From Candidatus Latescibacterota bacterium (GTDB lineage: Bacteria > Latescibacterota > UBA2968 > UBA8231), in assembly GCA_965203175.1 (NCBI GenBank), contig OZ241867.1:1792001-1856000 (forward strand): a DNA stretch of 64,000 nt, given 5' to 3'. Within the stretch, counting starts at the first letter, position 1; every line of letters starts with the position of its first letter. A model generated the notes under the pieces. It was not told where the DNA came from and searched no databases. It worked only from the letters and a program-made list of their open reading frames with translations. A program made the position numbers and the translations under genes. Shown here in pieces: positions 1-64,000 of this stretch.

Positions 1-206
1 GATGGGCGGACCCAAATTTTGCAGATCAACGGGTTCTTCTGGTCGAAGTCCAGACGGAATAGAGCATTCACCTCCCCACGCTTGAGACGCACAATGCGCT
101 TGGGACGGGGAAGACCGTGGCGATCACAAACCTCGCGCGCGACGCGAACAGGGACTCGATAGCGGCGGAACGCACCGTAGTCGAGGATGGGATCAGCAGG
201 GGACAT
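1..206 (-). CDS. 5' part of an aminoglycoside-phosphotransferase-like kinase (runs off window start)
   Basis: Manual translation from ATG at 206: MSPADPILDYGAFRRYRVPVRVAREVCDRHGLPRPKRIVRLKRGEVNALFRLDFDQKNPLICKIWVRP; G-E-V-N loop followed by a beta-strand Lys, as in the APH N-lobe. Confidence 0.5.
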   Translation of the reverse strand, partial: MSPADPILDYGAFRRYRVPVRVAREVCDRHGLPRPKRIVRLKRGEVNALFRLDFDQKNPLICKIWVRP

Positions 207-215
207 CTCTACCTA
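170..215. repeat. 46-bp direct repeat, copy 1 (copy 2 at 1902-1947)
   Basis: acgcaccgtagtcgaggatgggatcagcagg(g/a)gacatctctaccta, 1 mismatch; covers the start of the kinase gene. Confidence 0.95.
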
Positions 216-347
216 AAGAATGATATTTCTCATCTTCGAATACAATCCACTAATGAAGATACTCCTTGAACCAATTCAGGATATCTAGTTTCTGATCCTC
301 AACGAGAATAAGGAACGAGGAAACTCTTAAATCTATTGATTGAATAA

Positions 348-599
348 TCAGCTCGCTGCGTGCAATTCCTCGCGCAAAACTCGACGCAGGGTTTCCTCAT
401 CAACAGGAGGCTTCTTCTTTGCAAGGTAATCTCTCAGTGCCTCGTTGATCATTGTTTGATAACCTGTCCCCGCCTCTTCTGAAAATGCACGAAAGGCACC
501 CAGTACGTCGTTATCTACATACATGGTAATTCGCGTTTTGCCCTTTTGCGGGACTACTGCCCCGCGTCTCCCACGGCTGAAATCATATTCCTGTTTCAT
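348..599 (-). CDS. brnA: BrnA-family antitoxin
   Basis: MKQEYDFSRGRRG...RITMYVD...GYQTMINEAL, typical BrnA signature; overlaps a BrnT remnant. Confidence 0.85.
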   Translation of the reverse strand: MKQEYDFSRGRRGAVVPQKGKTRITMYVDNDVLGAFRAFSEEAGTGYQTMINEALRDYLAKKKPPVDEETLRRVLREELHAAS

Positions 600-705
600 A
601 AGTCTTCCTTTCTCCCCGAGTCGCTGGTCTCGCCGAAATTATCCTTATGGTTTCTTCGTAAACTGCGTATACTACCACGAGGGTCCGCCCCAAGGCATCC
701 AGGTG
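583..705 (-). pseudogene. brnT: 5'-truncated BrnT toxin remnant
   Basis: Manual translation DALGRTLVVVYAVYEETIRIISARPATRGERKTYETGI*; IRIISAR motif; in-frame stop just upstream and no start codon. Confidence 0.8.
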
Positions 706-735
706 AGTATGGCATTACGTCTGTAAAGGCAAGCT

Positions 736-1299
736 ATGTTAACAGTTGGCTGGACAACGCGGGATCTGGACGCAGATCCTTTGCACTTACGTCCCATCCG
801 CGACGAAAACCTTGAGTTCATCCTCGGCCTGTATCAGGACTGGCAAGTTGCACAGCACTTGAATCGGATCACCGTTCCCTTCACCTATCAGAAAGCTCGC
901 GAGCTACTAGATACCGCCCTACGGGAAGCAGCAGACTCGGTGACGGCGACCTTCGTTGCGCATCGAGACCGTGAACCAGTTGGGCTGTGCCTTCTCCATC
1001 ATGGACAGGACGATCAAGCCGCACGAATCGGAGTGGTCGGCTACTCAGTCATGCCTCGACATTGGGGACAGGGATACGCGACCCGTATGGTTCAAGCGCT
1101 CGTCGAACATGCGGTCAACAATGGATTCCTGTCGCTGCAGGCCTCCCTTCATATGGGGAATGTGGCCTCGCGCCGCGTTCTTGAGAAGAACGGCTTCTTG
1201 CTCTCTGAGTGCGGCTTCATGGAGGAGTCGCTGCATAGCCCTCCAAAGGAGCACGCGAAGTACACCCTGCAGCTCTTACCCCTGCCAAAGAAGACCTAG
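736..1299 (+). CDS. GNAT (RimJ/RimL-like) N-acetyltransferase
   Basis: VGYSVMPRHWGQGYAT and NVASRRVLEKNGF motifs; one of the very few plus-strand genes in the array. Confidence 0.85.
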   Translation: MLTVGWTTRDLDADPLHLRPIRDENLEFILGLYQDWQVAQHLNRITVPFTYQKARELLDTALREAADSVTATFVAHRDREPVGLCLLHHGQDDQAARIGVVGYSVMPRHWGQGYATRMVQALVEHAVNNGFLSLQASLHMGNVASRRVLEKNGFLLSECGFMEESLHSPPKEHAKYTLQLLPLPKKT

Positions 1300-1409
1300 G
1301 CCGGCAGGGCAATTGATTTGGCAATTAAGAGTGTCGGCACGATGCTCTCTCGGCGCTTCGCGGTCGCTTCTAAAACAGGGGCAATCAGATTCTATTAGCT
1401 TATGGGTGC

Positions 1410-1829
1410 TCATAGCTTCATTCCCCTGTCATACGACACTGAAAATCCCCCGGCTTGCAGTGCTCTTAGTGAAGGTTGTAAGTCATCTTCACGAACCAAG
1501 AAAGCATCAGTAGTGAATGCGGAAATTGCCATGACACTTATGCCGGCGTCTTTGAGAATCTCGGTGATCCTATAGATCACCCCGATCATGTCGAACGTCA
1601 AAGGCTCGTCGATGAGGAAAACCCGCCATCCGTGTGAACTGTCGATCACCAAGGAGTCATCGGGCATTCCCCCACCTTCACAAATGATCGTCCACTCTCC
1701 TGCTAGGCGTGTTAACGAAAAAAAACCATTTCCAGTTCTATTAACTATCTCTGGCAATCCGGGACGGTCTTTGACCTTTAAAATTGAATAAATCCCGGAC
1801 AGAACTTTGATCGATAAGTGCTGTTCCAT
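1410..1829 (-). CDS. ACT-domain-containing protein
   Basis: PLTFDMIGVIYRITEILKDAGISVMAISAFTTDAFLV, ACT_7/CASTOR-like pattern. Confidence 0.8.
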   Translation of the reverse strand: MEQHLSIKVLSGIYSILKVKDRPGLPEIVNRTGNGFFSLTRLAGEWTIICEGGGMPDDSLVIDSSHGWRVFLIDEPLTFDMIGVIYRITEILKDAGISVMAISAFTTDAFLVREDDLQPSLRALQAGGFSVSYDRGMKL

Positions 1830-1901
1830 CTAATGTCCATTTCAATAACGTATCACAATTTGCGAACCGAGAAGCGGTCCGAGGACCAAGGAGCTAAAGC
1901 G

Positions 1902-1947
1902 ACGCACCGTAGTCGAGGATGGGATCAGCAGGAGACATCTCTACCTA
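1902..1947. repeat. 46-bp direct repeat, copy 2 (orphan copy of the kinase gene start, MSPADPILDYGA then stop)
   Basis: Direct comparison with 170-215. Confidence 0.95.
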
Positions 1948-1958
1948 TGGGAGGGAGT

Positions 1959-2516
1959 TCAGCCGCTTGTCTGGACATCTGAGAGTTGCCTGTATTCCGC
2001 CTCCAGGATCGAATAATTCACTCGGTCATACCAGCGTCCGCCAAAGAAAAACGCATCGCGTTGATGTCCCTCCAATTGGAAACCATACTTTTCGAGCACG
2101 CGGATCGCGGGACTGTTGAATGCCACTGGATCTGCCGCTAGGCGATGGAGTCCCAGATGATCAAAGGCATAGCTGACGATGAGCTGGAGGGCATTCGTGC
2201 CATACCCTTTGCCGCGGTCGGATACCCGGGCAAAGCCTAATCCCAGCTCTGCAGACCGGTCTTGCCAGTCGATACTGTGTAACTGAACATGCCCGATAAC
2301 CTTTCCTTCCAAGGTGAAAACGCCGAAATCAACGCCAGTCTGACCTTGCTTACCTTGAATTTCTTCAAACCATTTGTCGGCGTTTTCTTGAGCAAGTCCT
2401 GGCTGAACGTGCTCCGTCGGGACATCCCCGGCGATTTCCGTCATCTTCCACAGCGTATGACAATGTTCCCGTTCCAAAGCCCGTAGGGCCACATACTCAC
2501 CTCGAAGTTCGATCAC
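1959..2516 (-). CDS. GNAT (RimJ/RimL-like) N-acetyltransferase
   Basis: SAELGLGF...RGKGYGT...NSPAIRVLEKYGFQLEG. Confidence 0.9.
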   Translation of the reverse strand: MIELRGEYVALRALEREHCHTLWKMTEIAGDVPTEHVQPGLAQENADKWFEEIQGKQGQTGVDFGVFTLEGKVIGHVQLHSIDWQDRSAELGLGFARVSDRGKGYGTNALQLIVSYAFDHLGLHRLAADPVAFNSPAIRVLEKYGFQLEGHQRDAFFFGGRWYDRVNYSILEAEYRQLSDVQTSG

Positions 2517-2543
2517 AGTGTCCGCCTGTACTTACGCCTTGGC

Positions 2544-2942
2544 CTATACGAATACGGAAGGTGAGACGCCAAATCGCTTAGACAAAGCACGTATCTGCCG
2601 GACGTTTAGCTCTCGCTTGCCACTCAGGATCTCAGAAACCACCCCTTGCGAACCCACCTCCGGCAAATCCGACTGGGTCAATTCATGCTCCTCCATGAGA
2701 AAGCGGAGTGAATCCGCACCCTCCAACTTGGGCATGGAGTGATGTTGTTCTTCCCAAGCATGAACAACGGTGCCCAGCGTATCGAGTAAAGAATAAAGCG
2801 GATGCCGCTCATCCGTACCCACTTCATCGATCAGGCTGTTGAGCCGCTCTAGGGCCGAGTCGTATTCCTGCTCGTTCTGAATCTTGAGTAACGCACTCAC
2901 TTGCGTCCAGGATCGCTGAAGCTGTGGGGTAATGGCACTCAT
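2544..2942 (-). CDS. higA: HigA-type HTH antitoxin
   Basis: LRFLMEEHELTQSDLPEVGSQGVVSEILSGKRELNVRQIRAL; start placed at ATG 2942 because of ATGA overlap with the HigB remnant (ORF track starts at 2951). Confidence 0.85.
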   Translation of the reverse strand: MSAITPQLQRSWTQVSALLKIQNEQEYDSALERLNSLIDEVGTDERHPLYSLLDTLGTVVHAWEEQHHSMPKLEGADSLRFLMEEHELTQSDLPEVGSQGVVSEILSGKRELNVRQIRALSKRFGVSPSVFV

Positions 2943-3100
2943 GTCCTCCATCCTCCACGGTCGTAGGCTTGGTGTGTAAGCACATGACGGATGTATACTT
3001 TGCCCCGATTGAAGTGAATAGAGGCAATCAGGCGGTACTTGTTGCCGGCAATGTTGAACACGACGAATTCTCCGACTTTGTCGGCCGAAGGAAAAGTTGC
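2939..3100 (-). pseudogene. higB: 5'-truncated HigB toxin remnant
   Basis: Manual translation ATFPSADKVGEFVVFNIAGNKYRLIASIHFNRGKVYIRHVLTHQAYDRGGWRT*; N-terminal half replaced by the neighbouring gene. Confidence 0.85.
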
Positions 3101-3101
3101 G

Positions 3102-4247
3102 CTACTGCTTCCACCCCAGGTAATGTCCCTCGGTCTTGTCGCTGACCACTATCTTTGCGTCGGGACGCTCGCGCACCTCGGGGCGCAGACTCGTTCCTAG
3201 GCCGGGGCCTTCGGGCGCTAGCAGATACCCGTCCTGTATGTTTATATTCGTCGTCACAAACTCCTCGTACCAGCCTTCGTAAAATTGCCGAATCGTCTCC
3301 ATCAGCATCGCGTTCGGCACGTTCATGCAGATATGGGCGCAGGCAAACACGTTTACAGGCCCTGAGCAGTCGTGGGGACATACCGGAAGCTGATACGTCT
3401 CCCCTAGAATAGCAATCTTCTTCGTCTCTGATATGCCTCCCGTCCAGATGAGGTCGGGCATCAGAATTTCCACCGCGCCCTTCTCGATAAATTCGCGGAA
3501 CTGGTAGCGCGTCACAAACCGCTCGGCGAGACAGACCGGAAACTTCGCTTCCCGCACCAGCGCCAGATGCGCGTCAACGTTGCGCGGCGAAAGCATCTCC
3601 TCAAGCCAAAGTATGTTGTACGGCTCCAACGCCTTCGCCACCCGTATAGCGTTGTGCAGACTCCAGAATCCGTGCCCGTCTATGGCAATGCTCATGCGGT
3701 TGCCAACGGCCTCGTGAATTCTGAGTATCGGGTCTATCATCGCCTCGATTTCTTCGTCAGAGACGTAGTACCCATCGCCCTCATGCGCATCGGGAAACGC
3801 GCCGAGCTTCATGTGCTTGATCCCGCGATCAAGAAGCTCTGTCGCATGAGACACGGGATCAGGGGCACCACCCGTATTGTAAACGCGGATTCTGTCGCGG
3901 CAGGCACCGCCGAGCATCTCATATATAGGTCGGCCCGACGCTTGCCCCGCGATGTCCCAGAGCGCGATGTCTAGCGCGGAGATGGCGCGAGTCTCCGCGC
4001 CGCCGTATCCCCAGTGGTCGGCAAGGCGGAACATATTGTACCAGTGGTTTTCGATATTCAAAGGGTTGCGGCCTATCAGCATGGGCGCGAATAATTCGTG
4101 CACCGCGCCTTCTACCGCCATCGGCCCGTACCAAGTCTCGCCAAGCCCAACATGACCTTCGTCTGTGTAAATTTGCACCCAGATTCCGCAACCATAACTC
4201 TGGCTTCGGTCTGCCACGCGGATTGTTTCTACCTTGGTTATTTTCAT
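3102..4247 (-). CDS. Mandelate racemase/muconate lactonizing enzyme family protein
   Basis: AISALDIALWDIAGQ, WLEE, GGISETKKIA enolase-superfamily motifs. Confidence 0.92.
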   Translation of the reverse strand: MKITKVETIRVADRSQSYGCGIWVQIYTDEGHVGLGETWYGPMAVEGAVHELFAPMLIGRNPLNIENHWYNMFRLADHWGYGGAETRAISALDIALWDIAGQASGRPIYEMLGGACRDRIRVYNTGGAPDPVSHATELLDRGIKHMKLGAFPDAHEGDGYYVSDEEIEAMIDPILRIHEAVGNRMSIAIDGHGFWSLHNAIRVAKALEPYNILWLEEMLSPRNVDAHLALVREAKFPVCLAERFVTRYQFREFIEKGAVEILMPDLIWTGGISETKKIAILGETYQLPVCPHDCSGPVNVFACAHICMNVPNAMLMETIRQFYEGWYEEFVTTNINIQDGYLLAPEGPGLGTSLRPEVRERPDAKIVVSDKTEGHYLGWKQ

Positions 4248-4315
4248 TTCTCTCCTTTGTCCCTAAGCCGGGGGCACGGACGTGTTAAATAAAGTTTGCC
4301 CAAAATGTCGGCAGT

Positions 4316-5065
4316 TCACGGTGCCTCTTTGCGCGCAAGAGCAACTAGCCGCTTTGAGCTAGGCCCATACGCACTGCCTTCCAAGTCCCCATATAGTTGC
4401 GTATTACTAAATCCAACTTGCAAGAGACGGTCCTTCAGTTCTTGGCCAGAGTACAACGTGTGGTGAAACTTGAACGATTTTACCTGCTCATCCCGAATCA
4501 AGAGCCACTCGTTGTGAATCCTCGTCCAATCGTCGAAGATCTCGCGACGTTGAACGAGCAATGTCCCGTCGGGAAGAGTTTCGGAGGAGGTCGCGGCAAA
4601 TACCTTGGCCAACCACTCTTTACCCATCAGATCCATTACGAGGACTCCCCCAGGCTTGAGACTCTCGTAGATATTGCTGAGCACTAGCAGGTCTTCGTCC
4701 TTGTCATCGAAATAGCCGAAGGACGTAAACATGTTGAGCACCAAGTCGTACGACGCGGATCGCACAAAACGACGCATGTCCTCTTGCACAAACTCAACGT
4801 CTAATTTCCGCTCGCTTGCTCGCGCCCTAGCTTTTTGCAGTAGGAATGCGGTCGCATCAACGCCCGTTACGGAAAATCCTCGCTCCGCCAGGATCGTGGC
4901 ATGCCGGCCGGGGCCGCAACACAGATCGAGGATATGTGTCCCGCTGAACTCCACCAGCGAAAGAATCTTGTCGACTTGATCTTCCGCAGATTCAAATCGC
5001 TCTTCCGAGAACATATAGGGATACATTTCCGTCCAGAAGTCTTCGTTTTCAAACCATTCGGACAT
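4316..5065 (-). CDS. Class I SAM-dependent methyltransferase
   Basis: ILDLCCGPGRH motif I; FTSFGYF; LKPGG. Confidence 0.9.
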   Translation of the reverse strand: MSEWFENEDFWTEMYPYMFSEERFESAEDQVDKILSLVEFSGTHILDLCCGPGRHATILAERGFSVTGVDATAFLLQKARARASERKLDVEFVQEDMRRFVRSASYDLVLNMFTSFGYFDDKDEDLLVLSNIYESLKPGGVLVMDLMGKEWLAKVFAATSSETLPDGTLLVQRREIFDDWTRIHNEWLLIRDEQVKSFKFHHTLYSGQELKDRLLQVGFSNTQLYGDLEGSAYGPSSKRLVALARKEAP

Positions 5066-5113
5066 AGAATTCCGGCCTCACTCGAAACCTCATCTGAAGA
5101 TGGGTGTTCAGGA

Positions 5114-5431
5114 TCAATGGAGGGCAGTCGGATAGGTTCCGTCCAGAGCCCGCTGCCGGTCGCGACGCACCCTGGCCAGATAATCGCGCATCGGCTCGAT
5201 ATCAAACTCCGCGATTAATTCATCGGTGCTCTTATCCGGCAAGTGTGAGCGCAGCGTCAACAGACATTCGTCACCCAGATGCTCCGCCGTTGCAGCACCA
5301 GGACCGTACCGCTCAAACAAGGACCGCACGCGCTGGATGTTGCCGTCGTGATGCACCACCCGCATATCCAAATCAAGCCCGGCAGTGGTCAGCGGTGCCA
5401 TGCCGGTCGCATCGCTGGTCTGGCGCGGCAC
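5114..5431 (-). CDS. Hypothetical protein, probably a C-terminal fragment
   Basis: 105-aa ORF co-oriented with the array; no recognisable motif. Confidence 0.3.
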   Translation of the reverse strand: MPRQTSDATGMAPLTTAGLDLDMRVVHHDGNIQRVRSLFERYGPGAATAEHLGDECLLTLRSHLPDKSTDELIAEFDIEPMRDYLARVRRDRQRALDGTYPTALH

Positions 5432-5516
5432 ACTGCAAATGGGCCGGCCGGCCGGTCAGGAGCATCGCCCGCAACCGGGCTGTAGCTAACCAGTGCAACA
5501 GTCGCGGTACGATTCA

Positions 5517-5542
5517 TTTATTCTTCGCCCTGCCAATAGTCG
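5517..5542. repeat. 26-bp exact direct repeat (copy at 11859-11884, near the 3' end of the P-loop kinase gene)
   Basis: tttattcttcgccctgccaatagtcg at both positions. Confidence 0.9.
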
Positions 5543-5621
5543 TCGGTTCCGCCTTCTGAAACGCGAGTCCACCTTGTAATTTAGCCTCGATCTCGTGGAA
5601 GCTGATCTTGTTCATATGTCT

Positions 5622-6191
5622 CTACCCTTGCTGATCTTTCTTTTCAAATGGTAAGTACAAACTGCGCCGACACCCCAGGGCCTCCAGCCCCTTCTCATAG
5701 ATCTCCTCGCACAGAGCGACTTTTCCGTCCATGTACGACTGGCGGTCATTGTCGTGCTCTTCAGCGAGTTGCCATTTCAGGGTACTGAGCCTACGAACAT
5801 ATTCGGGACTTAGTCTGAGGAAATCCCTGAAGACAAGATGCCGCTTCAAGGCTTCACCATACTTGTCACAAACGTACGTATGGTGGGCGGGCAAAGATTC
5901 CTTCAGGCCGCTATCGGACAGATCAAAGGCGTCTCTGCCGGGAATACCCTTGTCACCTTCATGGAAATATCCGATCTCTGCAAGCCGATCCTTCGTGCTC
6001 TCAAAATCCTGTGGCTCAATGACAATGTCAACGTCAATGATTGGCTTGGCGGTCATTCCGGCGACAGAGGTGCTACCGACATGCTCGATGCTGCAATACC
6101 TTCCGGACAAAACAGAATCAAAACGGTGTCGCAACGCTTCGAACCACGAGGGCCAAGCCGGATCATAGTGCTTTACCAAGGTAACGGACAT
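5622..6191 (-). CDS. GrpB family protein
   Basis: IEHVGSTSVAGMTAKPIIDVD, HLVFRDFLR, YMDGK. Confidence 0.92.
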   Translation of the reverse strand: MSVTLVKHYDPAWPSWFEALRHRFDSVLSGRYCSIEHVGSTSVAGMTAKPIIDVDIVIEPQDFESTKDRLAEIGYFHEGDKGIPGRDAFDLSDSGLKESLPAHHTYVCDKYGEALKRHLVFRDFLRLSPEYVRRLSTLKWQLAEEHDNDRQSYMDGKVALCEEIYEKGLEALGCRRSLYLPFEKKDQQG

Positions 6192-6301
6192 GATTCAATT
6201 GACCGCGTTGCGTCTAGTGCCCGACCGCGAAGTGGTTGCGAAATGCGCGCCAGCACCCCAAAACAGCAAGATTCAGGATGTTTCGAGGCATGGTTGTCTC
6301 C

Positions 6302-7018
6302 TCAATTCCTTCCACCGAAGCATGCTTTATAGATGAAATGTCGGTCGGGCACGTCGCGCCTTTCAAACTGTTGGAATAGGGCGCTATCATCGTACGGAAC
6401 GCGACGCATTTTCAATTCGTGGCTCCTGTTCTCGCACTCTAGGATGGCAAATCGCGCTATGGGTTCTGAATGGCAGCCCAAGGAACCGGGATTTACGTAT
6501 CTGGCCGTCCCCACTAAATCTGAAGGTGAATGAATGTGGCCATAGAATACGAGATCGGAGTTTATATCTGCGAAGACTTTATCCAAATCGACGGGACGAG
6601 GGTTATGGACGATGGGCCTGAAGTCAACCTGCGACTCTGTGAGGCCGTAGTGAAGAAACGATATTCGCACACCTTCATACACATCTTGAATCAGGTAAGG
6701 CCATTCTCTCACTGTATCGCGCAGGGACGGATCAAGACAGGAATGTACCCACTGGTGATGTTTCAACTCGCCGTCGCTCATCCACGGGGGTTGTGGCTCT
6801 GGAAGCCCGGTCGAAAACCAGGCGTCATGATTGCCGCAAATCAGATTCATGCCAGGCGTGCTCAGCAGCAGTTCCAAGCATTCTGCTGGAAATGGGCCGA
6901 TGCCTATGGCATCGCCTGTGTGAAAAATCGCGTCAGCACCCTCTTGCCGAATTGCTCTCAAGGCAACCTGAAGTGCAGGCAAATTGCCGTGGACATCTGT
7001 CAGGACCGCTATCTTCAT
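6302..7018 (-). CDS. Metallophosphoesterase family protein
   Basis: DVHGN, GD, GNHD, HG, GHIH, NPGSLG motifs. Confidence 0.92.
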   Translation of the reverse strand: MKIAVLTDVHGNLPALQVALRAIRQEGADAIFHTGDAIGIGPFPAECLELLLSTPGMNLICGNHDAWFSTGLPEPQPPWMSDGELKHHQWVHSCLDPSLRDTVREWPYLIQDVYEGVRISFLHYGLTESQVDFRPIVHNPRPVDLDKVFADINSDLVFYGHIHSPSDLVGTARYVNPGSLGCHSEPIARFAILECENRSHELKMRRVPYDDSALFQQFERRDVPDRHFIYKACFGGRN

Positions 7019-7033
7019 GTAAATTGTGCCAAT

Positions 7034-7456
7034 CTAATGTACTGGAGCCGCAGCCTTACGAGCCCAGGTGATATTGGCTAATGCGAATGACTCAACCTCA
7101 CGGCAGACAAAAGCAACCTCCCCCGGATGATCAGCCCTGCGGCTGATGTACTGGCGAACTGGGGCTAATAACTGCAAAAGAGCCTCTGTCCCGGGAAGGT
7201 TGGCGAAGGCCGACAGGACGTGCTGCTTGTCCAAAATGTATTCTTCAGTTCGGTCCCAAACAACAACTCGCAGCCAGTATAGGATTGCGTTGACCCGCGC
7301 GTCGTCAACGTCAATTGGGGCCGGATATGTTCGCTCCCACGCTCCGAGAAGATCTGGCACAAGGGCAACCAAGGATCGCTTCATAGCCTCCGGTGACGGT
7401 TCTGGAATAGCCGACAAATCGAGCTCAGTAATGACCGGTGTTGGAGAAGTATTCAT
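7034..7456 (-). CDS. Hypothetical protein
   Basis: 140-aa ORF filling the space between two clear genes, same strand. Confidence 0.55.
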   Translation of the reverse strand: MNTSPTPVITELDLSAIPEPSPEAMKRSLVALVPDLLGAWERTYPAPIDVDDARVNAILYWLRVVVWDRTEEYILDKQHVLSAFANLPGTEALLQLLAPVRQYISRRADHPGEVAFVCREVESFALANITWARKAAAPVH

Positions 7457-7476
7457 TTGGGAACTGATAGCGATTA

Positions 7477-8052
7477 TCAGGTTTTAGAACTGCCCAACAT
7501 GAAGGTTATTTCCCGATGCCAGCGCATGTTATCGTCGGGAACTATGAACTCTAATCTATCGCAAATAAACGACCCTTTGGGTGCCGTGTCTTGAAGTTGG
7601 TCGCAAAGCTTGAGACTCTCTGGTATCGAGATAAACTCTGCGATTGTCATATGAGGTGGTATGTGCCTCCTCTTGTACACCTTGCCACCAAATGCGCGGG
7701 ATTTATGGAGGGCCTCCTGCAACGCGCGTATTGGCTCCTCAGGATGTATTGAGTATGAGACACCTGGATGCTTGCTGGAAGCGTGGAGTGTACGGAAATG
7801 GAGCTCAAATGGCTGAAAGTCCTGCAATATGGCTCGGATCTCAGTTTCGAGGTCTGGCGTCATCTCCAGGCTAAGTGGGTCCGATACGGAGATGTGAGTA
7901 CCGCACGTAGCATGAGATTTTGGATCGTACTGCTTTCGCAATGGATCTATTAGATCGCTCACCTCTTTCGGAGGCATGATGAGGATCAATCCGAGTCGAT
8001 AATCAAGCTGCCAATCCTCCCAACTATCTGTATTCTGTGCATACCTAATCAT
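7477..8052 (-). CDS. 2'-5' RNA ligase family (2H phosphoesterase)
   Basis: Two HxS/T motifs (THIS, PHMT) and LRKQYDP. Confidence 0.85.
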   Translation of the reverse strand: MIRYAQNTDSWEDWQLDYRLGLILIMPPKEVSDLIDPLRKQYDPKSHATCGTHISVSDPLSLEMTPDLETEIRAILQDFQPFELHFRTLHASSKHPGVSYSIHPEEPIRALQEALHKSRAFGGKVYKRRHIPPHMTIAEFISIPESLKLCDQLQDTAPKGSFICDRLEFIVPDDNMRWHREITFMLGSSKT

Positions 8053-8058
8053 TGTTAA

Positions 8059-8292
8059 TTACTCTTTCAATAGGCCAGCAGCGATGAGAGCGCGATGGTG
8101 CAGGGGTAGAAAAACGTCCAGCGCCAACTCCTCAAGAACTCCTTCAGGTTGAACCAGTTTGCGCGCCAGCGTCTCGTGTTCGGATGCCCACTTATTGAGC
8201 TCGACTTTCGCTAGACAGATGGAGCGCACGTATGCGCACAGCGAGGTTATAGGATGTAAACGCGGGGGATATGTGCTGCCTAGTATATCCAT
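8059..8292 (-). CDS. Hypothetical protein or chimeric gene remnant
   Basis: 77-aa ORF co-oriented with the array; no motif. Confidence 0.3.
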   Translation of the reverse strand: MDILGSTYPPRLHPITSLCAYVRSICLAKVELNKWASEHETLARKLVQPEGVLEELALDVFLPLHHRALIAAGLLKE

Positions 8293-8334
8293 CCTTTGGA
8301 GGATGAAGAATGTCCTTCAGAAATATGAGGTGCT

Positions 8335-8550
8335 TCACGCCTCAATCGGGGTCAAGCGAAATACCCGAGACATCCGAGCCGCCTGCTCCAAGTCGCCCTC
8401 CCTTAGAGCCTCACGAACATCATCCAGCTTTTCAGCGTCCCTAACTGAAAGGTAAGGCGGCCATCCGGCGTCCCCATCGATCAACTCCACCTCCACTTCC
8501 GCAGCATATTTCCCTGCGCGCACTAGTTTCGTAGTCACTCTGCTCGTCAT
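8335..8550 (-). CDS. Small antitoxin-like protein partnered with a DUF4258 toxin
   Basis: KLVRAGKYAAEVEVELI...WPPYLSVRDAEKLDDVREAL; ATGA overlap with the toxin remnant. Confidence 0.7.
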   Translation of the reverse strand: MTSRVTTKLVRAGKYAAEVEVELIDGDAGWPPYLSVRDAEKLDDVREALREGDLEQAARMSRVFRLTPIEA

Positions 8551-8625
8551 GTTCGCCTCCTAGTGAAACCCTCGTCCCAATCCTGTCTGTTGGGTCGATA
8601 GGCCGTCACTACGACGGCGGGTGGA
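8547..8625 (-). pseudogene. DUF4258-type toxin C-terminal remnant
   Basis: Manual translation PPAVVVTAYRPNRQDWDEGFTRRRT*. Confidence 0.7.
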
Positions 8626-8699
8626 ATGTTATCGGTTGCTAAGAAATCACACGGCTTCAAGCGGCCGATAAGTACAGATATGCAGCTAAGGGCTTCCCT

Positions 8700-8942
8700 T
8701 TACGGTAGGTAATTTCCAGATAGTGTTCTCGCATAATTAGCTTCTTCTGCTTCTACGAGTTCCTCCGCGTACTCAAGAGCGGCCCGTACATCCGCGTCGA
8801 TAATACCATATTCCTCACAGACTTCTTCTGGGGTTACCCCTCCTGCAAGACTCCCAATAATTCGGTGCACTGGCACTCGGGTCCCCCGAATCACCGGCTT
8901 GCCATGACGGATCGAGGGATCGATTATGATTCGTTCATTCAT
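8700..8942 (-). CDS. DUF433 domain antitoxin
   Basis: IDPSIRHGKPVIRGTRVPV...EEY...DVRAALEYA. Confidence 0.9.
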   Translation of the reverse strand: MNERIIIDPSIRHGKPVIRGTRVPVHRIIGSLAGGVTPEEVCEEYGIIDADVRAALEYAEELVEAEEANYARTLSGNYLP

Positions 8943-8985
8943 ACTGACTCAACTTGACCAATTTTCGCTATGATCGATCGCAAAT
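8929..8985. repeat. 57-bp direct repeat (copy at 18618-18674) spanning the MazG-like stop / DUF433 start junction
   Basis: 53/57 identical by eye. Confidence 0.93.
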
Positions 8986-9143
8986 GAAACTCAGGATAGT
9001 AGTTATGTGTTTTCCCGCTTTCGGCCGACGTTCGCCGATTTGCGAACCCCGAAAGGGTTGCCAAAGGCCAAGCTGCCGTAGCTAGGGGCGCAATGTTATC
9101 GATAGTGGAATCCTACTGAGCGGCCCCCAAAGCTTGGATCACT

Positions 9144-10007
9144 TTAGATGTGAGTTGGCCGGGTCTCGGCGGGCTGATAGTTTAGGGCTTGGGCAAATTC
9201 ATCGGGTGTTTTATATCCGAGGCTACTATGGGGTCGTTGCTGGTTGTACAGGCACCGATAGTCCTCCACGACGACGCGGGCTTCGGCGATCGAAAAGAAG
9301 ATTTCTGGCGTAAGACACTCGGCTCGAAAACGGCTATGAAAACTTTCGATGAGGCCATTTTGCCACGGGCTACCCGGCTCGATATACAGCGTCTGGATGT
9401 CGGCGGCAGCGCACCAATCCTGAATGAGTCGGGCGATAAATTCCGAGCCATTATCCGAGCGCATAAACGCCGGTGCGCCCCACGCTTCGACCAGCGCTTG
9501 AAGCGTATCCAACACGTGGTCACTGGGGATCGAACGCGCCGGGTGAATGACCAAACACTGCCGGGTATATTCATCTACGACCGTCAGCATCTTCACCGGC
9601 CGACCGTCGGTGGTTCGATCCAAAATGAAATCCCATGACCAGACATGGCCGGGATAGGCCGCCTGCACCGGAGTGCGCCGCGCCGACCGGGGGCACCGTT
9701 TCCGGCGCTCCACCGGTGGTACGCCTAACCCGGCTTGCCGCCGCACCCGCTGGACGCGTTTGCGATTGACCGTCCAACCCTCGCGGCATAAGAGCTGATG
9801 AATAAGCCGATAGCCCCAGCGCGGATGCTGTTTCGACAAGGTGATAATGCGCTGCTCCAGCCGCTGCCGCCGGTCGGTGGGGCCTTGCGGCCGATGATAA
9901 TAACTCGAGGGCGCCAGCCCGACCACAAGGCAGGCCCGCCGCGTCGAGCACATCCCCTGTTCGGCGACATAGTGGACGGCTCGTTTTTTATGCGACGGGC
10001 TTACCAT
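9144..10007 (-). CDS. IS3 transposase OrfB (DDE)
   Basis: WSWDF, VVDEYTR, RSDNGSEF, PWQNGLIESFH, YNQQRPHSSLGY. Confidence 0.93.
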   Translation of the reverse strand: MVSPSHKKRAVHYVAEQGMCSTRRACLVVGLAPSSYYHRPQGPTDRRQRLEQRIITLSKQHPRWGYRLIHQLLCREGWTVNRKRVQRVRRQAGLGVPPVERRKRCPRSARRTPVQAAYPGHVWSWDFILDRTTDGRPVKMLTVVDEYTRQCLVIHPARSIPSDHVLDTLQALVEAWGAPAFMRSDNGSEFIARLIQDWCAAADIQTLYIEPGSPWQNGLIESFHSRFRAECLTPEIFFSIAEARVVVEDYRCLYNQQRPHSSLGYKTPDEFAQALNYQPAETRPTHI

Positions 10008-10276
10008 TTTTTTGCGTTGATCGCTTGCAACACCCGATTATCCAGCATCGCTTCGGCCAGCATCTTTTTCAACTCGGCGTTTTCTTTTTCTAACGCTTTC
10101 AAGCGCTTGGCATCGGCTACATCCATACCGCCGTATTGCTTTTTCCAGCGATAGAAGGTGCCTTCGGCGATGTTATGCACGCGACAGAGTTCGGCCACCG
10201 TTTGGCCGCCATCCGCCTGCCGCAAAATGCGGATAATTTGCTCGACAGTACGAGATTTGCTCCCTTTGCGCTTCAT
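10001..10276 (-). CDS. IS3 transposase OrfA (HTH)
   Basis: EQIIRIL...TFYRWKKQYGGM...LEKENAELKKMLAE. Confidence 0.93.
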   Translation of the reverse strand: MKRKGSKSRTVEQIIRILRQADGGQTVAELCRVHNIAEGTFYRWKKQYGGMDVADAKRLKALEKENAELKKMLAEAMLDNRVLQAINAKKW

Positions 10277-10356
10277 GAGTATGCTCCTCGTTAAGAAACA
10301 AGAAAATACTCACATCCAAACCTGTCCAGGTTTAAGGGGGCAGGCCACTACGGCAC

Positions 10357-10584
10357 TTAGCCTGAAGATTCAGCTATTTCTTTTATTACGCGTTCGCGTA
10401 AGCCCAATACAGTAAGGCCGACCACTTCATTATTGACCTCATCATAGCGGACGACAACCCCTTCACCTATATCAACACCCACAGCCGGTTTGGGCGTCCC
10501 GACGGAAAGATAAAGGACATCAGCTTCTTCATCGTATTCCCAATCAATCGTATCTGGTTTGTCCAGTATTTTTAGGACTTCCAT
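10357..10584 (-). CDS. DUF2283 domain protein (putative antitoxin)
   Basis: YDEEADVLYLS...GVVVRYD...VVGLT. Confidence 0.85.
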   Translation of the reverse strand: MEVLKILDKPDTIDWEYDEEADVLYLSVGTPKPAVGVDIGEGVVVRYDEVNNEVVGLTVLGLRERVIKEIAESSG

Positions 10585-10883
10585 AAGACATTTCTCCTAT
10601 TCGATAGACGACTGGCCCAATAAGCGGTTAAAACAAAACCATCGTCCGGTTGCACTTCTCGATAAACTGCGATTAGATATTTACTCGTCAATGGCGTTTT
10701 CGCATAGAAGCGAATGGCCATGAGTGTGCCATAATCGCCTTCCTGGATCTGAGCGGGTTGGGATATGGTCTCCAAGATGCTTTCTTGGGAAGTCGCCATT
10801 TCGGGGTGTCTCCGCACAATATGCTGCCATCGCTCCTCTGTTAGGCGAATAGGGACACTATTGTGCGATCGGACGATTTTCAA
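10572..10883 (-). CDS. Putative RelE-fold/DUF4258-like toxin partner of DUF2283
   Basis: IRLTEERWQHIVRRHPEM...GFVLTAY; overlaps the DUF2283 gene. Confidence 0.65.
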   Translation of the reverse strand: MKIVRSHNSVPIRLTEERWQHIVRRHPEMATSQESILETISQPAQIQEGDYGTLMAIRFYAKTPLTSKYLIAVYREVQPDDGFVLTAYWASRLSNRRNVLWKS

Positions 10884-10971
10884 CCTTCGATATCTCCATG
10901 ATTTTCAAATTCACCGTAAGCGTCCCCTAACTTGAAACAGTTTTGTTCCATTGTCGATAACTGCTTATACT

Positions 10972-11071
10972 CGAACAATTGGTCCGGGTAATCGCCTTTA
11001 TCTGATCCGAAGGTACGTATCCGTGTAAACAGCCGCAACCTATAGTAGTATTCTACGTAACTCCTTGTAAT
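10972..11071. repeat. About 100-bp non-coding direct repeat (copy at 17698-17806), possibly a degenerate attC-like site
   Basis: cgaacaattg..cgggtaatc..ttatctga.ccgaaggtacgtatccgtgtaaacag.cgcaa...gtattctacgtaac.ccttg.aat shared; copy 2 has a short insertion. Confidence 0.9.
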
Positions 11072-11108
11072 AAATTGAGATAACACGATTCTTCTGAGGT
11101 CTGACGCG

Positions 11109-11264
11109 CCTAGCAGCGCAAATCGCTGTGTTGCCTGAACACTAACGAGACTGATCCAGAATTTTGGGAAGCTCACTTAGCGAGTGGATCGTAAAATCGG
11201 GATCGCCCGTTTCGTCATTGGGCGTGCGATCGGCGAATTTCCCATTTTGAAACCAAACCGTTGT
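11109..11264. repeat. 156-bp direct repeat (copy at 15690-15845): orphan 3' end of the HAD hydrolase gene plus downstream DNA
   Basis: About 146/156 identical by eye. Confidence 0.95.
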
Positions 11265-11279
11265 GGCTTCTTCATCTCT

Positions 11280-11834
11280 TCAGAGGCTTTTCTCCGCCCT
11301 TTGTGCCTTCAAGGCGGCAACCAAGCGGTAGGATTCAGCCAACTGCTTTCCGTCATCTTCTTTCGTTTCAAGCCTCCGACACGCCTCTTCCAACGAGAGA
11401 GCCGCGACTTCGGAGACCTGTTCAGCCCCCTTGGGATTCGTGGGTTTCCCCGAGATTTCAACCTCCCCATAAGCGAGTAGCCGATAGAATTCTGGCCAGG
11501 GCAAATGAGGTCGATATGGTTTGTCAGCGAGTGAATGACAGTGCCAGGCACCCACCAAATGGAAGGTTTTCAAGACTGCCCCTGCCTCTTCCATCAGCTC
11601 TCTTTCGATTGTATCCAAGTATCCTTCCCCCGGCTCCAGAGTTCCACCGACGATGCACCATCCATTTTCGTGTTTGACGATGACCCATTTGTCATTCACA
11701 CACGGAACAAAATTCACGTTACTGATCAACTCATCCGGTGGCGTGACATCCAGCTCCAAGACGGCGCGAGTTGGCCCCCAAGGGAGAAGCTTCTCCTCAA
11801 AGAGTTCAGGGAACAACGACTTGTCTATGTTCAC
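11280..11834 (-). CDS. NUDIX hydrolase
   Basis: GGTLEPGEGYLDTIERELMEEAG Nudix box. Confidence 0.88.
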   Translation of the reverse strand: MNIDKSLFPELFEEKLLPWGPTRAVLELDVTPPDELISNVNFVPCVNDKWVIVKHENGWCIVGGTLEPGEGYLDTIERELMEEAGAVLKTFHLVGAWHCHSLADKPYRPHLPWPEFYRLLAYGEVEISGKPTNPKGAEQVSEVAALSLEEACRRLETKEDDGKQLAESYRLVAALKAQRAEKSL

Positions 11835-12433
11835 AGTTTTGTCCGGTCTGTAAGCCCGTTTATTCTTCGCCCTGCCAATAGTCGGATTTGCTGCACAATG
11901 TCATCTATGCTGGGGGAGTATTGTCCCTCTGTTGAGACGTGAACTGTAGGCACGTTGAAATCCGGAGCTGTATAGTCGTCAGGAGGCGACAGCTCACCTG
12001 TTTCCCTGTAGATTTCAACGCGCTTATCGCCGTGGTAGAACTCCCGATTTGGATCATCCAGACCCCGCTGGAGATGGCGTTGAGCCGCCACCATCCCGTC
12101 AACAGAGCAGACGACCATGAAAGGAGTGCACAATTCAAGGATCTTGGGCATCCTCGGTTCCCAAACCCGGTGCTGAAAGGCCGCCTCAATAACGATAGAG
12201 ATCTTACCGGCGAGGTACTGATTGACTATCTCGAAGAAAAAATTGGAGACTACGCCATTGGTGTCCGGCGGAAGCTGATCGTGCTTGACGCCATGGGTAT
12301 TGACATAGCCTTCCTTGATCTCGTCGCGACTGATAACCGGCATCCACAATTGCTCGGCGAGCCTCTTGGCTAAACTCGTCTTCCCTGATCCCGGCCGGCC
12401 TGTGACGATAATGCATTTAGGTTTACTGCTCAT
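11831..12433 (-). CDS. AAA_33-like P-loop nucleotide kinase
   Basis: IIVTGRPGSGKT, ISRDEIKE, IVIEAAF; start placed at MSSKPK. Confidence 0.85.
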   Translation of the reverse strand: MSSKPKCIIVTGRPGSGKTSLAKRLAEQLWMPVISRDEIKEGYVNTHGVKHDQLPPDTNGVVSNFFFEIVNQYLAGKISIVIEAAFQHRVWEPRMPKILELCTPFMVVCSVDGMVAAQRHLQRGLDDPNREFYHGDKRVEIYRETGELSPPDDYTAPDFNVPTVHVSTEGQYSPSIDDIVQQIRLLAGRRINGLTDRTKL

Positions 12434-12495
12434 TAGGCCAAGCTCCCGAAGTGAGCGCTGCGTGAATTGCTGTGTTATCCGCCGATGAATGTTCC

Positions 12496-12969
12496 TCAAT
12501 CAATAAATGCATCGGATGAGGAATTAGGAAACGCAAGATTGCGTAGGTCGATTCCTCCCATGACAACCGATTTGAGATTTATGAGGGCAAAGGTCCACGG
12601 CGCAATGTCTAAGAGCTGGGCATCCTCTCCTTCTGACGTCTTGGGATAGGTTGCCTCTAGAGAAAAAACGACAGGATTTTCACTTTCAATAGAGTACCGG
12701 ACCTTCGCTCCTTGTACTACAGCATCCCAATCCATTTCCACGTAGTGACCTTTTTTGATCTCGAGAATTCTATGTTCCTCATCAGGCTCACTGCCCCACC
12801 AGCCGCACTGTATGGTCTTTCCTTTTTCAAAGGTGCCTGTACAGGAGGTGGGAAACCAAGTCACGTATCCTTCGCAAGTCCCAATTAAGTCCCATACGGC
12901 TTCTTTGGGGCATGAAAGTACCATTTTAAGCCTAATTGAATTGTCTACTAGGTACGGATTCTCCACCAA
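12496..12969 (-). CDS. SRPBCC/AHSA1 domain protein
   Basis: PKEAVWDLI...WFP...WTFALINLKSV...GIDLR. Confidence 0.75.
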   Translation of the reverse strand: MVENPYLVDNSIRLKMVLSCPKEAVWDLIGTCEGYVTWFPTSCTGTFEKGKTIQCGWWGSEPDEEHRILEIKKGHYVEMDWDAVVQGAKVRYSIESENPVVFSLEATYPKTSEGEDAQLLDIAPWTFALINLKSVVMGGIDLRNLAFPNSSSDAFID

Positions 12970-13117
12970 TCAATTCTCCTATAACTTAATGGGCATTCCG
13001 CCGGCTGCGAACCGTATCAAGGACCGTCGCATCTTTGCCTCCTTTCCATATCCTAAAAGATGTGGATCGATTCATATCCAAGTTTGACTCTGGCCGGCTC
13101 GGCGTAATACAGATTGC

Positions 13118-13735
13118 TCAATCGAAATCAGTTGGTAAATCTGGCGACCTCAAAAACTCGAAAAAACGGTCGATCTGAGCAGAAGTTACTCTACCTGTGG
13201 ACAGTTCAGGGATGGCATCTTGCTTGAAGAAATCGACACCATCCGTTTCATAGCTTGTAGATGGGCTTCCACCTAGGATTTCGCAGTGAAAGAAAAGCTT
13301 ATAGACGTGATACGGGTGAGGAGGGTGAGGGTGTTTGTTTCGGTCATAGCAGGCTAGTAGCTTCAGCGCTTTAGCCTGGTAGCCCGACTCCTCGAAGACT
13401 TCGCGTGCCACGGACTCGCTCGGCGACTCGTTGACATCGACCCATCCCCCAGGCAACGTCCACTTACCATCTGCTCGCTCTCTGACCAGCAGAATAGCAT
13501 CTTCGTTGAAAACGACACCCCGCACATCGACTTTGGGCGTTGCGTGGCCATGCTCACCAGCAAACAGATCCCGAATTCTTGGCAGATCTGAGTCCGTGTA
13601 ATTTTGCAGAATCTCCAACGCAAGTTCGCGTAGCTCCTCGAATCGCTCGATATCAAAGGGATCCTTGGAATACGTTAGACCATTCTGACCTATCGCCTGA
13701 AGTTTTCTTGCCCAGGTGAGCCAATTAGGTTCCAT
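13118..13735 (-). CDS. NUDIX hydrolase with N-terminal domain (YjhB-like ADP-ribose pyrophosphatase)
   Basis: WARKLQAIGQNGLTYSKDPFDIERF, TPKVDVRG, GGWVDVNESPSESVAREVFEESG. Confidence 0.92.
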   Translation of the reverse strand: MEPNWLTWARKLQAIGQNGLTYSKDPFDIERFEELRELALEILQNYTDSDLPRIRDLFAGEHGHATPKVDVRGVVFNEDAILLVRERADGKWTLPGGWVDVNESPSESVAREVFEESGYQAKALKLLACYDRNKHPHPPHPYHVYKLFFHCEILGGSPSTSYETDGVDFFKQDAIPELSTGRVTSAQIDRFFEFLRSPDLPTDFD

Positions 13736-13829
13736 AGTCGGCTAAGTACATTCCTTTATTTCCGGTTCGAATAACGTTTTCGCCGTGCCCGAGCCGCGCA
13801 GCGGTTGGGCGGATCCACTCGCGTCCACA

Positions 13830-14966
13830 CTAGTTAGCCGCGCTGATGCACATTTGAGCGATCGCTTGCGCTATCGGCTCGGTTCTGCCTATGTCCACAG
13901 CCTCAGGCCACCTATCTGCTTGGTGGCGCAACAAGGCATTGGGACTAAGCACTGAGACATAGCGAGCGCGGTGTTTGAAGATTGACGAGGCTTCGCCTGT
14001 TGGCGGATCACCTACGGGACGCTTGCGATCCAATGAAGCCCCAGCGTCCCGAAGCTCGTTCTCCGCCATCGTCGCCAAGTCAGTGTCCGAAGCCTGTAGC
14101 CAGAGACATGCACCGAATGCAGCACCGATACTCGCACCAATGTGAATCCAGGTTGAGGCCGCAATCTCCGAGTCATCCAAGGATTTCATGGCATGCTTGA
14201 GTCCGATGTGGCCCAGCTCATGCCCGGTCGTGGCAATGAACCGAACGTCCCTACGGCAGCGCGCTGACTGAAGCGCTCCGAGTGAATTGAGCCACACTGC
14301 TAGTCCGGTCCCGCGTTCTGAAGCGCACTGCCACCAACCGCTGCGGGCGGTTAGCACGACGAGAGGGGCTAGGCTTGCGTCTGAACCACGTATCCTGGCC
14401 TCGACGTTGAACGCTTGGGTCGGCGTCCTGCTGGCACTGGCCACGAAGTGTGTCTCGGCTCCGATAAGCGCTTCAATGCGCACGACAGCTTCCGGTGGCA
14501 GATGGAGTACGGGTGGCCCAAACGGACTGTCGAACGCAGGGGCATTCGGTAGTGCCATGCCTTCCTCGGCGTGCTTGCTTTGCCGCGCCACAGATATGAT
14601 AGCCACATGCTCCCCAGATTGCCGCGCCTCCATAAGAGCAGATGCAGAGTGCTCAGGGAGACGAACGCCAATTGGATGGTGTGAGCCGAGCCGCCCCATC
14701 GTCCCTGAAACTCCCTCGCTGGACGTCTGGCCACCATCGTACTGAATGGATCCTTCAAACACCTCGCCGTCGATCGCTAGCTGTCCTACCTCCTGATCAA
14801 CTCGAGCCATGTCGAAGCCGATCAGATTCGGTTCGGCACCGAAGCTCTCTATCGAACTGGCCAACCAATGAGCAGAAGCCACATCGACATCAGATCCACA
14901 GCGGTGCTCTCCTTGTGCATCGTGGTCACGAATGAACGCGGCGGTTTGATCTTGGGACGAACTCAA
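13830..14966 (-). CDS. Hypothetical protein with M28-peptidase-like fold
   Basis: HRCGS..D, SGWWQCASERGTG, TGHELGH, HIGA motifs. Confidence 0.6.
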   Translation of the reverse strand: MSSSQDQTAAFIRDHDAQGEHRCGSDVDVASAHWLASSIESFGAEPNLIGFDMARVDQEVGQLAIDGEVFEGSIQYDGGQTSSEGVSGTMGRLGSHHPIGVRLPEHSASALMEARQSGEHVAIISVARQSKHAEEGMALPNAPAFDSPFGPPVLHLPPEAVVRIEALIGAETHFVASASRTPTQAFNVEARIRGSDASLAPLVVLTARSGWWQCASERGTGLAVWLNSLGALQSARCRRDVRFIATTGHELGHIGLKHAMKSLDDSEIAASTWIHIGASIGAAFGACLWLQASDTDLATMAENELRDAGASLDRKRPVGDPPTGEASSIFKHRARYVSVLSPNALLRHQADRWPEAVDIGRTEPIAQAIAQMCISAAN

Positions 14967-15110
14967 CTATCTCTCCATTGTGCGAAATACCCCGACGTGC
15001 ATCTGAACTCGAAGACGGAATAGTTCTAAAACCGCTCGAACAGCCGCAGGGCTCTCTGAGTATTGGCCACAAATGAGCGTTACAGAGTCGTACATTTTCA
15101 TGACGGGTTC

Positions 15111-15680
15111 CTAATCATATTTGCCCAGTCCTTTCTTCCACTCTTCCACCAATAAACCAGTAATATGCTCGTGCTTTATCTCTCCATCAGCCATGCAGCG
15201 GAACGCTTTCCGTCTCATTCCTTCCACTTTGTAACCGAACTTCTCTTGCATCTTCAACGAAGACGTATTTCCTTCGAAGAAGCCGTTGTCGAGTCTCCTC
15301 AATTTGAGCTCCTCAAACGCGAATCGGATCTTCTCACCAAATGCCTCTGCTCCGTATCCGTGCCCTTGGTAGTTTGGGTTTAGCCATATACCTCCTCCGG
15401 CAGTCCCGTGTATTCTGCTGATCCTATCCAAGGCCACACCCCCAATCACTTTCTGCTCGGATTTAAGCTCGATAGCAAAATCATAGGAGTTTCTATCTTC
15501 GCCCTTTGAAACGTTATCAATACAGCGATTTATCCACTCTTCGGCATGTCGCCGGGTGTATGGATGCGGAACAAAGGCGAGCCATTTTGCGACCTCTATA
15601 TTGTTGAGGCCTTCAACAATATCGTCGATGTCGGCCTTGATCCAGTCTCTCAGTATCAAACGTTTGGTCTCTAATCTCAT
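15111..15680 (-). CDS. GNAT (RimJ/RimL-like) N-acetyltransferase
   Basis: LETKRLILR, YQGHGYGAEA, NTSSLKMQEKFGYKVEG. Confidence 0.9.
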   Translation of the reverse strand: MRLETKRLILRDWIKADIDDIVEGLNNIEVAKWLAFVPHPYTRRHAEEWINRCIDNVSKGEDRNSYDFAIELKSEQKVIGGVALDRISRIHGTAGGGIWLNPNYQGHGYGAEAFGEKIRFAFEELKLRRLDNGFFEGNTSSLKMQEKFGYKVEGMRRKAFRCMADGEIKHEHITGLLVEEWKKGLGKYD

Positions 15681-15731
15681 TTGACTCTACCTAGCAGCGC
15701 AAATCGCTGTGTTGCCTGAACACTAACGAGA

Positions 15732-16187
15732 CTAATCCAGAATTTTGGGCAACTCACTTAGCGAGTGAATCGTAAAATCGGGATCGCCCGTTTCGTCGTT
15801 GGGCACAAGATCGGCGAATTTCCCATTTTGCAACCAAACCGTTGTCGCTCCTGCTGCATTGCCCCACGCAATCCCTCGTATTATGTAGTCATCCACAACA
15901 ACCACCTCGTTGGCTTTAAGACCGACTTTTCTCAACAGGGCCTCATATTCCTTTGATTTGGCGTCGCCGCTTGCGGTGAAGACGATTTCCTCAAAGTGAT
16001 CGAGAATACCCTTCTCTCGCAATGCCTCGATGCGGTCCTCTTCCTCATCCGCAGGAGAGACAGATACGATACTGAGTCGGTACTTCTCAGCTAGCGTTCT
16101 TACGACGGGGATTGCGTCGGGGAAGAAATCGTCGGTTTCTCGATCGTATAGGGTGCGGCCATAGTCAAAGATTATCATCTTAGCCAC
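15732..16187 (-). CDS. HAD-family hydrolase
   Basis: IIFDYGRTLYD motif I, VVVDD, PDFTIHSLSEL; GTG start after GGAG; the longer track ORF is a fusion with upstream remnants. Confidence 0.85.
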   Translation of the reverse strand: MAKMIIFDYGRTLYDRETDDFFPDAIPVVRTLAEKYRLSIVSVSPADEEEDRIEALREKGILDHFEEIVFTASGDAKSKEYEALLRKVGLKANEVVVVDDYIIRGIAWGNAAGATTVWLQNGKFADLVPNDETGDPDFTIHSLSELPKILD

Positions 16188-16224
16188 GGCAAATATCTCC
16201 TTTGGTCTCTGAGCGAGCGGGAAT

Positions 16225-16337
16225 AAAACCAAATTGGTCTCTGACCGATAGGATTCCAGATACGTACCTCGGACACCAGAACCGAGATCTCCACGGCGAT
16301 ATTCTGGACGCAGATCGTCTGGATCAGCCTTCTTCAT
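16225..16337 (-). pseudogene. N-terminal remnant of a BrnA/CopG-like antitoxin
   Basis: MKKADPDDLRPEYRRGDLGSGVRGTYLESYRSETNLVL, then breaks off. Confidence 0.6.
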
Positions 16338-16350
16338 AGATCTCAGTCGT

Positions 16351-16566
16351 TCACTTAGCCCGTTTCCATTTTTGTACGGACCCATCTCGTCTGTGGATGA
16401 CGACATCCCCGCCCTCTGAGATTTTGATTGCGATTTTTTCGGCAGCGGACTTGGTACTGTAGATTTTTGAAGCTTTGGAATTCCCTTCCTTTTTCACTGC
16501 CCAACCATCTTTTCTTGATATAACATGCACTCTCTTGCAACTGGTCGCTTGTGACTTTCTTGCCAT
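16351..16566 (-). CDS. DUF2188 domain protein
   Basis: HVISRKDGWAVKKEG...VVIHRRDGSVQ. Confidence 0.85.
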   Translation of the reverse strand: MARKSQATSCKRVHVISRKDGWAVKKEGNSKASKIYSTKSAAEKIAIKISEGGDVVIHRRDGSVQKWKRAK

Positions 16567-16602
16567 GGTAGGTCTTTCTCACCCTCGTAGGTATTTATCT
16601 AA

Positions 16603-17666
16603 CTGACGTTACGCAGCTTTTGTCCCAACTTCCCATTCCTGTATCCTTTCCGCTACACTCCAGCGCCTCATATCCCTCTCCTTCCCTCTGAACCGCCGCC
16701 GTGGCACGATTCTTGCCTGTTGCGGGTACCATCCCCACCCGCAACCCAAGGCATGTCTCATGGCTGAATTCGACACCATCGCCAAACATCTCATCCACAC
16801 CTACCCCCATGACTTCGCCCGCTTCGCCCTCCACCAAGACGACGTCGAGGTACTCGACGTGATCGACACCGAACAACCCACCGTCGAAGCCCACCGCACC
16901 GACAGCCTCCTCCGCGTGCGCGTCGGCGGCGAGGAGGCTCTGGTCCATCACGAGTTTCAAACCACCGATAGTAGTCCGCCCATGCCGCAGCGCATGGCTG
17001 GCTATATCGGGCGTGCCATCGAGCAGCACGGCCTACCCACCTACTCCACCGTCATCTATCTGCGTCCCGACGCGGGCCGGAATGATCCGGGGCACTATCT
17101 CCAAGGGCGGCACGGCTTCCACGTGTTGGTGCAATACCAAGTGATTCGGCTGAGTGAACTAGACGGCCAACGTATGCTCGACGCGGAGCATTCGGGTTTG
17201 ATTCCGTTTGCGCCGTTGATGCAGCAGCCGGCGGGTGTGGATGCCGAGGCATGGCTGCGCCAGTGCGTCCACCGGGCGCAAGCCGTACCGATGGACGAGA
17301 CCCTCAAGGCGAATTACTTGGCCAATCTTGCGATCTTGAGTGGTTTGGTGTATAGATTAGAAACGGTTATGACCATCATATCGGAGGCAACCATGTACGA
17401 ATCGTCGGTAGTGCAGTATTTCACGGAAAAGGGCATCAAGCAAGGCATCGAGCAAGGAGGCCGAGAACGCGCCATTGAAGATTTGCTCGACGTGCTGGAA
17501 ATCCGCTTTGGGCTGGCCGCGTCGGATCCGTTGGCCGCTCGCATTGGGGCCATTGACGATCTGCAACGCCTCAAGCAGTTGCACAGAGCAGCCATACAAG
17601 TCCCAAGCCTCGAAGCCTTTACAGACCTATTAGATGCCGACGAGTAAGGTCGCCGCGTAACGTCAG
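16603..17666 (+). mobile_element. 1064-bp element carrying an rpn-like gene, with terminal inverted repeats and an 8-bp target duplication
   Basis: Ends CTGACGTTACGCAGC / (rc) CTGACGTTACGCGGC, 14/15 match; TTATCTAA at 16595-16602 and 17667-17674; gene is on the strand opposite to the array. Confidence 0.75.
16760..17647 (+). CDS. Rpn/YhgA-like PD-(D/E)XK nuclease family protein
   Basis: FDTIAKHL, RTDSLL, HHEFQT, MPQRMAGY, GLIPFAPLM, GIKQGIEQG repeats, LEIRFG. Confidence 0.85.
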   Translation: MAEFDTIAKHLIHTYPHDFARFALHQDDVEVLDVIDTEQPTVEAHRTDSLLRVRVGGEEALVHHEFQTTDSSPPMPQRMAGYIGRAIEQHGLPTYSTVIYLRPDAGRNDPGHYLQGRHGFHVLVQYQVIRLSELDGQRMLDAEHSGLIPFAPLMQQPAGVDAEAWLRQCVHRAQAVPMDETLKANYLANLAILSGLVYRLETVMTIISEATMYESSVVQYFTEKGIKQGIEQGGRERAIEDLLDVLEIRFGLAASDPLAARIGAIDDLQRLKQLHRAAIQVPSLEAFTDLLDADE

Positions 17667-17807
17667 TTATCTAAATCTTCTGCACACTGTTTGTACCCGA
17701 ACAATTGATTCGGGTAATCCCCTTATCTGACCCGAAGGTACGTATCCGTGTAAACAGTCGCAATCAATACCGCGAGGTTGGGGTATTCTACGTAACCCCT
17801 TGCAATC

Positions 17808-18599
17808 TCAACAGTTTCCGTCCTCCAGATCAGAGGAGGGCTGCACTCGATACCAATACCGGTACGACTCGCTGAAACCATACTTGCGTTGTAGAGTTAG
17901 GGCTGGCTCGTTGTTCGCCATCACCTGCAGGTATGCCAGACGCGCCCCCTGCTCAAATCCCCAGTTGAGGCGGGCCTCAAGGAGCCCACGGCCGAAGCCC
18001 TGACCCCGATGCTCGGGATCCACCATCAAATCAAAGAGCCCCATGATTGAGCCCGAAACAACGGCGCGGGCGCAGCCTACGGATTGGCCATCAGTCCGGG
18101 CGACAACATAGGCCGAAGGAGTGGGGATCGCGTTGAGCAAACTGCGAAATATCTCAGCGTGCTGATTGCGACCGGACAGACGTATCCAAGTTTCGAGCCA
18201 CTCATCTGTTGCCCCTTCGTATAGCGATATGGCAGGGGAACTAGCGGGACGGGCCTCAAGCCGCATGGTTTGAACCAGTGTATCGGCGTCTTTCGAGTAC
18301 TGAAGCTGCGCCAAGGTCTCGTCCAAATCCTCAGGCTGACAGGCAGGGAAAATCTTGAAAAGACAAGGTAGCGATGCCCGCGCGTACGCCGCTTCACAAT
18401 GAACCAGCTTCTCTTGGAGCGGGGATGTGGATTCATACAGCGGGACTACACAGTTGGCACGGCGACTGTATCCCTCAGCCATTCGAACGATCCAGCCGTC
18501 GTAGAACTCTGTTTGCAGCGCGGGTAGCCCGTTCAGTGCCGCCTCTTCCAGCCTTGCTACAAGCTCTGGACTGTTCGTTGAATCAAGTGCTGTCGTCAT
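17808..18599 (-). CDS. GNAT family N-acetyltransferase
   Basis: DGWIVRMAEGYSRRANCV, HRGQGFG, AYLQVMANN; start placed at MTTALD. Confidence 0.9.
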   Translation of the reverse strand: MTTALDSTNSPELVARLEEAALNGLPALQTEFYDGWIVRMAEGYSRRANCVVPLYESTSPLQEKLVHCEAAYARASLPCLFKIFPACQPEDLDETLAQLQYSKDADTLVQTMRLEARPASSPAISLYEGATDEWLETWIRLSGRNQHAEIFRSLLNAIPTPSAYVVARTDGQSVGCARAVVSGSIMGLFDLMVDPEHRGQGFGRGLLEARLNWGFEQGARLAYLQVMANNEPALTLQRKYGFSESYRYWYRVQPSSDLEDGNC

Positions 18600-18627
18600 A
18601 GGTTTCGGTATGCCTATATTCGTTCGT

Positions 18628-19035
18628 TCATCCTGACTCAACTGGACCAATTTTCGCTATGATCGAGCGCAAATCTGGATCTGAAAACAGATCTGACTTC
18701 AATACTTTGCCGTCCTCCCTGAATATCGGCTTGCCCTGCTCATCTAGCTTGCTCATGTTGCTGCGGTGGACTTCAGCAAATAGCTCTTCGGCAATGTCCT
18801 GCAGACCATGCGTGATGAACGTACCCAGCAATACGTAAAGCATGTCGGTAAGGGCGTCTGCGATCTCGACGATGTCGTGGTTATGTACGGCCGCTCGATA
18901 TTCGTCTAGCTCCTCCAAAAACATCTGGATACGCCCTTGGCTTATTTCCGCCGGCACCGTTGCCGTAGGCGTGCGCTCCATGTATGCTTGGAACACTTCG
19001 TGAAAACATCTGACGCTATCAAGCTGGTCTTTCAC
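18628..19035 (-). CDS. MazG-like nucleoside triphosphate pyrophosphohydrolase
   Basis: EELDEY, EIADALTDMLYVLLGT, EVHRSNMSKL, REDGKVLK; GTG start after AGGAG. Confidence 0.9.
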   Translation of the reverse strand: MKDQLDSVRCFHEVFQAYMERTPTATVPAEISQGRIQMFLEELDEYRAAVHNHDIVEIADALTDMLYVLLGTFITHGLQDIAEELFAEVHRSNMSKLDEQGKPIFREDGKVLKSDLFSDPDLRSIIAKIGPVESG

Positions 19036-19085
19036 TTGGGATCTCCTGACAGTTCTGCAATTTATTGGATATTTTGTCAAAATCC

Positions 19086-19142
19086 TTGATTGAACAAATG
19101 TATAGCATTATATTCATTAAAATTAAGTTAAAACTTAGGAGG
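19086..19142 (+). promoter_or_regulatory. Putative sigma70 promoter and RBS of the methyltransferase
   Basis: TTGATT-N17-TATATT at 19086-19114, AGGAGG at 19137-19142, in an AT-rich divergent intergenic region. Confidence 0.4.
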
Positions 19143-20079
19143 GTAAATAACCAATGGCAAAGCAAACACCCAAAGATAATTTGCCTCTTGATCAGATATA
19201 TCAGGGAAATTGTCTCACTCTTTTACAAAGTCTCCCTGATGATTGTATTGACTTGGTTGTGTCCTCGCCTCCTTATAATTTGGGTAAGGAGTATGAAGCC
19301 AGAATGGCTTTGGAACACTACCTTGAAGAGCAGACAATTGTTCTCCAGGAGTGTGCACGTGTTTTAAAGTCTATAGGATCCATTTTTTGGCAAGTCGGTG
19401 CTTTTTCTGACAAAGGCATGTTGGTTCCTTTAGATATTCGTTTTTTTCCTATCTTTGAGTCAATTGGTTTAATTCCTCGTAACCGGATCATGTGGGTTCG
19501 TCAACACGGTCTACATGGTAGGAGAAAATTCTCTTGTCGCCATGAGACTATCTTATGGTTTACAGCTTCTGATGATTATTTTTTCAATCTTGACTCTATT
19601 AGAGTCCCACAGAAATGGCAAAATAAAAAGCATTATAAAGGAGAAAAACGCGGCGAATTTTCTTGCAATCCTGACGGCAAAAATCCAGGAGACATTTGGG
19701 CTTTCCGAAACGTAAAACATAACCATGAAGAACAGACAATTCATCCATGTCAATTCCCTGAGGACTTAATTGCCCGCATAGTATTGAGTAGTACAGAACC
19801 CGAAGGGATAGTAGTGGACCCCTATATGGGAGCTGGAACAGTCGCTGTGGTAGCTCGGGATTATGGCCGTCATTTTATCGGTGCAGAACTTGATGAGAAA
19901 TATCATAATATAGCTACGAGACGTCTTAAGGGAGAACCGGACGAAAATGGTATATTCCCTAATCTTAAAACACTAAGAGATTATGTGGAAAAAACTGGAG
20001 AGCCAATTGAAAAATTCCGATTTGATGTTCAAGTCGGTAGTACGCCTACCGAGAGAAGTAAAGCTAAAATATATCCTGA

Positions 20080-21009
20080 GAAGCCGTCTGAAAACTATAT
20101 TTTTCACTTGATCCGTTTGAGTATCAAGTGGATCATGGCAATCTGAATCAAGGCCTCACTATGGCAGGTCAACACCTCATAATCTCTCGCATGACGACGA
20201 AAATTCATCAACCACGCAAACGTACGCTCAACGACCCAACGCCGTTTGAGTACGGTAAATCCACCGCCTTGTTTGGCGACGACTTCCAAGTCAATCTTGT
20301 GCGTCTTTTTTATGTCGGCTACCCACGTTCGGATCGCCTCACCTTGGTAGCCCCCATCGACCCACAGTTTGCGCAAGCGGGGTACGTCGGGGGTACTATA
20401 GCGGGTCAACACCTGCTTTAGGCCGTCGCGGTCGTCGACATCGGCGGCGGTAACCACCACCTGTCTAAGCAAGCCCGAGGTGTCAACCAACAGATGCCGC
20501 TTGCGTCCTTGAATCTTTTTGCCGGCGTCATATCCGGTTGTTTTACCTTGGGTTGCCGTCTTAATTGTCTGACTGTCGATACAGCCTGCCGACGGCGTGG
20601 ATACCCGGCCTTGTCGGCGACGTTCCCGTTGGCTGAGTTGATCCAACACCTGCGGCCAGACCCCTTGGAGCGTCCAGCGACGAAAGTAATCATACACGGT
20701 TTTCCACGGCCCAAAACAAATAGGCAACAACGCCCAAGGACACCCCGTCTTGGTCAAATACAAAAGGCCATTGACCATCTGGCGGCGATCCCGCGGGGGC
20801 CGACCCGGACCGTTCGGCCACCACCTCGGAGCCGGCAGTAACGGTTCGATCCGCTGCCATTGCGCATCGGTTACATCGGTAGCATATTGCATTCGCGGCG
20901 TACTCATCATAAGAGCCTTTCTATTCAGATTTTGTCGTGAAACCTGAATATGGCCCGATGAGTACGCCGTTTCAAATTCAGACCACAGCAAGGGTTTTCA
21001 GACGGCTTC
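20080..21009 (-). mobile_element. IS5-family insertion sequence (IS1031-like), 930 bp
   Basis: Perfect 16-bp IR GAAGCCGTCTGAAAAC; 3-bp target duplication TGA at 20077-20079 and 21010-21012. Confidence 0.93.
20104..20910 (-). CDS. IS5-family transposase
   Basis: YATDVTDAQW, TGCPW, IDSQT, GRKRHLLVDT, VDGGY, RWVVERTFAW. Confidence 0.93.
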   Translation of the reverse strand: MMSTPRMQYATDVTDAQWQRIEPLLPAPRWWPNGPGRPPRDRRQMVNGLLYLTKTGCPWALLPICFGPWKTVYDYFRRWTLQGVWPQVLDQLSQRERRRQGRVSTPSAGCIDSQTIKTATQGKTTGYDAGKKIQGRKRHLLVDTSGLLRQVVVTAADVDDRDGLKQVLTRYSTPDVPRLRKLWVDGGYQGEAIRTWVADIKKTHKIDLEVVAKQGGGFTVLKRRWVVERTFAWLMNFRRHARDYEVLTCHSEALIQIAMIHLILKRIK

Positions 21010-21195
21010 TGAAGAATATCATCTACAAGAACTTGAAGGACGATTAGAATACGAAGAAATGGCTTTTGGGGCAGATTTACGAGGTGAAGAACGTCCTATT
21101 GATACCAAGCTAAATGGCGGTGTTCCGAAAAAAAGAAAGAGTAAATCCGATACTATTTCCTACCAGCAAGGGCCCTTATTTGAGTAAACTTTAAT

Positions 21196-21468
21196 TTACC
21201 CTAACACGATATTGCATCTGCTCTTTGATGATCTTCCGCGATGTATGGTACATGGGACTTCATTTCTCTCCACAACTGTACGGGAATAGCGAGGATTTTC
21301 ATATTCAGTAAATACAGAATCTACTTTTTCGCCTAACCTTTCAAACAAACCTACAAGCCTGATTGGCACGTCGAACACATTGTAACGAAATAGCTCTGTT
21401 AGTTGATTGTGAGCTTGTTCAAAGTAAAGAGTGCTATTCGATGCTGGGAACATATGGGCTTTCGTAAT
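21196..21468 (-). pseudogene. C-terminal remnant of a BglII-like type II restriction endonuclease
   Basis: ITKAHMFPASNSTLYFEQAHNQL..YNVFDVPIRLVGL closely matches my recollection of R.BglII (ITKGHMFPASNSSLYYEQAQNQL..YNVFDVPIRLVGL); convergent with the MTase; cut by the IS at 21469. Confidence 0.85.
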
Positions 21469-22628
21469 GGCGTTGTTGCATGAAAGCTGTGTTCGGGTCT
21501 TGAAATGAGTCAGGCTCTTCGGTTAGATTGGTTCGTGGTTTCCAGCAAGAAACACGTTCCTTTCTTCCCAAAGAGCCTGTGATGAGCAAAGTATCTGGCA
21601 GTTCGCCCTCGGTCAAGTCGCAACCGGTGTATCGGGTTAAGAATTGGTCGTCGTATAATCGGGCGTTGGTGGCTCGTGGTAGCCTGACGGTGTGGCTGGA
21701 CGATGGTCTGTGGAAGCAATGGTATGCTCAGGGGCCATCGCAACGGGGTGCTCAGTTTGTCTATTCGGATCCAGCGATTGAATGGATGTTGACGATGCGG
21801 GTGTTGCTTGGGTTGCCGTTGCGCCAGACGCAGGGGTTTATCCAATCGCTGTTGGACTTGATGGGGTTGGCCTTGGCCGTGCCGGACTACTCGACCTTGT
21901 CGCGTCGCCAAGGGGCCTTGGCGGTGGAGTTGCCGAAAAAGCAGCCCGATAGCCCGGCTAGCCCGATGCACTTGGTAGTGGATTCGACGGGTTTGAAAGT
22001 CTATGGCGAGGGCGAGAGGAAAGTCCGTCAACACGGCTGGACCAAACGGCGCACGTGGCGCAAACTGCATGTGGGGGTCAACGAGGCCACCGGCGAGGTG
22101 GTCGCGCAGACGTTGACGTCCCATCGGATCGATGATGCCTCGCAGGTGGCCCCTCTGTTGACCCAAGTCGACGAGGCGGTGGAGGCGGTAGGCGGCGATG
22201 GGGCCTATGACAAACAGAAGGTGTTCGACGCCTTGGCCACGCGGAGTGATCCCTCGATTCGGCCGATCATCGCACTGCGCAAAGACGCTACAATCCATCA
22301 GCATGGTAATTGTAAGGTCCCCCCGTTGGCGCGCGATGAAATCCTGCGGGCCATACGACGAAAGGGACGCAAGGAGTGGAAACAGGCCAGTGGCTATCAT
22401 CGACGCTCGTTGGCCGAAACGCAAATCTATCGCTATAAGCACCTCATCGGCGACAAGCTGAAGGCGCGTAGCTGGATCAACCAACAGGTCGAAAGTCGCC
22501 TCGGCTGTGCCCTCCTCAATCGAATGATCCATGTGGGCAAACCCCAGTCGTATCGAGTAGAAAAAATCAACTGAACAAAAAACAACATTCGACAATGATG
22601 CCCCAGATATGATTCATGCAACAACGCC
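21469..22628 (+). mobile_element. IS5-family (IS903-like) insertion sequence, 1160 bp, without target duplication
   Basis: Perfect 16-bp IR GGCGTTGTTGCATGAA at 21469-21484 and 22613-22628; flanks TTTCGTAAT and GTTGGGTTG differ. Confidence 0.92.
21582..22574 (+). CDS. IS5-family (IS903 group) transposase
   Basis: NWSSYNRALVARGSLTVW, VDSTGLKVYGEGE, GDGAYD, YHRRSLAET. Confidence 0.93.
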   Translation: MSKVSGSSPSVKSQPVYRVKNWSSYNRALVARGSLTVWLDDGLWKQWYAQGPSQRGAQFVYSDPAIEWMLTMRVLLGLPLRQTQGFIQSLLDLMGLALAVPDYSTLSRRQGALAVELPKKQPDSPASPMHLVVDSTGLKVYGEGERKVRQHGWTKRRTWRKLHVGVNEATGEVVAQTLTSHRIDDASQVAPLLTQVDEAVEAVGGDGAYDKQKVFDALATRSDPSIRPIIALRKDATIHQHGNCKVPPLARDEILRAIRRKGRKEWKQASGYHRRSLAETQIYRYKHLIGDKLKARSWINQQVESRLGCALLNRMIHVGKPQSYRVEKIN

Positions 22629-23683
22629 GTTGGGTTGTTGAATATCATGACCGAACTCATCTGAGCGGAGATACCTATATTCATCTCGGAAAGGTTGAAA
22701 TTGAGGAATGTACACCGGACGGAAACTGTTTTTTTAAGTTTTATCCTCAGTGCAGTGAACAACTTAAAAAATGTATCAATAAAGCATGGAAGTGCGTGAA
22801 AGGTAACTATGATGCGGGAAACGCGGCAAAAATTATCCTTGACCAGCTCGGCGAATCCATGGTCAGATTGGGGCTTTTGCAACCGCGTTTTGAAATAGGA
22901 GATCGTAAATTCATTACCGACCGCAAATTTGCCATTGTTGTTTTAGATACAAACGTCTTACGCGATGGGACTGTTCGCCATTTACAGGAGCAGTTCCACG
23001 AAACACAGATCTGGATTATCATTCCTACCGTCATTCTGATGGAAATTGGAGAAAACGTCGCAAATGTAGCGAATCAAGATAAGAGCGGATGCAAAAAAAA
23101 TAATAGTACCCTTATTAGGAGGCGTCCTCAAACGACAATTGCACCCCAAGCAGTAACGTGGATTAGAAACCGTTTTCCAACCGAGACCTTAGAACTCGCC
23201 CCGGAGTTGCTGAGGACTTTTCGTGGATATGAAACAAAGGAGACTGACAAAGAGCCAGACCGGATTTCTATCAATGATCGTTTAATTTTGGAGGGAATTA
23301 AGGACCTGCGACGTCAGCGTAATTTATCGGAGGGTGTTTATTTAATGTCTAGAGATAAGGCTATGTCTCGGCTTGCTCGGCTTGAAGGAATTCAGACAAT
23401 TTACCCTGATATTCCAGATATTCAAGAAGTTTGCGATGGCATCGATTCGATTCGATATTCACTTGAATCTCGAACCTATATGGTCTGTTCTATCCATCAT
23501 TTCTTGTGGGATTTAACCCATGTCTTTAGTAAGATTCGCGTCAGGAAGTGCTCAGAGGAGACGCAAAAGATCGAACAATTGGAACTTTCCTACTACTATC
23601 CAACTAAACTTGTAAACGATTGGGTTGACGATAAACTGGAGGTGACAGGCTTTGGATCCTGTTCTGCTGCCGAGACTTCTTGA
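22629..23683 (+). CDS. PIN-domain protein, 5'-truncated by the IS
   Basis: VVLDTNVL, IPTVILMEI, NDRLIL, SRDKAM give the four PIN acidic positions; the track start codon (22616) lies inside the IS inverted repeat. Confidence 0.8.
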
Positions 23684-24524
23684 CGTACTTGATCTATTGG
23701 AAACCAAATCTGTACCAGTTACAATAGATGATTTGAAAGTCAAGAAGGGTATGACAAAGAGACGCTTTGCAGAAATTGGGCGAGTACTCGAAGGCTTTCA
23801 AGTCGCACGCCGTGATGACGAGGCATTCGTGCCTTGTGCTGATCTGAAGACATTTGTGGCGTATTGGGAAGATGTCAATCTGGAGGGGATAAACGCCTTC
23901 TTTCGCCGCTACCCGCCTTATGATACGTTTTTGCGTTTTTTAAGGACAGAAAAGTGTATATGCGTCCCGTCCAAAACGGACACTGAAGCACGGCGTCAAA
24001 TGGGGAAACAGTTGAGGAGAGATAAAACCGGATTGACCTTTGTGGCGATTGACACTTTCAAATGGTGGAGAATGGTCGTTGGGGAGGTTTATCTATCTCA
24101 TATTGGTGATAGAAATATCTACTGGGGTGGCCAGAACCCTGATATTGATACTTTCGAGGGAAGTGTTCACTCCCATTACAGAGAGATTCGACCGATGGAC
24201 GGTTTTGCCAATGTTGGACAACTCGCCGACCGGGTCTGCCGTGAACTCCAGATTTCATTTATCCGGTTTGAGGAACTTTTTATCCAACTATGCCTGCAAA
24301 GACGTGATTATATGACATCTACCTCCCTTGTTCGTACACCTAGCAGTAAATCATCGGTCCAAACGCTTCTATCGAGGTCCCAGGCAAAACGAACCGGCTA
24401 TCCGATTGAGTGGACAGCCAAACGCTTTATGGAAGATGGTATATTCATCAATGGACGGAGCGTGAAAATGGTCAAATTCAAGTCGGTGGAGGTATTGGTT
24501 TATCAACAGGAGATGACTCAATGA
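23652..24524 (+). CDS. Hypothetical protein, possibly with winged-helix domains
   Basis: 290-aa ORF overlapping both neighbours (32-nt overlap and ATGA); helical pattern VGQLADRVCRELQISFIRFEELF. Confidence 0.7.
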   Translation: MDPVLLPRLLDVLDLLETKSVPVTIDDLKVKKGMTKRRFAEIGRVLEGFQVARRDDEAFVPCADLKTFVAYWEDVNLEGINAFFRRYPPYDTFLRFLRTEKCICVPSKTDTEARRQMGKQLRRDKTGLTFVAIDTFKWWRMVVGEVYLSHIGDRNIYWGGQNPDIDTFEGSVHSHYREIRPMDGFANVGQLADRVCRELQISFIRFEELFIQLCLQRRDYMTSTSLVRTPSSKSSVQTLLSRSQAKRTGYPIEWTAKRFMEDGIFINGRSVKMVKFKSVEVLVYQQEMTQ

Positions 24525-25747
24525 GTAGTTCAAATCAGGATCTCACTCTCGATGGTTTACTTGAAGAGTTTAGTCAAGAAACACCCGAAAATCCATACGA
24601 AGAATTCTTCCTTTTATCGAATCCTTTTCCTACCCTTGGACAATTTTACGGAATTTGCGTCGATCAGGAGTCGGTAAAGGGAGAATTTACGCGAGTACTA
24701 AGAGATTTTTATCTCGACTCACAGTCACGGATCATGACGATGCTCGGCAGCACGGGTGCGGGCAAAACCAATCTGTTGCGGTTTTTGGAGCAAACACTTA
24801 AAAGCTGGCGAGAACCTAGTAGCGAAAAGAAGGCGGTTACCGACCTGTTTACGGTCTTCGTTGAGCAACCACAAGGGAGTTATCTGGAGATACACCGCCA
24901 AATCATCAGTCAACTCGGAGCTCTGTTTTTCACAGAGTTTTTTTTAGCTGTCCGACGACGTAATATCAATATGTCTAAACTTCCTGCCGAATTACCCGGG
25001 ACAAACCCAGAGTTGATTCGGGCACTGGTTCACATTGCCCAGAGAACTTCCGGTCAATTATCTTTACAGGAGATCTCAGATCAGAATTCCATCTCGCGCG
25101 AACCGCAATCATATCGGATACTGGGAGAATGGCTACAGGGTGTAAAACTTTCCGCTGCCGAAAAAAGGCAGTTAGGTAATGTTTCGGCCGAGGTTAATAA
25201 GTCCTCTACAGTCGCAATTAAATTTCTGTCCGACCTTATCAAAATCTTTTTGCACGTCGGGCTTTTTAAGGGGATAGTTATACTCATTGATGAGTTTGAA
25301 GAGGTGTTTTCAGGTCTACCCGCAACTAGTCAAGGGCAATATGCCCAAGATTTGCGAAATCTGTTTGATAGCCATTCTAAAGGCGTTGTTTTTGTTGTCG
25401 CGACTACTCCGATTGCAGAACGGCTTCAGCAGATTTCGCCTGCGCTCCAGCGTCGGTTGGGAGAAGGCGTTCAGATAGAGCCGATTTCTGACGAGGACAC
25501 CGCCCTAGAGTATGCACAGGCTTACATTCAGTGGGGGCGAGATGGGTTTAAAGAAAAAACAGAGAGAGATGTCCGTTTGCCTGAGGATTGTCCGGATGTG
25601 GATGAACCTTACTATCCACTGACCGAAGCTAAGGTCAAAGAAGTTTACAACGGCTTAAAGGATACCTACAAGACTGAAAATGTCATTCCCGGTGACCTGC
25701 TCCCAGAGCTGAATCTTTCACTTTATAAGCGAGTGTATGGTGAGTAG
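24521..25747 (+). CDS. P-loop (AAA-type) ATPase
   Basis: Walker A GSTGAGKT, Walker B IVILIDEFE, PALQRR arginine-finger-like; ATG at 24521 after AGGAG with ATGA coupling. Confidence 0.88.
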   Translation: MSSSNQDLTLDGLLEEFSQETPENPYEEFFLLSNPFPTLGQFYGICVDQESVKGEFTRVLRDFYLDSQSRIMTMLGSTGAGKTNLLRFLEQTLKSWREPSSEKKAVTDLFTVFVEQPQGSYLEIHRQIISQLGALFFTEFFLAVRRRNINMSKLPAELPGTNPELIRALVHIAQRTSGQLSLQEISDQNSISREPQSYRILGEWLQGVKLSAAEKRQLGNVSAEVNKSSTVAIKFLSDLIKIFLHVGLFKGIVILIDEFEEVFSGLPATSQGQYAQDLRNLFDSHSKGVVFVVATTPIAERLQQISPALQRRLGEGVQIEPISDEDTALEYAQAYIQWGRDGFKEKTERDVRLPEDCPDVDEPYYPLTEAKVKEVYNGLKDTYKTENVIPGDLLPELNLSLYKRVYGE

Positions 25748-26219
25748 TAAACTCCTACTCAATAACTATAGCTTCGGAAAGATCTATCTGAAAGCATTTG
25801 AGGACACCCAAGATATGATTATAGCCCGTACGGGACCTGATTGCTTATGGTTAGATCTAGATAGGGGGACAGGCTCAACTAAAAAAATGGCTTTGGGGAG
25901 AAATCCACACACTCTTGCCAAGAAGAACTTAAGAAGCCTTTTCAAAACTAGGGTTTCGATCTCTCAAGCGGCTCAAAGCGTCTGATACTGGGTCATCTGA
26001 CCCTATGAAAAACGCTTGGTGCCAAGGTACTTTATCCCCTCGCAAAGCGGCCCGATGAGGGTTTTAAAAAGGCTTCTAATGAAAAGCAAGCTAAGTAAAG
26101 CCATTCCAACAAGTTGAGAATCTCTGAAAGAAGAAGTTGTTAAGAAGGAATATCTTTTACTAAAAAGAGGTCGAGAAGGCTAGATTCGATATTTTGTCTC
26201 TATATACCGCATACCGCGT

Positions 26220-27455
26220 ATGCGAGAACGGATAAAACGGATTGTCGAAAGTTGGCTAATGAATCAGAATGAGAAACAAAATCCGATTTTTTTAAAGCCG
26301 TTGGAGACCCCCAATCTCTTTGCTAGCTATCGCATACACGATTACCCGCGTGCTGGTTTACGTTGCCACCCGTGGAAGATGACCGATACTCAAGCGATTC
26401 TGCTCAATGCCTTTGATTTACTAGCGAATAGGCGAACGCATAAGTTCACTCCGGAAATTCGCAAAGCGGAAGGAAAACTTCACGAGTACGTCGAATTTGA
26501 TGGCCCGCTGATTCTGGATTCAGGTGCCTTCAACTTCCTACAACAAGCTGAAATCAGCATTACACCACGTGATGTTCTTTCAATTGGAATTGAGTTAAGA
26601 GCTGATATGGTTGTTGCTCTTGATCATCCCTTTCTGCCCAAATCCGATCTCGAAGAAGTGAATGTTCGGTGGTCAAATACTGTATCGAATACCCGTAAGA
26701 TGTTTGAGTCGTTAGAGAAGTTCGATTCCTCGCTTCTCCCTAGTGGGTTTAAACTCATACCTGTTCTTCACGGCCATGATACACAAACACTTTCGAGAGC
26801 TCTCGATGATATTGTCAATATATGGGGCCAAGAGCCTGACATCGTTGGTATCGGGAGTTTAGCACCGCTTGCTCGCAATGGAAGTAAGCGTACAGTAGTC
26901 GATATCATTCTCACGGCACGAAAACTTCTTCCCAATGCTCATATTCATTGTTTTTCCTTGGGTTCTGCCCTGCTGATGCTATTCGCATTTTACTGTGGTG
27001 CTGATACGGTTGATTCGCAGACTTGGATCATGAGTGCCGCCTTTAAACAAGTGCAACTGCCCGGCTTTCACTTGACCCGCTTTTCTCGTCTTGAAGCAGA
27101 AAAAGCCCCCGCCAAATATGAACAGACCCGTCATGCTTTTGCTCAGCATTTATTGCGATTGATTGATGAAGAGGGATTTGCTACGAAAAACTGGGATACC
27201 GAAGAAATTTGGCCAATCTGTGATCAGGAGGCCGCGCTTTCTTACCTAGGCTATCTTGAAGACTGTGATGGGATAAACCATGTTCATCGCCGGGCATGTC
27301 ATAATCTATACTCATTCAATTTTGAGGCGGGTCGAGTACGCCAAGAAAAGAGGGCAGGTACGCTCGAAACCTTTATTCACAGTCGAATGAAAAGTACTGT
27401 CTATCGAAAGGTGTTTGATTACGCAATTGATGAAAAGATGAAATCTTACAAATGA
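26220..27455 (+). CDS. tRNA-guanine transglycosylase (TGT)-like protein, divergent
   Basis: FDGPLILDSGAF, VVALDHP, IPVLHG, VGIGSL, HIHCFSLG, GADTVDS, HNL; alternative start ATG 26259. Confidence 0.85.
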   Translation: MRERIKRIVESWLMNQNEKQNPIFLKPLETPNLFASYRIHDYPRAGLRCHPWKMTDTQAILLNAFDLLANRRTHKFTPEIRKAEGKLHEYVEFDGPLILDSGAFNFLQQAEISITPRDVLSIGIELRADMVVALDHPFLPKSDLEEVNVRWSNTVSNTRKMFESLEKFDSSLLPSGFKLIPVLHGHDTQTLSRALDDIVNIWGQEPDIVGIGSLAPLARNGSKRTVVDIILTARKLLPNAHIHCFSLGSALLMLFAFYCGADTVDSQTWIMSAAFKQVQLPGFHLTRFSRLEAEKAPAKYEQTRHAFAQHLLRLIDEEGFATKNWDTEEIWPICDQEAALSYLGYLEDCDGINHVHRRACHNLYSFNFEAGRVRQEKRAGTLETFIHSRMKSTVYRKVFDYAIDEKMKSYK

Positions 27456-27567
27456 AGATCCTGGGATTCACTCGTATCTTTTGCTGTTTTCCTATGAGAA
27501 TCACCTCTATCTACAAGATGACACGCAGCTTCTCAGACGATAAAGTTGACCAACCCAAGGAGAGAAT

Positions 27568-27999
27568 ATGATCCTAAGAAAGCTGTTGTTCGGCCCGGCC
27601 CCCTCGGTCGGCGTTGGCTATTCACTGGGGCTGCTGCTGTTACGGGTGTCCGTCGGCGGCATGATGTTGCTCGCCCACGGCTGGGGGAAATTGACTGGTT
27701 TTGCGGAGCGTTCCTCCTCGTTTCCCGATCCATTAGGCGTCGGCTCGTCGCTGAGCATGGCCTTGGCTACCGGAGCCGAAGCATTTTGCGCCCTAGCGGT
27801 GATTTTGGGACTCGCTACCCGCTGGGCTGTCGTGCCGCTCATGGTCACCATGGCAGTGGCCGCGCTTATCATACACGGGGACGACCCGTGGGCAAAAAAG
27901 GAATTCGCCCTATTGTACTTTTTCCCCTTTGCCACGTTGTTTCTAACAGGTGCGGGACGCTACTCTTTCGACGCCTCCTTGCGGCGTGGGGGGCGCTAA
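27568..27999 (+). CDS. DoxX family membrane protein
   Basis: GLLLLRV..HGWGKL..FPDPLG..KEFALLY..GAGRYSFD. Confidence 0.92.
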   Translation: MILRKLLFGPAPSVGVGYSLGLLLLRVSVGGMMLLAHGWGKLTGFAERSSSFPDPLGVGSSLSMALATGAEAFCALAVILGLATRWAVVPLMVTMAVAALIIHGDDPWAKKEFALLYFFPFATLFLTGAGRYSFDASLRRGGR

Positions 28000-28001
28000 G
28001 T

Positions 28002-29189
28002 CTACAGAATGTCGGGCGATTGTGGATCGATGCAGGCCCCGGTGGGCCGCGGCCCCTGTGGCCGCTGCGGCATCTGGTCGTAGGACTGATAAGCGATGTC
28101 TAGGTAAGGCGTATCGACGCGGCGGTGCCCTTCGTGGCGCGAAATCATCGCCGCGTCAATAACCCCAGTCGTCAGCAAGGTGCGCTCGGGCGGGTACGGG
28201 GCCTGACCCGTTTTGAAAAACTGCTGGATGTTGCGGCACAGATAGCCGAAATGGGCAAACGGCCCCTCGTTCTGCAAGTAGAACTCCGTGGCCTGCACCT
28301 GCCCTCCTATCCGCGCGGCATAGGCGAAGTCGCTGACATAGCCGCTGAGCATCAATGTCGCCGTGCGCAAGCCGTCGCGGTGTTCCATGAGGAAAACGGC
28401 CGGCTCTTTGGTATGCTCCTCCATCGGCCCATCCGGCTTTTTGGCGATAGCACCGCAAGCGGCCTCGGCCAGCTCCCCAGACCACAGCCCCTCGTCGCGG
28501 GCGCTCCACACGTCGTCCCCTTCGAGGCACTGCACCCACGCCACTCCCCGTTCGCCGCCGCTGCGTCGCTCGACCATACACTGCAACGTCTCTAAGGCGT
28601 GGTACCCGTATGCCTCAATGCCGCCGTAGCCGATGGACAGGGCTTCTTCAATGGGCGTCTCCTTGGGGTGTTCCAGCCAAGGCGAGCGCCAAGACAAGGG
28701 TAGCGACGACCCGGCCATCAGCGGGATGTCCAGTTCTTCTGCCCGATCCCACATCCACTGAGCGTCCCTAAAGTCATACGCCAAATGCTTGTCTGAAAAC
28801 ACGGGCACCGAGCGGCCGCTCTCGGCAAAGACGCCGGCGATTTGCTCGAAGAAATAGCGGCGCGGGTACATGTGGCGGCCCCGCTCGTTCCAGGGGTAAT
28901 CGCCGTGCTCGCCGATGAGCAGCACTGCATCTACATTGAGCCGGTCGGCACCAGCGTGCAGGGCGCGGCGGATGCTGGGATAGATGGGGACCCCGTACTC
29001 TTGGGCCAAGCCCACGCCGATATCGTTTTCCAGCACGTGGTCGATGTACAGGGATACTAGGTCCACTTCCGGGGGCATCAGGCCCTCATCTATGGACATG
29101 CCCTTCATAAACTTGGTGGCAATGACGTCGGCATGGGATTTGGGATAGTAGATGGTGGCGATGGCGGCTACGCGCAAGCGGTCGCTCAT
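28002..29189 (-). CDS. Conserved hypothetical protein (Gfo/Idh/MocA-like oxidoreductase fold)
   Basis: SHADVI, LIGEHGDYP, VFSDKHL, MAGSSLP, YGYHALE; start MSDRLRV after GGAG. Confidence 0.75.
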   Translation of the reverse strand: MSDRLRVAAIATIYYPKSHADVIATKFMKGMSIDEGLMPPEVDLVSLYIDHVLENDIGVGLAQEYGVPIYPSIRRALHAGADRLNVDAVLLIGEHGDYPWNERGRHMYPRRYFFEQIAGVFAESGRSVPVFSDKHLAYDFRDAQWMWDRAEELDIPLMAGSSLPLSWRSPWLEHPKETPIEEALSIGYGGIEAYGYHALETLQCMVERRSGGERGVAWVQCLEGDDVWSARDEGLWSGELAEAACGAIAKKPDGPMEEHTKEPAVFLMEHRDGLRTATLMLSGYVSDFAYAARIGGQVQATEFYLQNEGPFAHFGYLCRNIQQFFKTGQAPYPPERTLLTTGVIDAAMISRHEGHRRVDTPYLDIAYQSYDQMPQRPQGPRPTGACIDPQSPDIL

Positions 29190-29297
29190 GGACAAACTCC
29201 TATAGCGAAGACGCACATACTCCTGTGCGCCGCAGACAGTGGACGGTGGTATTGTAATGTTTTGAGTCGGGTGTTGCCATGCCGAAACGAAAAGTGC

Positions 29298-30116
29298 TCA
29301 GGCCGCCCAGCATCCCTCCGTATAAGGCTCGCGGAGGAAGAGTTTTTTGCGTTGGGGACTGGCGCGCGCGATCCACTCGGGCGGGATATCCTGCGTATAG
29401 CGATGCGGCGGCCCGGCTTCTTTGAAGATGTCGATGTTGAAGATGCGATAGGGCTGGGGAGAGTCCGCGGGTTTGGCTTCGACGGCGTGGAAAATCCGAG
29501 CGTTGATATAGACCATGCTGCCCGGAGGCACTGCGAGCCGCACCTCTTTTAGCTCGCGTCCAGCTTCTGCGTCGTATGCTCCGGCTAGCATGCGCTCAGG
29601 CGTGGCCTCGGCGGTCGGGGCGACGAGGTGGCTGCCGGGAATGACCTTGAGGTTGCGGTCGCCGAGTGTGAAGCCATTGGGATAGTAGAGAATTTGGACG
29701 TAGTACTTGTTGCGCTCGGCGAGGTTGACGGGGTTTTCGTGCTTCCAGTGGTGGTGATCTTGGTGAAAGGGAATGGGGCCTATGCCGCGCGGGGCGAGGT
29801 TGAGGGCGGAGTGGCAAAAGTGGTAGTTGGGGCCGATGGTGGCTTGCAGCAGCGCGATGATGAAGGGGTCGTCGATGAGGCGGTCGCCGCACGGGCCGCG
29901 GTCGTTCCAAGGGCGGACGAAATAGGACTGGGGCGCGGCGGATTTTTCGTCCAAGGCGTCGAGGTAGCCGCGCACCGAATCGAGGCCGAGGATTTCGTTG
30001 GTTAGGCTGCGCCGTGTCTCGTCTTTGAGTACGTCTGGGTAGAAGATGTAGCCGTCTTGGTGGAAGGAGTCCAAGTCGGCTGCGGAGGGAGCTTGGAGGC
30101 GAAATAGTGAGTTCAT
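29298..30116 (-). CDS. Phytanoyl-CoA dioxygenase (PhyH) family protein
   Basis: FHQDGY, FHQD (HxD), LKVIPGSH, IFHA; start MNSLFR coupled to the upstream stop. Confidence 0.85.
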   Translation of the reverse strand: MNSLFRLQAPSAADLDSFHQDGYIFYPDVLKDETRRSLTNEILGLDSVRGYLDALDEKSAAPQSYFVRPWNDRGPCGDRLIDDPFIIALLQATIGPNYHFCHSALNLAPRGIGPIPFHQDHHHWKHENPVNLAERNKYYVQILYYPNGFTLGDRNLKVIPGSHLVAPTAEATPERMLAGAYDAEAGRELKEVRLAVPPGSMVYINARIFHAVEAKPADSPQPYRIFNIDIFKEAGPPHRYTQDIPPEWIARASPQRKKLFLREPYTEGCWAA

Positions 30117-31393
30117 GGCGATTCCTTTGAGGGTGTCGTCGGCTTTTCCGCTTGTCCAAAAGAGGGCAGCGCGAAGACGGCCCGCCAGCCTAGCCGGTTT
30201 AGACGCAAGTAATAAGAGGCCGTCAGCACGCCCCACAACGCATACGCGAGCGAAGTAGATAAGGCGGCACCGCGCAGCCCGAGCTTGGGGATCAACCATA
30301 GATTCAGGGCCACATTGACCGCCAAAGCGATACTGGGTGCCCACAGGGTCATGGAGGGATAGCCCTCGCCCATTAGCTTGGCGTTGAACACGGCTCCGAA
30401 GCCCAAAAACAACATGCCGGGCAGCAGCCAAACAAGAGGCTCGTACGCATCTGGATACAAGGGAAAGAAAACGCTCAGCAGTAGACGTCCGCCGAAGATC
30501 AAGACAACCGCCGAAAGCAGGGAGAAGACAAAGATGCCTTGGCCCACGCCCAAGGAGAGCCGCGTGTCGTCTTGCCCGCGCACTATTTTGGCGAGCAGGA
30601 TGACCGAGGCGATGTTGGCGACGCGCTGCACCATGTCCGTAAAGTTCGTCGCCACCCCATACACGCCCACCTCCTTCTCGCCCAAAAAGCGCTCTATTAA
30701 AAAGAGGTCGCTCTTGAGCAGCAAAAACATGAGCACCAAGCAGACCTCGCCACGCGAACCAATGCGAAGCATTTGCCCAAGCGCGCGTCGCCCTCCCCAC
30801 CGAAAGCGGAATCCTCGGTACAAGAATAGGGCAAAGATCGCCAAGCCCGTTATCCCTATTGCTCCTACCCACACCCCCATCACCCGTTCCAACTCGAGAT
30901 GCCCTAGCTGGGAAAGGACTAGATTGCCGCCGAGATAGATGGCGATGAAGACTACGGGCAGCAGTGCGTAGGGCTTGAGCCGATCTTCGCCTAAAAAGAC
31001 GGACAAACCCGCCCTTTGTAGCACGGTGAATGCAATCACGCAAACGCCCAAGATCCATTGGGCTAGGGTGATACTGGGCACGAAAACCTTTGCAAGTGCC
31101 AAGCTAAAAGGGGCCGTTAGCAACAGGAAGGCACCCAAGACGAGGCAATACAACAAGGTGTGGTTGATCGCGGCCTCCCGCTCTCGCTCGCGTCCCACGA
31201 CGTAAATGTTCCCCTTGCTGAGCCACTCTCCTAAGAACAAGACGCCCAGCATGACGAGCGCGGCCCATAGCCTTAGGGTGCCATAGTGCTCCGGTCCTAG
31301 CTGATCGGCCAGCAGGACCGAGTTCACAAAGCCCAAAGAAAAGACCAGAAAGGAGCAGGTTGTGTTGAGCGAGAAGCCGCGGAAAAAGTTCAT
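30113..31393 (-). CDS. Wzx-like polysaccharide flippase / MOP-family exporter
   Basis: Many TM helices; LGPEHYG, EVGVYGVA, LNLWLIPKLGLRGAALSTS. Confidence 0.85.
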   Translation of the reverse strand: MNFFRGFSLNTTCSFLVFSLGFVNSVLLADQLGPEHYGTLRLWAALVMLGVLFLGEWLSKGNIYVVGREREREAAINHTLLYCLVLGAFLLLTAPFSLALAKVFVPSITLAQWILGVCVIAFTVLQRAGLSVFLGEDRLKPYALLPVVFIAIYLGGNLVLSQLGHLELERVMGVWVGAIGITGLAIFALFLYRGFRFRWGGRRALGQMLRIGSRGEVCLVLMFLLLKSDLFLIERFLGEKEVGVYGVATNFTDMVQRVANIASVILLAKIVRGQDDTRLSLGVGQGIFVFSLLSAVVLIFGGRLLLSVFFPLYPDAYEPLVWLLPGMLFLGFGAVFNAKLMGEGYPSMTLWAPSIALAVNVALNLWLIPKLGLRGAALSTSLAYALWGVLTASYYLRLNRLGWRAVFALPSFGQAEKPTTPSKESP

Positions 31394-31556
31394 TGAAATG
31401 GATGGAGAGCACTAAAGCGGCGACGGAGACGGTCGGTGCTTATCAAGCGAAAACCTAGGGCATGGTGGCGCATCCGTCTTGGTGGAAAGATTCTAGGTCG
31501 GCCAGAGAGAGGCATCAAGGTGGAATAGCAAATTCATGCGCGCGGTCCTTCCATCA

Positions 31557-33515
31557 TCAAGGCAGACTCAGCGCCACCAACTCGGCTGGCTGGTCGGCCC
31601 CGCCGGTGGGGATGGCGATGTATTGCTTGCCGCCAGCCATATAGGTGATGGGCTGGCCCGAGGCGTTGCGCGGCAGCTCGACTTTGCCCATTAGCGCGCC
31701 GTCGTCCGGGTCAAAGGCCCAGAGATAGGGCGCATTGGGATTGATTTTGACCTCAACGGCGTTGCCTCGGGGCGAGTTGTTGACCACGTCCCACTGCGCC
31801 TGAGTCGCGGCAAAGAGCAAGCTCTCGGTGATGATGGGGAAATTGCGCTGTGCCCAGCCCAAGGGCGGCAAATCGAGATGAGCAAGGCTGGGGTGGTCGC
31901 GCGGCCCCTCGCCCACGGGGACCTGCCAGCGGTGCTCGCCCGTGTTGAGATCAATGGCCGTGATCCGACCGTAGGGCGGTTTGAGCAAGGGTAGGCCGCG
32001 CGGGCCGTCTGGACCGAATTCTACCCCTCCGGTATAGCGGAAGGAGGCGTTGGGGTCCGTGGCTTTGGTCAGGGTCAGCACGGCCGGGAACGTATAAGAG
32101 GGAATGTAGATTATGCCTTTGTGGGGATCGACGGCGGCACCGGCCCAACTCGCTCCACCGATAATGCCGGGAACGAGGATCGTCCCCTTCTTGTCCATGC
32201 TCTCCATGGTCTGCGCTACGTAGAGAGAGCCGTAGCTATAGTCGTCGGCGATGGTCTTGGCCATCTGGTGTAGGGTTGGCGTAAAGTCGATCAGATCGTC
32301 CTCGGTCAGACCTTGTCGCTCGAAGGCGGCTGGCTTGCTGGGAATGGGTTGAGTGGGCGAGGATTTTTCGCCGGGAATGTCGGACTGCGGTACAGGTTTT
32401 TCCTCGATAGGCCAGATCGGCTCACCCGTTTGGCGGTCGAAGACGAAGCAGAAGCCTTGTTTGGTGACTTGGGCCACGGCTTTGATTTCCCGGCCTCCGA
32501 CATTGATGTCGACGAGGTTGGGCGCAGCCGGCAGATCGTAGTCCCACATCCCGTGGTGGGTGATCTGGAAGTGCCAGACGCGCTCGCCCGTAGCGGCATT
32601 CAGGCAAACGAGGCTCTCGGCGAAGAGGTTGTCGCCGGGACGGTGCCCGCCGTAATAGTCGTTAGTCGGGGTGCTGACCGGCAAATAGACATAACCCAAT
32701 TCGGGATCGGCACTCATTAGGGTCCAGACGTTGGTGTTGCCGGTGTTTTTCCACGAGCCGTCCTCCCAGGTCTCGTTGCCGAAGGCACCTTCCTGTGGGA
32801 TGGTTTCAAAAACCCACTTCTGGGCACCAGTGCGCACATCGAAGCCGCGCACATCGCCTGGGGGCATGGTCTCGTCGGGCGGACGACCAACGGCAAAGGC
32901 GTCGAGGACCACCGCGCCAACGACGGCGATGTCGCCGCAGATGACCGGCGGTGAAGTGACCGCATAGAGTTCGCGTTCGATTGGCCGGCGCAGGCCCTTG
33001 GTCAAATCGACGCGGCCGTTGTCACCAAAGCTCTGGATGGGGTGGCCGGTATCGGCGTTGAGGGCGATGAGATAGGCGTCGCCGGTGCCAAAGAGGATGC
33101 GACGGTCGTCGCCGTCCTCCCAATAGGAGACGCCCCGGTGGACTAGGCCGACGTTAGCTGGTGTGCCCGATCTCCAGGTGCCTGGGTCGTAGGTCCAGAT
33201 TGTTTTACCGCTCGTAGCGTCGAGTGCGACAACTAGGTTGAGCGAGGTGCTGACGTAGAGTCTGTCGCCGACTTGGAGCGGTGTGCCCTCAAAGACCATG
33301 GTCCAGATTTCTGGATGGGCGTCGAGGATGGACTGGTCGGCCGAGGCCCAAGTCCAGGCGATTTCTAGCTGGGCGAAATTGGTGGCATCGATTTGGTCGA
33401 AGGGGGCGTATTTGGTGCTGGCCGCCGTCGCGCCGTACGAGCGCCACTCGCCGGTGGAATCGGCCAGCAACGGTGAAGCGAATAGCGCGAGGGCAAGGAG
33501 CAGGGGACCCGTCAT
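31557..33515 (-). CDS. PQQ-dependent dehydrogenase (glucose/quinate dehydrogenase-like)
   Basis: Signal peptide; HHGMWDYDLP, TPTNDYYGGHRPG, KPPYG, PITYMAGGKQYI; start MTGPLL. Confidence 0.92.
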   Translation of the reverse strand: MTGPLLLALALFASPLLADSTGEWRSYGATAASTKYAPFDQIDATNFAQLEIAWTWASADQSILDAHPEIWTMVFEGTPLQVGDRLYVSTSLNLVVALDATSGKTIWTYDPGTWRSGTPANVGLVHRGVSYWEDGDDRRILFGTGDAYLIALNADTGHPIQSFGDNGRVDLTKGLRRPIERELYAVTSPPVICGDIAVVGAVVLDAFAVGRPPDETMPPGDVRGFDVRTGAQKWVFETIPQEGAFGNETWEDGSWKNTGNTNVWTLMSADPELGYVYLPVSTPTNDYYGGHRPGDNLFAESLVCLNAATGERVWHFQITHHGMWDYDLPAAPNLVDINVGGREIKAVAQVTKQGFCFVFDRQTGEPIWPIEEKPVPQSDIPGEKSSPTQPIPSKPAAFERQGLTEDDLIDFTPTLHQMAKTIADDYSYGSLYVAQTMESMDKKGTILVPGIIGGASWAGAAVDPHKGIIYIPSYTFPAVLTLTKATDPNASFRYTGGVEFGPDGPRGLPLLKPPYGRITAIDLNTGEHRWQVPVGEGPRDHPSLAHLDLPPLGWAQRNFPIITESLLFAATQAQWDVVNNSPRGNAVEVKINPNAPYLWAFDPDDGALMGKVELPRNASGQPITYMAGGKQYIAIPTGGADQPAELVALSLP

Positions 33516-33642
33516 GGCGTATCTCCTCGTGGATGGGGTATAGCGATAGTATAGAACTTTATGGACGAGGGCCGCCAGAGATTTGTCACGCCTAAAGGCG
33601 CGGTGAAGCAGACCGCTTCTCAGGGACAGAGCGGATCGGGCA

Positions 33643-34476
33643 TCAAGACCAGACGTAGATCTCGTCGTCGTCCGGAGACATGGCAAAGAAGATGGCCAGC
33701 ACCGCCCGGGGCTGACCGCCGACGACAGCGGGGACCTCGTGGATGTTTTCGGTAAAGAAAAAGTAGAGGTCACCGGGTTCGAGCTGTACCTGGACGCGCT
33801 CGATGCTCTCGCGGGCGACGTAAGCAGCGAATTCCTCGCGTCCCAGATGCTCTGTCAATTCGGGGCGAAAAGGACAGTTGTACAGATACGGCTCACCCGT
33901 GCCCCCTTCTTTGGTGCTATTCTGAAAGCAAAGCACCCCGGCGAACTGGTGTTTGAAGCGCGAAATCTGATATTCGAAAGCCTGGGTGCGCTTGGCGACG
34001 GAATCGTAGTGCGGGCCGTGGCCGACTTCCCGGTGATAGACGCGGAATATGGCCGGGCCGTAGAGGCGGCCGTCCGGCTCGCGTGCAGTCTTGACCTCTT
34101 TGCCAGGCACTAGCTGGGAAAGAGCGTCGTACATAGTGCGGACCGGATCGTCATAGCCGTCGAAGAGGGTCTCAAATAACGCCAGCGTCTCCGCGGAGTG
34201 GGCGTGGAACTTTTCGCGGTCGCTGCGGTGGTGGCCAAAACTAGTGCCAATATCGACGCGACGCGCTTGGCCGTCACCGACCTCGTGGGGGTCGTAGAGC
34301 AGGCTGCGCTCGTAGAAGCGCCGCATCAGCGCCCGGCAATGGGCGGGATTGTAGTGCTGGCGCAGCACAAAGGCCGGCACCTCGCCGCGCGCTAAGGCCA
34401 TCAGCGGCTCGGGGTACTGGTCGCGAATTTGCTCGATGGAAGCTTCGAAAGGAATCCAAGTTTGGGAGATTGTCAT
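33643..34476 (-). CDS. Putative 2OG-Fe(II) oxygenase-fold protein
   Basis: PHYD (HxD), PGDLYFF, HEV, R in a cupin-like arrangement; start MTISQ. Confidence 0.7.
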   Translation of the reverse strand: MTISQTWIPFEASIEQIRDQYPEPLMALARGEVPAFVLRQHYNPAHCRALMRRFYERSLLYDPHEVGDGQARRVDIGTSFGHHRSDREKFHAHSAETLALFETLFDGYDDPVRTMYDALSQLVPGKEVKTAREPDGRLYGPAIFRVYHREVGHGPHYDSVAKRTQAFEYQISRFKHQFAGVLCFQNSTKEGGTGEPYLYNCPFRPELTEHLGREEFAAYVARESIERVQVQLEPGDLYFFFTENIHEVPAVVGGQPRAVLAIFFAMSPDDDEIYVWS

Positions 34477-34630
34477 GGCGGGGAATTTAATATGCGTCGC
34501 GGGCTGAGTCCACACGGACTATTCGCGCGATACAAAGACATGCTCAAAAAGGTTGTAGCTGCCGATTGAAAAATTTACCATATCCCGCAAATGCGTTGTG
34601 GTGACTATCTGAAGTCCAGAGGCTTGTAAC

Positions 34631-35620
34631 GTGGAATATCGAAAATTGGGCACTGCGGATATCGAAGTATCGGCAATGGCGCTCGGCTGTTGGCCTTTCG
34701 CCGAGGGGACGGTCTGGGGCGAGCAGGATGAGGGTGAGTCGATTGCGACGGTGCACGCGGCGCTCGACGCGGGGATCAACTTCTTCGACACAGCGGAGGG
34801 CTATGAGGAGGGTCACTCCGAGCGCGTGCTCGGACGCGGTCTGGCCGGTCGGCGCCAGCAGGCGATCATCGCCAGCAAGGTAAGCCCGAATCACCTGACC
34901 TCGGAGGGCATCGCGGCCGCCTGCGAGCAGAGCTTAGAGAATTTGCAGACGGACTATATCGATCTCTACCAGATCCACTGGCCCAACCACGATATTCCAA
35001 TCGAGACATCTTGGCGCGCGTTAGAGGATCTGCTGGCCTCTGGAAAGGTGCGCGCCCTGGGGGTGGCGAACTTCGCCAGCAACGATCTGGCCGATCTGGT
35101 CGCGGTGGGTCAGCCAGCGGTGAATCAGTTGCCCTATAGTTTGCTGTGGCGAGCGATCGAATTCGAGGTCCTGGCGCGCTGCCGCGAGCGGGATATCGGG
35201 CTGATCTGTTACGCGCCGCTGGCACAGGGGCTGTTGACGGGAAGATACGCAACGGCGGACGAGGTGCCGGACGGGCTGGCGCGGACGCGGTGGTATGCGG
35301 GCAGTCGGCCGCTGGCCAAACACGGCGAGCCTGGCTGTGAAGAGGCCGTGTTTCACGCCATCGCGGGGATTCGCGATGTCAGCGAACGGATCGGCGCGTC
35401 GCTGGCGAGCGTGGCGCTGGCGTGGGTGCTCAAGCAGCGGGGGGTGACATCACTCTTGGTAGGGGCGCGAAATCTGGATGAACTCACACGCAACCTGCCG
35501 GTGCTGGCACTGAATTTGGACGCGGCGACAATGGCCGAACTGGAGCGGCTGACCGAGCCGGTTAAAGAAGCGATCGGGCGCAATCTGGATATGTGGTCTG
35601 CGGAGTCGCGAATGCGGTGA
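34631..35620 (+). CDS. Aldo/keto reductase
   Basis: GINFFDTAEGY, LQTDYIDLYQIHWP, GKVRALGVANF. Confidence 0.95.
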   Translation: MEYRKLGTADIEVSAMALGCWPFAEGTVWGEQDEGESIATVHAALDAGINFFDTAEGYEEGHSERVLGRGLAGRRQQAIIASKVSPNHLTSEGIAAACEQSLENLQTDYIDLYQIHWPNHDIPIETSWRALEDLLASGKVRALGVANFASNDLADLVAVGQPAVNQLPYSLLWRAIEFEVLARCRERDIGLICYAPLAQGLLTGRYATADEVPDGLARTRWYAGSRPLAKHGEPGCEEAVFHAIAGIRDVSERIGASLASVALAWVLKQRGVTSLLVGARNLDELTRNLPVLALNLDAATMAELERLTEPVKEAIGRNLDMWSAESRMR

Positions 35621-35673
35621 AGCGGGCGTCAGTATGCCAGCCCGATCAGACGCACGGCATTGTCCTCGCCGGT
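35606..35673. repeat. 68-bp direct repeat (copy at 36965-37032) flanking an inserted enolase-family gene
   Basis: 67/68 identical; contains the stop codons of both convergent neighbours. Confidence 0.95.
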
Positions 35674-35683
35674 TGTTCACACT

Positions 35684-36856
35684 TCAGCCTGAGAATGGCG
35701 CGATTGCTTTACTGCGCAGATAATCGACGTTCATCTCAATTCCCAAGCCGGGACGGTTGGACAGATGTAGGCAGCCGTCTCTGACATCCAACGGATGGTC
35801 GATCAGCACATCATAAGCGTTGAGCTTGGCGCGACTGGTCTCTAATTTGTAGAAATTCGGGACTGTCATCATCGTATGCGCCCCAGCCAGCACGTTGATG
35901 GGACCGCTTGCATCGTGTGGCGAGATCGGCACGTAGTACGCCTCCGCCTGCGTCGCAATCTTCTTCAACTCTGAAATACCACCCGCCCACGTCACATCTG
36001 GCATGATATAGTCCGCGAGTTCATTTTCAAGGACTGGCACGAACTCATAGCGGGTCTGGAGCCGCTCACCGACACAGATTGGCACGCTGACGTTCTGTCT
36101 GACCTGCTTCAATGCGTGGTAGCTTTCAACGGGGACCGGCTCTTCAAACCATCCGATGTTGTAAGGTTCCAACCTTTTCGCGAGCCGAATCGCTGTTGCT
36201 ACATCAAACCGACCGTGACAGTCGATGAGAATTTGAATGTCAGGTCCGACCGCCTCTCGAATTGCAGCGATCACATTTGCGCCCTGTTCCTCTCCTGCGG
36301 CATCCATCTGCCCACTCAAATAGCCGTTGGCTTCTTCTGGATGGTGAGGGAACGGATCGGTTTTCAACGCGGTATGACCTGTTTCTGCAATCGCTTTGCA
36401 ATGCGCTGCCGTGCTCTCTGGATCTTTCTCACCCCCTGGATGTGTGTAAAGAGATATCGAGTCCCGAACGGGTCCCCCGCCAACCAGTTCATAGATTGGT
36501 AATCCCAACTGCTTACCGCGAATATCCCACAACGCGATATCAATAGCACTGACGATATTTGAGGTGGCACCTCGTGTCCCCATGTAGGTGAACGCTCGGA
36601 AAACCTTGTTCCATATCGTCTCGATGCGCGTTGCGTCGTCGCCTTCAATTAGACTGCTGGTTTGTTCAAGCATAGCACACACTGCTCTATTTGCGACCCG
36701 GCTGGTGCCGGTAATTTCGCCCCACCCTGTGATCCCTTCGTCTGTTGAGACTTGAACGAAGATATACTCTCGTTCTCTGTTGGGGCGGTCACCGGCGGTA
36801 TCTAGGTAAGGCGCTGGTGATTTAACGAGCCACGGTGTGATTCCAGTTATTTTCAT
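35684..36856 (-). CDS. Mandelate racemase/galactonate dehydratase-like enzyme
   Basis: SAIDIALWDIRGK, IDCHG, WFEEP, GGISELKKIA. Confidence 0.92.
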   Translation of the reverse strand: MKITGITPWLVKSPAPYLDTAGDRPNREREYIFVQVSTDEGITGWGEITGTSRVANRAVCAMLEQTSSLIEGDDATRIETIWNKVFRAFTYMGTRGATSNIVSAIDIALWDIRGKQLGLPIYELVGGGPVRDSISLYTHPGGEKDPESTAAHCKAIAETGHTALKTDPFPHHPEEANGYLSGQMDAAGEEQGANVIAAIREAVGPDIQILIDCHGRFDVATAIRLAKRLEPYNIGWFEEPVPVESYHALKQVRQNVSVPICVGERLQTRYEFVPVLENELADYIMPDVTWAGGISELKKIATQAEAYYVPISPHDASGPINVLAGAHTMMTVPNFYKLETSRAKLNAYDVLIDHPLDVRDGCLHLSNRPGLGIEMNVDYLRSKAIAPFSG

Positions 36857-36987
36857 CGTTTAACCCTGTTTTCTAATGCCATTGGTTCATAAGAAGAAGC
36901 TACAAAGCCTCCGCGAATTAACGCGAATCTACGCAAAAAAAGAGAAAGACTAAAGATGGGCAACTCGCGAATGCGGTGAAGCGGGCG

Positions 36988-39351
36988 TCAGTATGCCAGC
37001 CCGATCAGACGCACGGCATCGTCCTCGCCGGTCTGAGCGCCCAGATCAATGCGGCAGAGGTAGATCCCCGGTGGCACGACCGCGCCCTGTAGATCAAATC
37101 CATTCCACAGATAAGACAGCAAACTGCCCGTCGATGACGGGCTCAGCCGCGCCACTTGGTGCCCGCTCAGGTCGAAGATCTCCACTTGCGGTGCGGACGC
37201 GGCGACCTTCAAGATGGCAAAGCGGATCGCGACCTGGTCGTTGATCCCGTCGCCATTGGGGGTGAAGACTAGTGGGTCTATCGCGAGGTCGTCGATGAGC
37301 CATCGGCTGCTAGTCAGTTCGGGCGAGAGCACGATATTGGCGCGACGGGTCATGGCCTCCACCGATTGCCACAGCCCCGGTCGCTCATTGGTGCCGAGGT
37401 CGAGGGCGAAGAGGGCGGCGTTTTGCAGGACGCGGGTAGTAAAGCTGACTTCGAGCGAGTCGGCGGCAATCACCTCTGGCAGGGCGATGAAGAGCGAGTC
37501 GCCCCGCGCTTCCACTCCTACGGGATCGATGGGTGCCGCTCCCGCGCTCACCTCGACGCCGGCCTCGAGATCGACCGGCCCGGGCAGGGTAAAGCGCAAG
37601 AGGTCGAAGCCGCTGTCTGCGGGCAGCGTGCGCGTCGCCAAGGCGTAGGTGAAGCGGGTGGCCTCGTTGGGGCGCACCTCGCGCGGCTCGATGCGTCCCA
37701 AGGCCTCCTGCACCAAAGCCTCTTCAAACTCGATCGCTAGCGAGTGGACCGTCGGTGCGAAATCGGGGTCGTCGGTGGCGAAGATCAGTTCCAATTGCAC
37801 AAAGCGGCGCGGACTTTCCGACTTGAAGGGATCACCCGAGGACTGGTACTCGCTGCTCCACGCACTCCAGTCTTCGCCCACCACCAAGGCGGTGTCGATG
37901 GGGCCTTTGAGAACCTTGGGAAGACTGTTGTATTTCTCCTCGGTGACCTCGTCCCCCTTCTTGTCGTAGAAGGTGTATTGCTCACTGAGCGCGTTGCCCG
38001 AGCGCGAGCGCAATTGGATGCGGGTGTGGGCGGGCAGCTCGGCGTCCCAGGAGAGTGCGTTGATGACCTTGGGGCGGCCGTCTGCAGAACCCAGATCGAT
38101 AAAGGCGGATCGCAGCACGACTTGGGCGGGATAGCCGGGTGAGAAGACCATGAACTCCCCCCATTTGGCCTGACCCCAGCCGCTGTCGGTGACGCCGTGC
38201 CAGAACAAATAGCGCATTTTGCGCGGTCTGAAGAGATAGCGGATATAGAACAGGCGGTCGGTGCCGGGGTTGAGGTGAGTGAGCAGTTCGGCGTAGTCGA
38301 AGGGCTCTGCTACCGGTAGGCCGCTGACTAGGGCGCGGGTGCCGTCCGAAAAGAGGATGGTGTGGCCGGGACCGGTGCCGCCGACGCCAAAGCCCAGGGT
38401 GCCCTCCTGCTGGCGCATCGAATAGATGAACATTTCGTCGACGAAAAACACCGCGCCCAAGTCGACTCCGAACCACACGCCGTTTTCCTTCCAACCCAGT
38501 TCGCCAACGCCTGAGGAAATGGAGTTGTTGGTGTTGAGATTAGCGTCGAACAGGTTGGCGGTGGCAGTGGCGCGAGCCCCGTCGGTGAAGGAGCCGCGCC
38601 GGTCGGTGCCGATGGCGATATTGTCCCCGATGCCGAAAACCTCGATTTCGGCGAGGGCCCCGTCCGCGCTCTGTTCCTCGGCCATGATACTGATGTACTG
38701 GATGAGCTGGTAGTGGTCGCGGCGATCCGGTTCTACTCGCAGGCCGGCGTCGATCACCAAGGTACTGTCGTTGCCGGGAAATCCGAGGGGTATGGCGATG
38801 GAGGTCGCCTCATTAGGTCGGGTGGTGCGATAGACCGAGCGGAAAAGAAAGACGTCTCGGGTGGCGACGATGCGCACACCAGTATTGACCAGCACGGTAA
38901 ACTGCCTGAGGGGACGGGCCCCTTCCCGGTTGGGAAAAATCAGGTGGATTTCGCGAGCGAGTACGGCGCGCCCTAGGTCGATGGTGATAAACCAGTCTTC
39001 GGGTGCCGCGCCGGGATCGGGCTGCCAGAAGGTCTCGGGATCGCCGTCGATGGCCAGCGCGGCCGTCTCCGGGCTGGAGCCCACTTCCCAGATGCCACCG
39101 AAAACCGAGTCGCCGCGCTCTTTGGTCTCGTGCGCGAATAGGTGAGCGTCCTGTACCGCGTTGATATCTTTGCGGAATTTGACCAGCTGTAACTGTCCCT
39201 CGGTCCCGACCTGTGTCAGGCCGAAGGGCTTTTCCCAGGTCGCCCATTCTGCGGCGCTATCGAAGACCAGTTGGTCGGCGCAGACCGGAACCGCGCACAG
39301 CAGTAAGGCGCAGATGGCGCAGATGGCAAGGTGCTTGCCCGACATAGCCAT
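36988..39351 (-). CDS. Secreted protein with C-terminal FlgD-type Ig domain
   Basis: Signal peptide; discoidin-like AIDGDPETFW..ITIDLG; FTPNGDGIND..WNG..PPGIYL. Confidence 0.8.
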   Translation of the reverse strand: MAMSGKHLAICAICALLLCAVPVCADQLVFDSAAEWATWEKPFGLTQVGTEGQLQLVKFRKDINAVQDAHLFAHETKERGDSVFGGIWEVGSSPETAALAIDGDPETFWQPDPGAAPEDWFITIDLGRAVLAREIHLIFPNREGARPLRQFTVLVNTGVRIVATRDVFLFRSVYRTTRPNEATSIAIPLGFPGNDSTLVIDAGLRVEPDRRDHYQLIQYISIMAEEQSADGALAEIEVFGIGDNIAIGTDRRGSFTDGARATATANLFDANLNTNNSISSGVGELGWKENGVWFGVDLGAVFFVDEMFIYSMRQQEGTLGFGVGGTGPGHTILFSDGTRALVSGLPVAEPFDYAELLTHLNPGTDRLFYIRYLFRPRKMRYLFWHGVTDSGWGQAKWGEFMVFSPGYPAQVVLRSAFIDLGSADGRPKVINALSWDAELPAHTRIQLRSRSGNALSEQYTFYDKKGDEVTEEKYNSLPKVLKGPIDTALVVGEDWSAWSSEYQSSGDPFKSESPRRFVQLELIFATDDPDFAPTVHSLAIEFEEALVQEALGRIEPREVRPNEATRFTYALATRTLPADSGFDLLRFTLPGPVDLEAGVEVSAGAAPIDPVGVEARGDSLFIALPEVIAADSLEVSFTTRVLQNAALFALDLGTNERPGLWQSVEAMTRRANIVLSPELTSSRWLIDDLAIDPLVFTPNGDGINDQVAIRFAILKVAASAPQVEIFDLSGHQVARLSPSSTGSLLSYLWNGFDLQGAVVPPGIYLCRIDLGAQTGEDDAVRLIGLAY

Positions 39352-39357
39352 TACCTC

Positions 39358-41409
39358 TTAGTAGGCGATACCCAAAGGGAGGATCTGTGCCGAGGTGGCA
39401 AATTCGGCATTGGGGGCGACACTCAGGAGGTAGACGCCGGGCGGTAGCAGTTCACCGCCCTCGTCGCGTCCGTCCCATTCTGTTTCCTGCGGGCCGGCGG
39501 CCTGATGCCCAGCGTCAATGCGGGCCAGTCTGCGTCCGTCGAGGGCGTAGATCTCCAGCGCAACTGGCACCAATTCGGGCAGGCGAAAAAGCGTGTAGTG
39601 GATCTGCAGGCGATCGTGGACGCCGTCGCCGTTGGGGGTCAGCACCGGGGTCGAGAAGCTCAGTTCCTGGACCGCGCTCGGGGTAGAGTCCGCCACCCCC
39701 AGCACGTGCAGGCTATTGGTCGACAGCGCTTGGCCGGCGTCGCCGCCGATGACCGGCTGTGGCAAGACCTCGCGCTCACTGTCGAAGACCTCGCCGGTAA
39801 ACGTGGTGGCAAAGGAGAATAGCGCGGTTGAGAAGAACAGGCGCAGCGGCGGGTTGTTGGCGCGGGTGACGCGGGTGGGCAGGAGGACGAGCAGGCCGTC
39901 TGCTGACTCGATAATCTCGGCGGGTGCGACTATTGCGAGCGGTTGGCCCATCTCCAAGCCGGCGAAGCGGGTACGGCTGCCCGTGCGGATGCGCAGCGCG
40001 TCAAAGCCAGGGGCGTCGACCTGAGAAAAATCGGCCCGCAGGTCGTAGACGAAGTCAGTCTCCTGCCCCAAGGCGACCTCGGTGAAACCGCGTGCCGGTT
40101 GTGGGTCGGAGCGCAGGGCGACCTCGCCGATAATGTCGCCAGCCAAAAGCGGAGCGGTTTCGATCCACAGCGAGTCGAGGCGGATGAAATCGTCGAAGGA
40201 CCGGCTTTCGAGCGCAATCCGCAATTGCAAATGAGAACCGCTGCGCAGATTGAGCGGCAGGCCCGGTTGGGTGAAGGGCACCGACCAGAAAGTCCAGTTC
40301 TCGTCGTCGTACCCGATGGAGGCGCGCAGGCCGGGGCGCGGCTCCAAGGTGACGATGGGTGACTCGAGGTTAGGGCGGAACTGGCGGGTGCGCAGTTGGT
40401 TTTCGTAGCGCTCGCGCGCGACGACGCGTTCAAAACCCGTCGCCATGTACTCGTGATAGACGGCGGGGTCCCCGTCGCGGCCGGTGCGCACCTCGATCTT
40501 GACTCCGACCGCGGCGTCGGGCGTCTCCACGGGCGCTCCGCCGACCATGCGCAAGGACGTGGTCCGCCAGAACAGCCGCCCGAAGTTCACCGATTGGCCG
40601 AGGTCGGTGATACTGGTTTTGTAGATGGCCTTGCGGGGCACGCCCTCGGCAAAGAGCTCGAACTCGGCAATGGTGCCGGGTGGGGCATCCCGGTATTGGC
40701 CGCGGACGAAGGAGGCGAGAAAGTCCTCGTCGAGAACCGAGACCTGCCGCCGATAGCGCACGAAGCGCACGTAGCGGCGAGGGAAGGGAATCGCGACGCG
40801 CGGTTCGAAATTCTCATCGACATCGGCGATGATATGTGAGAGAGGCTCCAGCGTGCCTTCGACGATGGGCCGCTCGGATTCGCTGGCGACCGACACGTCG
40901 TAGCCGGGAATTGCGTCGGTTTTGAGGGGCGTGCCGTCGGAGCGGAAGCCTTGGCTGGGGGTGGTAAAGCCGAAGGAGACGGCTGGCACGGCGACGGCCA
41001 GATCCATGGTGTAAACCTCGCGTTCGAGCGGCACGGCGCGGGGCGGGTAATAGGTGGCGTCGTCGCCGTCGATAAGCAGGCTGCCACTGGGGGCAGCTAG
41101 GCCGTCGCTCCACTTCCAAGTGCGCGGGGTCTCGCCGTCGACGTAGCCGAGGACGATATCGCTGGGGTCGCGCCAGAAAACCCAGTTGTCGAGGTGGGAA
41201 AAAACCGTTTTTTCAGGCGTCAGGTAGATGGGCTGGATGGAGCCGGGCGCGCTGACGAAGTCGATGAACAGACGCGTGGTGTCGCTTTCGCTCCACGACA
41301 GGCCAGCGCCGCCCAGCTTCCACGCCGAGATCTGGGCGGGGGCCGGCTGCGCTATCAGCACCAGCGCGAATAACAATACGCAACCGAATGAGGACTGCTT
41401 CAGAGCCAT
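39358..41409 (-). CDS. Secreted protein with C-terminal FlgD-type Ig domain
   Basis: Signal peptide; LTPNGDGVHD..WDGRDEGG..PPGVYL; start MALKQ. Confidence 0.8.
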   Translation of the reverse strand: MALKQSSFGCVLLFALVLIAQPAPAQISAWKLGGAGLSWSESDTTRLFIDFVSAPGSIQPIYLTPEKTVFSHLDNWVFWRDPSDIVLGYVDGETPRTWKWSDGLAAPSGSLLIDGDDATYYPPRAVPLEREVYTMDLAVAVPAVSFGFTTPSQGFRSDGTPLKTDAIPGYDVSVASESERPIVEGTLEPLSHIIADVDENFEPRVAIPFPRRYVRFVRYRRQVSVLDEDFLASFVRGQYRDAPPGTIAEFELFAEGVPRKAIYKTSITDLGQSVNFGRLFWRTTSLRMVGGAPVETPDAAVGVKIEVRTGRDGDPAVYHEYMATGFERVVARERYENQLRTRQFRPNLESPIVTLEPRPGLRASIGYDDENWTFWSVPFTQPGLPLNLRSGSHLQLRIALESRSFDDFIRLDSLWIETAPLLAGDIIGEVALRSDPQPARGFTEVALGQETDFVYDLRADFSQVDAPGFDALRIRTGSRTRFAGLEMGQPLAIVAPAEIIESADGLLVLLPTRVTRANNPPLRLFFSTALFSFATTFTGEVFDSEREVLPQPVIGGDAGQALSTNSLHVLGVADSTPSAVQELSFSTPVLTPNGDGVHDRLQIHYTLFRLPELVPVALEIYALDGRRLARIDAGHQAAGPQETEWDGRDEGGELLPPGVYLLSVAPNAEFATSAQILPLGIAY

Positions 41410-41468
41410 AGAGAATCTTTCAATACGCAACGCATAATAAATAATAATTATACGGCGCAAAGCGAATC

Positions 41469-43088
41469 CTATTTGTTCTCTCCGTCCTCTATCGCCTCAA
41501 TGTCAAAAGCCGCCGCGATCAACGCCCGCGTGTAGGTTTCTTGTGGCGCGGCAAAAACCTCCTGCGTCGGTCCCTGCTCAACTACCAACCCCTCCTTCAT
41601 CACAATCAGTTCGCTCGCCAAGGCGCGGACCACCTTCAAATCGTGACTGATGAACAAATAGGCTAGGCCGTGCCGCTCTTGCAGTTGCAGCAGCAGCTCG
41701 ACGATTTGGGCCTGCACTGTTTTGTCTAAGGCGCTAGTCGGTTCGTCGAGGACCACAAAGCGCGGCTTGAGGGCCATGGCGCGGGCGATGGCGATGCGCT
41801 GGCGTTGGCCGCCGGAGAACTCGTGTGGGTAGCGGTCCATGGTCAACGGGTCTAGGTTGACTTCGGCCATAGTCTCGGCTACTAGCTGCCGACGCTGGTG
41901 GTAGTCACCGCCAATCGCGTGAATCAGCAGGCCCTCCTCGATAATCTGAAAAGCCGACAGCCGCGGACTCAGCGAGGCGAAGGGATCCTGGAAGACGATC
42001 TGCATCTGCCGGCGCAGCGGGCGGATTTGCTTTTGCTGCCAGCCTTGGATATCGCGGTTGTCGAATTCGATGGGGCCTTCGCTGGCCACCAGACGCAAGA
42101 GTGCTTGGCCCAAGGTGGTCTTGCCCGAACCGGATTCGCCGACGATGCCGACAGTCTGCCCCGCGCGGATATTGAGCGAAATTCCATCGACTGCTTTTAC
42201 ATAGCCCACAGTGCGGCGCAGCAGACCGCGCTTGATGGGAAAGTGGACCTTGAGGTTGTGGGTGCGGATGACTTCGGGCGCGGTCTCGTCGATCGGAGCC
42301 GGTTCGCCCTGGGGCTCGGCGGCTAGGAGCGTGCGGGTATAGGGGTGTTGCGGAGCGGTGAAGAGAGACTCGGTGGTATTGTGTTCGACGATCTCGCCGT
42401 CGCTCATCACATAGACGCGATCGGCCATGTGGCGGACGATGCCCAGATCGTGGGTGATTAGCAGAATCGCCATGCCTAACCGGGCTTGCAGATCCTTGAG
42501 CAGGGCGAGGATCTGCGCCTGAATGGTCACATCGAGCGCCGTAGTCGGCTCGTCGGCGATGAGCAGGTCTGGCTCGTTGGCCAAGGCCATGGCAATCATC
42601 ACCCGCTGGCGCTGACCGCCCGAAAGCTGGTGCGGCCAAGCGTCTAAGCGCTCCTCCACATCGGGGAGGCCGACCAACCCAAGAAGCTCCATAGCCCGAT
42701 CGCGCGCTTCCACGCGGCTCAGGCCCCGATGCAGGATGAGCGTTTCGCACAGTTGCTTTTCGATGGAGTGCAGCGGGTTGAGCGAGGTCATCGGCTCTTG
42801 GAAAACCATCGCCACGCGATTTCCGCGCAGTGCCTGCAACTGCGCTGATGCAGCCCCCAACAGTTCCTCGCCATTGAGGCGGACGCTGCCTTGGGGATGG
42901 CTGGCGCGCGGGTAGGGCAACAGTTGCAGCACCGAGAGCGCGGTCACCGACTTGCCCGAGCCGGATTCGCCGACCAGCGCCACGGTCTCGCCGCGTTCGA
43001 TGCTGAGCGAAGCACTGCGCACGGCCTCGACATCTTCTCCCTCGACGTGGAAGCGCACGCCCAAGTCTTCGATGGTCAGCAAGCTCAT
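41469..43088 (-). CDS. yejF: ABC transporter ATP-binding protein (two NBDs), YejF-like
   Basis: GESGSGKS and [16 protein letters not shown] and FSGGQRQR; operon context. Confidence 0.9.
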
Positions 43089-44173
43089 GCGCCGTCCTCC
43101 CCAGCGTAGGTCTTGCGCGGATCAAACGCGTCGCGCACCGCCTCGCCGATAAAGACCAACAGCGACAGCATCACCGCCAGCGCTAAAAAAGCCGTAAAAC
43201 CCAGCCACGGCGCTTGCAAGTTGCGCTTGCCTTGATTGAGCAGTTCGCCCAGCGACGGCGAGCCGGGCGGCAGGCCAAAGCCGAGGAAGTCGAGCGAGGT
43301 CAGCACCGCCACCGAGCCGGTAAGCACAAAGGGCAAAAAGGTCAGGGTCGAGACCATGGCGTTGGGCAGCACGTGTCGCCACATGATGCGGCGGTTGCTC
43401 TGGCCGAGGGCGCGGGCCGCTTTGACGAAGTCGAAGTTGCGCGCGCGCAAAAATTCGGCGCGGACAACCCCGACCAAACCCATCCAGCGAAATAGCAGCA
43501 ACAAGCCAAGGAGCCACCAGAAATTCGGCTCCACCACGCTGGCGAGGATGATCAGCAAGTAGAGTAGCGGCAAGCCCTGCCAGATCTCGATAAAGCGTTG
43601 AAAGAGCAAGTCCACCCAGCCGCCGAAATACCCCTGCACCGCGCCTGCGGCAATGCCGACCGCAGCGCTGAACAGCGTCAGCAGTAGGCCGAAGAGCACT
43701 GAGATGCGGTAGCCGTAGATCACGCGCGCCACCACGTCGCGCGCTTGGTCGTCCGTGCCGAGCCAGTTTTCAGCGTCGGGCGGGGAAGGTGCCGGCTGCT
43801 TGAGGTCGTAGTTGACCGTGTCGTAGCTATAGGACACCAGCGGCCACAAGATCCAGCCCTTTCCCTCGATTAGTTCCACGACGAAGGGGTCGCGGTATTC
43901 GGCTTCGGTCGCAAAATCGCCGCCAAAGGTCGTTTCGGGATACGTCGCGAGGACCGGGAAGTAGTAGCTGCCGTCGAACCGGACGACTAGCGGACGGTCG
44001 TTGGCAATGAACTCAGCCGGCAGGCTCAGGGCGAAGAGGCCCCAGAAGACCCAGAAACTCCAAAAGCCGCGGCGATTGCGGCGAAAATTGGCCAGCCGCC
44101 GTTGATTGAGCCGCGACAACTGCAAGCCGAAAAAGCGCGTCGGAGGGGGCGGTGGGGCGGATACAGCGCTCAT
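43085..44173 (-). CDS. yejE: ABC transporter permease, YejE-like
   Basis: [42 protein letters not shown]. Confidence 0.92.
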
Positions 44174-45273
44174 GACTCGCGGCTTTCAAAGTCGATGCGG
44201 CGATCGACCAGCGTATAGGTCAAATCGCCCACCAACTGCATCAACAGGCCCAGCAACGTGAAGAAATACAGCGTGGCAAACATCACCGGGTAATCGCGGC
44301 CAATCGCCGCCTCGTAGCCCAACAAGCCCAACCCATCCAATGAGAAGATGATTTCCGTCAGCAGCGCACCGGTGAAGAAGATATCGACAAAAGCACTGGG
44401 GAAACCGGCAATGACGATCAACATGGCGTTGCGGAAGACGTGGCCGTAGAGCACCCGGTTTTCGCTCAGGCCCTTGGCGCGGGCGGTGGTGACGTAGAGC
44501 TTGTTGATCTCGTCGAGGAAGGAGTTTTTGGTCAGCAAGGTCAGCCCGGCAAAACCGCCGATGACCATCGCCGCAACCGGCAGCGCTAAGTGCCAAAAGT
44601 AGTCGGCGATCTTGGCAAAGAGGCTCAGTTCATCCCAATTAGACGAGGTCAGGCCGCGCAGCGGAAACCAGTCGAGATAATGCCCACCGGCAAAGACCAC
44701 GATCAGCAGGATGGCAAAGAGGAAGCTGGGGATGGCGTAGCCGACGATGACCAGCCCCGAGGTCCAGACGTCGAACCGCGAGCCATCGCGCACGGCCTTG
44801 GCGATCCCCAAGGGAATGGAAATGAAATAGACCAGCAGCGTGGTCCACAGCCCCAGCGAAATCGACACCGGCATCTTCTCCTTGACCAAATCGACGACCC
44901 TTTGGTCGCGGTAAAAGCTCTCGCCAAAGTCGAAGCGCACGTACTGGCCGATCATCTGCAAGAAGCGCTCGTGTACCGGCTTGTCGAAGCCGTACATGCG
45001 TTCGAGCTCGGCGATCAGTTCGGGGTCGAGCCCTTGGGCACCGCGGTATTTGCTGCTGATCTCGCCGCCCGGCGTCGCCTCGGTGTCGAGGGTCTCGCCC
45101 ATGCCCGAGCCGCTGACCCGCTCGGTGGCGTCCGTGCCAAAGCCCTGAATCACCGCGATAGTGCGCTCGACCGGGCCGCCCGGTGCCGCTTGGATGATGA
45201 TGAAGTTGATGGTCATGATGCCGAAGAGCGTCGGCACCATCAACAGCAGGCGGCGGAGGATGTAAGCGCCCAT
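44170..45273 (-). CDS. yejB: ABC transporter permease, YejB-like
   Basis: [36 protein letters not shown]. Confidence 0.93.
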
Positions 45274-45282
45274 AAAATTGGG

Positions 45283-47103
45283 CTAACGGCCCTGCTCCAG
45301 CCGCGCCGCCTTCTCTGCGTCGTACCACCAAGTGTAGGGCATGACGAAGTAGTCGCCGGTGTAGGGGGCGGACAAGGCGGGTTTGCCGAATTTGTCCCAG
45401 TGGACCACGCGGAAATTGTCGCTGTACCAGTGCGGGATGGTGTAGTGCCCCCACAGCAATACCCGGTCCAGCGCCCGAGTCGTCGCTACCAGTTCGGCGC
45501 GGCTAGGAGCCTGAATCAGTCGTTCGACCAACTCATCGACGACCGGGTCTTTAATACCGGCAACGTTGTCGCTGCCCGGCTCGTCCGCGACGGCGCTGGT
45601 CCAGTAGTTGCGCTGCTCATTGCCGGGACTGTGGCTCTGACCCCGAACCAGTGAGATGATATCGTAATCAAATGCCTGGACCCTGTTTTGATACTGGGTC
45701 CGATCGACAGTGCGGATCGTCGCTTTGACGCCGAGGCGTTCGAGGTTGGGGATCATCGGCGCGACAATGCGTTCCCACGACGAGCTGGAGAGCAAAAATT
45801 CGATTTCCATGACCTCGCCGGTCTCGGCGTGGGTCAGGACATCATCGGCAACAACCCAACCTGCTGCTTGCAACAACCTTTTGGCGCGGCGCAGGTTTTG
45901 ACGGAGCTGACCTGAACCGTCGGTGGTGGGTAGCTGAAACTCAGTGGTAAAAAGTTTGTTGGGAATGCGGCCTCGGTACTCCTCCAAAATTTCCAACTCC
46001 CGGCCCGAGGGCAGCCCCGCAGAGGCCAATTCCGAATTGGCGAAGTAGCTGTTGCTGCGGGTGTAGAGGCCGTAGAACAGATTCTTTTTGGTCCACTCGA
46101 AGTCAAAGGCATAGCCGAGGGCTTGCCGCACCCGAGGATCGGAAAACTTGGCGCGGCGCGTGTTGAACCAGAAAGCCTGCATACCAGCGGCGCGCTGATG
46201 GGGCAGTGGGTCCTTGACTAGCCTGCCAGCGGCCACGGCTTCTCCCTCGTAAGCCGTTGACCAGTCCTTGGACGAGTTTTCGCGGCGGTAGTCAAATTCT
46301 CCGGCCTTAAGTGCCTCGATGGCCACGGTCTGGTCGCGGTAGTAGTCGAAGTGGATGCGGTCGAAGTTGAAGCGGCCCTTGTTGACGGGCAGGTCGCGGC
46401 CCCAGTAGTCTGCAACGCGCTCGTAGGTGATCGAGCGCCCGGCCTCGACCGCGGCGATTCGGTAGGGACCACTACCCAGTGGCGGGTCGAGCGTGGTTTC
46501 CTCAAAGTTGCGGCCCTCCCAGTAGTGTTTGGGTAGAATGGGCATCTGGCCGGAGATTAGCGGCAGTTCTTTGTTAGTCTCTCCGCTGAAGATCAACCGG
46601 ACCTGGTGCGTCCCAACCTTTTCGGCTGTCTCGATGGCCGCAAAGTAGTTGCGCAAGCCGGGATTCCCCTTGGTCTTATAAGTCTCCAGAGAGAAAATCA
46701 CGTCCTCGGGGGTTATCGGCCTGCCGTCGTGCCAGCGCGCCTCCGACCGCAAGGTATAAAGAACCCAGGAATTGTCGGGAGGAACTTCGATGCACTCGAC
46801 GAGGCAGCCGTATCCGACGGCGATTTCGTCTTCGGCGCTTTCAGTGAGGGTGTCGTAGATCAAGCTACCCAGACCCGGCGGTTCAAGACCCTTGAGGATA
46901 TGGGGATTAAGGTTGTCAAAGGTGCCAATCCAACCTAAGCGCAGCGTACCGCCCTTCGGGGCGTCGGGATTGACATATTCAAAATGGGTAAAGTCTGGGC
47001 CGTATTTGAGTTCGCCGTAGAGGGAGATGCCGTGACCGACGTAGTTGTCGGCACGGACGGGAAGCGCTGTCAGGATGGCGATTAAGAAAAGTGCGATGTG
47101 CAT
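45283..47103 (-). CDS. yejA: Extracellular solute-binding protein, YejA-like (copy 2)
   Basis: FTHFEYVNPDAPKGG, DYWGRDLPVNKGRFNFD; start MHIALF. Confidence 0.9.
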   Translation of the reverse strand: MHIALFLIAILTALPVRADNYVGHGISLYGELKYGPDFTHFEYVNPDAPKGGTLRLGWIGTFDNLNPHILKGLEPPGLGSLIYDTLTESAEDEIAVGYGCLVECIEVPPDNSWVLYTLRSEARWHDGRPITPEDVIFSLETYKTKGNPGLRNYFAAIETAEKVGTHQVRLIFSGETNKELPLISGQMPILPKHYWEGRNFEETTLDPPLGSGPYRIAAVEAGRSITYERVADYWGRDLPVNKGRFNFDRIHFDYYRDQTVAIEALKAGEFDYRRENSSKDWSTAYEGEAVAAGRLVKDPLPHQRAAGMQAFWFNTRRAKFSDPRVRQALGYAFDFEWTKKNLFYGLYTRSNSYFANSELASAGLPSGRELEILEEYRGRIPNKLFTTEFQLPTTDGSGQLRQNLRRAKRLLQAAGWVVADDVLTHAETGEVMEIEFLLSSSSWERIVAPMIPNLERLGVKATIRTVDRTQYQNRVQAFDYDIISLVRGQSHSPGNEQRNYWTSAVADEPGSDNVAGIKDPVVDELVERLIQAPSRAELVATTRALDRVLLWGHYTIPHWYSDNFRVVHWDKFGKPALSAPYTGDYFVMPYTWWYDAEKAARLEQGR

Positions 47104-47150
47104 AGTCAACTTTCTGTCAATGGACGATTCAAGCGCGACATTCACGACAT

Positions 47151-48971
47151 TCATTTGGATTCTAACCGCGCCGCTTTTTCCGCGTCCCACCACCAAGTGT
47201 CGGGAAAGCCCAGCCCATTGGGAGCGGGCTTTGGCATCCGCCCGAACTTGTTCCAGTAGGCCAAGCGATAGGAGCGGCTGTGCGAGTCGGGGATCACGTA
47301 GTGGTTCCAGAGCAAGATGCGGTCGAGGGCGTGGGTTATCGCGACTTGGGTTGGACGGTCGGGGGCAGCGATCTGGCGCTCGATCAGCTCGTCGATGACC
47401 GGATCGGCAATGCCGACGTAATTGCGGCTGCCCGCAGAGCGCGCCGCCGTACTCGACCAGAAGTTGCGCTGCTCATTGCCTGGGCTCAAGGTCTGGCGCC
47501 ACGAGGTAACGATGATGTCGAAATCGAAATCCTGGACGCGGTTTTGGTACTGGGCCGCGTCAACCGTGCGAATGGTCGCCTCAACGCCGAGGCGTTCTAG
47601 GTTTTGCACGAGGGGGCTGAGGACGCGCTCGTACGACGAGGACCCGAGCAAGAATTCAAAGCGCATGACCTCGCCGGTCTCAGCGTGAGTCAGCTTCCCA
47701 TCGACCACGGTCCAGCCAGCCTCGGTGAGCAATTTCTTCGCCGTGCGCAGGTTTTGGCGAAGCTGTCCTGAGCCGTTAGTAGCCGGCGGCGCGTAGGCAG
47801 TGGTAAACACCTCGTCCGGTATCCGCCCCCGGTACGCCTGCAAAATTTCCAACTCCTGTCCCATGGGAAGCCCCGACGACCCAAGGTCCGAGTTGCCCCA
47901 ATAGCTGTTGCTGCGAGTGAGAAGGCCATAGAACAGATTCTTATTAGTCCATTCAAAGTCGTACGCATAGGCGAGCGCTTGCCGCACCTTGGGATCTTTG
48001 AACTTGTCGCGCCGGGTGTTAAACGCAAAACCCGACATGCCGCGGATGAGTTGGTGCGGGATCTGCACCTTGATCATCCGCCCTTTGGCGATCGGCGTAA
48101 AGTCTTCATAGTCAGTGGCCCATTCCTTGGAATCGCTCAACAGGCGATAATCGTACTCCCCCGTCTTAAAGGCTTCGATGGCCACGGTCTGGTCGCGGTA
48201 GTACTCGTAGCGGATGCGGTCGAAGTTGTGGCGACCCTTGTGTACGGGCAGGTCGCGCGCCCAGTAGTCTGCGACGCGCTCGTAGGTAATCGAGCGGCCC
48301 GGCTCGAACTCGGCGATCTTGTACGGGCCGCTACCCAAAGGCGGCTCAAGCGTGGTGGCGGCGAATTCGCGTCCCTCCCAATAGTGCTTGGGCAATACGC
48401 GCAACTGGCCGATGATCAGTGGCATTTCGCGGTTGGTGCCCTCTTTGAACTCGAACTTCACCTGGCGTTCGTCGAGGGCGAAGACTGTGTCAACATCGGC
48501 GTAAAAAGTGCGAAAGAACGGGATGCCCTTGGTGGTGAGGATTTTGAAGCTGAAGATCACATCGGCCGCGGTTACGGGGACGCCATCGTGCCAGCGCGCT
48601 GCGGGATGGAGTTCGAAGATGATCCAAGAGCGATCCTCCGGCATCTGCATCTGCGCCGCGAGCTGGCCGTATTCGGTGAACGGCTCGTCCTTGGACTTGG
48701 TGCAGAGCCGGTTGTAGAGCATCAGCGAGCCGTAGGCGGCAACGCCCTTGAGAGTAAAGGGGTTGAGGTTGTCGTACGTGCCGATGGCGGCGAGGCGGAT
48801 TTCGCCGCCTTTGGGGGCGTCGGGATTGACGTAGTCGAAGTGGGTAAAATCAGGCCCGTACTTGGGGTCGCCGTAGAGCGTGAAGGCGTGGGCGCGGAGA
48901 ACGGTACTGTCCGCGGCATGGGCCACCGAGGCGAGGATAAAGCAGAAAACTAGTGAGCGCATAGTCTGCAT
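47151..48971 (-). CDS. yejA: Extracellular solute-binding protein, YejA-like (copy 1)
   Basis: FTHFDYVNPDAPKGG, SPGNEQRNFW. Confidence 0.9.
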   Translation of the reverse strand: MQTMRSLVFCFILASVAHAADSTVLRAHAFTLYGDPKYGPDFTHFDYVNPDAPKGGEIRLAAIGTYDNLNPFTLKGVAAYGSLMLYNRLCTKSKDEPFTEYGQLAAQMQMPEDRSWIIFELHPAARWHDGVPVTAADVIFSFKILTTKGIPFFRTFYADVDTVFALDERQVKFEFKEGTNREMPLIIGQLRVLPKHYWEGREFAATTLEPPLGSGPYKIAEFEPGRSITYERVADYWARDLPVHKGRHNFDRIRYEYYRDQTVAIEAFKTGEYDYRLLSDSKEWATDYEDFTPIAKGRMIKVQIPHQLIRGMSGFAFNTRRDKFKDPKVRQALAYAYDFEWTNKNLFYGLLTRSNSYWGNSDLGSSGLPMGQELEILQAYRGRIPDEVFTTAYAPPATNGSGQLRQNLRTAKKLLTEAGWTVVDGKLTHAETGEVMRFEFLLGSSSYERVLSPLVQNLERLGVEATIRTVDAAQYQNRVQDFDFDIIVTSWRQTLSPGNEQRNFWSSTAARSAGSRNYVGIADPVIDELIERQIAAPDRPTQVAITHALDRILLWNHYVIPDSHSRSYRLAYWNKFGRMPKPAPNGLGFPDTWWWDAEKAARLESK

Positions 48972-49134
48972 GAGAATCGTCGTTTAATGTGAGGGTGATA
49001 AAACGGAAAATTAGTGCGTACATAGACTACAAAATTAACCTGAAAACGCATTTACGGCCACCGACGCGGTTGGCCGCAGCTCGGCTCTGTTCTATCTTGG
49101 CGACCTATAATTTGCTACGCGAGGAGGACTGCCG

Positions 49135-49932
49135 ATGCTGACGCCCAAACAAAAAGAACACTTTGACGTCTTTGGCTTTCTCTGCCTGCGCCAGGCGTTT
49201 TCCCCGGACGAGATGGCCGAGATTACCCAAGCCGCCGACCAAGTGTGGCACGAGGACCGAGGCGGCCAACCCGACGACGGCCAGCACCAGGGCCTAGCGC
49301 CTTTTGCCGAGCTAAATCCCCGGCTTTTGGACCTAGCCGAGGACGACCGCATTTTCGAGGTAGTCGCCGACCTCTTAGGAGACGATTTCCTGTGGTCGGG
49401 ATCGGAGGGCAACAAGGAGGGGCGTACCGAGAAAGGGGAGCACAACTGGCATGCGGATCGGCCAGGGGCCGCAGAGACCGAGTATCACCGGCTCAAGGTG
49501 ATGATCTACCTGACGCCCACCACCAAAGAGCAGGGTGCCCTGCGGGTGATCCCCGGTTCGCACCGCATGCCCTTCCACGAGTGGCTCTGGCCCTTACAGT
49601 CCCACCACTTCAAGGACGGCACAATCGGCGACAGCTTTGGGGCGCGAGGCGAGGACATCCCTTCCTGCGCGGTGGAGACGACGCCCGGCGACGTGGTCTT
49701 TTTCCACCACAGCCTCTTTCACGCGGCCTACGGCAAGTTCCCCGAGCGGCGCTACGTTGCCTTCAAGTTCGTCACCCGGCCCGACACCGAGGCCAAGCTG
49801 CGGTCCATGCAGCACTACGCATCCTACGCCTTTGACGTCAATCCAGCGCTCTTAGCAAGGCCCCGACTGCGGTCCATTGCAGAGGACATGATCGCCTTGG
49901 GCGAACAGGCGCGGGCTTTAACAGGCCAATAA
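49135..49932 (+). CDS. Phytanoyl-CoA dioxygenase (PhyH) family protein
   Basis: WHAD, LRVIPGSH, PGDVVFF..LFHA. Confidence 0.9.
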   Translation: MLTPKQKEHFDVFGFLCLRQAFSPDEMAEITQAADQVWHEDRGGQPDDGQHQGLAPFAELNPRLLDLAEDDRIFEVVADLLGDDFLWSGSEGNKEGRTEKGEHNWHADRPGAAETEYHRLKVMIYLTPTTKEQGALRVIPGSHRMPFHEWLWPLQSHHFKDGTIGDSFGARGEDIPSCAVETTPGDVVFFHHSLFHAAYGKFPERRYVAFKFVTRPDTEAKLRSMQHYASYAFDVNPALLARPRLRSIAEDMIALGEQARALTGQ

Positions 49933-49939
49933 GAGAATT

Positions 49940-50452
49940 TTAATCGTGCTCGCCGCCTGTTTCACCCTCAGATCCGCTGTGCTCGCCGCCTGCTCCATCC
50001 TCAGATCCGCTGTGTTCACTCACTCCCACCTCTGCATGAGGAGTCCAAGCGTCAAAATTCTCGCTGGTTGCCTCTAACCTGACTTCTCGTTTCACGGCAG
50101 GACCAAGGTCAACAGGAGTCGTCGGACCGAGTTCCACGCCATTGGACAGGTGAACTTCAACCCGCACTTCTTGCAAGGTCTCGTCGGTGATGTTTTCCAC
50201 AGTGCCATTGAAAGAATTGTCTTCTGCATTGTAAGCCATCACCAGCCGGACGCCGTTTCTGGTCGTATCGTACGTCTCATTCAGTGAAAGGGCGGTCCCG
50301 GATTCTTCTCCGGTCTCGCCCCCATTTTCGCCACCCTCGCGAGCGTGTTCGTCTCTGCTTGCGCTCAGGACTTCCTCGGTTGGTGCTTCACTTGAACATC
50401 CAACAATTGCGACGCAAAAAATGACGGCCATCGCACCGAGAATACGGTTCAT
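49940..50452 (-). CDS. Putative lipoprotein with C-terminal His/Gly/Glu repeats
   Basis: Lipobox IVGC; 33-bp tandem repeat encoding HSGSE(D/G)xxGGE. Confidence 0.75.
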   Translation of the reverse strand: MNRILGAMAVIFCVAIVGCSSEAPTEEVLSASRDEHAREGGENGGETGEESGTALSLNETYDTTRNGVRLVMAYNAEDNSFNGTVENITDETLQEVRVEVHLSNGVELGPTTPVDLGPAVKREVRLEATSENFDAWTPHAEVGVSEHSGSEDGAGGEHSGSEGETGGEHD

Positions 50453-50538
50453 TGCTTTCTCCCTTTTTGGCGGTCTCGCGGCCCCGCGTAGGGTGCGCTA
50501 ACTGAGCGGTTTGTGCCGTCTAAAAGCGAATTGCGTTC

Positions 50539-51621
50539 CTATACCGACGGCAATTGCGGCACGACTCGGTTGGCGAGTAAGTCCATTGAGCGCTTCCACA
50601 GCGGCCGGTCGTCCCAGTCGTGGGCGATCATCAGCAGCGTGTCAAAGCCCCCGGTCGTATCCCACAAGCCCTGTAGCTGATCTACGCACGACTGCACGTC
50701 GCCTATTATGCACAGGTTCCTGATCAGATACTCGGGCGTGACTTCCTCGTCGGGAACGTCCGGGTCGTGCTTCGTAATGTGGAGCATTTCGGCACCGCTG
50801 AGTACGGCGATCAGATATTCATAGGAACGGCAGAAAGCGCTCTTTTCGTCGAGGGCGTAATCCCAAGCGCGCGCTTCGTCATCGGCGACGAGGATGCTGC
50901 GCGAGATGCGCCAGCGGGTGCGCTCGGGCGCGGGCAGACCGGCCTCGGTGGCCCCGGCGCTGTAGGTCTGCCAGTGCTGGGTCAAGATCGAAGGAGCGAC
51001 GAGATTGGTGCTGATGGGCAGATAGCCCCGCTGGCCGGCCATGGTCGCGGCCATGGAGCCGCTTCTTATCACGCTCATGCCAATGGGCGGGTGCGGCTGC
51101 TGGTAGGGCTTGAGCAGTTCGCCGATGCCGAGTTCGGGGTCCGCCTCTTCAATTTTGATGCGGTAGAAATCCCCTGCAAAGTCAAAAGGGGCGTCCGCCT
51201 GCCAGAGCTTGAGGACCATGTCGATGCTCTCGACGGTCATCAGCCCTTGCGTCTTGGGATCGGGCAGGTCAAAAAGGCCCCAGTCGGTAGCGACGCCGCC
51301 TTGGCCGAAACCGCAGTTGAAGCGGCCCTTGGACAGGTGATCGAGATAGGCCAGTCGCACCGCGACATTGACCGGGTGGTGCTGCGGCATGATGGAGACA
51401 CCCGTGCCCAAACGGATATTTTGCGTCAGGGGCAGGACGTGGGCGATGAAGAGGTCGTTGGACGGAATCGGCTCCCAAGCGACGGTGTGGTGCTGGCCGA
51501 CCCAAGCCTCGGTGAAGCCGAGCTGATCGGCGCGGACGACGAACTCGACGTCCTCGGCAAAGCATTCGGTGCGGTCTTTTTCCGGGGGGTGCAAGGGCAT
51601 CATAAAGGTGCCGAGTTTCAT
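50539..51621 (-). CDS. LLM-class flavin-dependent monooxygenase
   Basis: FMMPLHPP, EAWVGQH, IRLGTGV, LDHLSKGR, KPYQQPHPPI. Confidence 0.92.
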   Translation of the reverse strand: MKLGTFMMPLHPPEKDRTECFAEDVEFVVRADQLGFTEAWVGQHHTVAWEPIPSNDLFIAHVLPLTQNIRLGTGVSIMPQHHPVNVAVRLAYLDHLSKGRFNCGFGQGGVATDWGLFDLPDPKTQGLMTVESIDMVLKLWQADAPFDFAGDFYRIKIEEADPELGIGELLKPYQQPHPPIGMSVIRSGSMAATMAGQRGYLPISTNLVAPSILTQHWQTYSAGATEAGLPAPERTRWRISRSILVADDEARAWDYALDEKSAFCRSYEYLIAVLSGAEMLHITKHDPDVPDEEVTPEYLIRNLCIIGDVQSCVDQLQGLWDTTGGFDTLLMIAHDWDDRPLWKRSMDLLANRVVPQLPSV

Positions 51622-51669
51622 GGTACTCCTCCTCTACGGGCGATGTAGGTACGCAGTGTTTTTTCTAAC

Positions 51670-53004
51670 TCAATATCCCAATTCCCGCTCCATGTCTCCA
51701 ACCACATCCGCGATCACCTGTGCGATTTCCTCGACCTGTTCCTCGCTAATGGTAAAGGGCGGGCTGATGGCAATGTGGTCGCCGCTGACGCCGTCGATCA
51801 ACCCAGGCGACCCAGGCATGATGAGCACGCCTTTGGCAAAGGCGCGGTTGACGATCGCGGCCGACACGCCTTGGGCGGGGTCAAAGGGCGTGCGGCTCTC
51901 CTTGTCCTTTGCGAACTCAACGCCGGTGAGCAGGCCCTTGCCGCGCACTGCGCTGACTATGGGCGAGTCCATTAAGGGCTGCATCTTCTCCAGCATCAAG
52001 TCGCCCATCTGCGCGCAACGAGTGACCAAGTCGTGGTCCTGAATGTAATTCTGCACGGCAAGGGCAATGGCGCAGGAGAGCGGATTGCCGCCGTAGGTGT
52101 GGCCGTGGACGTAGTGGTTTTGCTTTTTGTAGATTCCGTCGTAGATCTCGTCGCGGACCAGGGTGGCGGCAATGGGCGTGTACCCGCTGGCGAGACCCTT
52201 GCCAGTGGCTATGATGTCTGGAATGGCGTCCCAGTGCTCAATGCCGAAATTGAGGCCCGTGCGTCCGTAGCCGGTGACCACTTCGTCGATGATCATCAGG
52301 ATGTTGTAGCGGTCGCAGATCGCGCGGATGGTGGGGAAGTAGTCGGGCGGTGGCATCAGGCCACAGCAAGAAGTGCCCGAGATCGGCTCGGCGATAAAGG
52401 CGGAGATGTACTCGCTTCCCTCTTGTTTAATAACCCGCTCCAGCTCTTCAGCGCAGGAGAGCGTACAGGCGGGTCGGTCTTGGCAGTACGGACAGTGATC
52501 CGGGTGGGGGAAGGTGATGTGCGGGAAGTCGTGCAGGTAGGGCACGTAGTCCTCGCGCCAAGTGGAGCGGCCCGACATGGAAAGCGCGCCGATGGTGTTG
52601 CCGTGCCAGCTCTGCCAGCGAGTGATGACTTTGAACTTCTTCGGGTTGCCGGTCTCAACGTGGTACTTGCGGGCGATCTTGAGCGCGGACTCCGTGGCCT
52701 CGGATCCGCCGGAGATGAAGAAGACGCGGTTGAGGTCGCCGGGGGCTATGGCGGCGACTTTGTCGGCGAGGTCGATTTGCGGTTGGGTGAGGAAGCGGGC
52801 ATAGGTAAAGCTGACCTTGTTCGCCTGCTCCCGCATGACCTCACCTATCTCCGGAACGCCGTGGCCAATGGAGACCACGTGGACGCCAGCGCAGGCATCG
52901 AGGTACGCGCGGCCGTCTTCGGCGTAGAGATAGCAGTCTTTGCCGTGGGAAATCTGCGGCCAGTTGTCGGTAATGACGCGGTGAAAAATGCGGTCGGTGG
53001 TCAT
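51670..53004 (-). CDS. Class III aminotransferase
   Basis: SGGSEATE, IDEVVTGYGRTG, GKGLASG, HGHTYGGNP; start MTTDR. Confidence 0.93.
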   Translation of the reverse strand: MTTDRIFHRVITDNWPQISHGKDCYLYAEDGRAYLDACAGVHVVSIGHGVPEIGEVMREQANKVSFTYARFLTQPQIDLADKVAAIAPGDLNRVFFISGGSEATESALKIARKYHVETGNPKKFKVITRWQSWHGNTIGALSMSGRSTWREDYVPYLHDFPHITFPHPDHCPYCQDRPACTLSCAEELERVIKQEGSEYISAFIAEPISGTSCCGLMPPPDYFPTIRAICDRYNILMIIDEVVTGYGRTGLNFGIEHWDAIPDIIATGKGLASGYTPIAATLVRDEIYDGIYKKQNHYVHGHTYGGNPLSCAIALAVQNYIQDHDLVTRCAQMGDLMLEKMQPLMDSPIVSAVRGKGLLTGVEFAKDKESRTPFDPAQGVSAAIVNRAFAKGVLIMPGSPGLIDGVSGDHIAISPPFTISEEQVEEIAQVIADVVGDMERELGY

Positions 53005-53172
53005 AGATCCATCCTTTGTATGTTGTAGTAGCAAGGCCCCGAAAGATACGAAGTCTTAAGAGGCCAGCATAGAGCGCGACCGATTTTGGCGGCTATTCGG
53101 GGTGCAACCCGCGCAATATCTCGATATGTTTCTCTACATACTGCTGAGCAACATCAGTGAGACAACAAACAG

Positions 53173-55338
53173 GTGATATTGCAAAAGAATTGTAGGCGAG
53201 TGCTGGCGGCGTGGCTGCTGTTGGCAGGGACGGCACAGGCGGCGACCCTGAGCGGCTTTGTCACCGATGTCGACAGCGGCGAAGCCCTGACCCGCGTCGC
53301 CATTGTGGTCGAAGGACTTCAACTCGAGGCGGTCAGCAACAACAGCGGCTACTACGCGGTCGTGCAAGTGTCGGCTGGCACGCATGTGGTGAGTGCGTCG
53401 CATACAGGCTACCAGACCTGGCGGGACACGCTCCACTTTGGCGCGGACGAGGTCGTGAGGCTCGACTTGGCGCTGGTACCCAAGCCAGTGGACCTGGGCG
53501 AGCAGGTCTCGGTGGAGACCGATCGCATCCGCCTCCGCGTCAAGCCGTTACAGCAGATGCCCGCTCTCGGAGAGGCCGATCTCTTGCGCGGCTTACAGCT
53601 ACTGCCGGGCGTCCAAGCGGTTGCGGATATCAGCAGCGGCTTGTACGTGCGCGGCGGCGGTCCCGACCAAACGGCTATCCTCCTCGACCAAACCCCTCTG
53701 TACAATCCCTCCCACCTCTTCGGACTTTTCTCGACCTTCAACCCAGACGCCATTAAGAAGGTCGATCTGTACAAGGGAGCCTATCCCGCTCTGTACGGCC
53801 GCACGCTCGGGGCGGTGCTCGACGTGAGCAACCGCGAGGGCAACCGCAAGCGCACTAGCGGGCGCGGCGGCGTGAGCCTGATTTCGGGGCGCTTACTCAC
53901 AGAGGGACCCGTCGGGCAGGGATCGTGGATGCTGGCCGGTCGCCGCACCTACCTAGACGGCGTGTTTAGTGCCCTCCGCGCACGCGGGGAGGACATCCCG
54001 TTGGACTATTTTTTCTACGACCTCAACGGCGACATCAACCAGCGGCGGGGTGACGACGCCTACGCCGCGAGCGCGTACTTGGGCCAAGATGACCTGCGGA
54101 TTGAGTTAGAAGACGATGAAGAGTCTTTCTTCGATATGAGCTGGGGGAACCGCGTCCTGACTGCGCACTGGACGCGCGCGTTCTCGCCGGCCCTGTTCGG
54201 CCACCTCATGGCCGCTAGCTCGTCGTACGAAAGCATCGTCGCGCTCCGTTTTCTCGACGCGCCCGTCCGCATCGCCAACAGCATCCGCGACCTATCGCTT
54301 AAAGGCGACGTGGATTACTTCGCCAACCGCCATCACACGCTTTCTTTGGGATTGTTGGCCACCCTATTTGAGTTTCACTTTGCCCGATCTTTTAACGAGC
54401 GGACCCAGCTCGATTTGCGCCAAGAGCCGGTGCTGTTGGAAGGCTACGTGCAGGACGAGTGGCGGCCGGGGCCGACCACGCGGGTGCGATTGGGTGGACG
54501 GGGAACGTACTTCAGCACAGGAGACCGCTGGCACTTCACGCCGAGGCTGTCCCTGAGCCAAGCGTTGAGCGACAAGGTCCGGGTCAAAGCCGCCGGCGGG
54601 GTGTATCGCCAACACCTGCAACTGATCACCACCGAAGCCTTCAGTGGCGGCGATTTCTGGGTGCCTTTGGACGACACTGTCGAACCGGGGCGATCCTATC
54701 AGGCCGTCACCGGCGTCGAGTGGACCCCTTCGCCGCGCTACCAGCTTGCCGTGGAGGCCTATTACACGGATCTCGCCAACCTAGTGACCGTGGATACCGA
54801 ACTGCCCGATGACAGCAAGGCCACGCACTCGGAAGCGGTGTTCAAAAGCGGCGGCACGGGTTGGGCGAGGGGGGTCGAGGTCTTTTTACAGCGGCGCACC
54901 GGCGCGCTCACAGGGTGGATCGGCTACGCACTCGGTTGGACGCGGCGCACCTTCCCGGAACTCAATGATGGCCGTTCTTTTCCCCCCAAGCACGACCGCC
55001 GCCACGACCTGTCTTTTATCGCCTCCTACAAGGTGGGCGCATGGCGGCTCGGCGCGAACCTAGCGTATGCCACTGGGCAGGCATTTACACCGGTTTCCGA
55101 GTCACCTGTCCAGCGCAACAGCGCCCGCCTGCAGCCCTATCACCGCCTCGATGTCAGCGCCCGCCGGTCGTTCGGGCTGCGGGGAACCGACAGCGAGTTC
55201 TACGTGCAGATATTCAATGTGTACAGCCGCCGCAACGAGTGGTTTGTGCAGCTTGATTCAGTCGATCCGGAAGTCGACCCGCGCAAGATCAAGCAATTGC
55301 CCATAATCCCCACGCTGGGCTTCAACTTCTCTTTTTAG
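53173..55338 (+). CDS. TonB-dependent receptor with N-terminal carboxypeptidase-like domain
   Basis: GLYVRGGGPDQ, YNPSHLFG, KGAYPALYG, C-terminal F. Confidence 0.88.
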   Translation: MILQKNCRRVLAAWLLLAGTAQAATLSGFVTDVDSGEALTRVAIVVEGLQLEAVSNNSGYYAVVQVSAGTHVVSASHTGYQTWRDTLHFGADEVVRLDLALVPKPVDLGEQVSVETDRIRLRVKPLQQMPALGEADLLRGLQLLPGVQAVADISSGLYVRGGGPDQTAILLDQTPLYNPSHLFGLFSTFNPDAIKKVDLYKGAYPALYGRTLGAVLDVSNREGNRKRTSGRGGVSLISGRLLTEGPVGQGSWMLAGRRTYLDGVFSALRARGEDIPLDYFFYDLNGDINQRRGDDAYAASAYLGQDDLRIELEDDEESFFDMSWGNRVLTAHWTRAFSPALFGHLMAASSSYESIVALRFLDAPVRIANSIRDLSLKGDVDYFANRHHTLSLGLLATLFEFHFARSFNERTQLDLRQEPVLLEGYVQDEWRPGPTTRVRLGGRGTYFSTGDRWHFTPRLSLSQALSDKVRVKAAGGVYRQHLQLITTEAFSGGDFWVPLDDTVEPGRSYQAVTGVEWTPSPRYQLAVEAYYTDLANLVTVDTELPDDSKATHSEAVFKSGGTGWARGVEVFLQRRTGALTGWIGYALGWTRRTFPELNDGRSFPPKHDRRHDLSFIASYKVGAWRLGANLAYATGQAFTPVSESPVQRNSARLQPYHRLDVSARRSFGLRGTDSEFYVQIFNVYSRRNEWFVQLDSVDPEVDPRKIKQLPIIPTLGFNFSF

Positions 55339-55468
55339 TAGCGAAATCCAAAGTCGGCGAACGCGACGCGGATGCACTCAAAAGGCCCTTTCGCGTCTCG
55401 CCGGATACGTATCAGCCCACAATTCCACCGCATTAAAAGCCCCTGCATAATATAGTAAATTAACTGAT

Positions 55469-55543
55469 TGTCTAAATTTTGTCTAAAAAATTTCAGAAAA
55501 TATATTGATAAATAATAGACAAATAAGTACACTCAATTAGACA
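55469..55543. promoter_or_regulatory. Putative CarH/LitR operator (11-bp-phased TnnACA-type repeats)
   Basis: TGTCTA at 55469 and 55480; TTGATA 55505, TAGACA 55516, TAGACA 55538; AT-rich patch upstream of the fasciclin-carH genes. Confidence 0.65.
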
Positions 55544-55593
55544 ATGGACGCCGAAAGTGGCTCCATACACCTTTACAATTAGGAGGAAATCGC

Positions 55594-56133
55594 ATGAATA
55601 TCACCCGCATTGCCACGCTCATGGCGCTGACACTCTCGTTTTGGGCAGGCCCAGCCCAAGCCCAGGACGACGAGGATATCGTCGGCGTTGCCATCGGGGC
55701 TGGCACTTTTAACACGCTGGTCGCCGCGGTTCAGGCCGCGGAACTAGTCGACGCGCTCAAGGGTGAAGGCCCCTTCACTGTCTTTGCCCCCACTGACGAG
55801 GCCTTCGCCGCTTTGCCAGAGGGCACCGTCGAATCGCTGCTGTTGCCCGAGAATAAGGAGTTGCTGACCTCGATCCTGCTTTATCACGTCGTCTCCGGTT
55901 CGGTTTTGGCCGCTGACGTAGTGGGACTGGATTCGGCTACCACCCTCAATGGTGCCTCGATCGATATCAGCGTCAGCGACAGTGGCGTGATGATCAACAA
56001 TGCCAATGTCGTCCAAGCTGACGTGGCCGCCAGTAATGGGGTAATCCACATCATTGATGCGGTGCTCCTGCCTTCGCTTGCTACCGCTGTCGAGGGCAGT
56101 ACTTGGGGGACGGTCAAGCAGCAGGCTCGCTAA
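55594..56133 (+). CDS. Fasciclin domain protein
   Basis: [33 protein letters not shown]; AGGAGG RBS. Confidence 0.95.
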
Positions 56134-56156
56134 GCCAGTAAATTCTGACGAAGAAG

Positions 56157-56193
56157 GCCGCAGCGAATATCCTTTTTTGCTGCGGCTATTTTT
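56157..56193 (+). terminator. Putative intrinsic terminator
   Basis: GCCGCAGCGAA / TTTGCTGCGGC stem followed by TATTTTT. Confidence 0.5.
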
Positions 56194-56256
56194 CCCTTTG
56201 CAACGAAGACGCTAGGAGATTGTGGAAATGGGTAGAAATCGCTTGTTTGCTGTGCT

Positions 56257-57219
56257 ATGGAATCGACGCCGGGACATTCTATCAAAGTGGTAGTGCGGCG
56301 GACCGGGCTTTCGGCCCATGTCATCCGCGTCTGGGAAAGGCGCTATCAAGCCGTGGTGCCCGCGCGAACGGAGACCAACAGACGACTTTATTCGGACGAG
56401 GACATCGCGCGCTTGCAGTGGTTGCAGCAGGCGGTGCAGGCCGGACAGAGCATTGGCCGCATCGCCCATCTCTCCACGCCCGAGCTGATGAAGCTGGTCC
56501 GCGCTGAGCAAGCAGCGGCACCGTTGGCCCAAAGGCCGACCGATGGAGAGGGCGAGGAAAAAGACCCCGGCGAATTCCTCAAACAAGCCTTAGTCGCAGT
56601 GCAAAGGCTGGACGCAGTCTCGCTTGAAGAGCAATTGGTCCGCGCCTCCATAGCGTTGAGCCAACGGCATCTGCTCGAAGAAGTGGTCCAGCCGCTTATG
56701 GAGCGCATCGGCCAGATGTGGCAGGAAGGCACCTTGCGGGTATCCGACGAACATATGGCTTCGGCCGTGGTGCGCAGCTTTATCGGCAACATACAGGCTA
56801 GTTTCCAAGTATCGGCAGCCGCTCCCCACCTTGTCGCGACCACGCCAGCGGGGCAATTGCACGAGATGGGGGCCTTGCTCGCTTCGGTCGTGGCCACGTC
56901 AGAAGGGTGGAATTCGACTTTTCTGGGACCCAATCTACCGGTCGAAGAGATCGCCGGAGCCGCCGCGCAAAAGGGTGCCAAGGCCGTCCTTCTCAGCATA
57001 GTCTATCCGGGCGACGATCCCCATCTGGGCGGCGAGTTGATCAAATTGCGCCGTCTGCTGGGCGACGAGATTGCCCTGTTAGCCGGCGGCCGGGCTGCCC
57101 AGCATTACCGGCGTTTTCTCAACCAAGCCGGGGCCGTTACCCTAGCCTCCCTGAACGATTTGTGCGATTCCCTGAGTCTTTTGCGCCAAGAGACCATGCT
57201 AAAAGCGCCTGTTCAGTAG
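56257..57219 (+). CDS. MerR-family, cobalamin-binding regulator (CarH/LitR-like photoreceptor)
   Basis: IRVWERRY..RT..NRRLYS HTH; W-x9-EH (WQEGTLRVSDEH); LHEMG B12 motif; LGPNLP; AGGRA. Confidence 0.9.
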   Translation: MESTPGHSIKVVVRRTGLSAHVIRVWERRYQAVVPARTETNRRLYSDEDIARLQWLQQAVQAGQSIGRIAHLSTPELMKLVRAEQAAAPLAQRPTDGEGEEKDPGEFLKQALVAVQRLDAVSLEEQLVRASIALSQRHLLEEVVQPLMERIGQMWQEGTLRVSDEHMASAVVRSFIGNIQASFQVSAAAPHLVATTPAGQLHEMGALLASVVATSEGWNSTFLGPNLPVEEIAGAAAQKGAKAVLLSIVYPGDDPHLGGELIKLRRLLGDEIALLAGGRAAQHYRRFLNQAGAVTLASLNDLCDSLSLLRQETMLKAPVQ

Positions 57220-57228
57220 GTCAAACAA

Positions 57229-58212
57229 TTGACACCTATAAATCGAATGGAACCTACGAAAGCCGTGGGCAATGTGCGGCCGCTCAAAGGTTGGCGACTA
57301 GCTTTTCTGCGCTGGTTTAAAGGCGATGACGCCGTTGCCTCCGCGGTCGCCGAAGACGATCAGCAGATCGATTGGGTGCGCATGCTGCCCTTTGCGGCGC
57401 TGCACTTGAGTTGCCTCGGGGTCTTATGGGTCGGCTGGAGTCCCCTAGCCGTGGGCGTGGCCGTCGCGTCCTACTGGGTGCGGATGTTCGCCATAACTGG
57501 GTTTTACCACCGCTATTTTTCGCACCGCACGTTCAAGACCTCGCGGCCCGTACAGTTCCTCTTTGCCGTGCTGGGCAATACGGCCGTGCAGCGGGGGCCA
57601 TTGTGGTGGGCCGGGCACCACCGCCACCACCATCGCCACTCCGATGTCGCCAGCGATGTGCATTCGCCCAAAGAGCACGGTTTTTGGTGGAGCCACGTAC
57701 TGTGGATCACCTCGCGGTCGAATTTCCCCACCCGTCTGTACAATGTGCGCGACCTAGCCCGTTTCCCCGAACTGCGCTTTCTCGACCGCTTCGACATCAT
57801 CGTGCCCGTTTTGCTAGCGGCGGCGATGTACGCCTTGGGGGAGTATTGCAGCCGCCGCTTTCCCGCGTTGGAGACCAGCGGCTGGCAGATGCTCGTCTGG
57901 GGCTTCTCCATCTCCACCATCGTCCTGTTTCACGGCACCTGTACCATCAACTCGCTCTCCCATCTTTTTGGTCGCCGCCGCTTTGCCACCCAAGACCACA
58001 GCCGCAATAATATCTGGCTGGCGCTTATCACCATGGGCGAGGGCTGGCACAACCACCACCACTATTATCCGGGGGCGGTGCGTCAGGGTTTTTACTGGTG
58101 GGAGTTCGATCCGACCTATTACTTGCTCAAAGTGCTGTCTTGGATCGGTCTGGTGCGCGATCTCAGGCCAGTGCCCGAGCGGGTTTACGACCGAGCCGTC
58201 AGCGGGCCATGA
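57229..58212 (+). CDS. Acyl-CoA (delta-9-type) fatty acid desaturase
   Basis: His boxes HRYFSH, HRHHH, HNHHH; start may be ATG 57247. Confidence 0.93.
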   Translation: MTPINRMEPTKAVGNVRPLKGWRLAFLRWFKGDDAVASAVAEDDQQIDWVRMLPFAALHLSCLGVLWVGWSPLAVGVAVASYWVRMFAITGFYHRYFSHRTFKTSRPVQFLFAVLGNTAVQRGPLWWAGHHRHHHRHSDVASDVHSPKEHGFWWSHVLWITSRSNFPTRLYNVRDLARFPELRFLDRFDIIVPVLLAAAMYALGEYCSRRFPALETSGWQMLVWGFSISTIVLFHGTCTINSLSHLFGRRRFATQDHSRNNIWLALITMGEGWHNHHHYYPGAVRQGFYWWEFDPTYYLLKVLSWIGLVRDLRPVPERVYDRAVSGP

Positions 58213-59471
58213 AGCCGACGCAGGGTCGGCGCATCGCCGTGGTGGGAGGCGGTATTTCCGGCTTGGTGGCGGCCTATCTGCTGCACCCAGATTACCACGT
58301 CACGCTGTTTGAAGCCAACGATTATATCGGCGGGCATACCCATACCTTGGAAGTTGAGCAGGAAGGGCGCCCCTATGCGGTGGATACGGGCTTTATCGTC
58401 TTCAACGAACCCAATTACCCGCAGTTCAATCGCCTGTTGCAGCATTTGGGGGTGGCTTCCCAGCCGACCCAAATGAGTTTCAGCGTCAAGTGCGGTCGCA
58501 CCGGCCTGGAATACGCCAGCACGTCGCTGAGCAGTCTGCTGGCCCAGCGGCGCAACGCGCTGCGGCCGTCGTTCTACCGCATGTTGGCCGACATCCTGCG
58601 CTTCAACCGCACAGCACCGGAATTATTGCGCGATCCCCATGACGCGACGACCCTCGGGGACTATTTAGCCGACACCGGCTACTCCGAGGCTTTTGTCCGA
58701 CACCACATCATCCCATTGGGATCGGCGCTGTGGTCGGCCTTGCCCGACCGCATGTACGAGTTTCCGGCGCGCTACTTCGTCCAGTTTTTTGCCAACCACG
58801 CCTTTTTACAAGTGCGCGGGCGGACGCCTTGGCGCGTCATCAAAGGAGGCTCGCAGCGCTACGTCGAGGCGCTGATCCGCCCCTTTAGCGAGCGCATCCG
58901 CGTCAATTGCCCCGTGGCTTCCGTGCGGCGTTTGCATCAAGGCGTGGAAGTATGCACCCAAGCCGGAGAGTCCGATCACTTCGACGAGGTCATCTTGGCC
59001 GTACACAGCGACCAAGCGCTGCGGCTATTGGCCGATCCTACCCCGGCCGAGCGCCAGGTTCTAGGAGCCATGCGATATCAAGCCAACGATGTTGCTCTGC
59101 ACACCGACGCGTCCGTGCTGCCCAAGCGCCAGCGCGCTTGGGCTAGCTGGAATTACTACATCCCGCCCGACAAGGGATGCCCCGCTACCGTCACCTACAA
59201 TATGAACATCCTCCAAAGCCTGGAGAGTCGCCGACCCTTCTGCGTCAGCCTCAATCGCACTGCCGACATTGCTCCAGAGCGGCTCATCGCCCGCATGACC
59301 TATCACCATCCGGTCTATTCGCCAGCCTCAGTAGCCGCGCAAAAGCAGCGGTCGCGCATTGATGGGGTCGATCGCATCCACTACTGCGGGGCTTATTGGG
59401 GTTTTGGTTTTCGCGAGGACGGGGTCGTCAGCGCCTTGGAAGTGGCGCGGCGCTTTGGCAAGACACTGTGA
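58209..59471 (+). CDS. FAD-dependent oxidoreductase (UfaD/RSP1091-like)
   Basis: IAVVGGGISGL, IGGHTHT, VDTGFIVFN, AWASWNY; ATGA coupling. Confidence 0.9.
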   Translation: MKPTQGRRIAVVGGGISGLVAAYLLHPDYHVTLFEANDYIGGHTHTLEVEQEGRPYAVDTGFIVFNEPNYPQFNRLLQHLGVASQPTQMSFSVKCGRTGLEYASTSLSSLLAQRRNALRPSFYRMLADILRFNRTAPELLRDPHDATTLGDYLADTGYSEAFVRHHIIPLGSALWSALPDRMYEFPARYFVQFFANHAFLQVRGRTPWRVIKGGSQRYVEALIRPFSERIRVNCPVASVRRLHQGVEVCTQAGESDHFDEVILAVHSDQALRLLADPTPAERQVLGAMRYQANDVALHTDASVLPKRQRAWASWNYYIPPDKGCPATVTYNMNILQSLESRRPFCVSLNRTADIAPERLIARMTYHHPVYSPASVAAQKQRSRIDGVDRIHYCGAYWGFGFREDGVVSALEVARRFGKTL

Positions 59472-60259
59472 GCTGCCATAGCTGCATATATGAAGGACGA
59501 GTGCGGCATCGCCGCTTTGCGCCGGTGGCCCACGCCTTTGAGTACCGAATCTTTATGATGTACCTCGATCTAGCCGAACTGCCCAACGTGTTCAACGGGC
59601 GTTGGCTGTGGTCGTCGGAGCGGCCCAACGTCGCCTATTTCCGCCGCGCCGACCACTTGGGCGCGCCGCAACATCCCCTAGCGGATTGCGTGCGGCAATT
59701 GGTCAAAGACCAGAGCGGACGCTATCCCGACGGGCCGATTCGCCTGCTAACTCATCTGCGCTACGGCGGGTACGGCTTCAACCCGGTCAGCTTTTACTAC
59801 TGCTTCGACCGAGCCGATAGGCGCGTCGAGACGGTGGTGGGAGAGGTAAATAATACCCCTTGGGGCGAACAGCACTGCTACGTCCTGCACTCAGGTCTCG
59901 ACTGCGGCCGTGGAGCGCACAAGTGCTACCAATTCTCCAAGGCTTTCCACGTTTCGCCTTTCATGGCCATGCAGCAGGCATACACGTGGCGCTTTACGAC
60001 GCCGAGGCACACGCCGGCAGTGCATATGGACAATTGGCAGGATGGCAGCCATTTATTCGACGCGACCTTGGTGCTGCGGCGGCGGGAAATATGCGCGGCA
60101 GCGCTGGCGCGGGTACTAGTGCAGTATCCGCTGATAACGACAAAAGTCATTGGTGCCATTCACTGGCAGGCACTAAAACTGTGGCTCAAGCGCTGTCCGT
60201 TCTACCCGCATCCAAAGGAAAAAGACTATGTCGCAAGTGGCTCTCTCCCCCGCAGTTAA
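59468..60259 (+). CDS. DUF1365 protein (UfaO/RSP1090-like)
   Basis: VRHRRF, FNPVSFYYC, EVNNTPW, KAFHVSPF, IHWQALKLW; GTG start overlapping the upstream stop. Confidence 0.92.
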   Translation: MSCHSCIYEGRVRHRRFAPVAHAFEYRIFMMYLDLAELPNVFNGRWLWSSERPNVAYFRRADHLGAPQHPLADCVRQLVKDQSGRYPDGPIRLLTHLRYGGYGFNPVSFYYCFDRADRRVETVVGEVNNTPWGEQHCYVLHSGLDCGRGAHKCYQFSKAFHVSPFMAMQQAYTWRFTTPRHTPAVHMDNWQDGSHLFDATLVLRRREICAAALARVLVQYPLITTKVIGAIHWQALKLWLKRCPFYPHPKEKDYVASGSLPRS

Positions 60260-61514
60260 AAAACGGCCCATCGGCCTCGGCGGCTGGCAGGACCGCTGGG
60301 CGCGGCGATTGGTGTTGGGGCAATTGCAGCGCTTGCAACGCGGGGCGATTTGCCTAGTCGAAGGCGAACAGCATCGCACCTTTGGGCAGGGCGAAGACGG
60401 TCCCGAAGTGGGTTTGCAGGTCAACCATCCTCGGTTCTTCCGCGCCCTGGCCCTCGGGGGCACTATTGGCGCGGCAGAAGCCTACATGCAGGGATGGTGG
60501 AGTTGCGACGACCTGCCGGCTATGTGCCGCTTGGCCGTGGCCAATATAGAGTGGATGCAGCAGCGCGAGCGGGGGTGGGCCCGCTTGGCCGCACCGGTCC
60601 GCATGTTGGGGCATGCCCTCAAACGCAATACGCTCCGGGGCAGTCGGCGTAACATCGCCGCCCACTACGATTTGGGCAACGACTTTTTCCGCCTCTTCCT
60701 CGACGACAACATGATGTATTCCAGCGCCGTATTCCCGCGTTCGGACAGTTCGCTGGAAGAGGCCTCTCGCTACAAAGTGGATCGCATCTGCAAAAAGCTA
60801 GCCCTAGTGCCCGAGGACCACCTGTTGGAGATCGGCACCGGATGGGGCGGTTTCGCCCTGCACGCGGCCCGCGAGTACGGCTGTCGGGTGACCACGGCGA
60901 CCATTTCGCAGCAACAGTGCGAACTAGCTCGTCAACGAGTGCGCGCGGCCGGCTTAGATGGCCGGGTGGAGGTAGTGTTGGCCGACTACCGCGATCTACA
61001 GGGACAGTACGACAAACTGGTCTCCATAGAAATGATCGAAGCCGTGGGACACCACTACTTCGACACCTATTTCGGCTGTTGCTCCCGCCTGCTCAAACCC
61101 GAGGGACTGATGCTATTGCAGGCCATCGTCATCGGCGATTGGGCCTACGAGCGGACGCGCCGGTCGGTCGATTTCATCAAGGCATACATCTTTCCGGGCA
61201 GTTGCATTCCATCGGTGGCGACCATGAGCCGCTCGCTGGCGGCGACCACGGATATGCGTTTGGTGCATCTGGAGGATATTGGTCCGCACTACGCTCGCAC
61301 CTTGCGGGCTTGGCGGGCGCGTTTTTGGGACGCAGAGGAACAAGTGCGTCAGCTAGGCTTTACCGAGGAATTCATTCGCATGTGGGACTTTTATTTTGCT
61401 TACTGCATCGGTGGCTTTGAAGAGCGCTACATATCCGATGTGCAAATGCTCTTGGCCCGTCCGGCCAACCGGCGCTCGGCGCAGTTGTCCGAGATTGGTC
61501 ACGGCGAGGTTTAG
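60228..61514 (+). CDS. cfa: Cyclopropane-fatty-acyl-phospholipid synthase family methyltransferase
   Basis: NIAAHYDLGNDFF, LEIGTGWG, SIEMIEAVG, YIFPG. Confidence 0.9.
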   Translation: MSQVALSPAVKKRPIGLGGWQDRWARRLVLGQLQRLQRGAICLVEGEQHRTFGQGEDGPEVGLQVNHPRFFRALALGGTIGAAEAYMQGWWSCDDLPAMCRLAVANIEWMQQRERGWARLAAPVRMLGHALKRNTLRGSRRNIAAHYDLGNDFFRLFLDDNMMYSSAVFPRSDSSLEEASRYKVDRICKKLALVPEDHLLEIGTGWGGFALHAAREYGCRVTTATISQQQCELARQRVRAAGLDGRVEVVLADYRDLQGQYDKLVSIEMIEAVGHHYFDTYFGCCSRLLKPEGLMLLQAIVIGDWAYERTRRSVDFIKAYIFPGSCIPSVATMSRSLAATTDMRLVHLEDIGPHYARTLRAWRARFWDAEEQVRQLGFTEEFIRMWDFYFAYCIGGFEERYISDVQMLLARPANRRSAQLSEIGHGEV

Positions 61515-61519
61515 GGCCC

Positions 61520-62308
61520 GTGTTGAGCGTATTGGCCTATAGTCTGCCAGTGGCTATGGTGGGTATGGCCGCGCTGTATTGGCTGCAGCGGCGGCGGGGC
61601 GACGCGGGCGTCGTTGACGTGGGCTGGGCCGGTGGCATTGGGCTGGTGGCCGTGGTCGCAGCCTATAGTGGCGACGGCTGGGAGCCGAGGCGGCTCTTGC
61701 TCGGTCTGATGGGCGCGGTTTGGTCCTTTCGCCTGACCGCTTACCTAGTGATTGATCGGCTAATAAGGGCCGAGGAAGAGGACGGTCGCTATCAGATGCT
61801 GCGGGCTCAATGGGGTGCCAAGGCCCAGCGGCGCTTTTTCTCTTTATTCCAAGCGCAGGCCCTGCTGGTGGTTTTATTTGGCCTACCTTTTGTCGCCGTG
61901 GCAGCCAAAGCTCACGCAGGCTGGACCGCTTGGGATGTAACCGGTCTGCTAGTGTGGGTAGTGGCGGTAGTCGGCGAATGGATAGCCGACCGCCAATTGG
62001 CCACCTTCCGCAGCCAAGCCGCTAACCACGGACGCACCTGCGACCGCGGCCTGTGGCGCTATTCGCGCCATCCCAACTATTTTTTTGAATGGATTCACTG
62101 GTGGGCCTACGTGGTCATGGCGGTCGGGTCGGCGAATGGATGGTTGGCTTGGATCGGACCGGTGATGATGTTGTTTCTGCTGTACCGCGTGACTGGTATT
62201 CCCTACACTGAAAAGCGGGCACTAGTCAGTCGCGGCGATAACTACCGCCGCTATCAGCGCACCACCAGTCCCTTTATTCCGTGGTTTCCCCGTAGGGAAA
62301 GACCTTGA
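61520..62308 (+). CDS. DUF1295 membrane protein
   Basis: [31 protein letters not shown]. Confidence 0.92.
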
Positions 62309-63336
62309 ACGCGATCGATTGGGCCGAGCGGGGTCTGTTGCCGGATGCCCTTATCCGCTGGGGCATCCGCCGCCTCAATCGCGGACGCCTGCGGCAAGAG
62401 CGAGGTGTCGACTGCGAGGCCGAGCAGGCGGCCAAATCTCGCTTCATCGCCTCTATGGACCAGGCACCCATCGCCCTGCATACGCAGAGTGCCAACGAGC
62501 AGCACTACGAGGTGCCGCCCGAGTTTTTCCAACTGGTCCTGGGCCACCATCTCAAGTACAGCGGCTGTTATTTCCCTGCGCAGACGGCCAGTCTGGACCA
62601 AGCCGAAGCGGCCATGCTGGAACTGACCTGTCAGCACGCCGATCTGCAAGACGGCCAGGAGGTGCTGGAATTGGGCTGCGGCTGGGGGTCGCTGACCTTG
62701 TGGATGGCGCGGCATTATCCCGGCAGCCGCATCACTGCGGTGTCCAATTCAACGTTGCAGCGCAACTTTATCGAAGAGCGCTGCAAAGCCTTGAGGCTGG
62801 ACAACGTCGAGGTGATCACCTCGGACATGAACCAATTCGCGGCACCGGGACGCTACGACCGGGTGGTATCGGTGGAGATGTTTGAGCACATGCGCAATTA
62901 CCGCGAGTTAATGCGGCGCATCGCTGGCTGGCTCAAACCGGATGGCTCGCTATTCATCCACATCTTCGTCCATCGCCTCTACGCATACACCTTTGCCGCC
63001 GAAGGTGAAGAAAACTGGATGGGGCGTTATTTTTTTACCGGCGGCATCATGCCCTCCGACGATCTGCTGCACTACTTCCAAGACGACCTAGTCCTAGAGG
63101 CGCAATGGCGGGTCGATGGCCGGCACTACGCCCGCACGGCCGAGCATTGGCTGGCCAATCTCGACGCCCGGCGCTCAGAGGCCCTCGCCATTTTGGAGCA
63201 CCAGTACGGCACCGCCACAAAGCAGCGATGGTTACAGCGCTGGCGTATTTTCTTTATGGCCTGCGCCGAATTGTGGGGCTACAATGGCGGGCAGGAGTGG
63301 TGGGTGTCGCATTATCGTTTTAAACGGAGAGGGTAG
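62305..63336 (+). CDS. Second CFA-like SAM-dependent methyltransferase
   Basis: [44 protein letters not shown]. Confidence 0.92.
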
Positions 63337-63404
63337 CGGTAGGACGGGTTTAGGGGTTAAAAGAAAGTGGTGCGTGTCGTATCAGCATTTTAAACGGAGA
63401 GAGA

Positions 63405-64000
63405 ATGGCAATTATTAGGTATTGTATGATGACTCTGTTGGTGGCCATGCCCTTGGCGGCTCAGACCCCGGGAGTTACCCTGAGCGGATTTGTGACCGAC
63501 GCCGACAACGGCGAATCCCTGCCTCTGGCCTCCATTGTCCTGACGCAGATACAGTTGGGCACGGCGAGCAATAGCAGCGGCTACTACGCCGTCAAAGAGG
63601 TCCCAGCGGGGACGTACGAGGTGGTGATTTCGTATATAGGCTACAAAACCTGGCGCGATACTCTAGCGTTCAGCGACCAAGATGTGCGCTTGGATGTGGC
63701 CTTGCAGGTCGAGTCGGTGGATCTAGAGGAAATTGTGATCCAGGCCGAGCGCCGCGAAGAGCTAGAGCAAGCCACCCAGAGCAGTTTTATCGCCCTGCAG
63801 GTCGAGCCGTTGCAGCAAATGCCAGCCATTGGCGAGGCCGATCTGCTCCGCAGCTTGCAACTGCTGCCGGGCATCCAATCGGCGTCGGACATTAGCAGCG
63901 GCCTGTACGTGCGCGGCGGCGGCCCCGACCAGACGGCCATCCTCCTCGACCACATCCCCCTATACAACCCCTCGCACCTCTTCGGCTTCTTCTCGACTTT
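63405..64000 (+). CDS. TonB-dependent receptor (5' part; paralog of 53173-55338; runs off window end)
   Basis: Manual translation MAIIRYCMMTLLVAMPLAAQTPGVTLSGFVTDADNGESL...SGLYVRGGGPDQ...YNPSHLFGFFST. Confidence 0.88.
   Translation, partial: MAIIRYCMMTLLVAMPLAAQTPGVTLSGFVTDADNGESLPLASIVLTQIQLGTASNSSGYYAVKEVPAGTYEVVISYIGYKTWRDTLAFSDQDVRLDVALQVESVDLEEIVIQAERREELEQATQSSFIALQVEPLQQMPAIGEADLLRSLQLLPGIQSASDISSGLYVRGGGPDQTAILLDHIPLYNPSHLFGFFST

Follow-up and report, generated by a model that had tools for sequence, protein, structure and literature searches.

Probable stepwise addition of DNA from related species to a decayed, integrase-less integron-like array in a Candidatus Latescibacterota genome

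How can a row of genes gain DNA between two copies of a gene end and yet keep every target gene whole? The question is raised by a stretch of 64,000 nucleotides from a Candidatus Latescibacterota bacterium (hereafter the window), for which an earlier note had described three nested long direct-repeat pairs. Self-BLAST of the window recovered the pairs with that nesting: pair M (8929-8985/18618-18674, 57 bp, 93%, E 5e-17) encloses pair A (10960-11071/17686-17806, 122 columns, 79.5%, 10-bp gap, E 4e-24), which encloses pair H (11109-11271/15690-15852, 163 bp, 93%, E 1e-63); the 156 bp previously given for H is the core of the full repeat. The described stubs are also present, namely MNERI* behind the MazG-like gene, the HAD 3' end, and a MazG remnant of 14 codons plus stop ahead of DUF433, and the mismatches between copies do include synonymous ones. 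Both window copies of A are real, and the repeat is a dispersed one, with 10 profile matches in the host genome and up to four near-full copies per array in relatives. The features are as follows.

18628..19002, minus strand: MazG-like gene (Pfam PRA-PH), near the array head in 13 of 13 relatives compared
18618..18674, minus strand: repeat M, first copy; MazG 3' end and DUF433 start stub, abutting the GNAT gene
17808..18600, minus strand: GNAT acetyltransferase gene; second copy at C1:2.005 Mb
17686..17806, minus strand: repeat A, first copy; putative 5'-truncated integron leader/attI, degenerate core 17687-17681
16603..17666, plus strand: element with an Rpn-family gene (16760-17647) within short terminal inverted repeats, flanked by 8-bp direct repeats
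16342..16345, minus strand: private junction between the DUF2188 end and what is left of an antitoxin gene
15732..16187, minus strand: HAD-family hydrolase gene, intact copy
15690..15852, minus strand: repeat H, first copy; HAD 3' end and left half of its attC site
11280..15680, minus strand: cargo enclosed by pair H; GNAT, putative peptidase, NUDIX, SRPBCC/AHSA1, AAA_33 kinase-like, NUDIX
13770..13813, minus strand: remnant of an attC site, its 3' half, the core still intact, ahead of a NUDIX cassette (E 4.5e-9)
11109..11271, minus strand: repeat H, second copy; HAD stub and half attC
10955..11115, minus strand: repeat A, second copy; putative near-complete integron leader/attI, crossover point between 10961 and 10960
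9030..10960, minus strand: toxin-antitoxin-like cassette; unnamed 103-aa gene and DUF2283, attC 9030-9100, split by IS3
9117..10347, minus strand: IS3-family element with 4-bp target repeat; five more identical copies in the genome
8929..8985, minus strand: repeat M, second copy; MazG stub coupled to DUF433
8700..8942, minus strand: DUF433 gene, intact copy
170..8700, minus strand: distal part of the array; attC remnants 6216-6254, 4259-4289 and 1845-1910

At about 1-19 kb (minus strand) lies a decayed, integron-like array of cassettes, which retains attC remnants and lacks a cognate integrase. It is the distal portion of a chromosomal array of this kind, with the integrase gene deleted and the attC sites eroding. 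Profiles built from 32 attC sites of G048 and G056 match five intergenic minus-strand places in 1-14 kb of the window (E 2e-8 to 0.13) and nothing below E 3 in 20-64 kb, and cmsearch gave three matches in the window with the attC model (R1), which scores sequence alone because the attC alignment gave no pairs in RNAalifold. The window thus holds at least two attC sites in one orientation, with no integrase within 10 kb, as is required of a CALIN. The best site, 9030-9100, has unpaired ends in its predicted fold rather than the recombinogenic hairpin, and the remaining sites are half sites. The distal array also contains a 46-bp gene-start stub pair (170-215/1902-1947). A search of the host genome (93% complete, one contig) found no cognate integrase, beside the leader or elsewhere, the sole IntI-like trace being a 64-residue remnant at C1:1,293,790; among 31 genomes of the genus, a single one was found to have the cognate type, and it is not one with this array.

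Pair A appears to be two copies of the integron leader/attI, and the array would therefore possess a second copy of its entry site. This assignment follows from a homologue between the integrase and the first cassette of a family relative and from the behaviour of the toxin-antitoxin cassette. The G048 spacer between integrase and first cassette aligns with repeat A (BLAST, E 1.7e-8), and that of G056 does so weakly (E 0.002); judged by sequence, repeat A has the upstream position relative to the integrase start and the G|TT crossover point of an attI site, and A copies stop at the G|TT core, beyond which more than 10 different sequences follow. In G048, 18 of 26 cassettes obey the rule that the first bases are complementary to the cassette's own inverse core (shuffled control: mean 2.7, maximum 9 in 10,000), and the opening bases of the toxin-antitoxin cassette, the sole testable one in the window, are the exact complement of its inverse core. 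In G048 and G056, the integrases that adjoin the homologous leader are missing some 35-40 residues of the G026 IntI and are devoid of the IntI-specific additional domain. A promoter scan of the leader found no sigma-70 consensus in 10880-11300, and an Rfam scan of 1-22 kb gave a single chance match, so that A corresponds to none of the known RNAs. In view of this integron relic and its leader, the earlier term attC-independent lacks support when applied to the array.

Comparison with relatives indicates that the array keeps gaining DNA from homologous, differently ordered arrays of related species. Within each pair, the copies diverge as much as copies of different species: the copy-to-copy differences against the different-species means are 4 versus 3.3 for M, 10 versus 10.3 for the coding part of H and 25 versus 26.8 for A. 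Both states are found in other genomes at 2 of 4 differing columns in M (3 of 4 with the G001 copy), 6 of 10 in H and 15 of 25 in A, and each copy has its nearest neighbour in another genome and not in its partner, with the exception of 42 non-coding H bases that are identical in both copies and also in G006. The earlier suggestion that the copies are alleles is therefore borne out, in the sense of different lineages. In seven hand-picked frames there are 13 synonymous and 10 non-synonymous differences, an excess too small (p = 0.057) to reject a model in which one copy is a neutral stub and the other is constrained. Donor and recipient could not be assigned from gene trees, as those for MazG, HAD and a flank gene lacked resolution.

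Of the junctions, just three are private to the host genome (8985/8986, 16342-16345 and 11271/11272), and most others are native in relatives. For M, the deletion junction of the first copy to GNAT is common to 6 of 13 relatives, the 3' side of the second copy is native in G006 and G003, and its 5' junction (8985/8986) did not turn up in 30 other genomes of the genus. For the first A copy, the junction with GNAT is native in G021 and that with DUF2188 in G011 and G002. The first H copy has a junction to the next GNAT gene that is native in G006; the second has a 5' junction to NUDIX that is private to the host genome and covered by a read contig, and a 3' junction to A that is native in five relatives. 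These left copies of H and A form a single contiguous block in the same five relatives, and the nesting of H in A is thus not independent evidence. For the NUDIX gene at the private H junction, a metagenome scan found no close relative (best 69%). Several junctions lie at TAGG, which resembles a worn core site. Empty-site alleles, as anticipated earlier, exist for M in G006 and G003, for A in G021, and for H in G021, G011 and G022. No two of the species compared have the same gene order; wherever a relative has both genes, MazG lies ahead of HAD, and the second copies run in the reverse order (H, A, M).

We consider the most probable history, at about 0.58, to be the addition of array segments from relatives in three successive steps, with one homologous crossover and one illegitimate join in each. 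A repeat pair would then be the overlap that remains if incoming DNA is inserted in addition to, rather than in place of, the resident sequence. The crossover would have occurred in a shared stretch, i.e. the MazG 3' end (M), the attI leader (A) or the HAD 3' end (H), and the illegitimate join at the far end of the segment, for which 16342..16345 is a candidate in the A event. The fragment may have been trimmed and recircularised, or a topologically equivalent homology-facilitated illegitimate recombination may have placed the join inside the anchor. The order was probably M, then A, then H, and nesting would result because each event lands in DNA delivered by the preceding one; the target gene would stay whole because the donor supplies a functional allele of that gene's end. 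The genome has comEC and dprA, which makes natural transformation a plausible route of entry. One private junction per event suffices, the remaining junctions being native in relatives, and the locus has what insertion-duplication leaves behind: one-copy empty sites, two allelic bounding copies and one new joint per pair. The claim that DNA was added with long direct repeats and intact target genes accordingly stands, and so does Campbell-type integration, one of the routes named earlier. It should be noted that the M overlap (57 bp, 93%) is short for RecA, so that either a longer anchor or subsequent trimming may apply to M. No excised circle or intermediate state was seen in assembled contigs of public runs, which counts against stepwise addition; no excision joints between repeat copies were among the joints listed in read contigs, and no Ku, as an aid to circularisation, was found in the genome.

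The same anatomy recurs elsewhere in the genome: outside the array at 35606/36965 (exact empty site in G001), at C1:1,685,930/1,693,458 (G003, G011, G012 and G022) and at C1:5,962,776/5,965,243 (G002). At two of these three loci the cargo is 98-99% identical across species, with flanks at 91-95%. Among 91 low-copy pairs genome-wide, 14 have the gene end first and the stub later and 4 the reverse, as counted from crude ORF calls in the host genome alone.

The main rival, which we regard as possible though clearly less probable, is a heteroallelic tandem duplication, in which unequal or non-collinear crossovers (between attI copies, for instance) would have brought in a long piece of a relative's array and doubled whole genes, after which deletions trimmed one copy to a stub and spared the start of the next gene. 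It is favoured, and stepwise addition is disfavoured, by G011, where two near-complete alleles with nearly full MazG and HAD copies stand in tandem, and by the stub junction at C1:1.685 Mb, which is also present in G010 and G021, both without a full upstream gene match. HAD and MazG stubs of varied length (about 16-197 bp) occur in G003, G010, G012, G021 and G023, deletions are pervasive in that the MazG-GNAT junction and the ATGA-coupled MazG-DUF433 both look derived from a form with a 43-bp spacer, and merodiploids arising from transformation are known (PMC3784515). The host itself has a second full MazG-GNAT-A block (C1:2,005,117-2,006,432, 94% identical) with a third M copy inside; the GNAT gene of that block lies opposite 17808..18600 across a split with 100/99 support in the gene tree. 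Nevertheless, a linear second allele predicts a parallel order (M, H, A again), whereas the reverse is observed, and a single private junction per pair is more economical than duplication plus deletions. An improbable alternative is that the repeats are by-products of the cognate integrase, which, acting in trans or while still present, would have recombined attI copies with attC and secondary sites and moved leader-carrying multi-cassette circles. The G|TT ends of the A copies, the cassette rule, the TAGG junctions and the use of secondary GWT sites by integrases (10.1101/2022.09.11.507474) would agree with this; yet it covers the A 3' ends alone, leaves unexplained both the ragged 5' junctions, private and within coding sequence, of M and H and the identical anatomy outside arrays, and needs an integrase type found in none of the genomes with this array.

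Stacking of strain variants from a mixed sponge sample by the assembler is very unlikely. The read sets do contain many relatives' alleles and rearranged joints, the contamination estimate is 6.5%, and the private M junction is absent among the contig pieces listed. Against this, unique pieces of run X1, which may be the source sample, match from 10467 to 15719 with 0-1 differences at an even depth of 19.5-22, and one X1 contig spans the private NUDIX/HAD-stub junction by 33 bases; several pieces also have exact matches in run X2, from a further sample in that study, and similar double alleles exist in several other genomes. The reading of the earlier note, transposition with long target-site duplications as in IS1634-like elements, is largely refuted and has hardly any probability left, although direct repeats do flank the inserts and the targets are intact. 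A genome search found neither an IS1634 transposase nor a resolvase, and the one reverse transcriptase lies 2.6 Mb away. Allelic copies that were probably never identical, together with mostly native junctions, argue strongly against target-site duplication, as the junction after each first copy predates the insert in other species. The inserts indeed have no common ends, as had been said, but the region does hold elements with terminal inverted repeats or target repeats of their own: the Rpn-family element, with an empty site in G011 and G002, is a passenger in the array, and the IS3 element a later one that interrupts the toxin-antitoxin cassette. Two proteins with 99% identity to the Rpn-family product are encoded on other contigs. 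Rpn-promoted addition was set aside, as additions stayed under 4% with or without RpnA (PMC5350276).

Stepwise addition would be a known mechanism in an unusual setting, and the novelty implied earlier lacks support, as single-crossover insertion-duplication, with a donor fragment that is trimmed and recircularised, has been documented in E. coli, where 56 of 60 clones had 109-950-bp duplications (PMC3240628; Amarir-Bouhram et al. 2011). There, too, foreign DNA came to lie behind a gene end, part of the homology was duplicated, and one illegitimate joint arose with no integrase; in contrast, the present case is natural, inter-species and nested three times, and has overlaps of 57-163 bp at 80-93%. 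Growth at a conserved anchor, mosaic alleles, and older genes and gene-end remnants pushed downstream recall homology-facilitated illegitimate recombination and the Vibrio T6SS immunity arrays that arose through sequential displacement (Kirchberger et al. 2017, PMC5361080). In those arrays the effector is displaced or lost, whereas here the target gene remains complete and the events take place in a relic of an integron. The co-oriented GNAT, NUDIX and toxin-antitoxin cassettes, several attC, absent nearby integrase, IS insertions and degenerate attC match a CALIN or decayed sedentary integron at a domestication stage (Cury et al. 2016, PMC4889954); in contrast to it, there are several internal attI-leader copies, the order differs among all species compared, and the relatives' cognate integrase lacks the IntI-specific insertion. 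Transformation merodiploids, in which donor/recipient repeats permit additive, non-conservative recombination (Johnston et al. 2013, PMC3784515), involve 100-900-kb duplications at IS copies, unlike the few kilobases at gene ends and attI leaders with differing alleles found here.

A more far-reaching and tentative proposal is that, in this genus, the attI leader of a non-canonical, insertion-less integrase system has multiplied in the array and, with gene ends, might act as a portable crossover site for the continued exchange and stacking of multi-cassette blocks between species, in a lineage that may add circularised fragments genome-wide with unusual efficiency via only 40-160 bp of imperfect homology. 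Gene-end repeats that flank cargo require no new mobile element, which calls for caution, and the locus and its counterparts offer natural, comparable cases of additive recombination between species. They also point to an integron-like system in which the integrase has no counterpart of the domain regarded as diagnostic of integron integrases. The case shows how a cassette array with no integrase can remain variable rather than become fixed, a point relevant to the roles of CALINs and to cassette domestication; if this reading is true, an integron may have a second life after the loss of its integrase.

Comparison of the window with itself bore out the nesting of three direct-repeat pairs proposed in the earlier note, with matches far above chance level, and the stub genes and synonymous mismatches between copies were present as stated there:

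8929-8985 and 18618-18674: pair M, MazG 3' end plus DUF433 start; 57 bp, 93% identity, E 5e-17
11109-11271 and 15690-15852: pair H, HAD 3' end plus half attC; 163 bp, 93% identity, E 1e-63
10960-11071 and 17686-17806: pair A; 122 columns, 79.5% identity, E 4e-24

The surrounding array (~1-19 kb, nearly all genes co-oriented, on the minus strand) contains GNAT, NUDIX, HAD and toxin-antitoxin-like pairs, which are typical cassette cargo, at a G+C content of ~0.51-0.53 versus 0.59 for the genome; it is a decayed integron-like array. Repeat A has matches in 23 of the 61 genomes searched. In G048, a genome of the same family but a different genus, its homologue is found exactly between a tyrosine-recombinase gene start and the leading cassette of a long row. 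Of the 26 cassettes in this row, 18 open with bases exactly complementary to the inverse core of the same cassette, which is the signature of integron cassettes; shuffling gave a mean of 2.7 and a maximum of 9. When 32 attC sites of G048 and a further genome, G056, were turned into profiles, these matched five intergenic minus-strand places in the array of the window, with no comparable match at 20-64 kb. Because of its position beside the integrase, the remnant of an integrase start codon at which the first A copy of the genus arrays starts, the G|TT core at which A copies terminate (more than 10 different sequences come next), and the window's toxin-antitoxin-like cassette, which runs from the core of the left A copy to the complementary inverse core, repeat A is a putative integron leader with attI.

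The integrases of G048 and G056 are without the IntI-specific insertion, which two publications (10.1101/2022.02.06.479319, PMC8352920) treat as defining for integron integrases; their gene has an internal stop in G048 and is apparently intact in G056. Of 31 genomes of the genus, a single one was found to have this type and no array-bearing genome did, and none of the four tyrosine recombinases of the source genome belongs to it. Long rows of canonical-looking attC sites adjoin the insertion-less recombinase in G048 (C1:2,022,000-2,062,300) and G056, cassette platforms that appear to be integron-like. The source genome itself has relic attC sites and partial leader copies at 1.43, 2.00, 3.55-3.57, 6.23-6.24, 0.71 and 0.74 Mb of its contig C1, apparently several relic arrays in one genome, and a 64-residue N-terminal remnant of a classical IntI-type integrase at C1:1,293,790-1,293,981, similar in G045 and G015. 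In a 46-bp pair at 170-215/1902-1947 of the window, a gene-start stub is fused to an attC remnant and the gene start recurs 1.7 kb downstream. In open-access text, no paper was found on attI leaders duplicated within arrays that lack an integrase, on short integrases of this kind or on integrons in sponge Latescibacterota.

The array also houses a copy of an Rpn-family element, which has an empty site in G011 and G002:

Window 16603-17666: Rpn-family element
C1:162633-163716, C1:852874-853925, C1:2274221-2275280 and C1:6475097-6476185: further Rpn-family copies in the source genome

The gene, with an ESM Atlas score of 0.97 and without a Pfam match, occurs in five diverged copies at unrelated AT-rich sites, each inside 12-14-bp terminal inverted repeats and with 7-8-bp flanking direct repeats that are clear in four. 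The same terminal repeats are also found on small non-coding elements, and the source genome yielded no DDE transposase enclosed by them; either a non-autonomous element carries the gene as a passenger, or an Rpn-like protein may be a true transposase. The literature search found no paper on an Rpn-family gene between terminal repeats; in a CAST preprint, Rpn genes are mentioned as having short inverted repeats nearby. Elsewhere in the window, a low-G+C island (19154-27455) with a DNA methyltransferase, two IS, a PIN-domain protein, a BrxD-like ATPase and a tRNA-guanine-transglycosylase-like gene is a candidate defence or DNA-modification system.

The same array is present in 13 relatives, with varying gene order, and comparison of junctions with these genomes shows that each repeat pair combines native junctions with one private join. 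At M, the MazG-stub-GNAT junction occurs in 6 of the 13, none of which has the 57-bp second copy within the stretches compared; two of the 13 have the ATGA-coupled MazG-DUF433 form, and a search of 30 other genus genomes did not turn up the junction preceding the MazG stub. At A, the empty site (GNAT-A-toxin-DUF2283) is in G021, the A-DUF2188 junction is native in G011 and G002 and the HAD-half attC-A junction in five relatives, and the join at 16342-16345 is the sole private one. At H, the HAD-GNAT junction is native in G006 and the NUDIX-HAD stub junction is private.

The copies are alleles rather than sisters, as the earlier note had suspected: copy-copy distances match between-genome means: 4 versus 3.3 for M (14 copies; the G001 copy is under the coverage filter), 10 versus 10.3 for the coding part of H (8 copies) and 25 versus 26.8 for A (17 copies). 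Other genomes show both states at 2/4 differing columns of M (3/4 with the G001 copy), 6/10 of H and 15/25 of A. The 42 non-coding bases identical between the H copies count against this reading. In seven hand-picked frames of six pairs, 13 synonymous and 10 non-synonymous differences reject neutrality (p = 7e-4) and do not reject one neutral stub plus one constrained gene (p = 0.057).

Target duplication, the earlier proposal, would need the copies to be identical and two junctions to be new, and the observations bear out neither; no IS1634 transposase and no resolvase was found. Whole-gene duplication with later deletion is the main rival, in keeping with two near-full tandem alleles in G011, stubs of many different lengths in relatives and a further MazG-GNAT-A block in this genome (C1:2.005 Mb). 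This block adjoins the array's true proximal flank, and rearrangements involving 15 copies of one IS part it from the window; the array's proximal part lies 190 kb from the window array on the opposite strand, and the near-identical IS copies exchanged flanks in a rearrangement chain (loci C1:2,005,117-2,007,596 and window 21465-22628). The reversed order of the second copies favours sequential insertion, although H and A are not independent. An assembly artefact would have to be reconciled with read run X1, which may be the source sample, where the unique pieces between 10467 and 15719 agree to within 0-1 differences at a depth of 19.5-22 and one contig reaches 33 bases beyond the private H junction, and with exact matches of run X2 to several pieces; the private M junction is not among the matches listed for read contigs. 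The whole window lies in a single 6.58-Mb contig, and sponge and marine metagenomes are among the runs containing this stretch.

The gene-end repeat anatomy is not peculiar to the array. Among 212 candidate repeat pairs genome-wide, 91 are low-copy, and 14 of these have the gene end first and the stub later, by crude ORF calls in this genome alone and without a control. One flanks a mandelate-racemase-like gene:

Window 35606-35673 and 36965-37032: 68-bp gene-end pair, outside the array

All three pairs compared with relatives have an exact empty site, this one in G001 (with a shorter stub in G011 and G002), that at C1:5.96 Mb in G002 and that at C1:1.685 Mb in G003, G011, G012 and G022. Empty-site alleles, which the earlier note had proposed to seek, exist both for array pairs and outside. 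G010 and G021 also have the stub junction at 1.685 Mb, compatible with either an old event or a deletion that trimmed the copy.

The simplest path to the observed structure is three successive additions, each by one crossover in a shared stretch and one illegitimate join: M would have received a MazG end-GNAT-A-TA block, A an A-DUF2188-HAD block and H a HAD end-GNAT-to-NUDIX block. Their order is inferred, a circle or anchor route may have been used, and the DNA may have entered by transformation; comEC and dprA are present in the genome, and Ku was not found there. PMC3240628 reports that 56 of 60 E. coli clones selected by a similar design had such duplications, 109-950 bp long in 14 sequenced clones and attributed to donor DNA trimmed and recircularised, and homology-facilitated illegitimate recombination is proposed for Vibrio immunity arrays in PMC5361080. 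The mechanism is already known; the structure is real, and known recombination explains it, though the setting is unusual.
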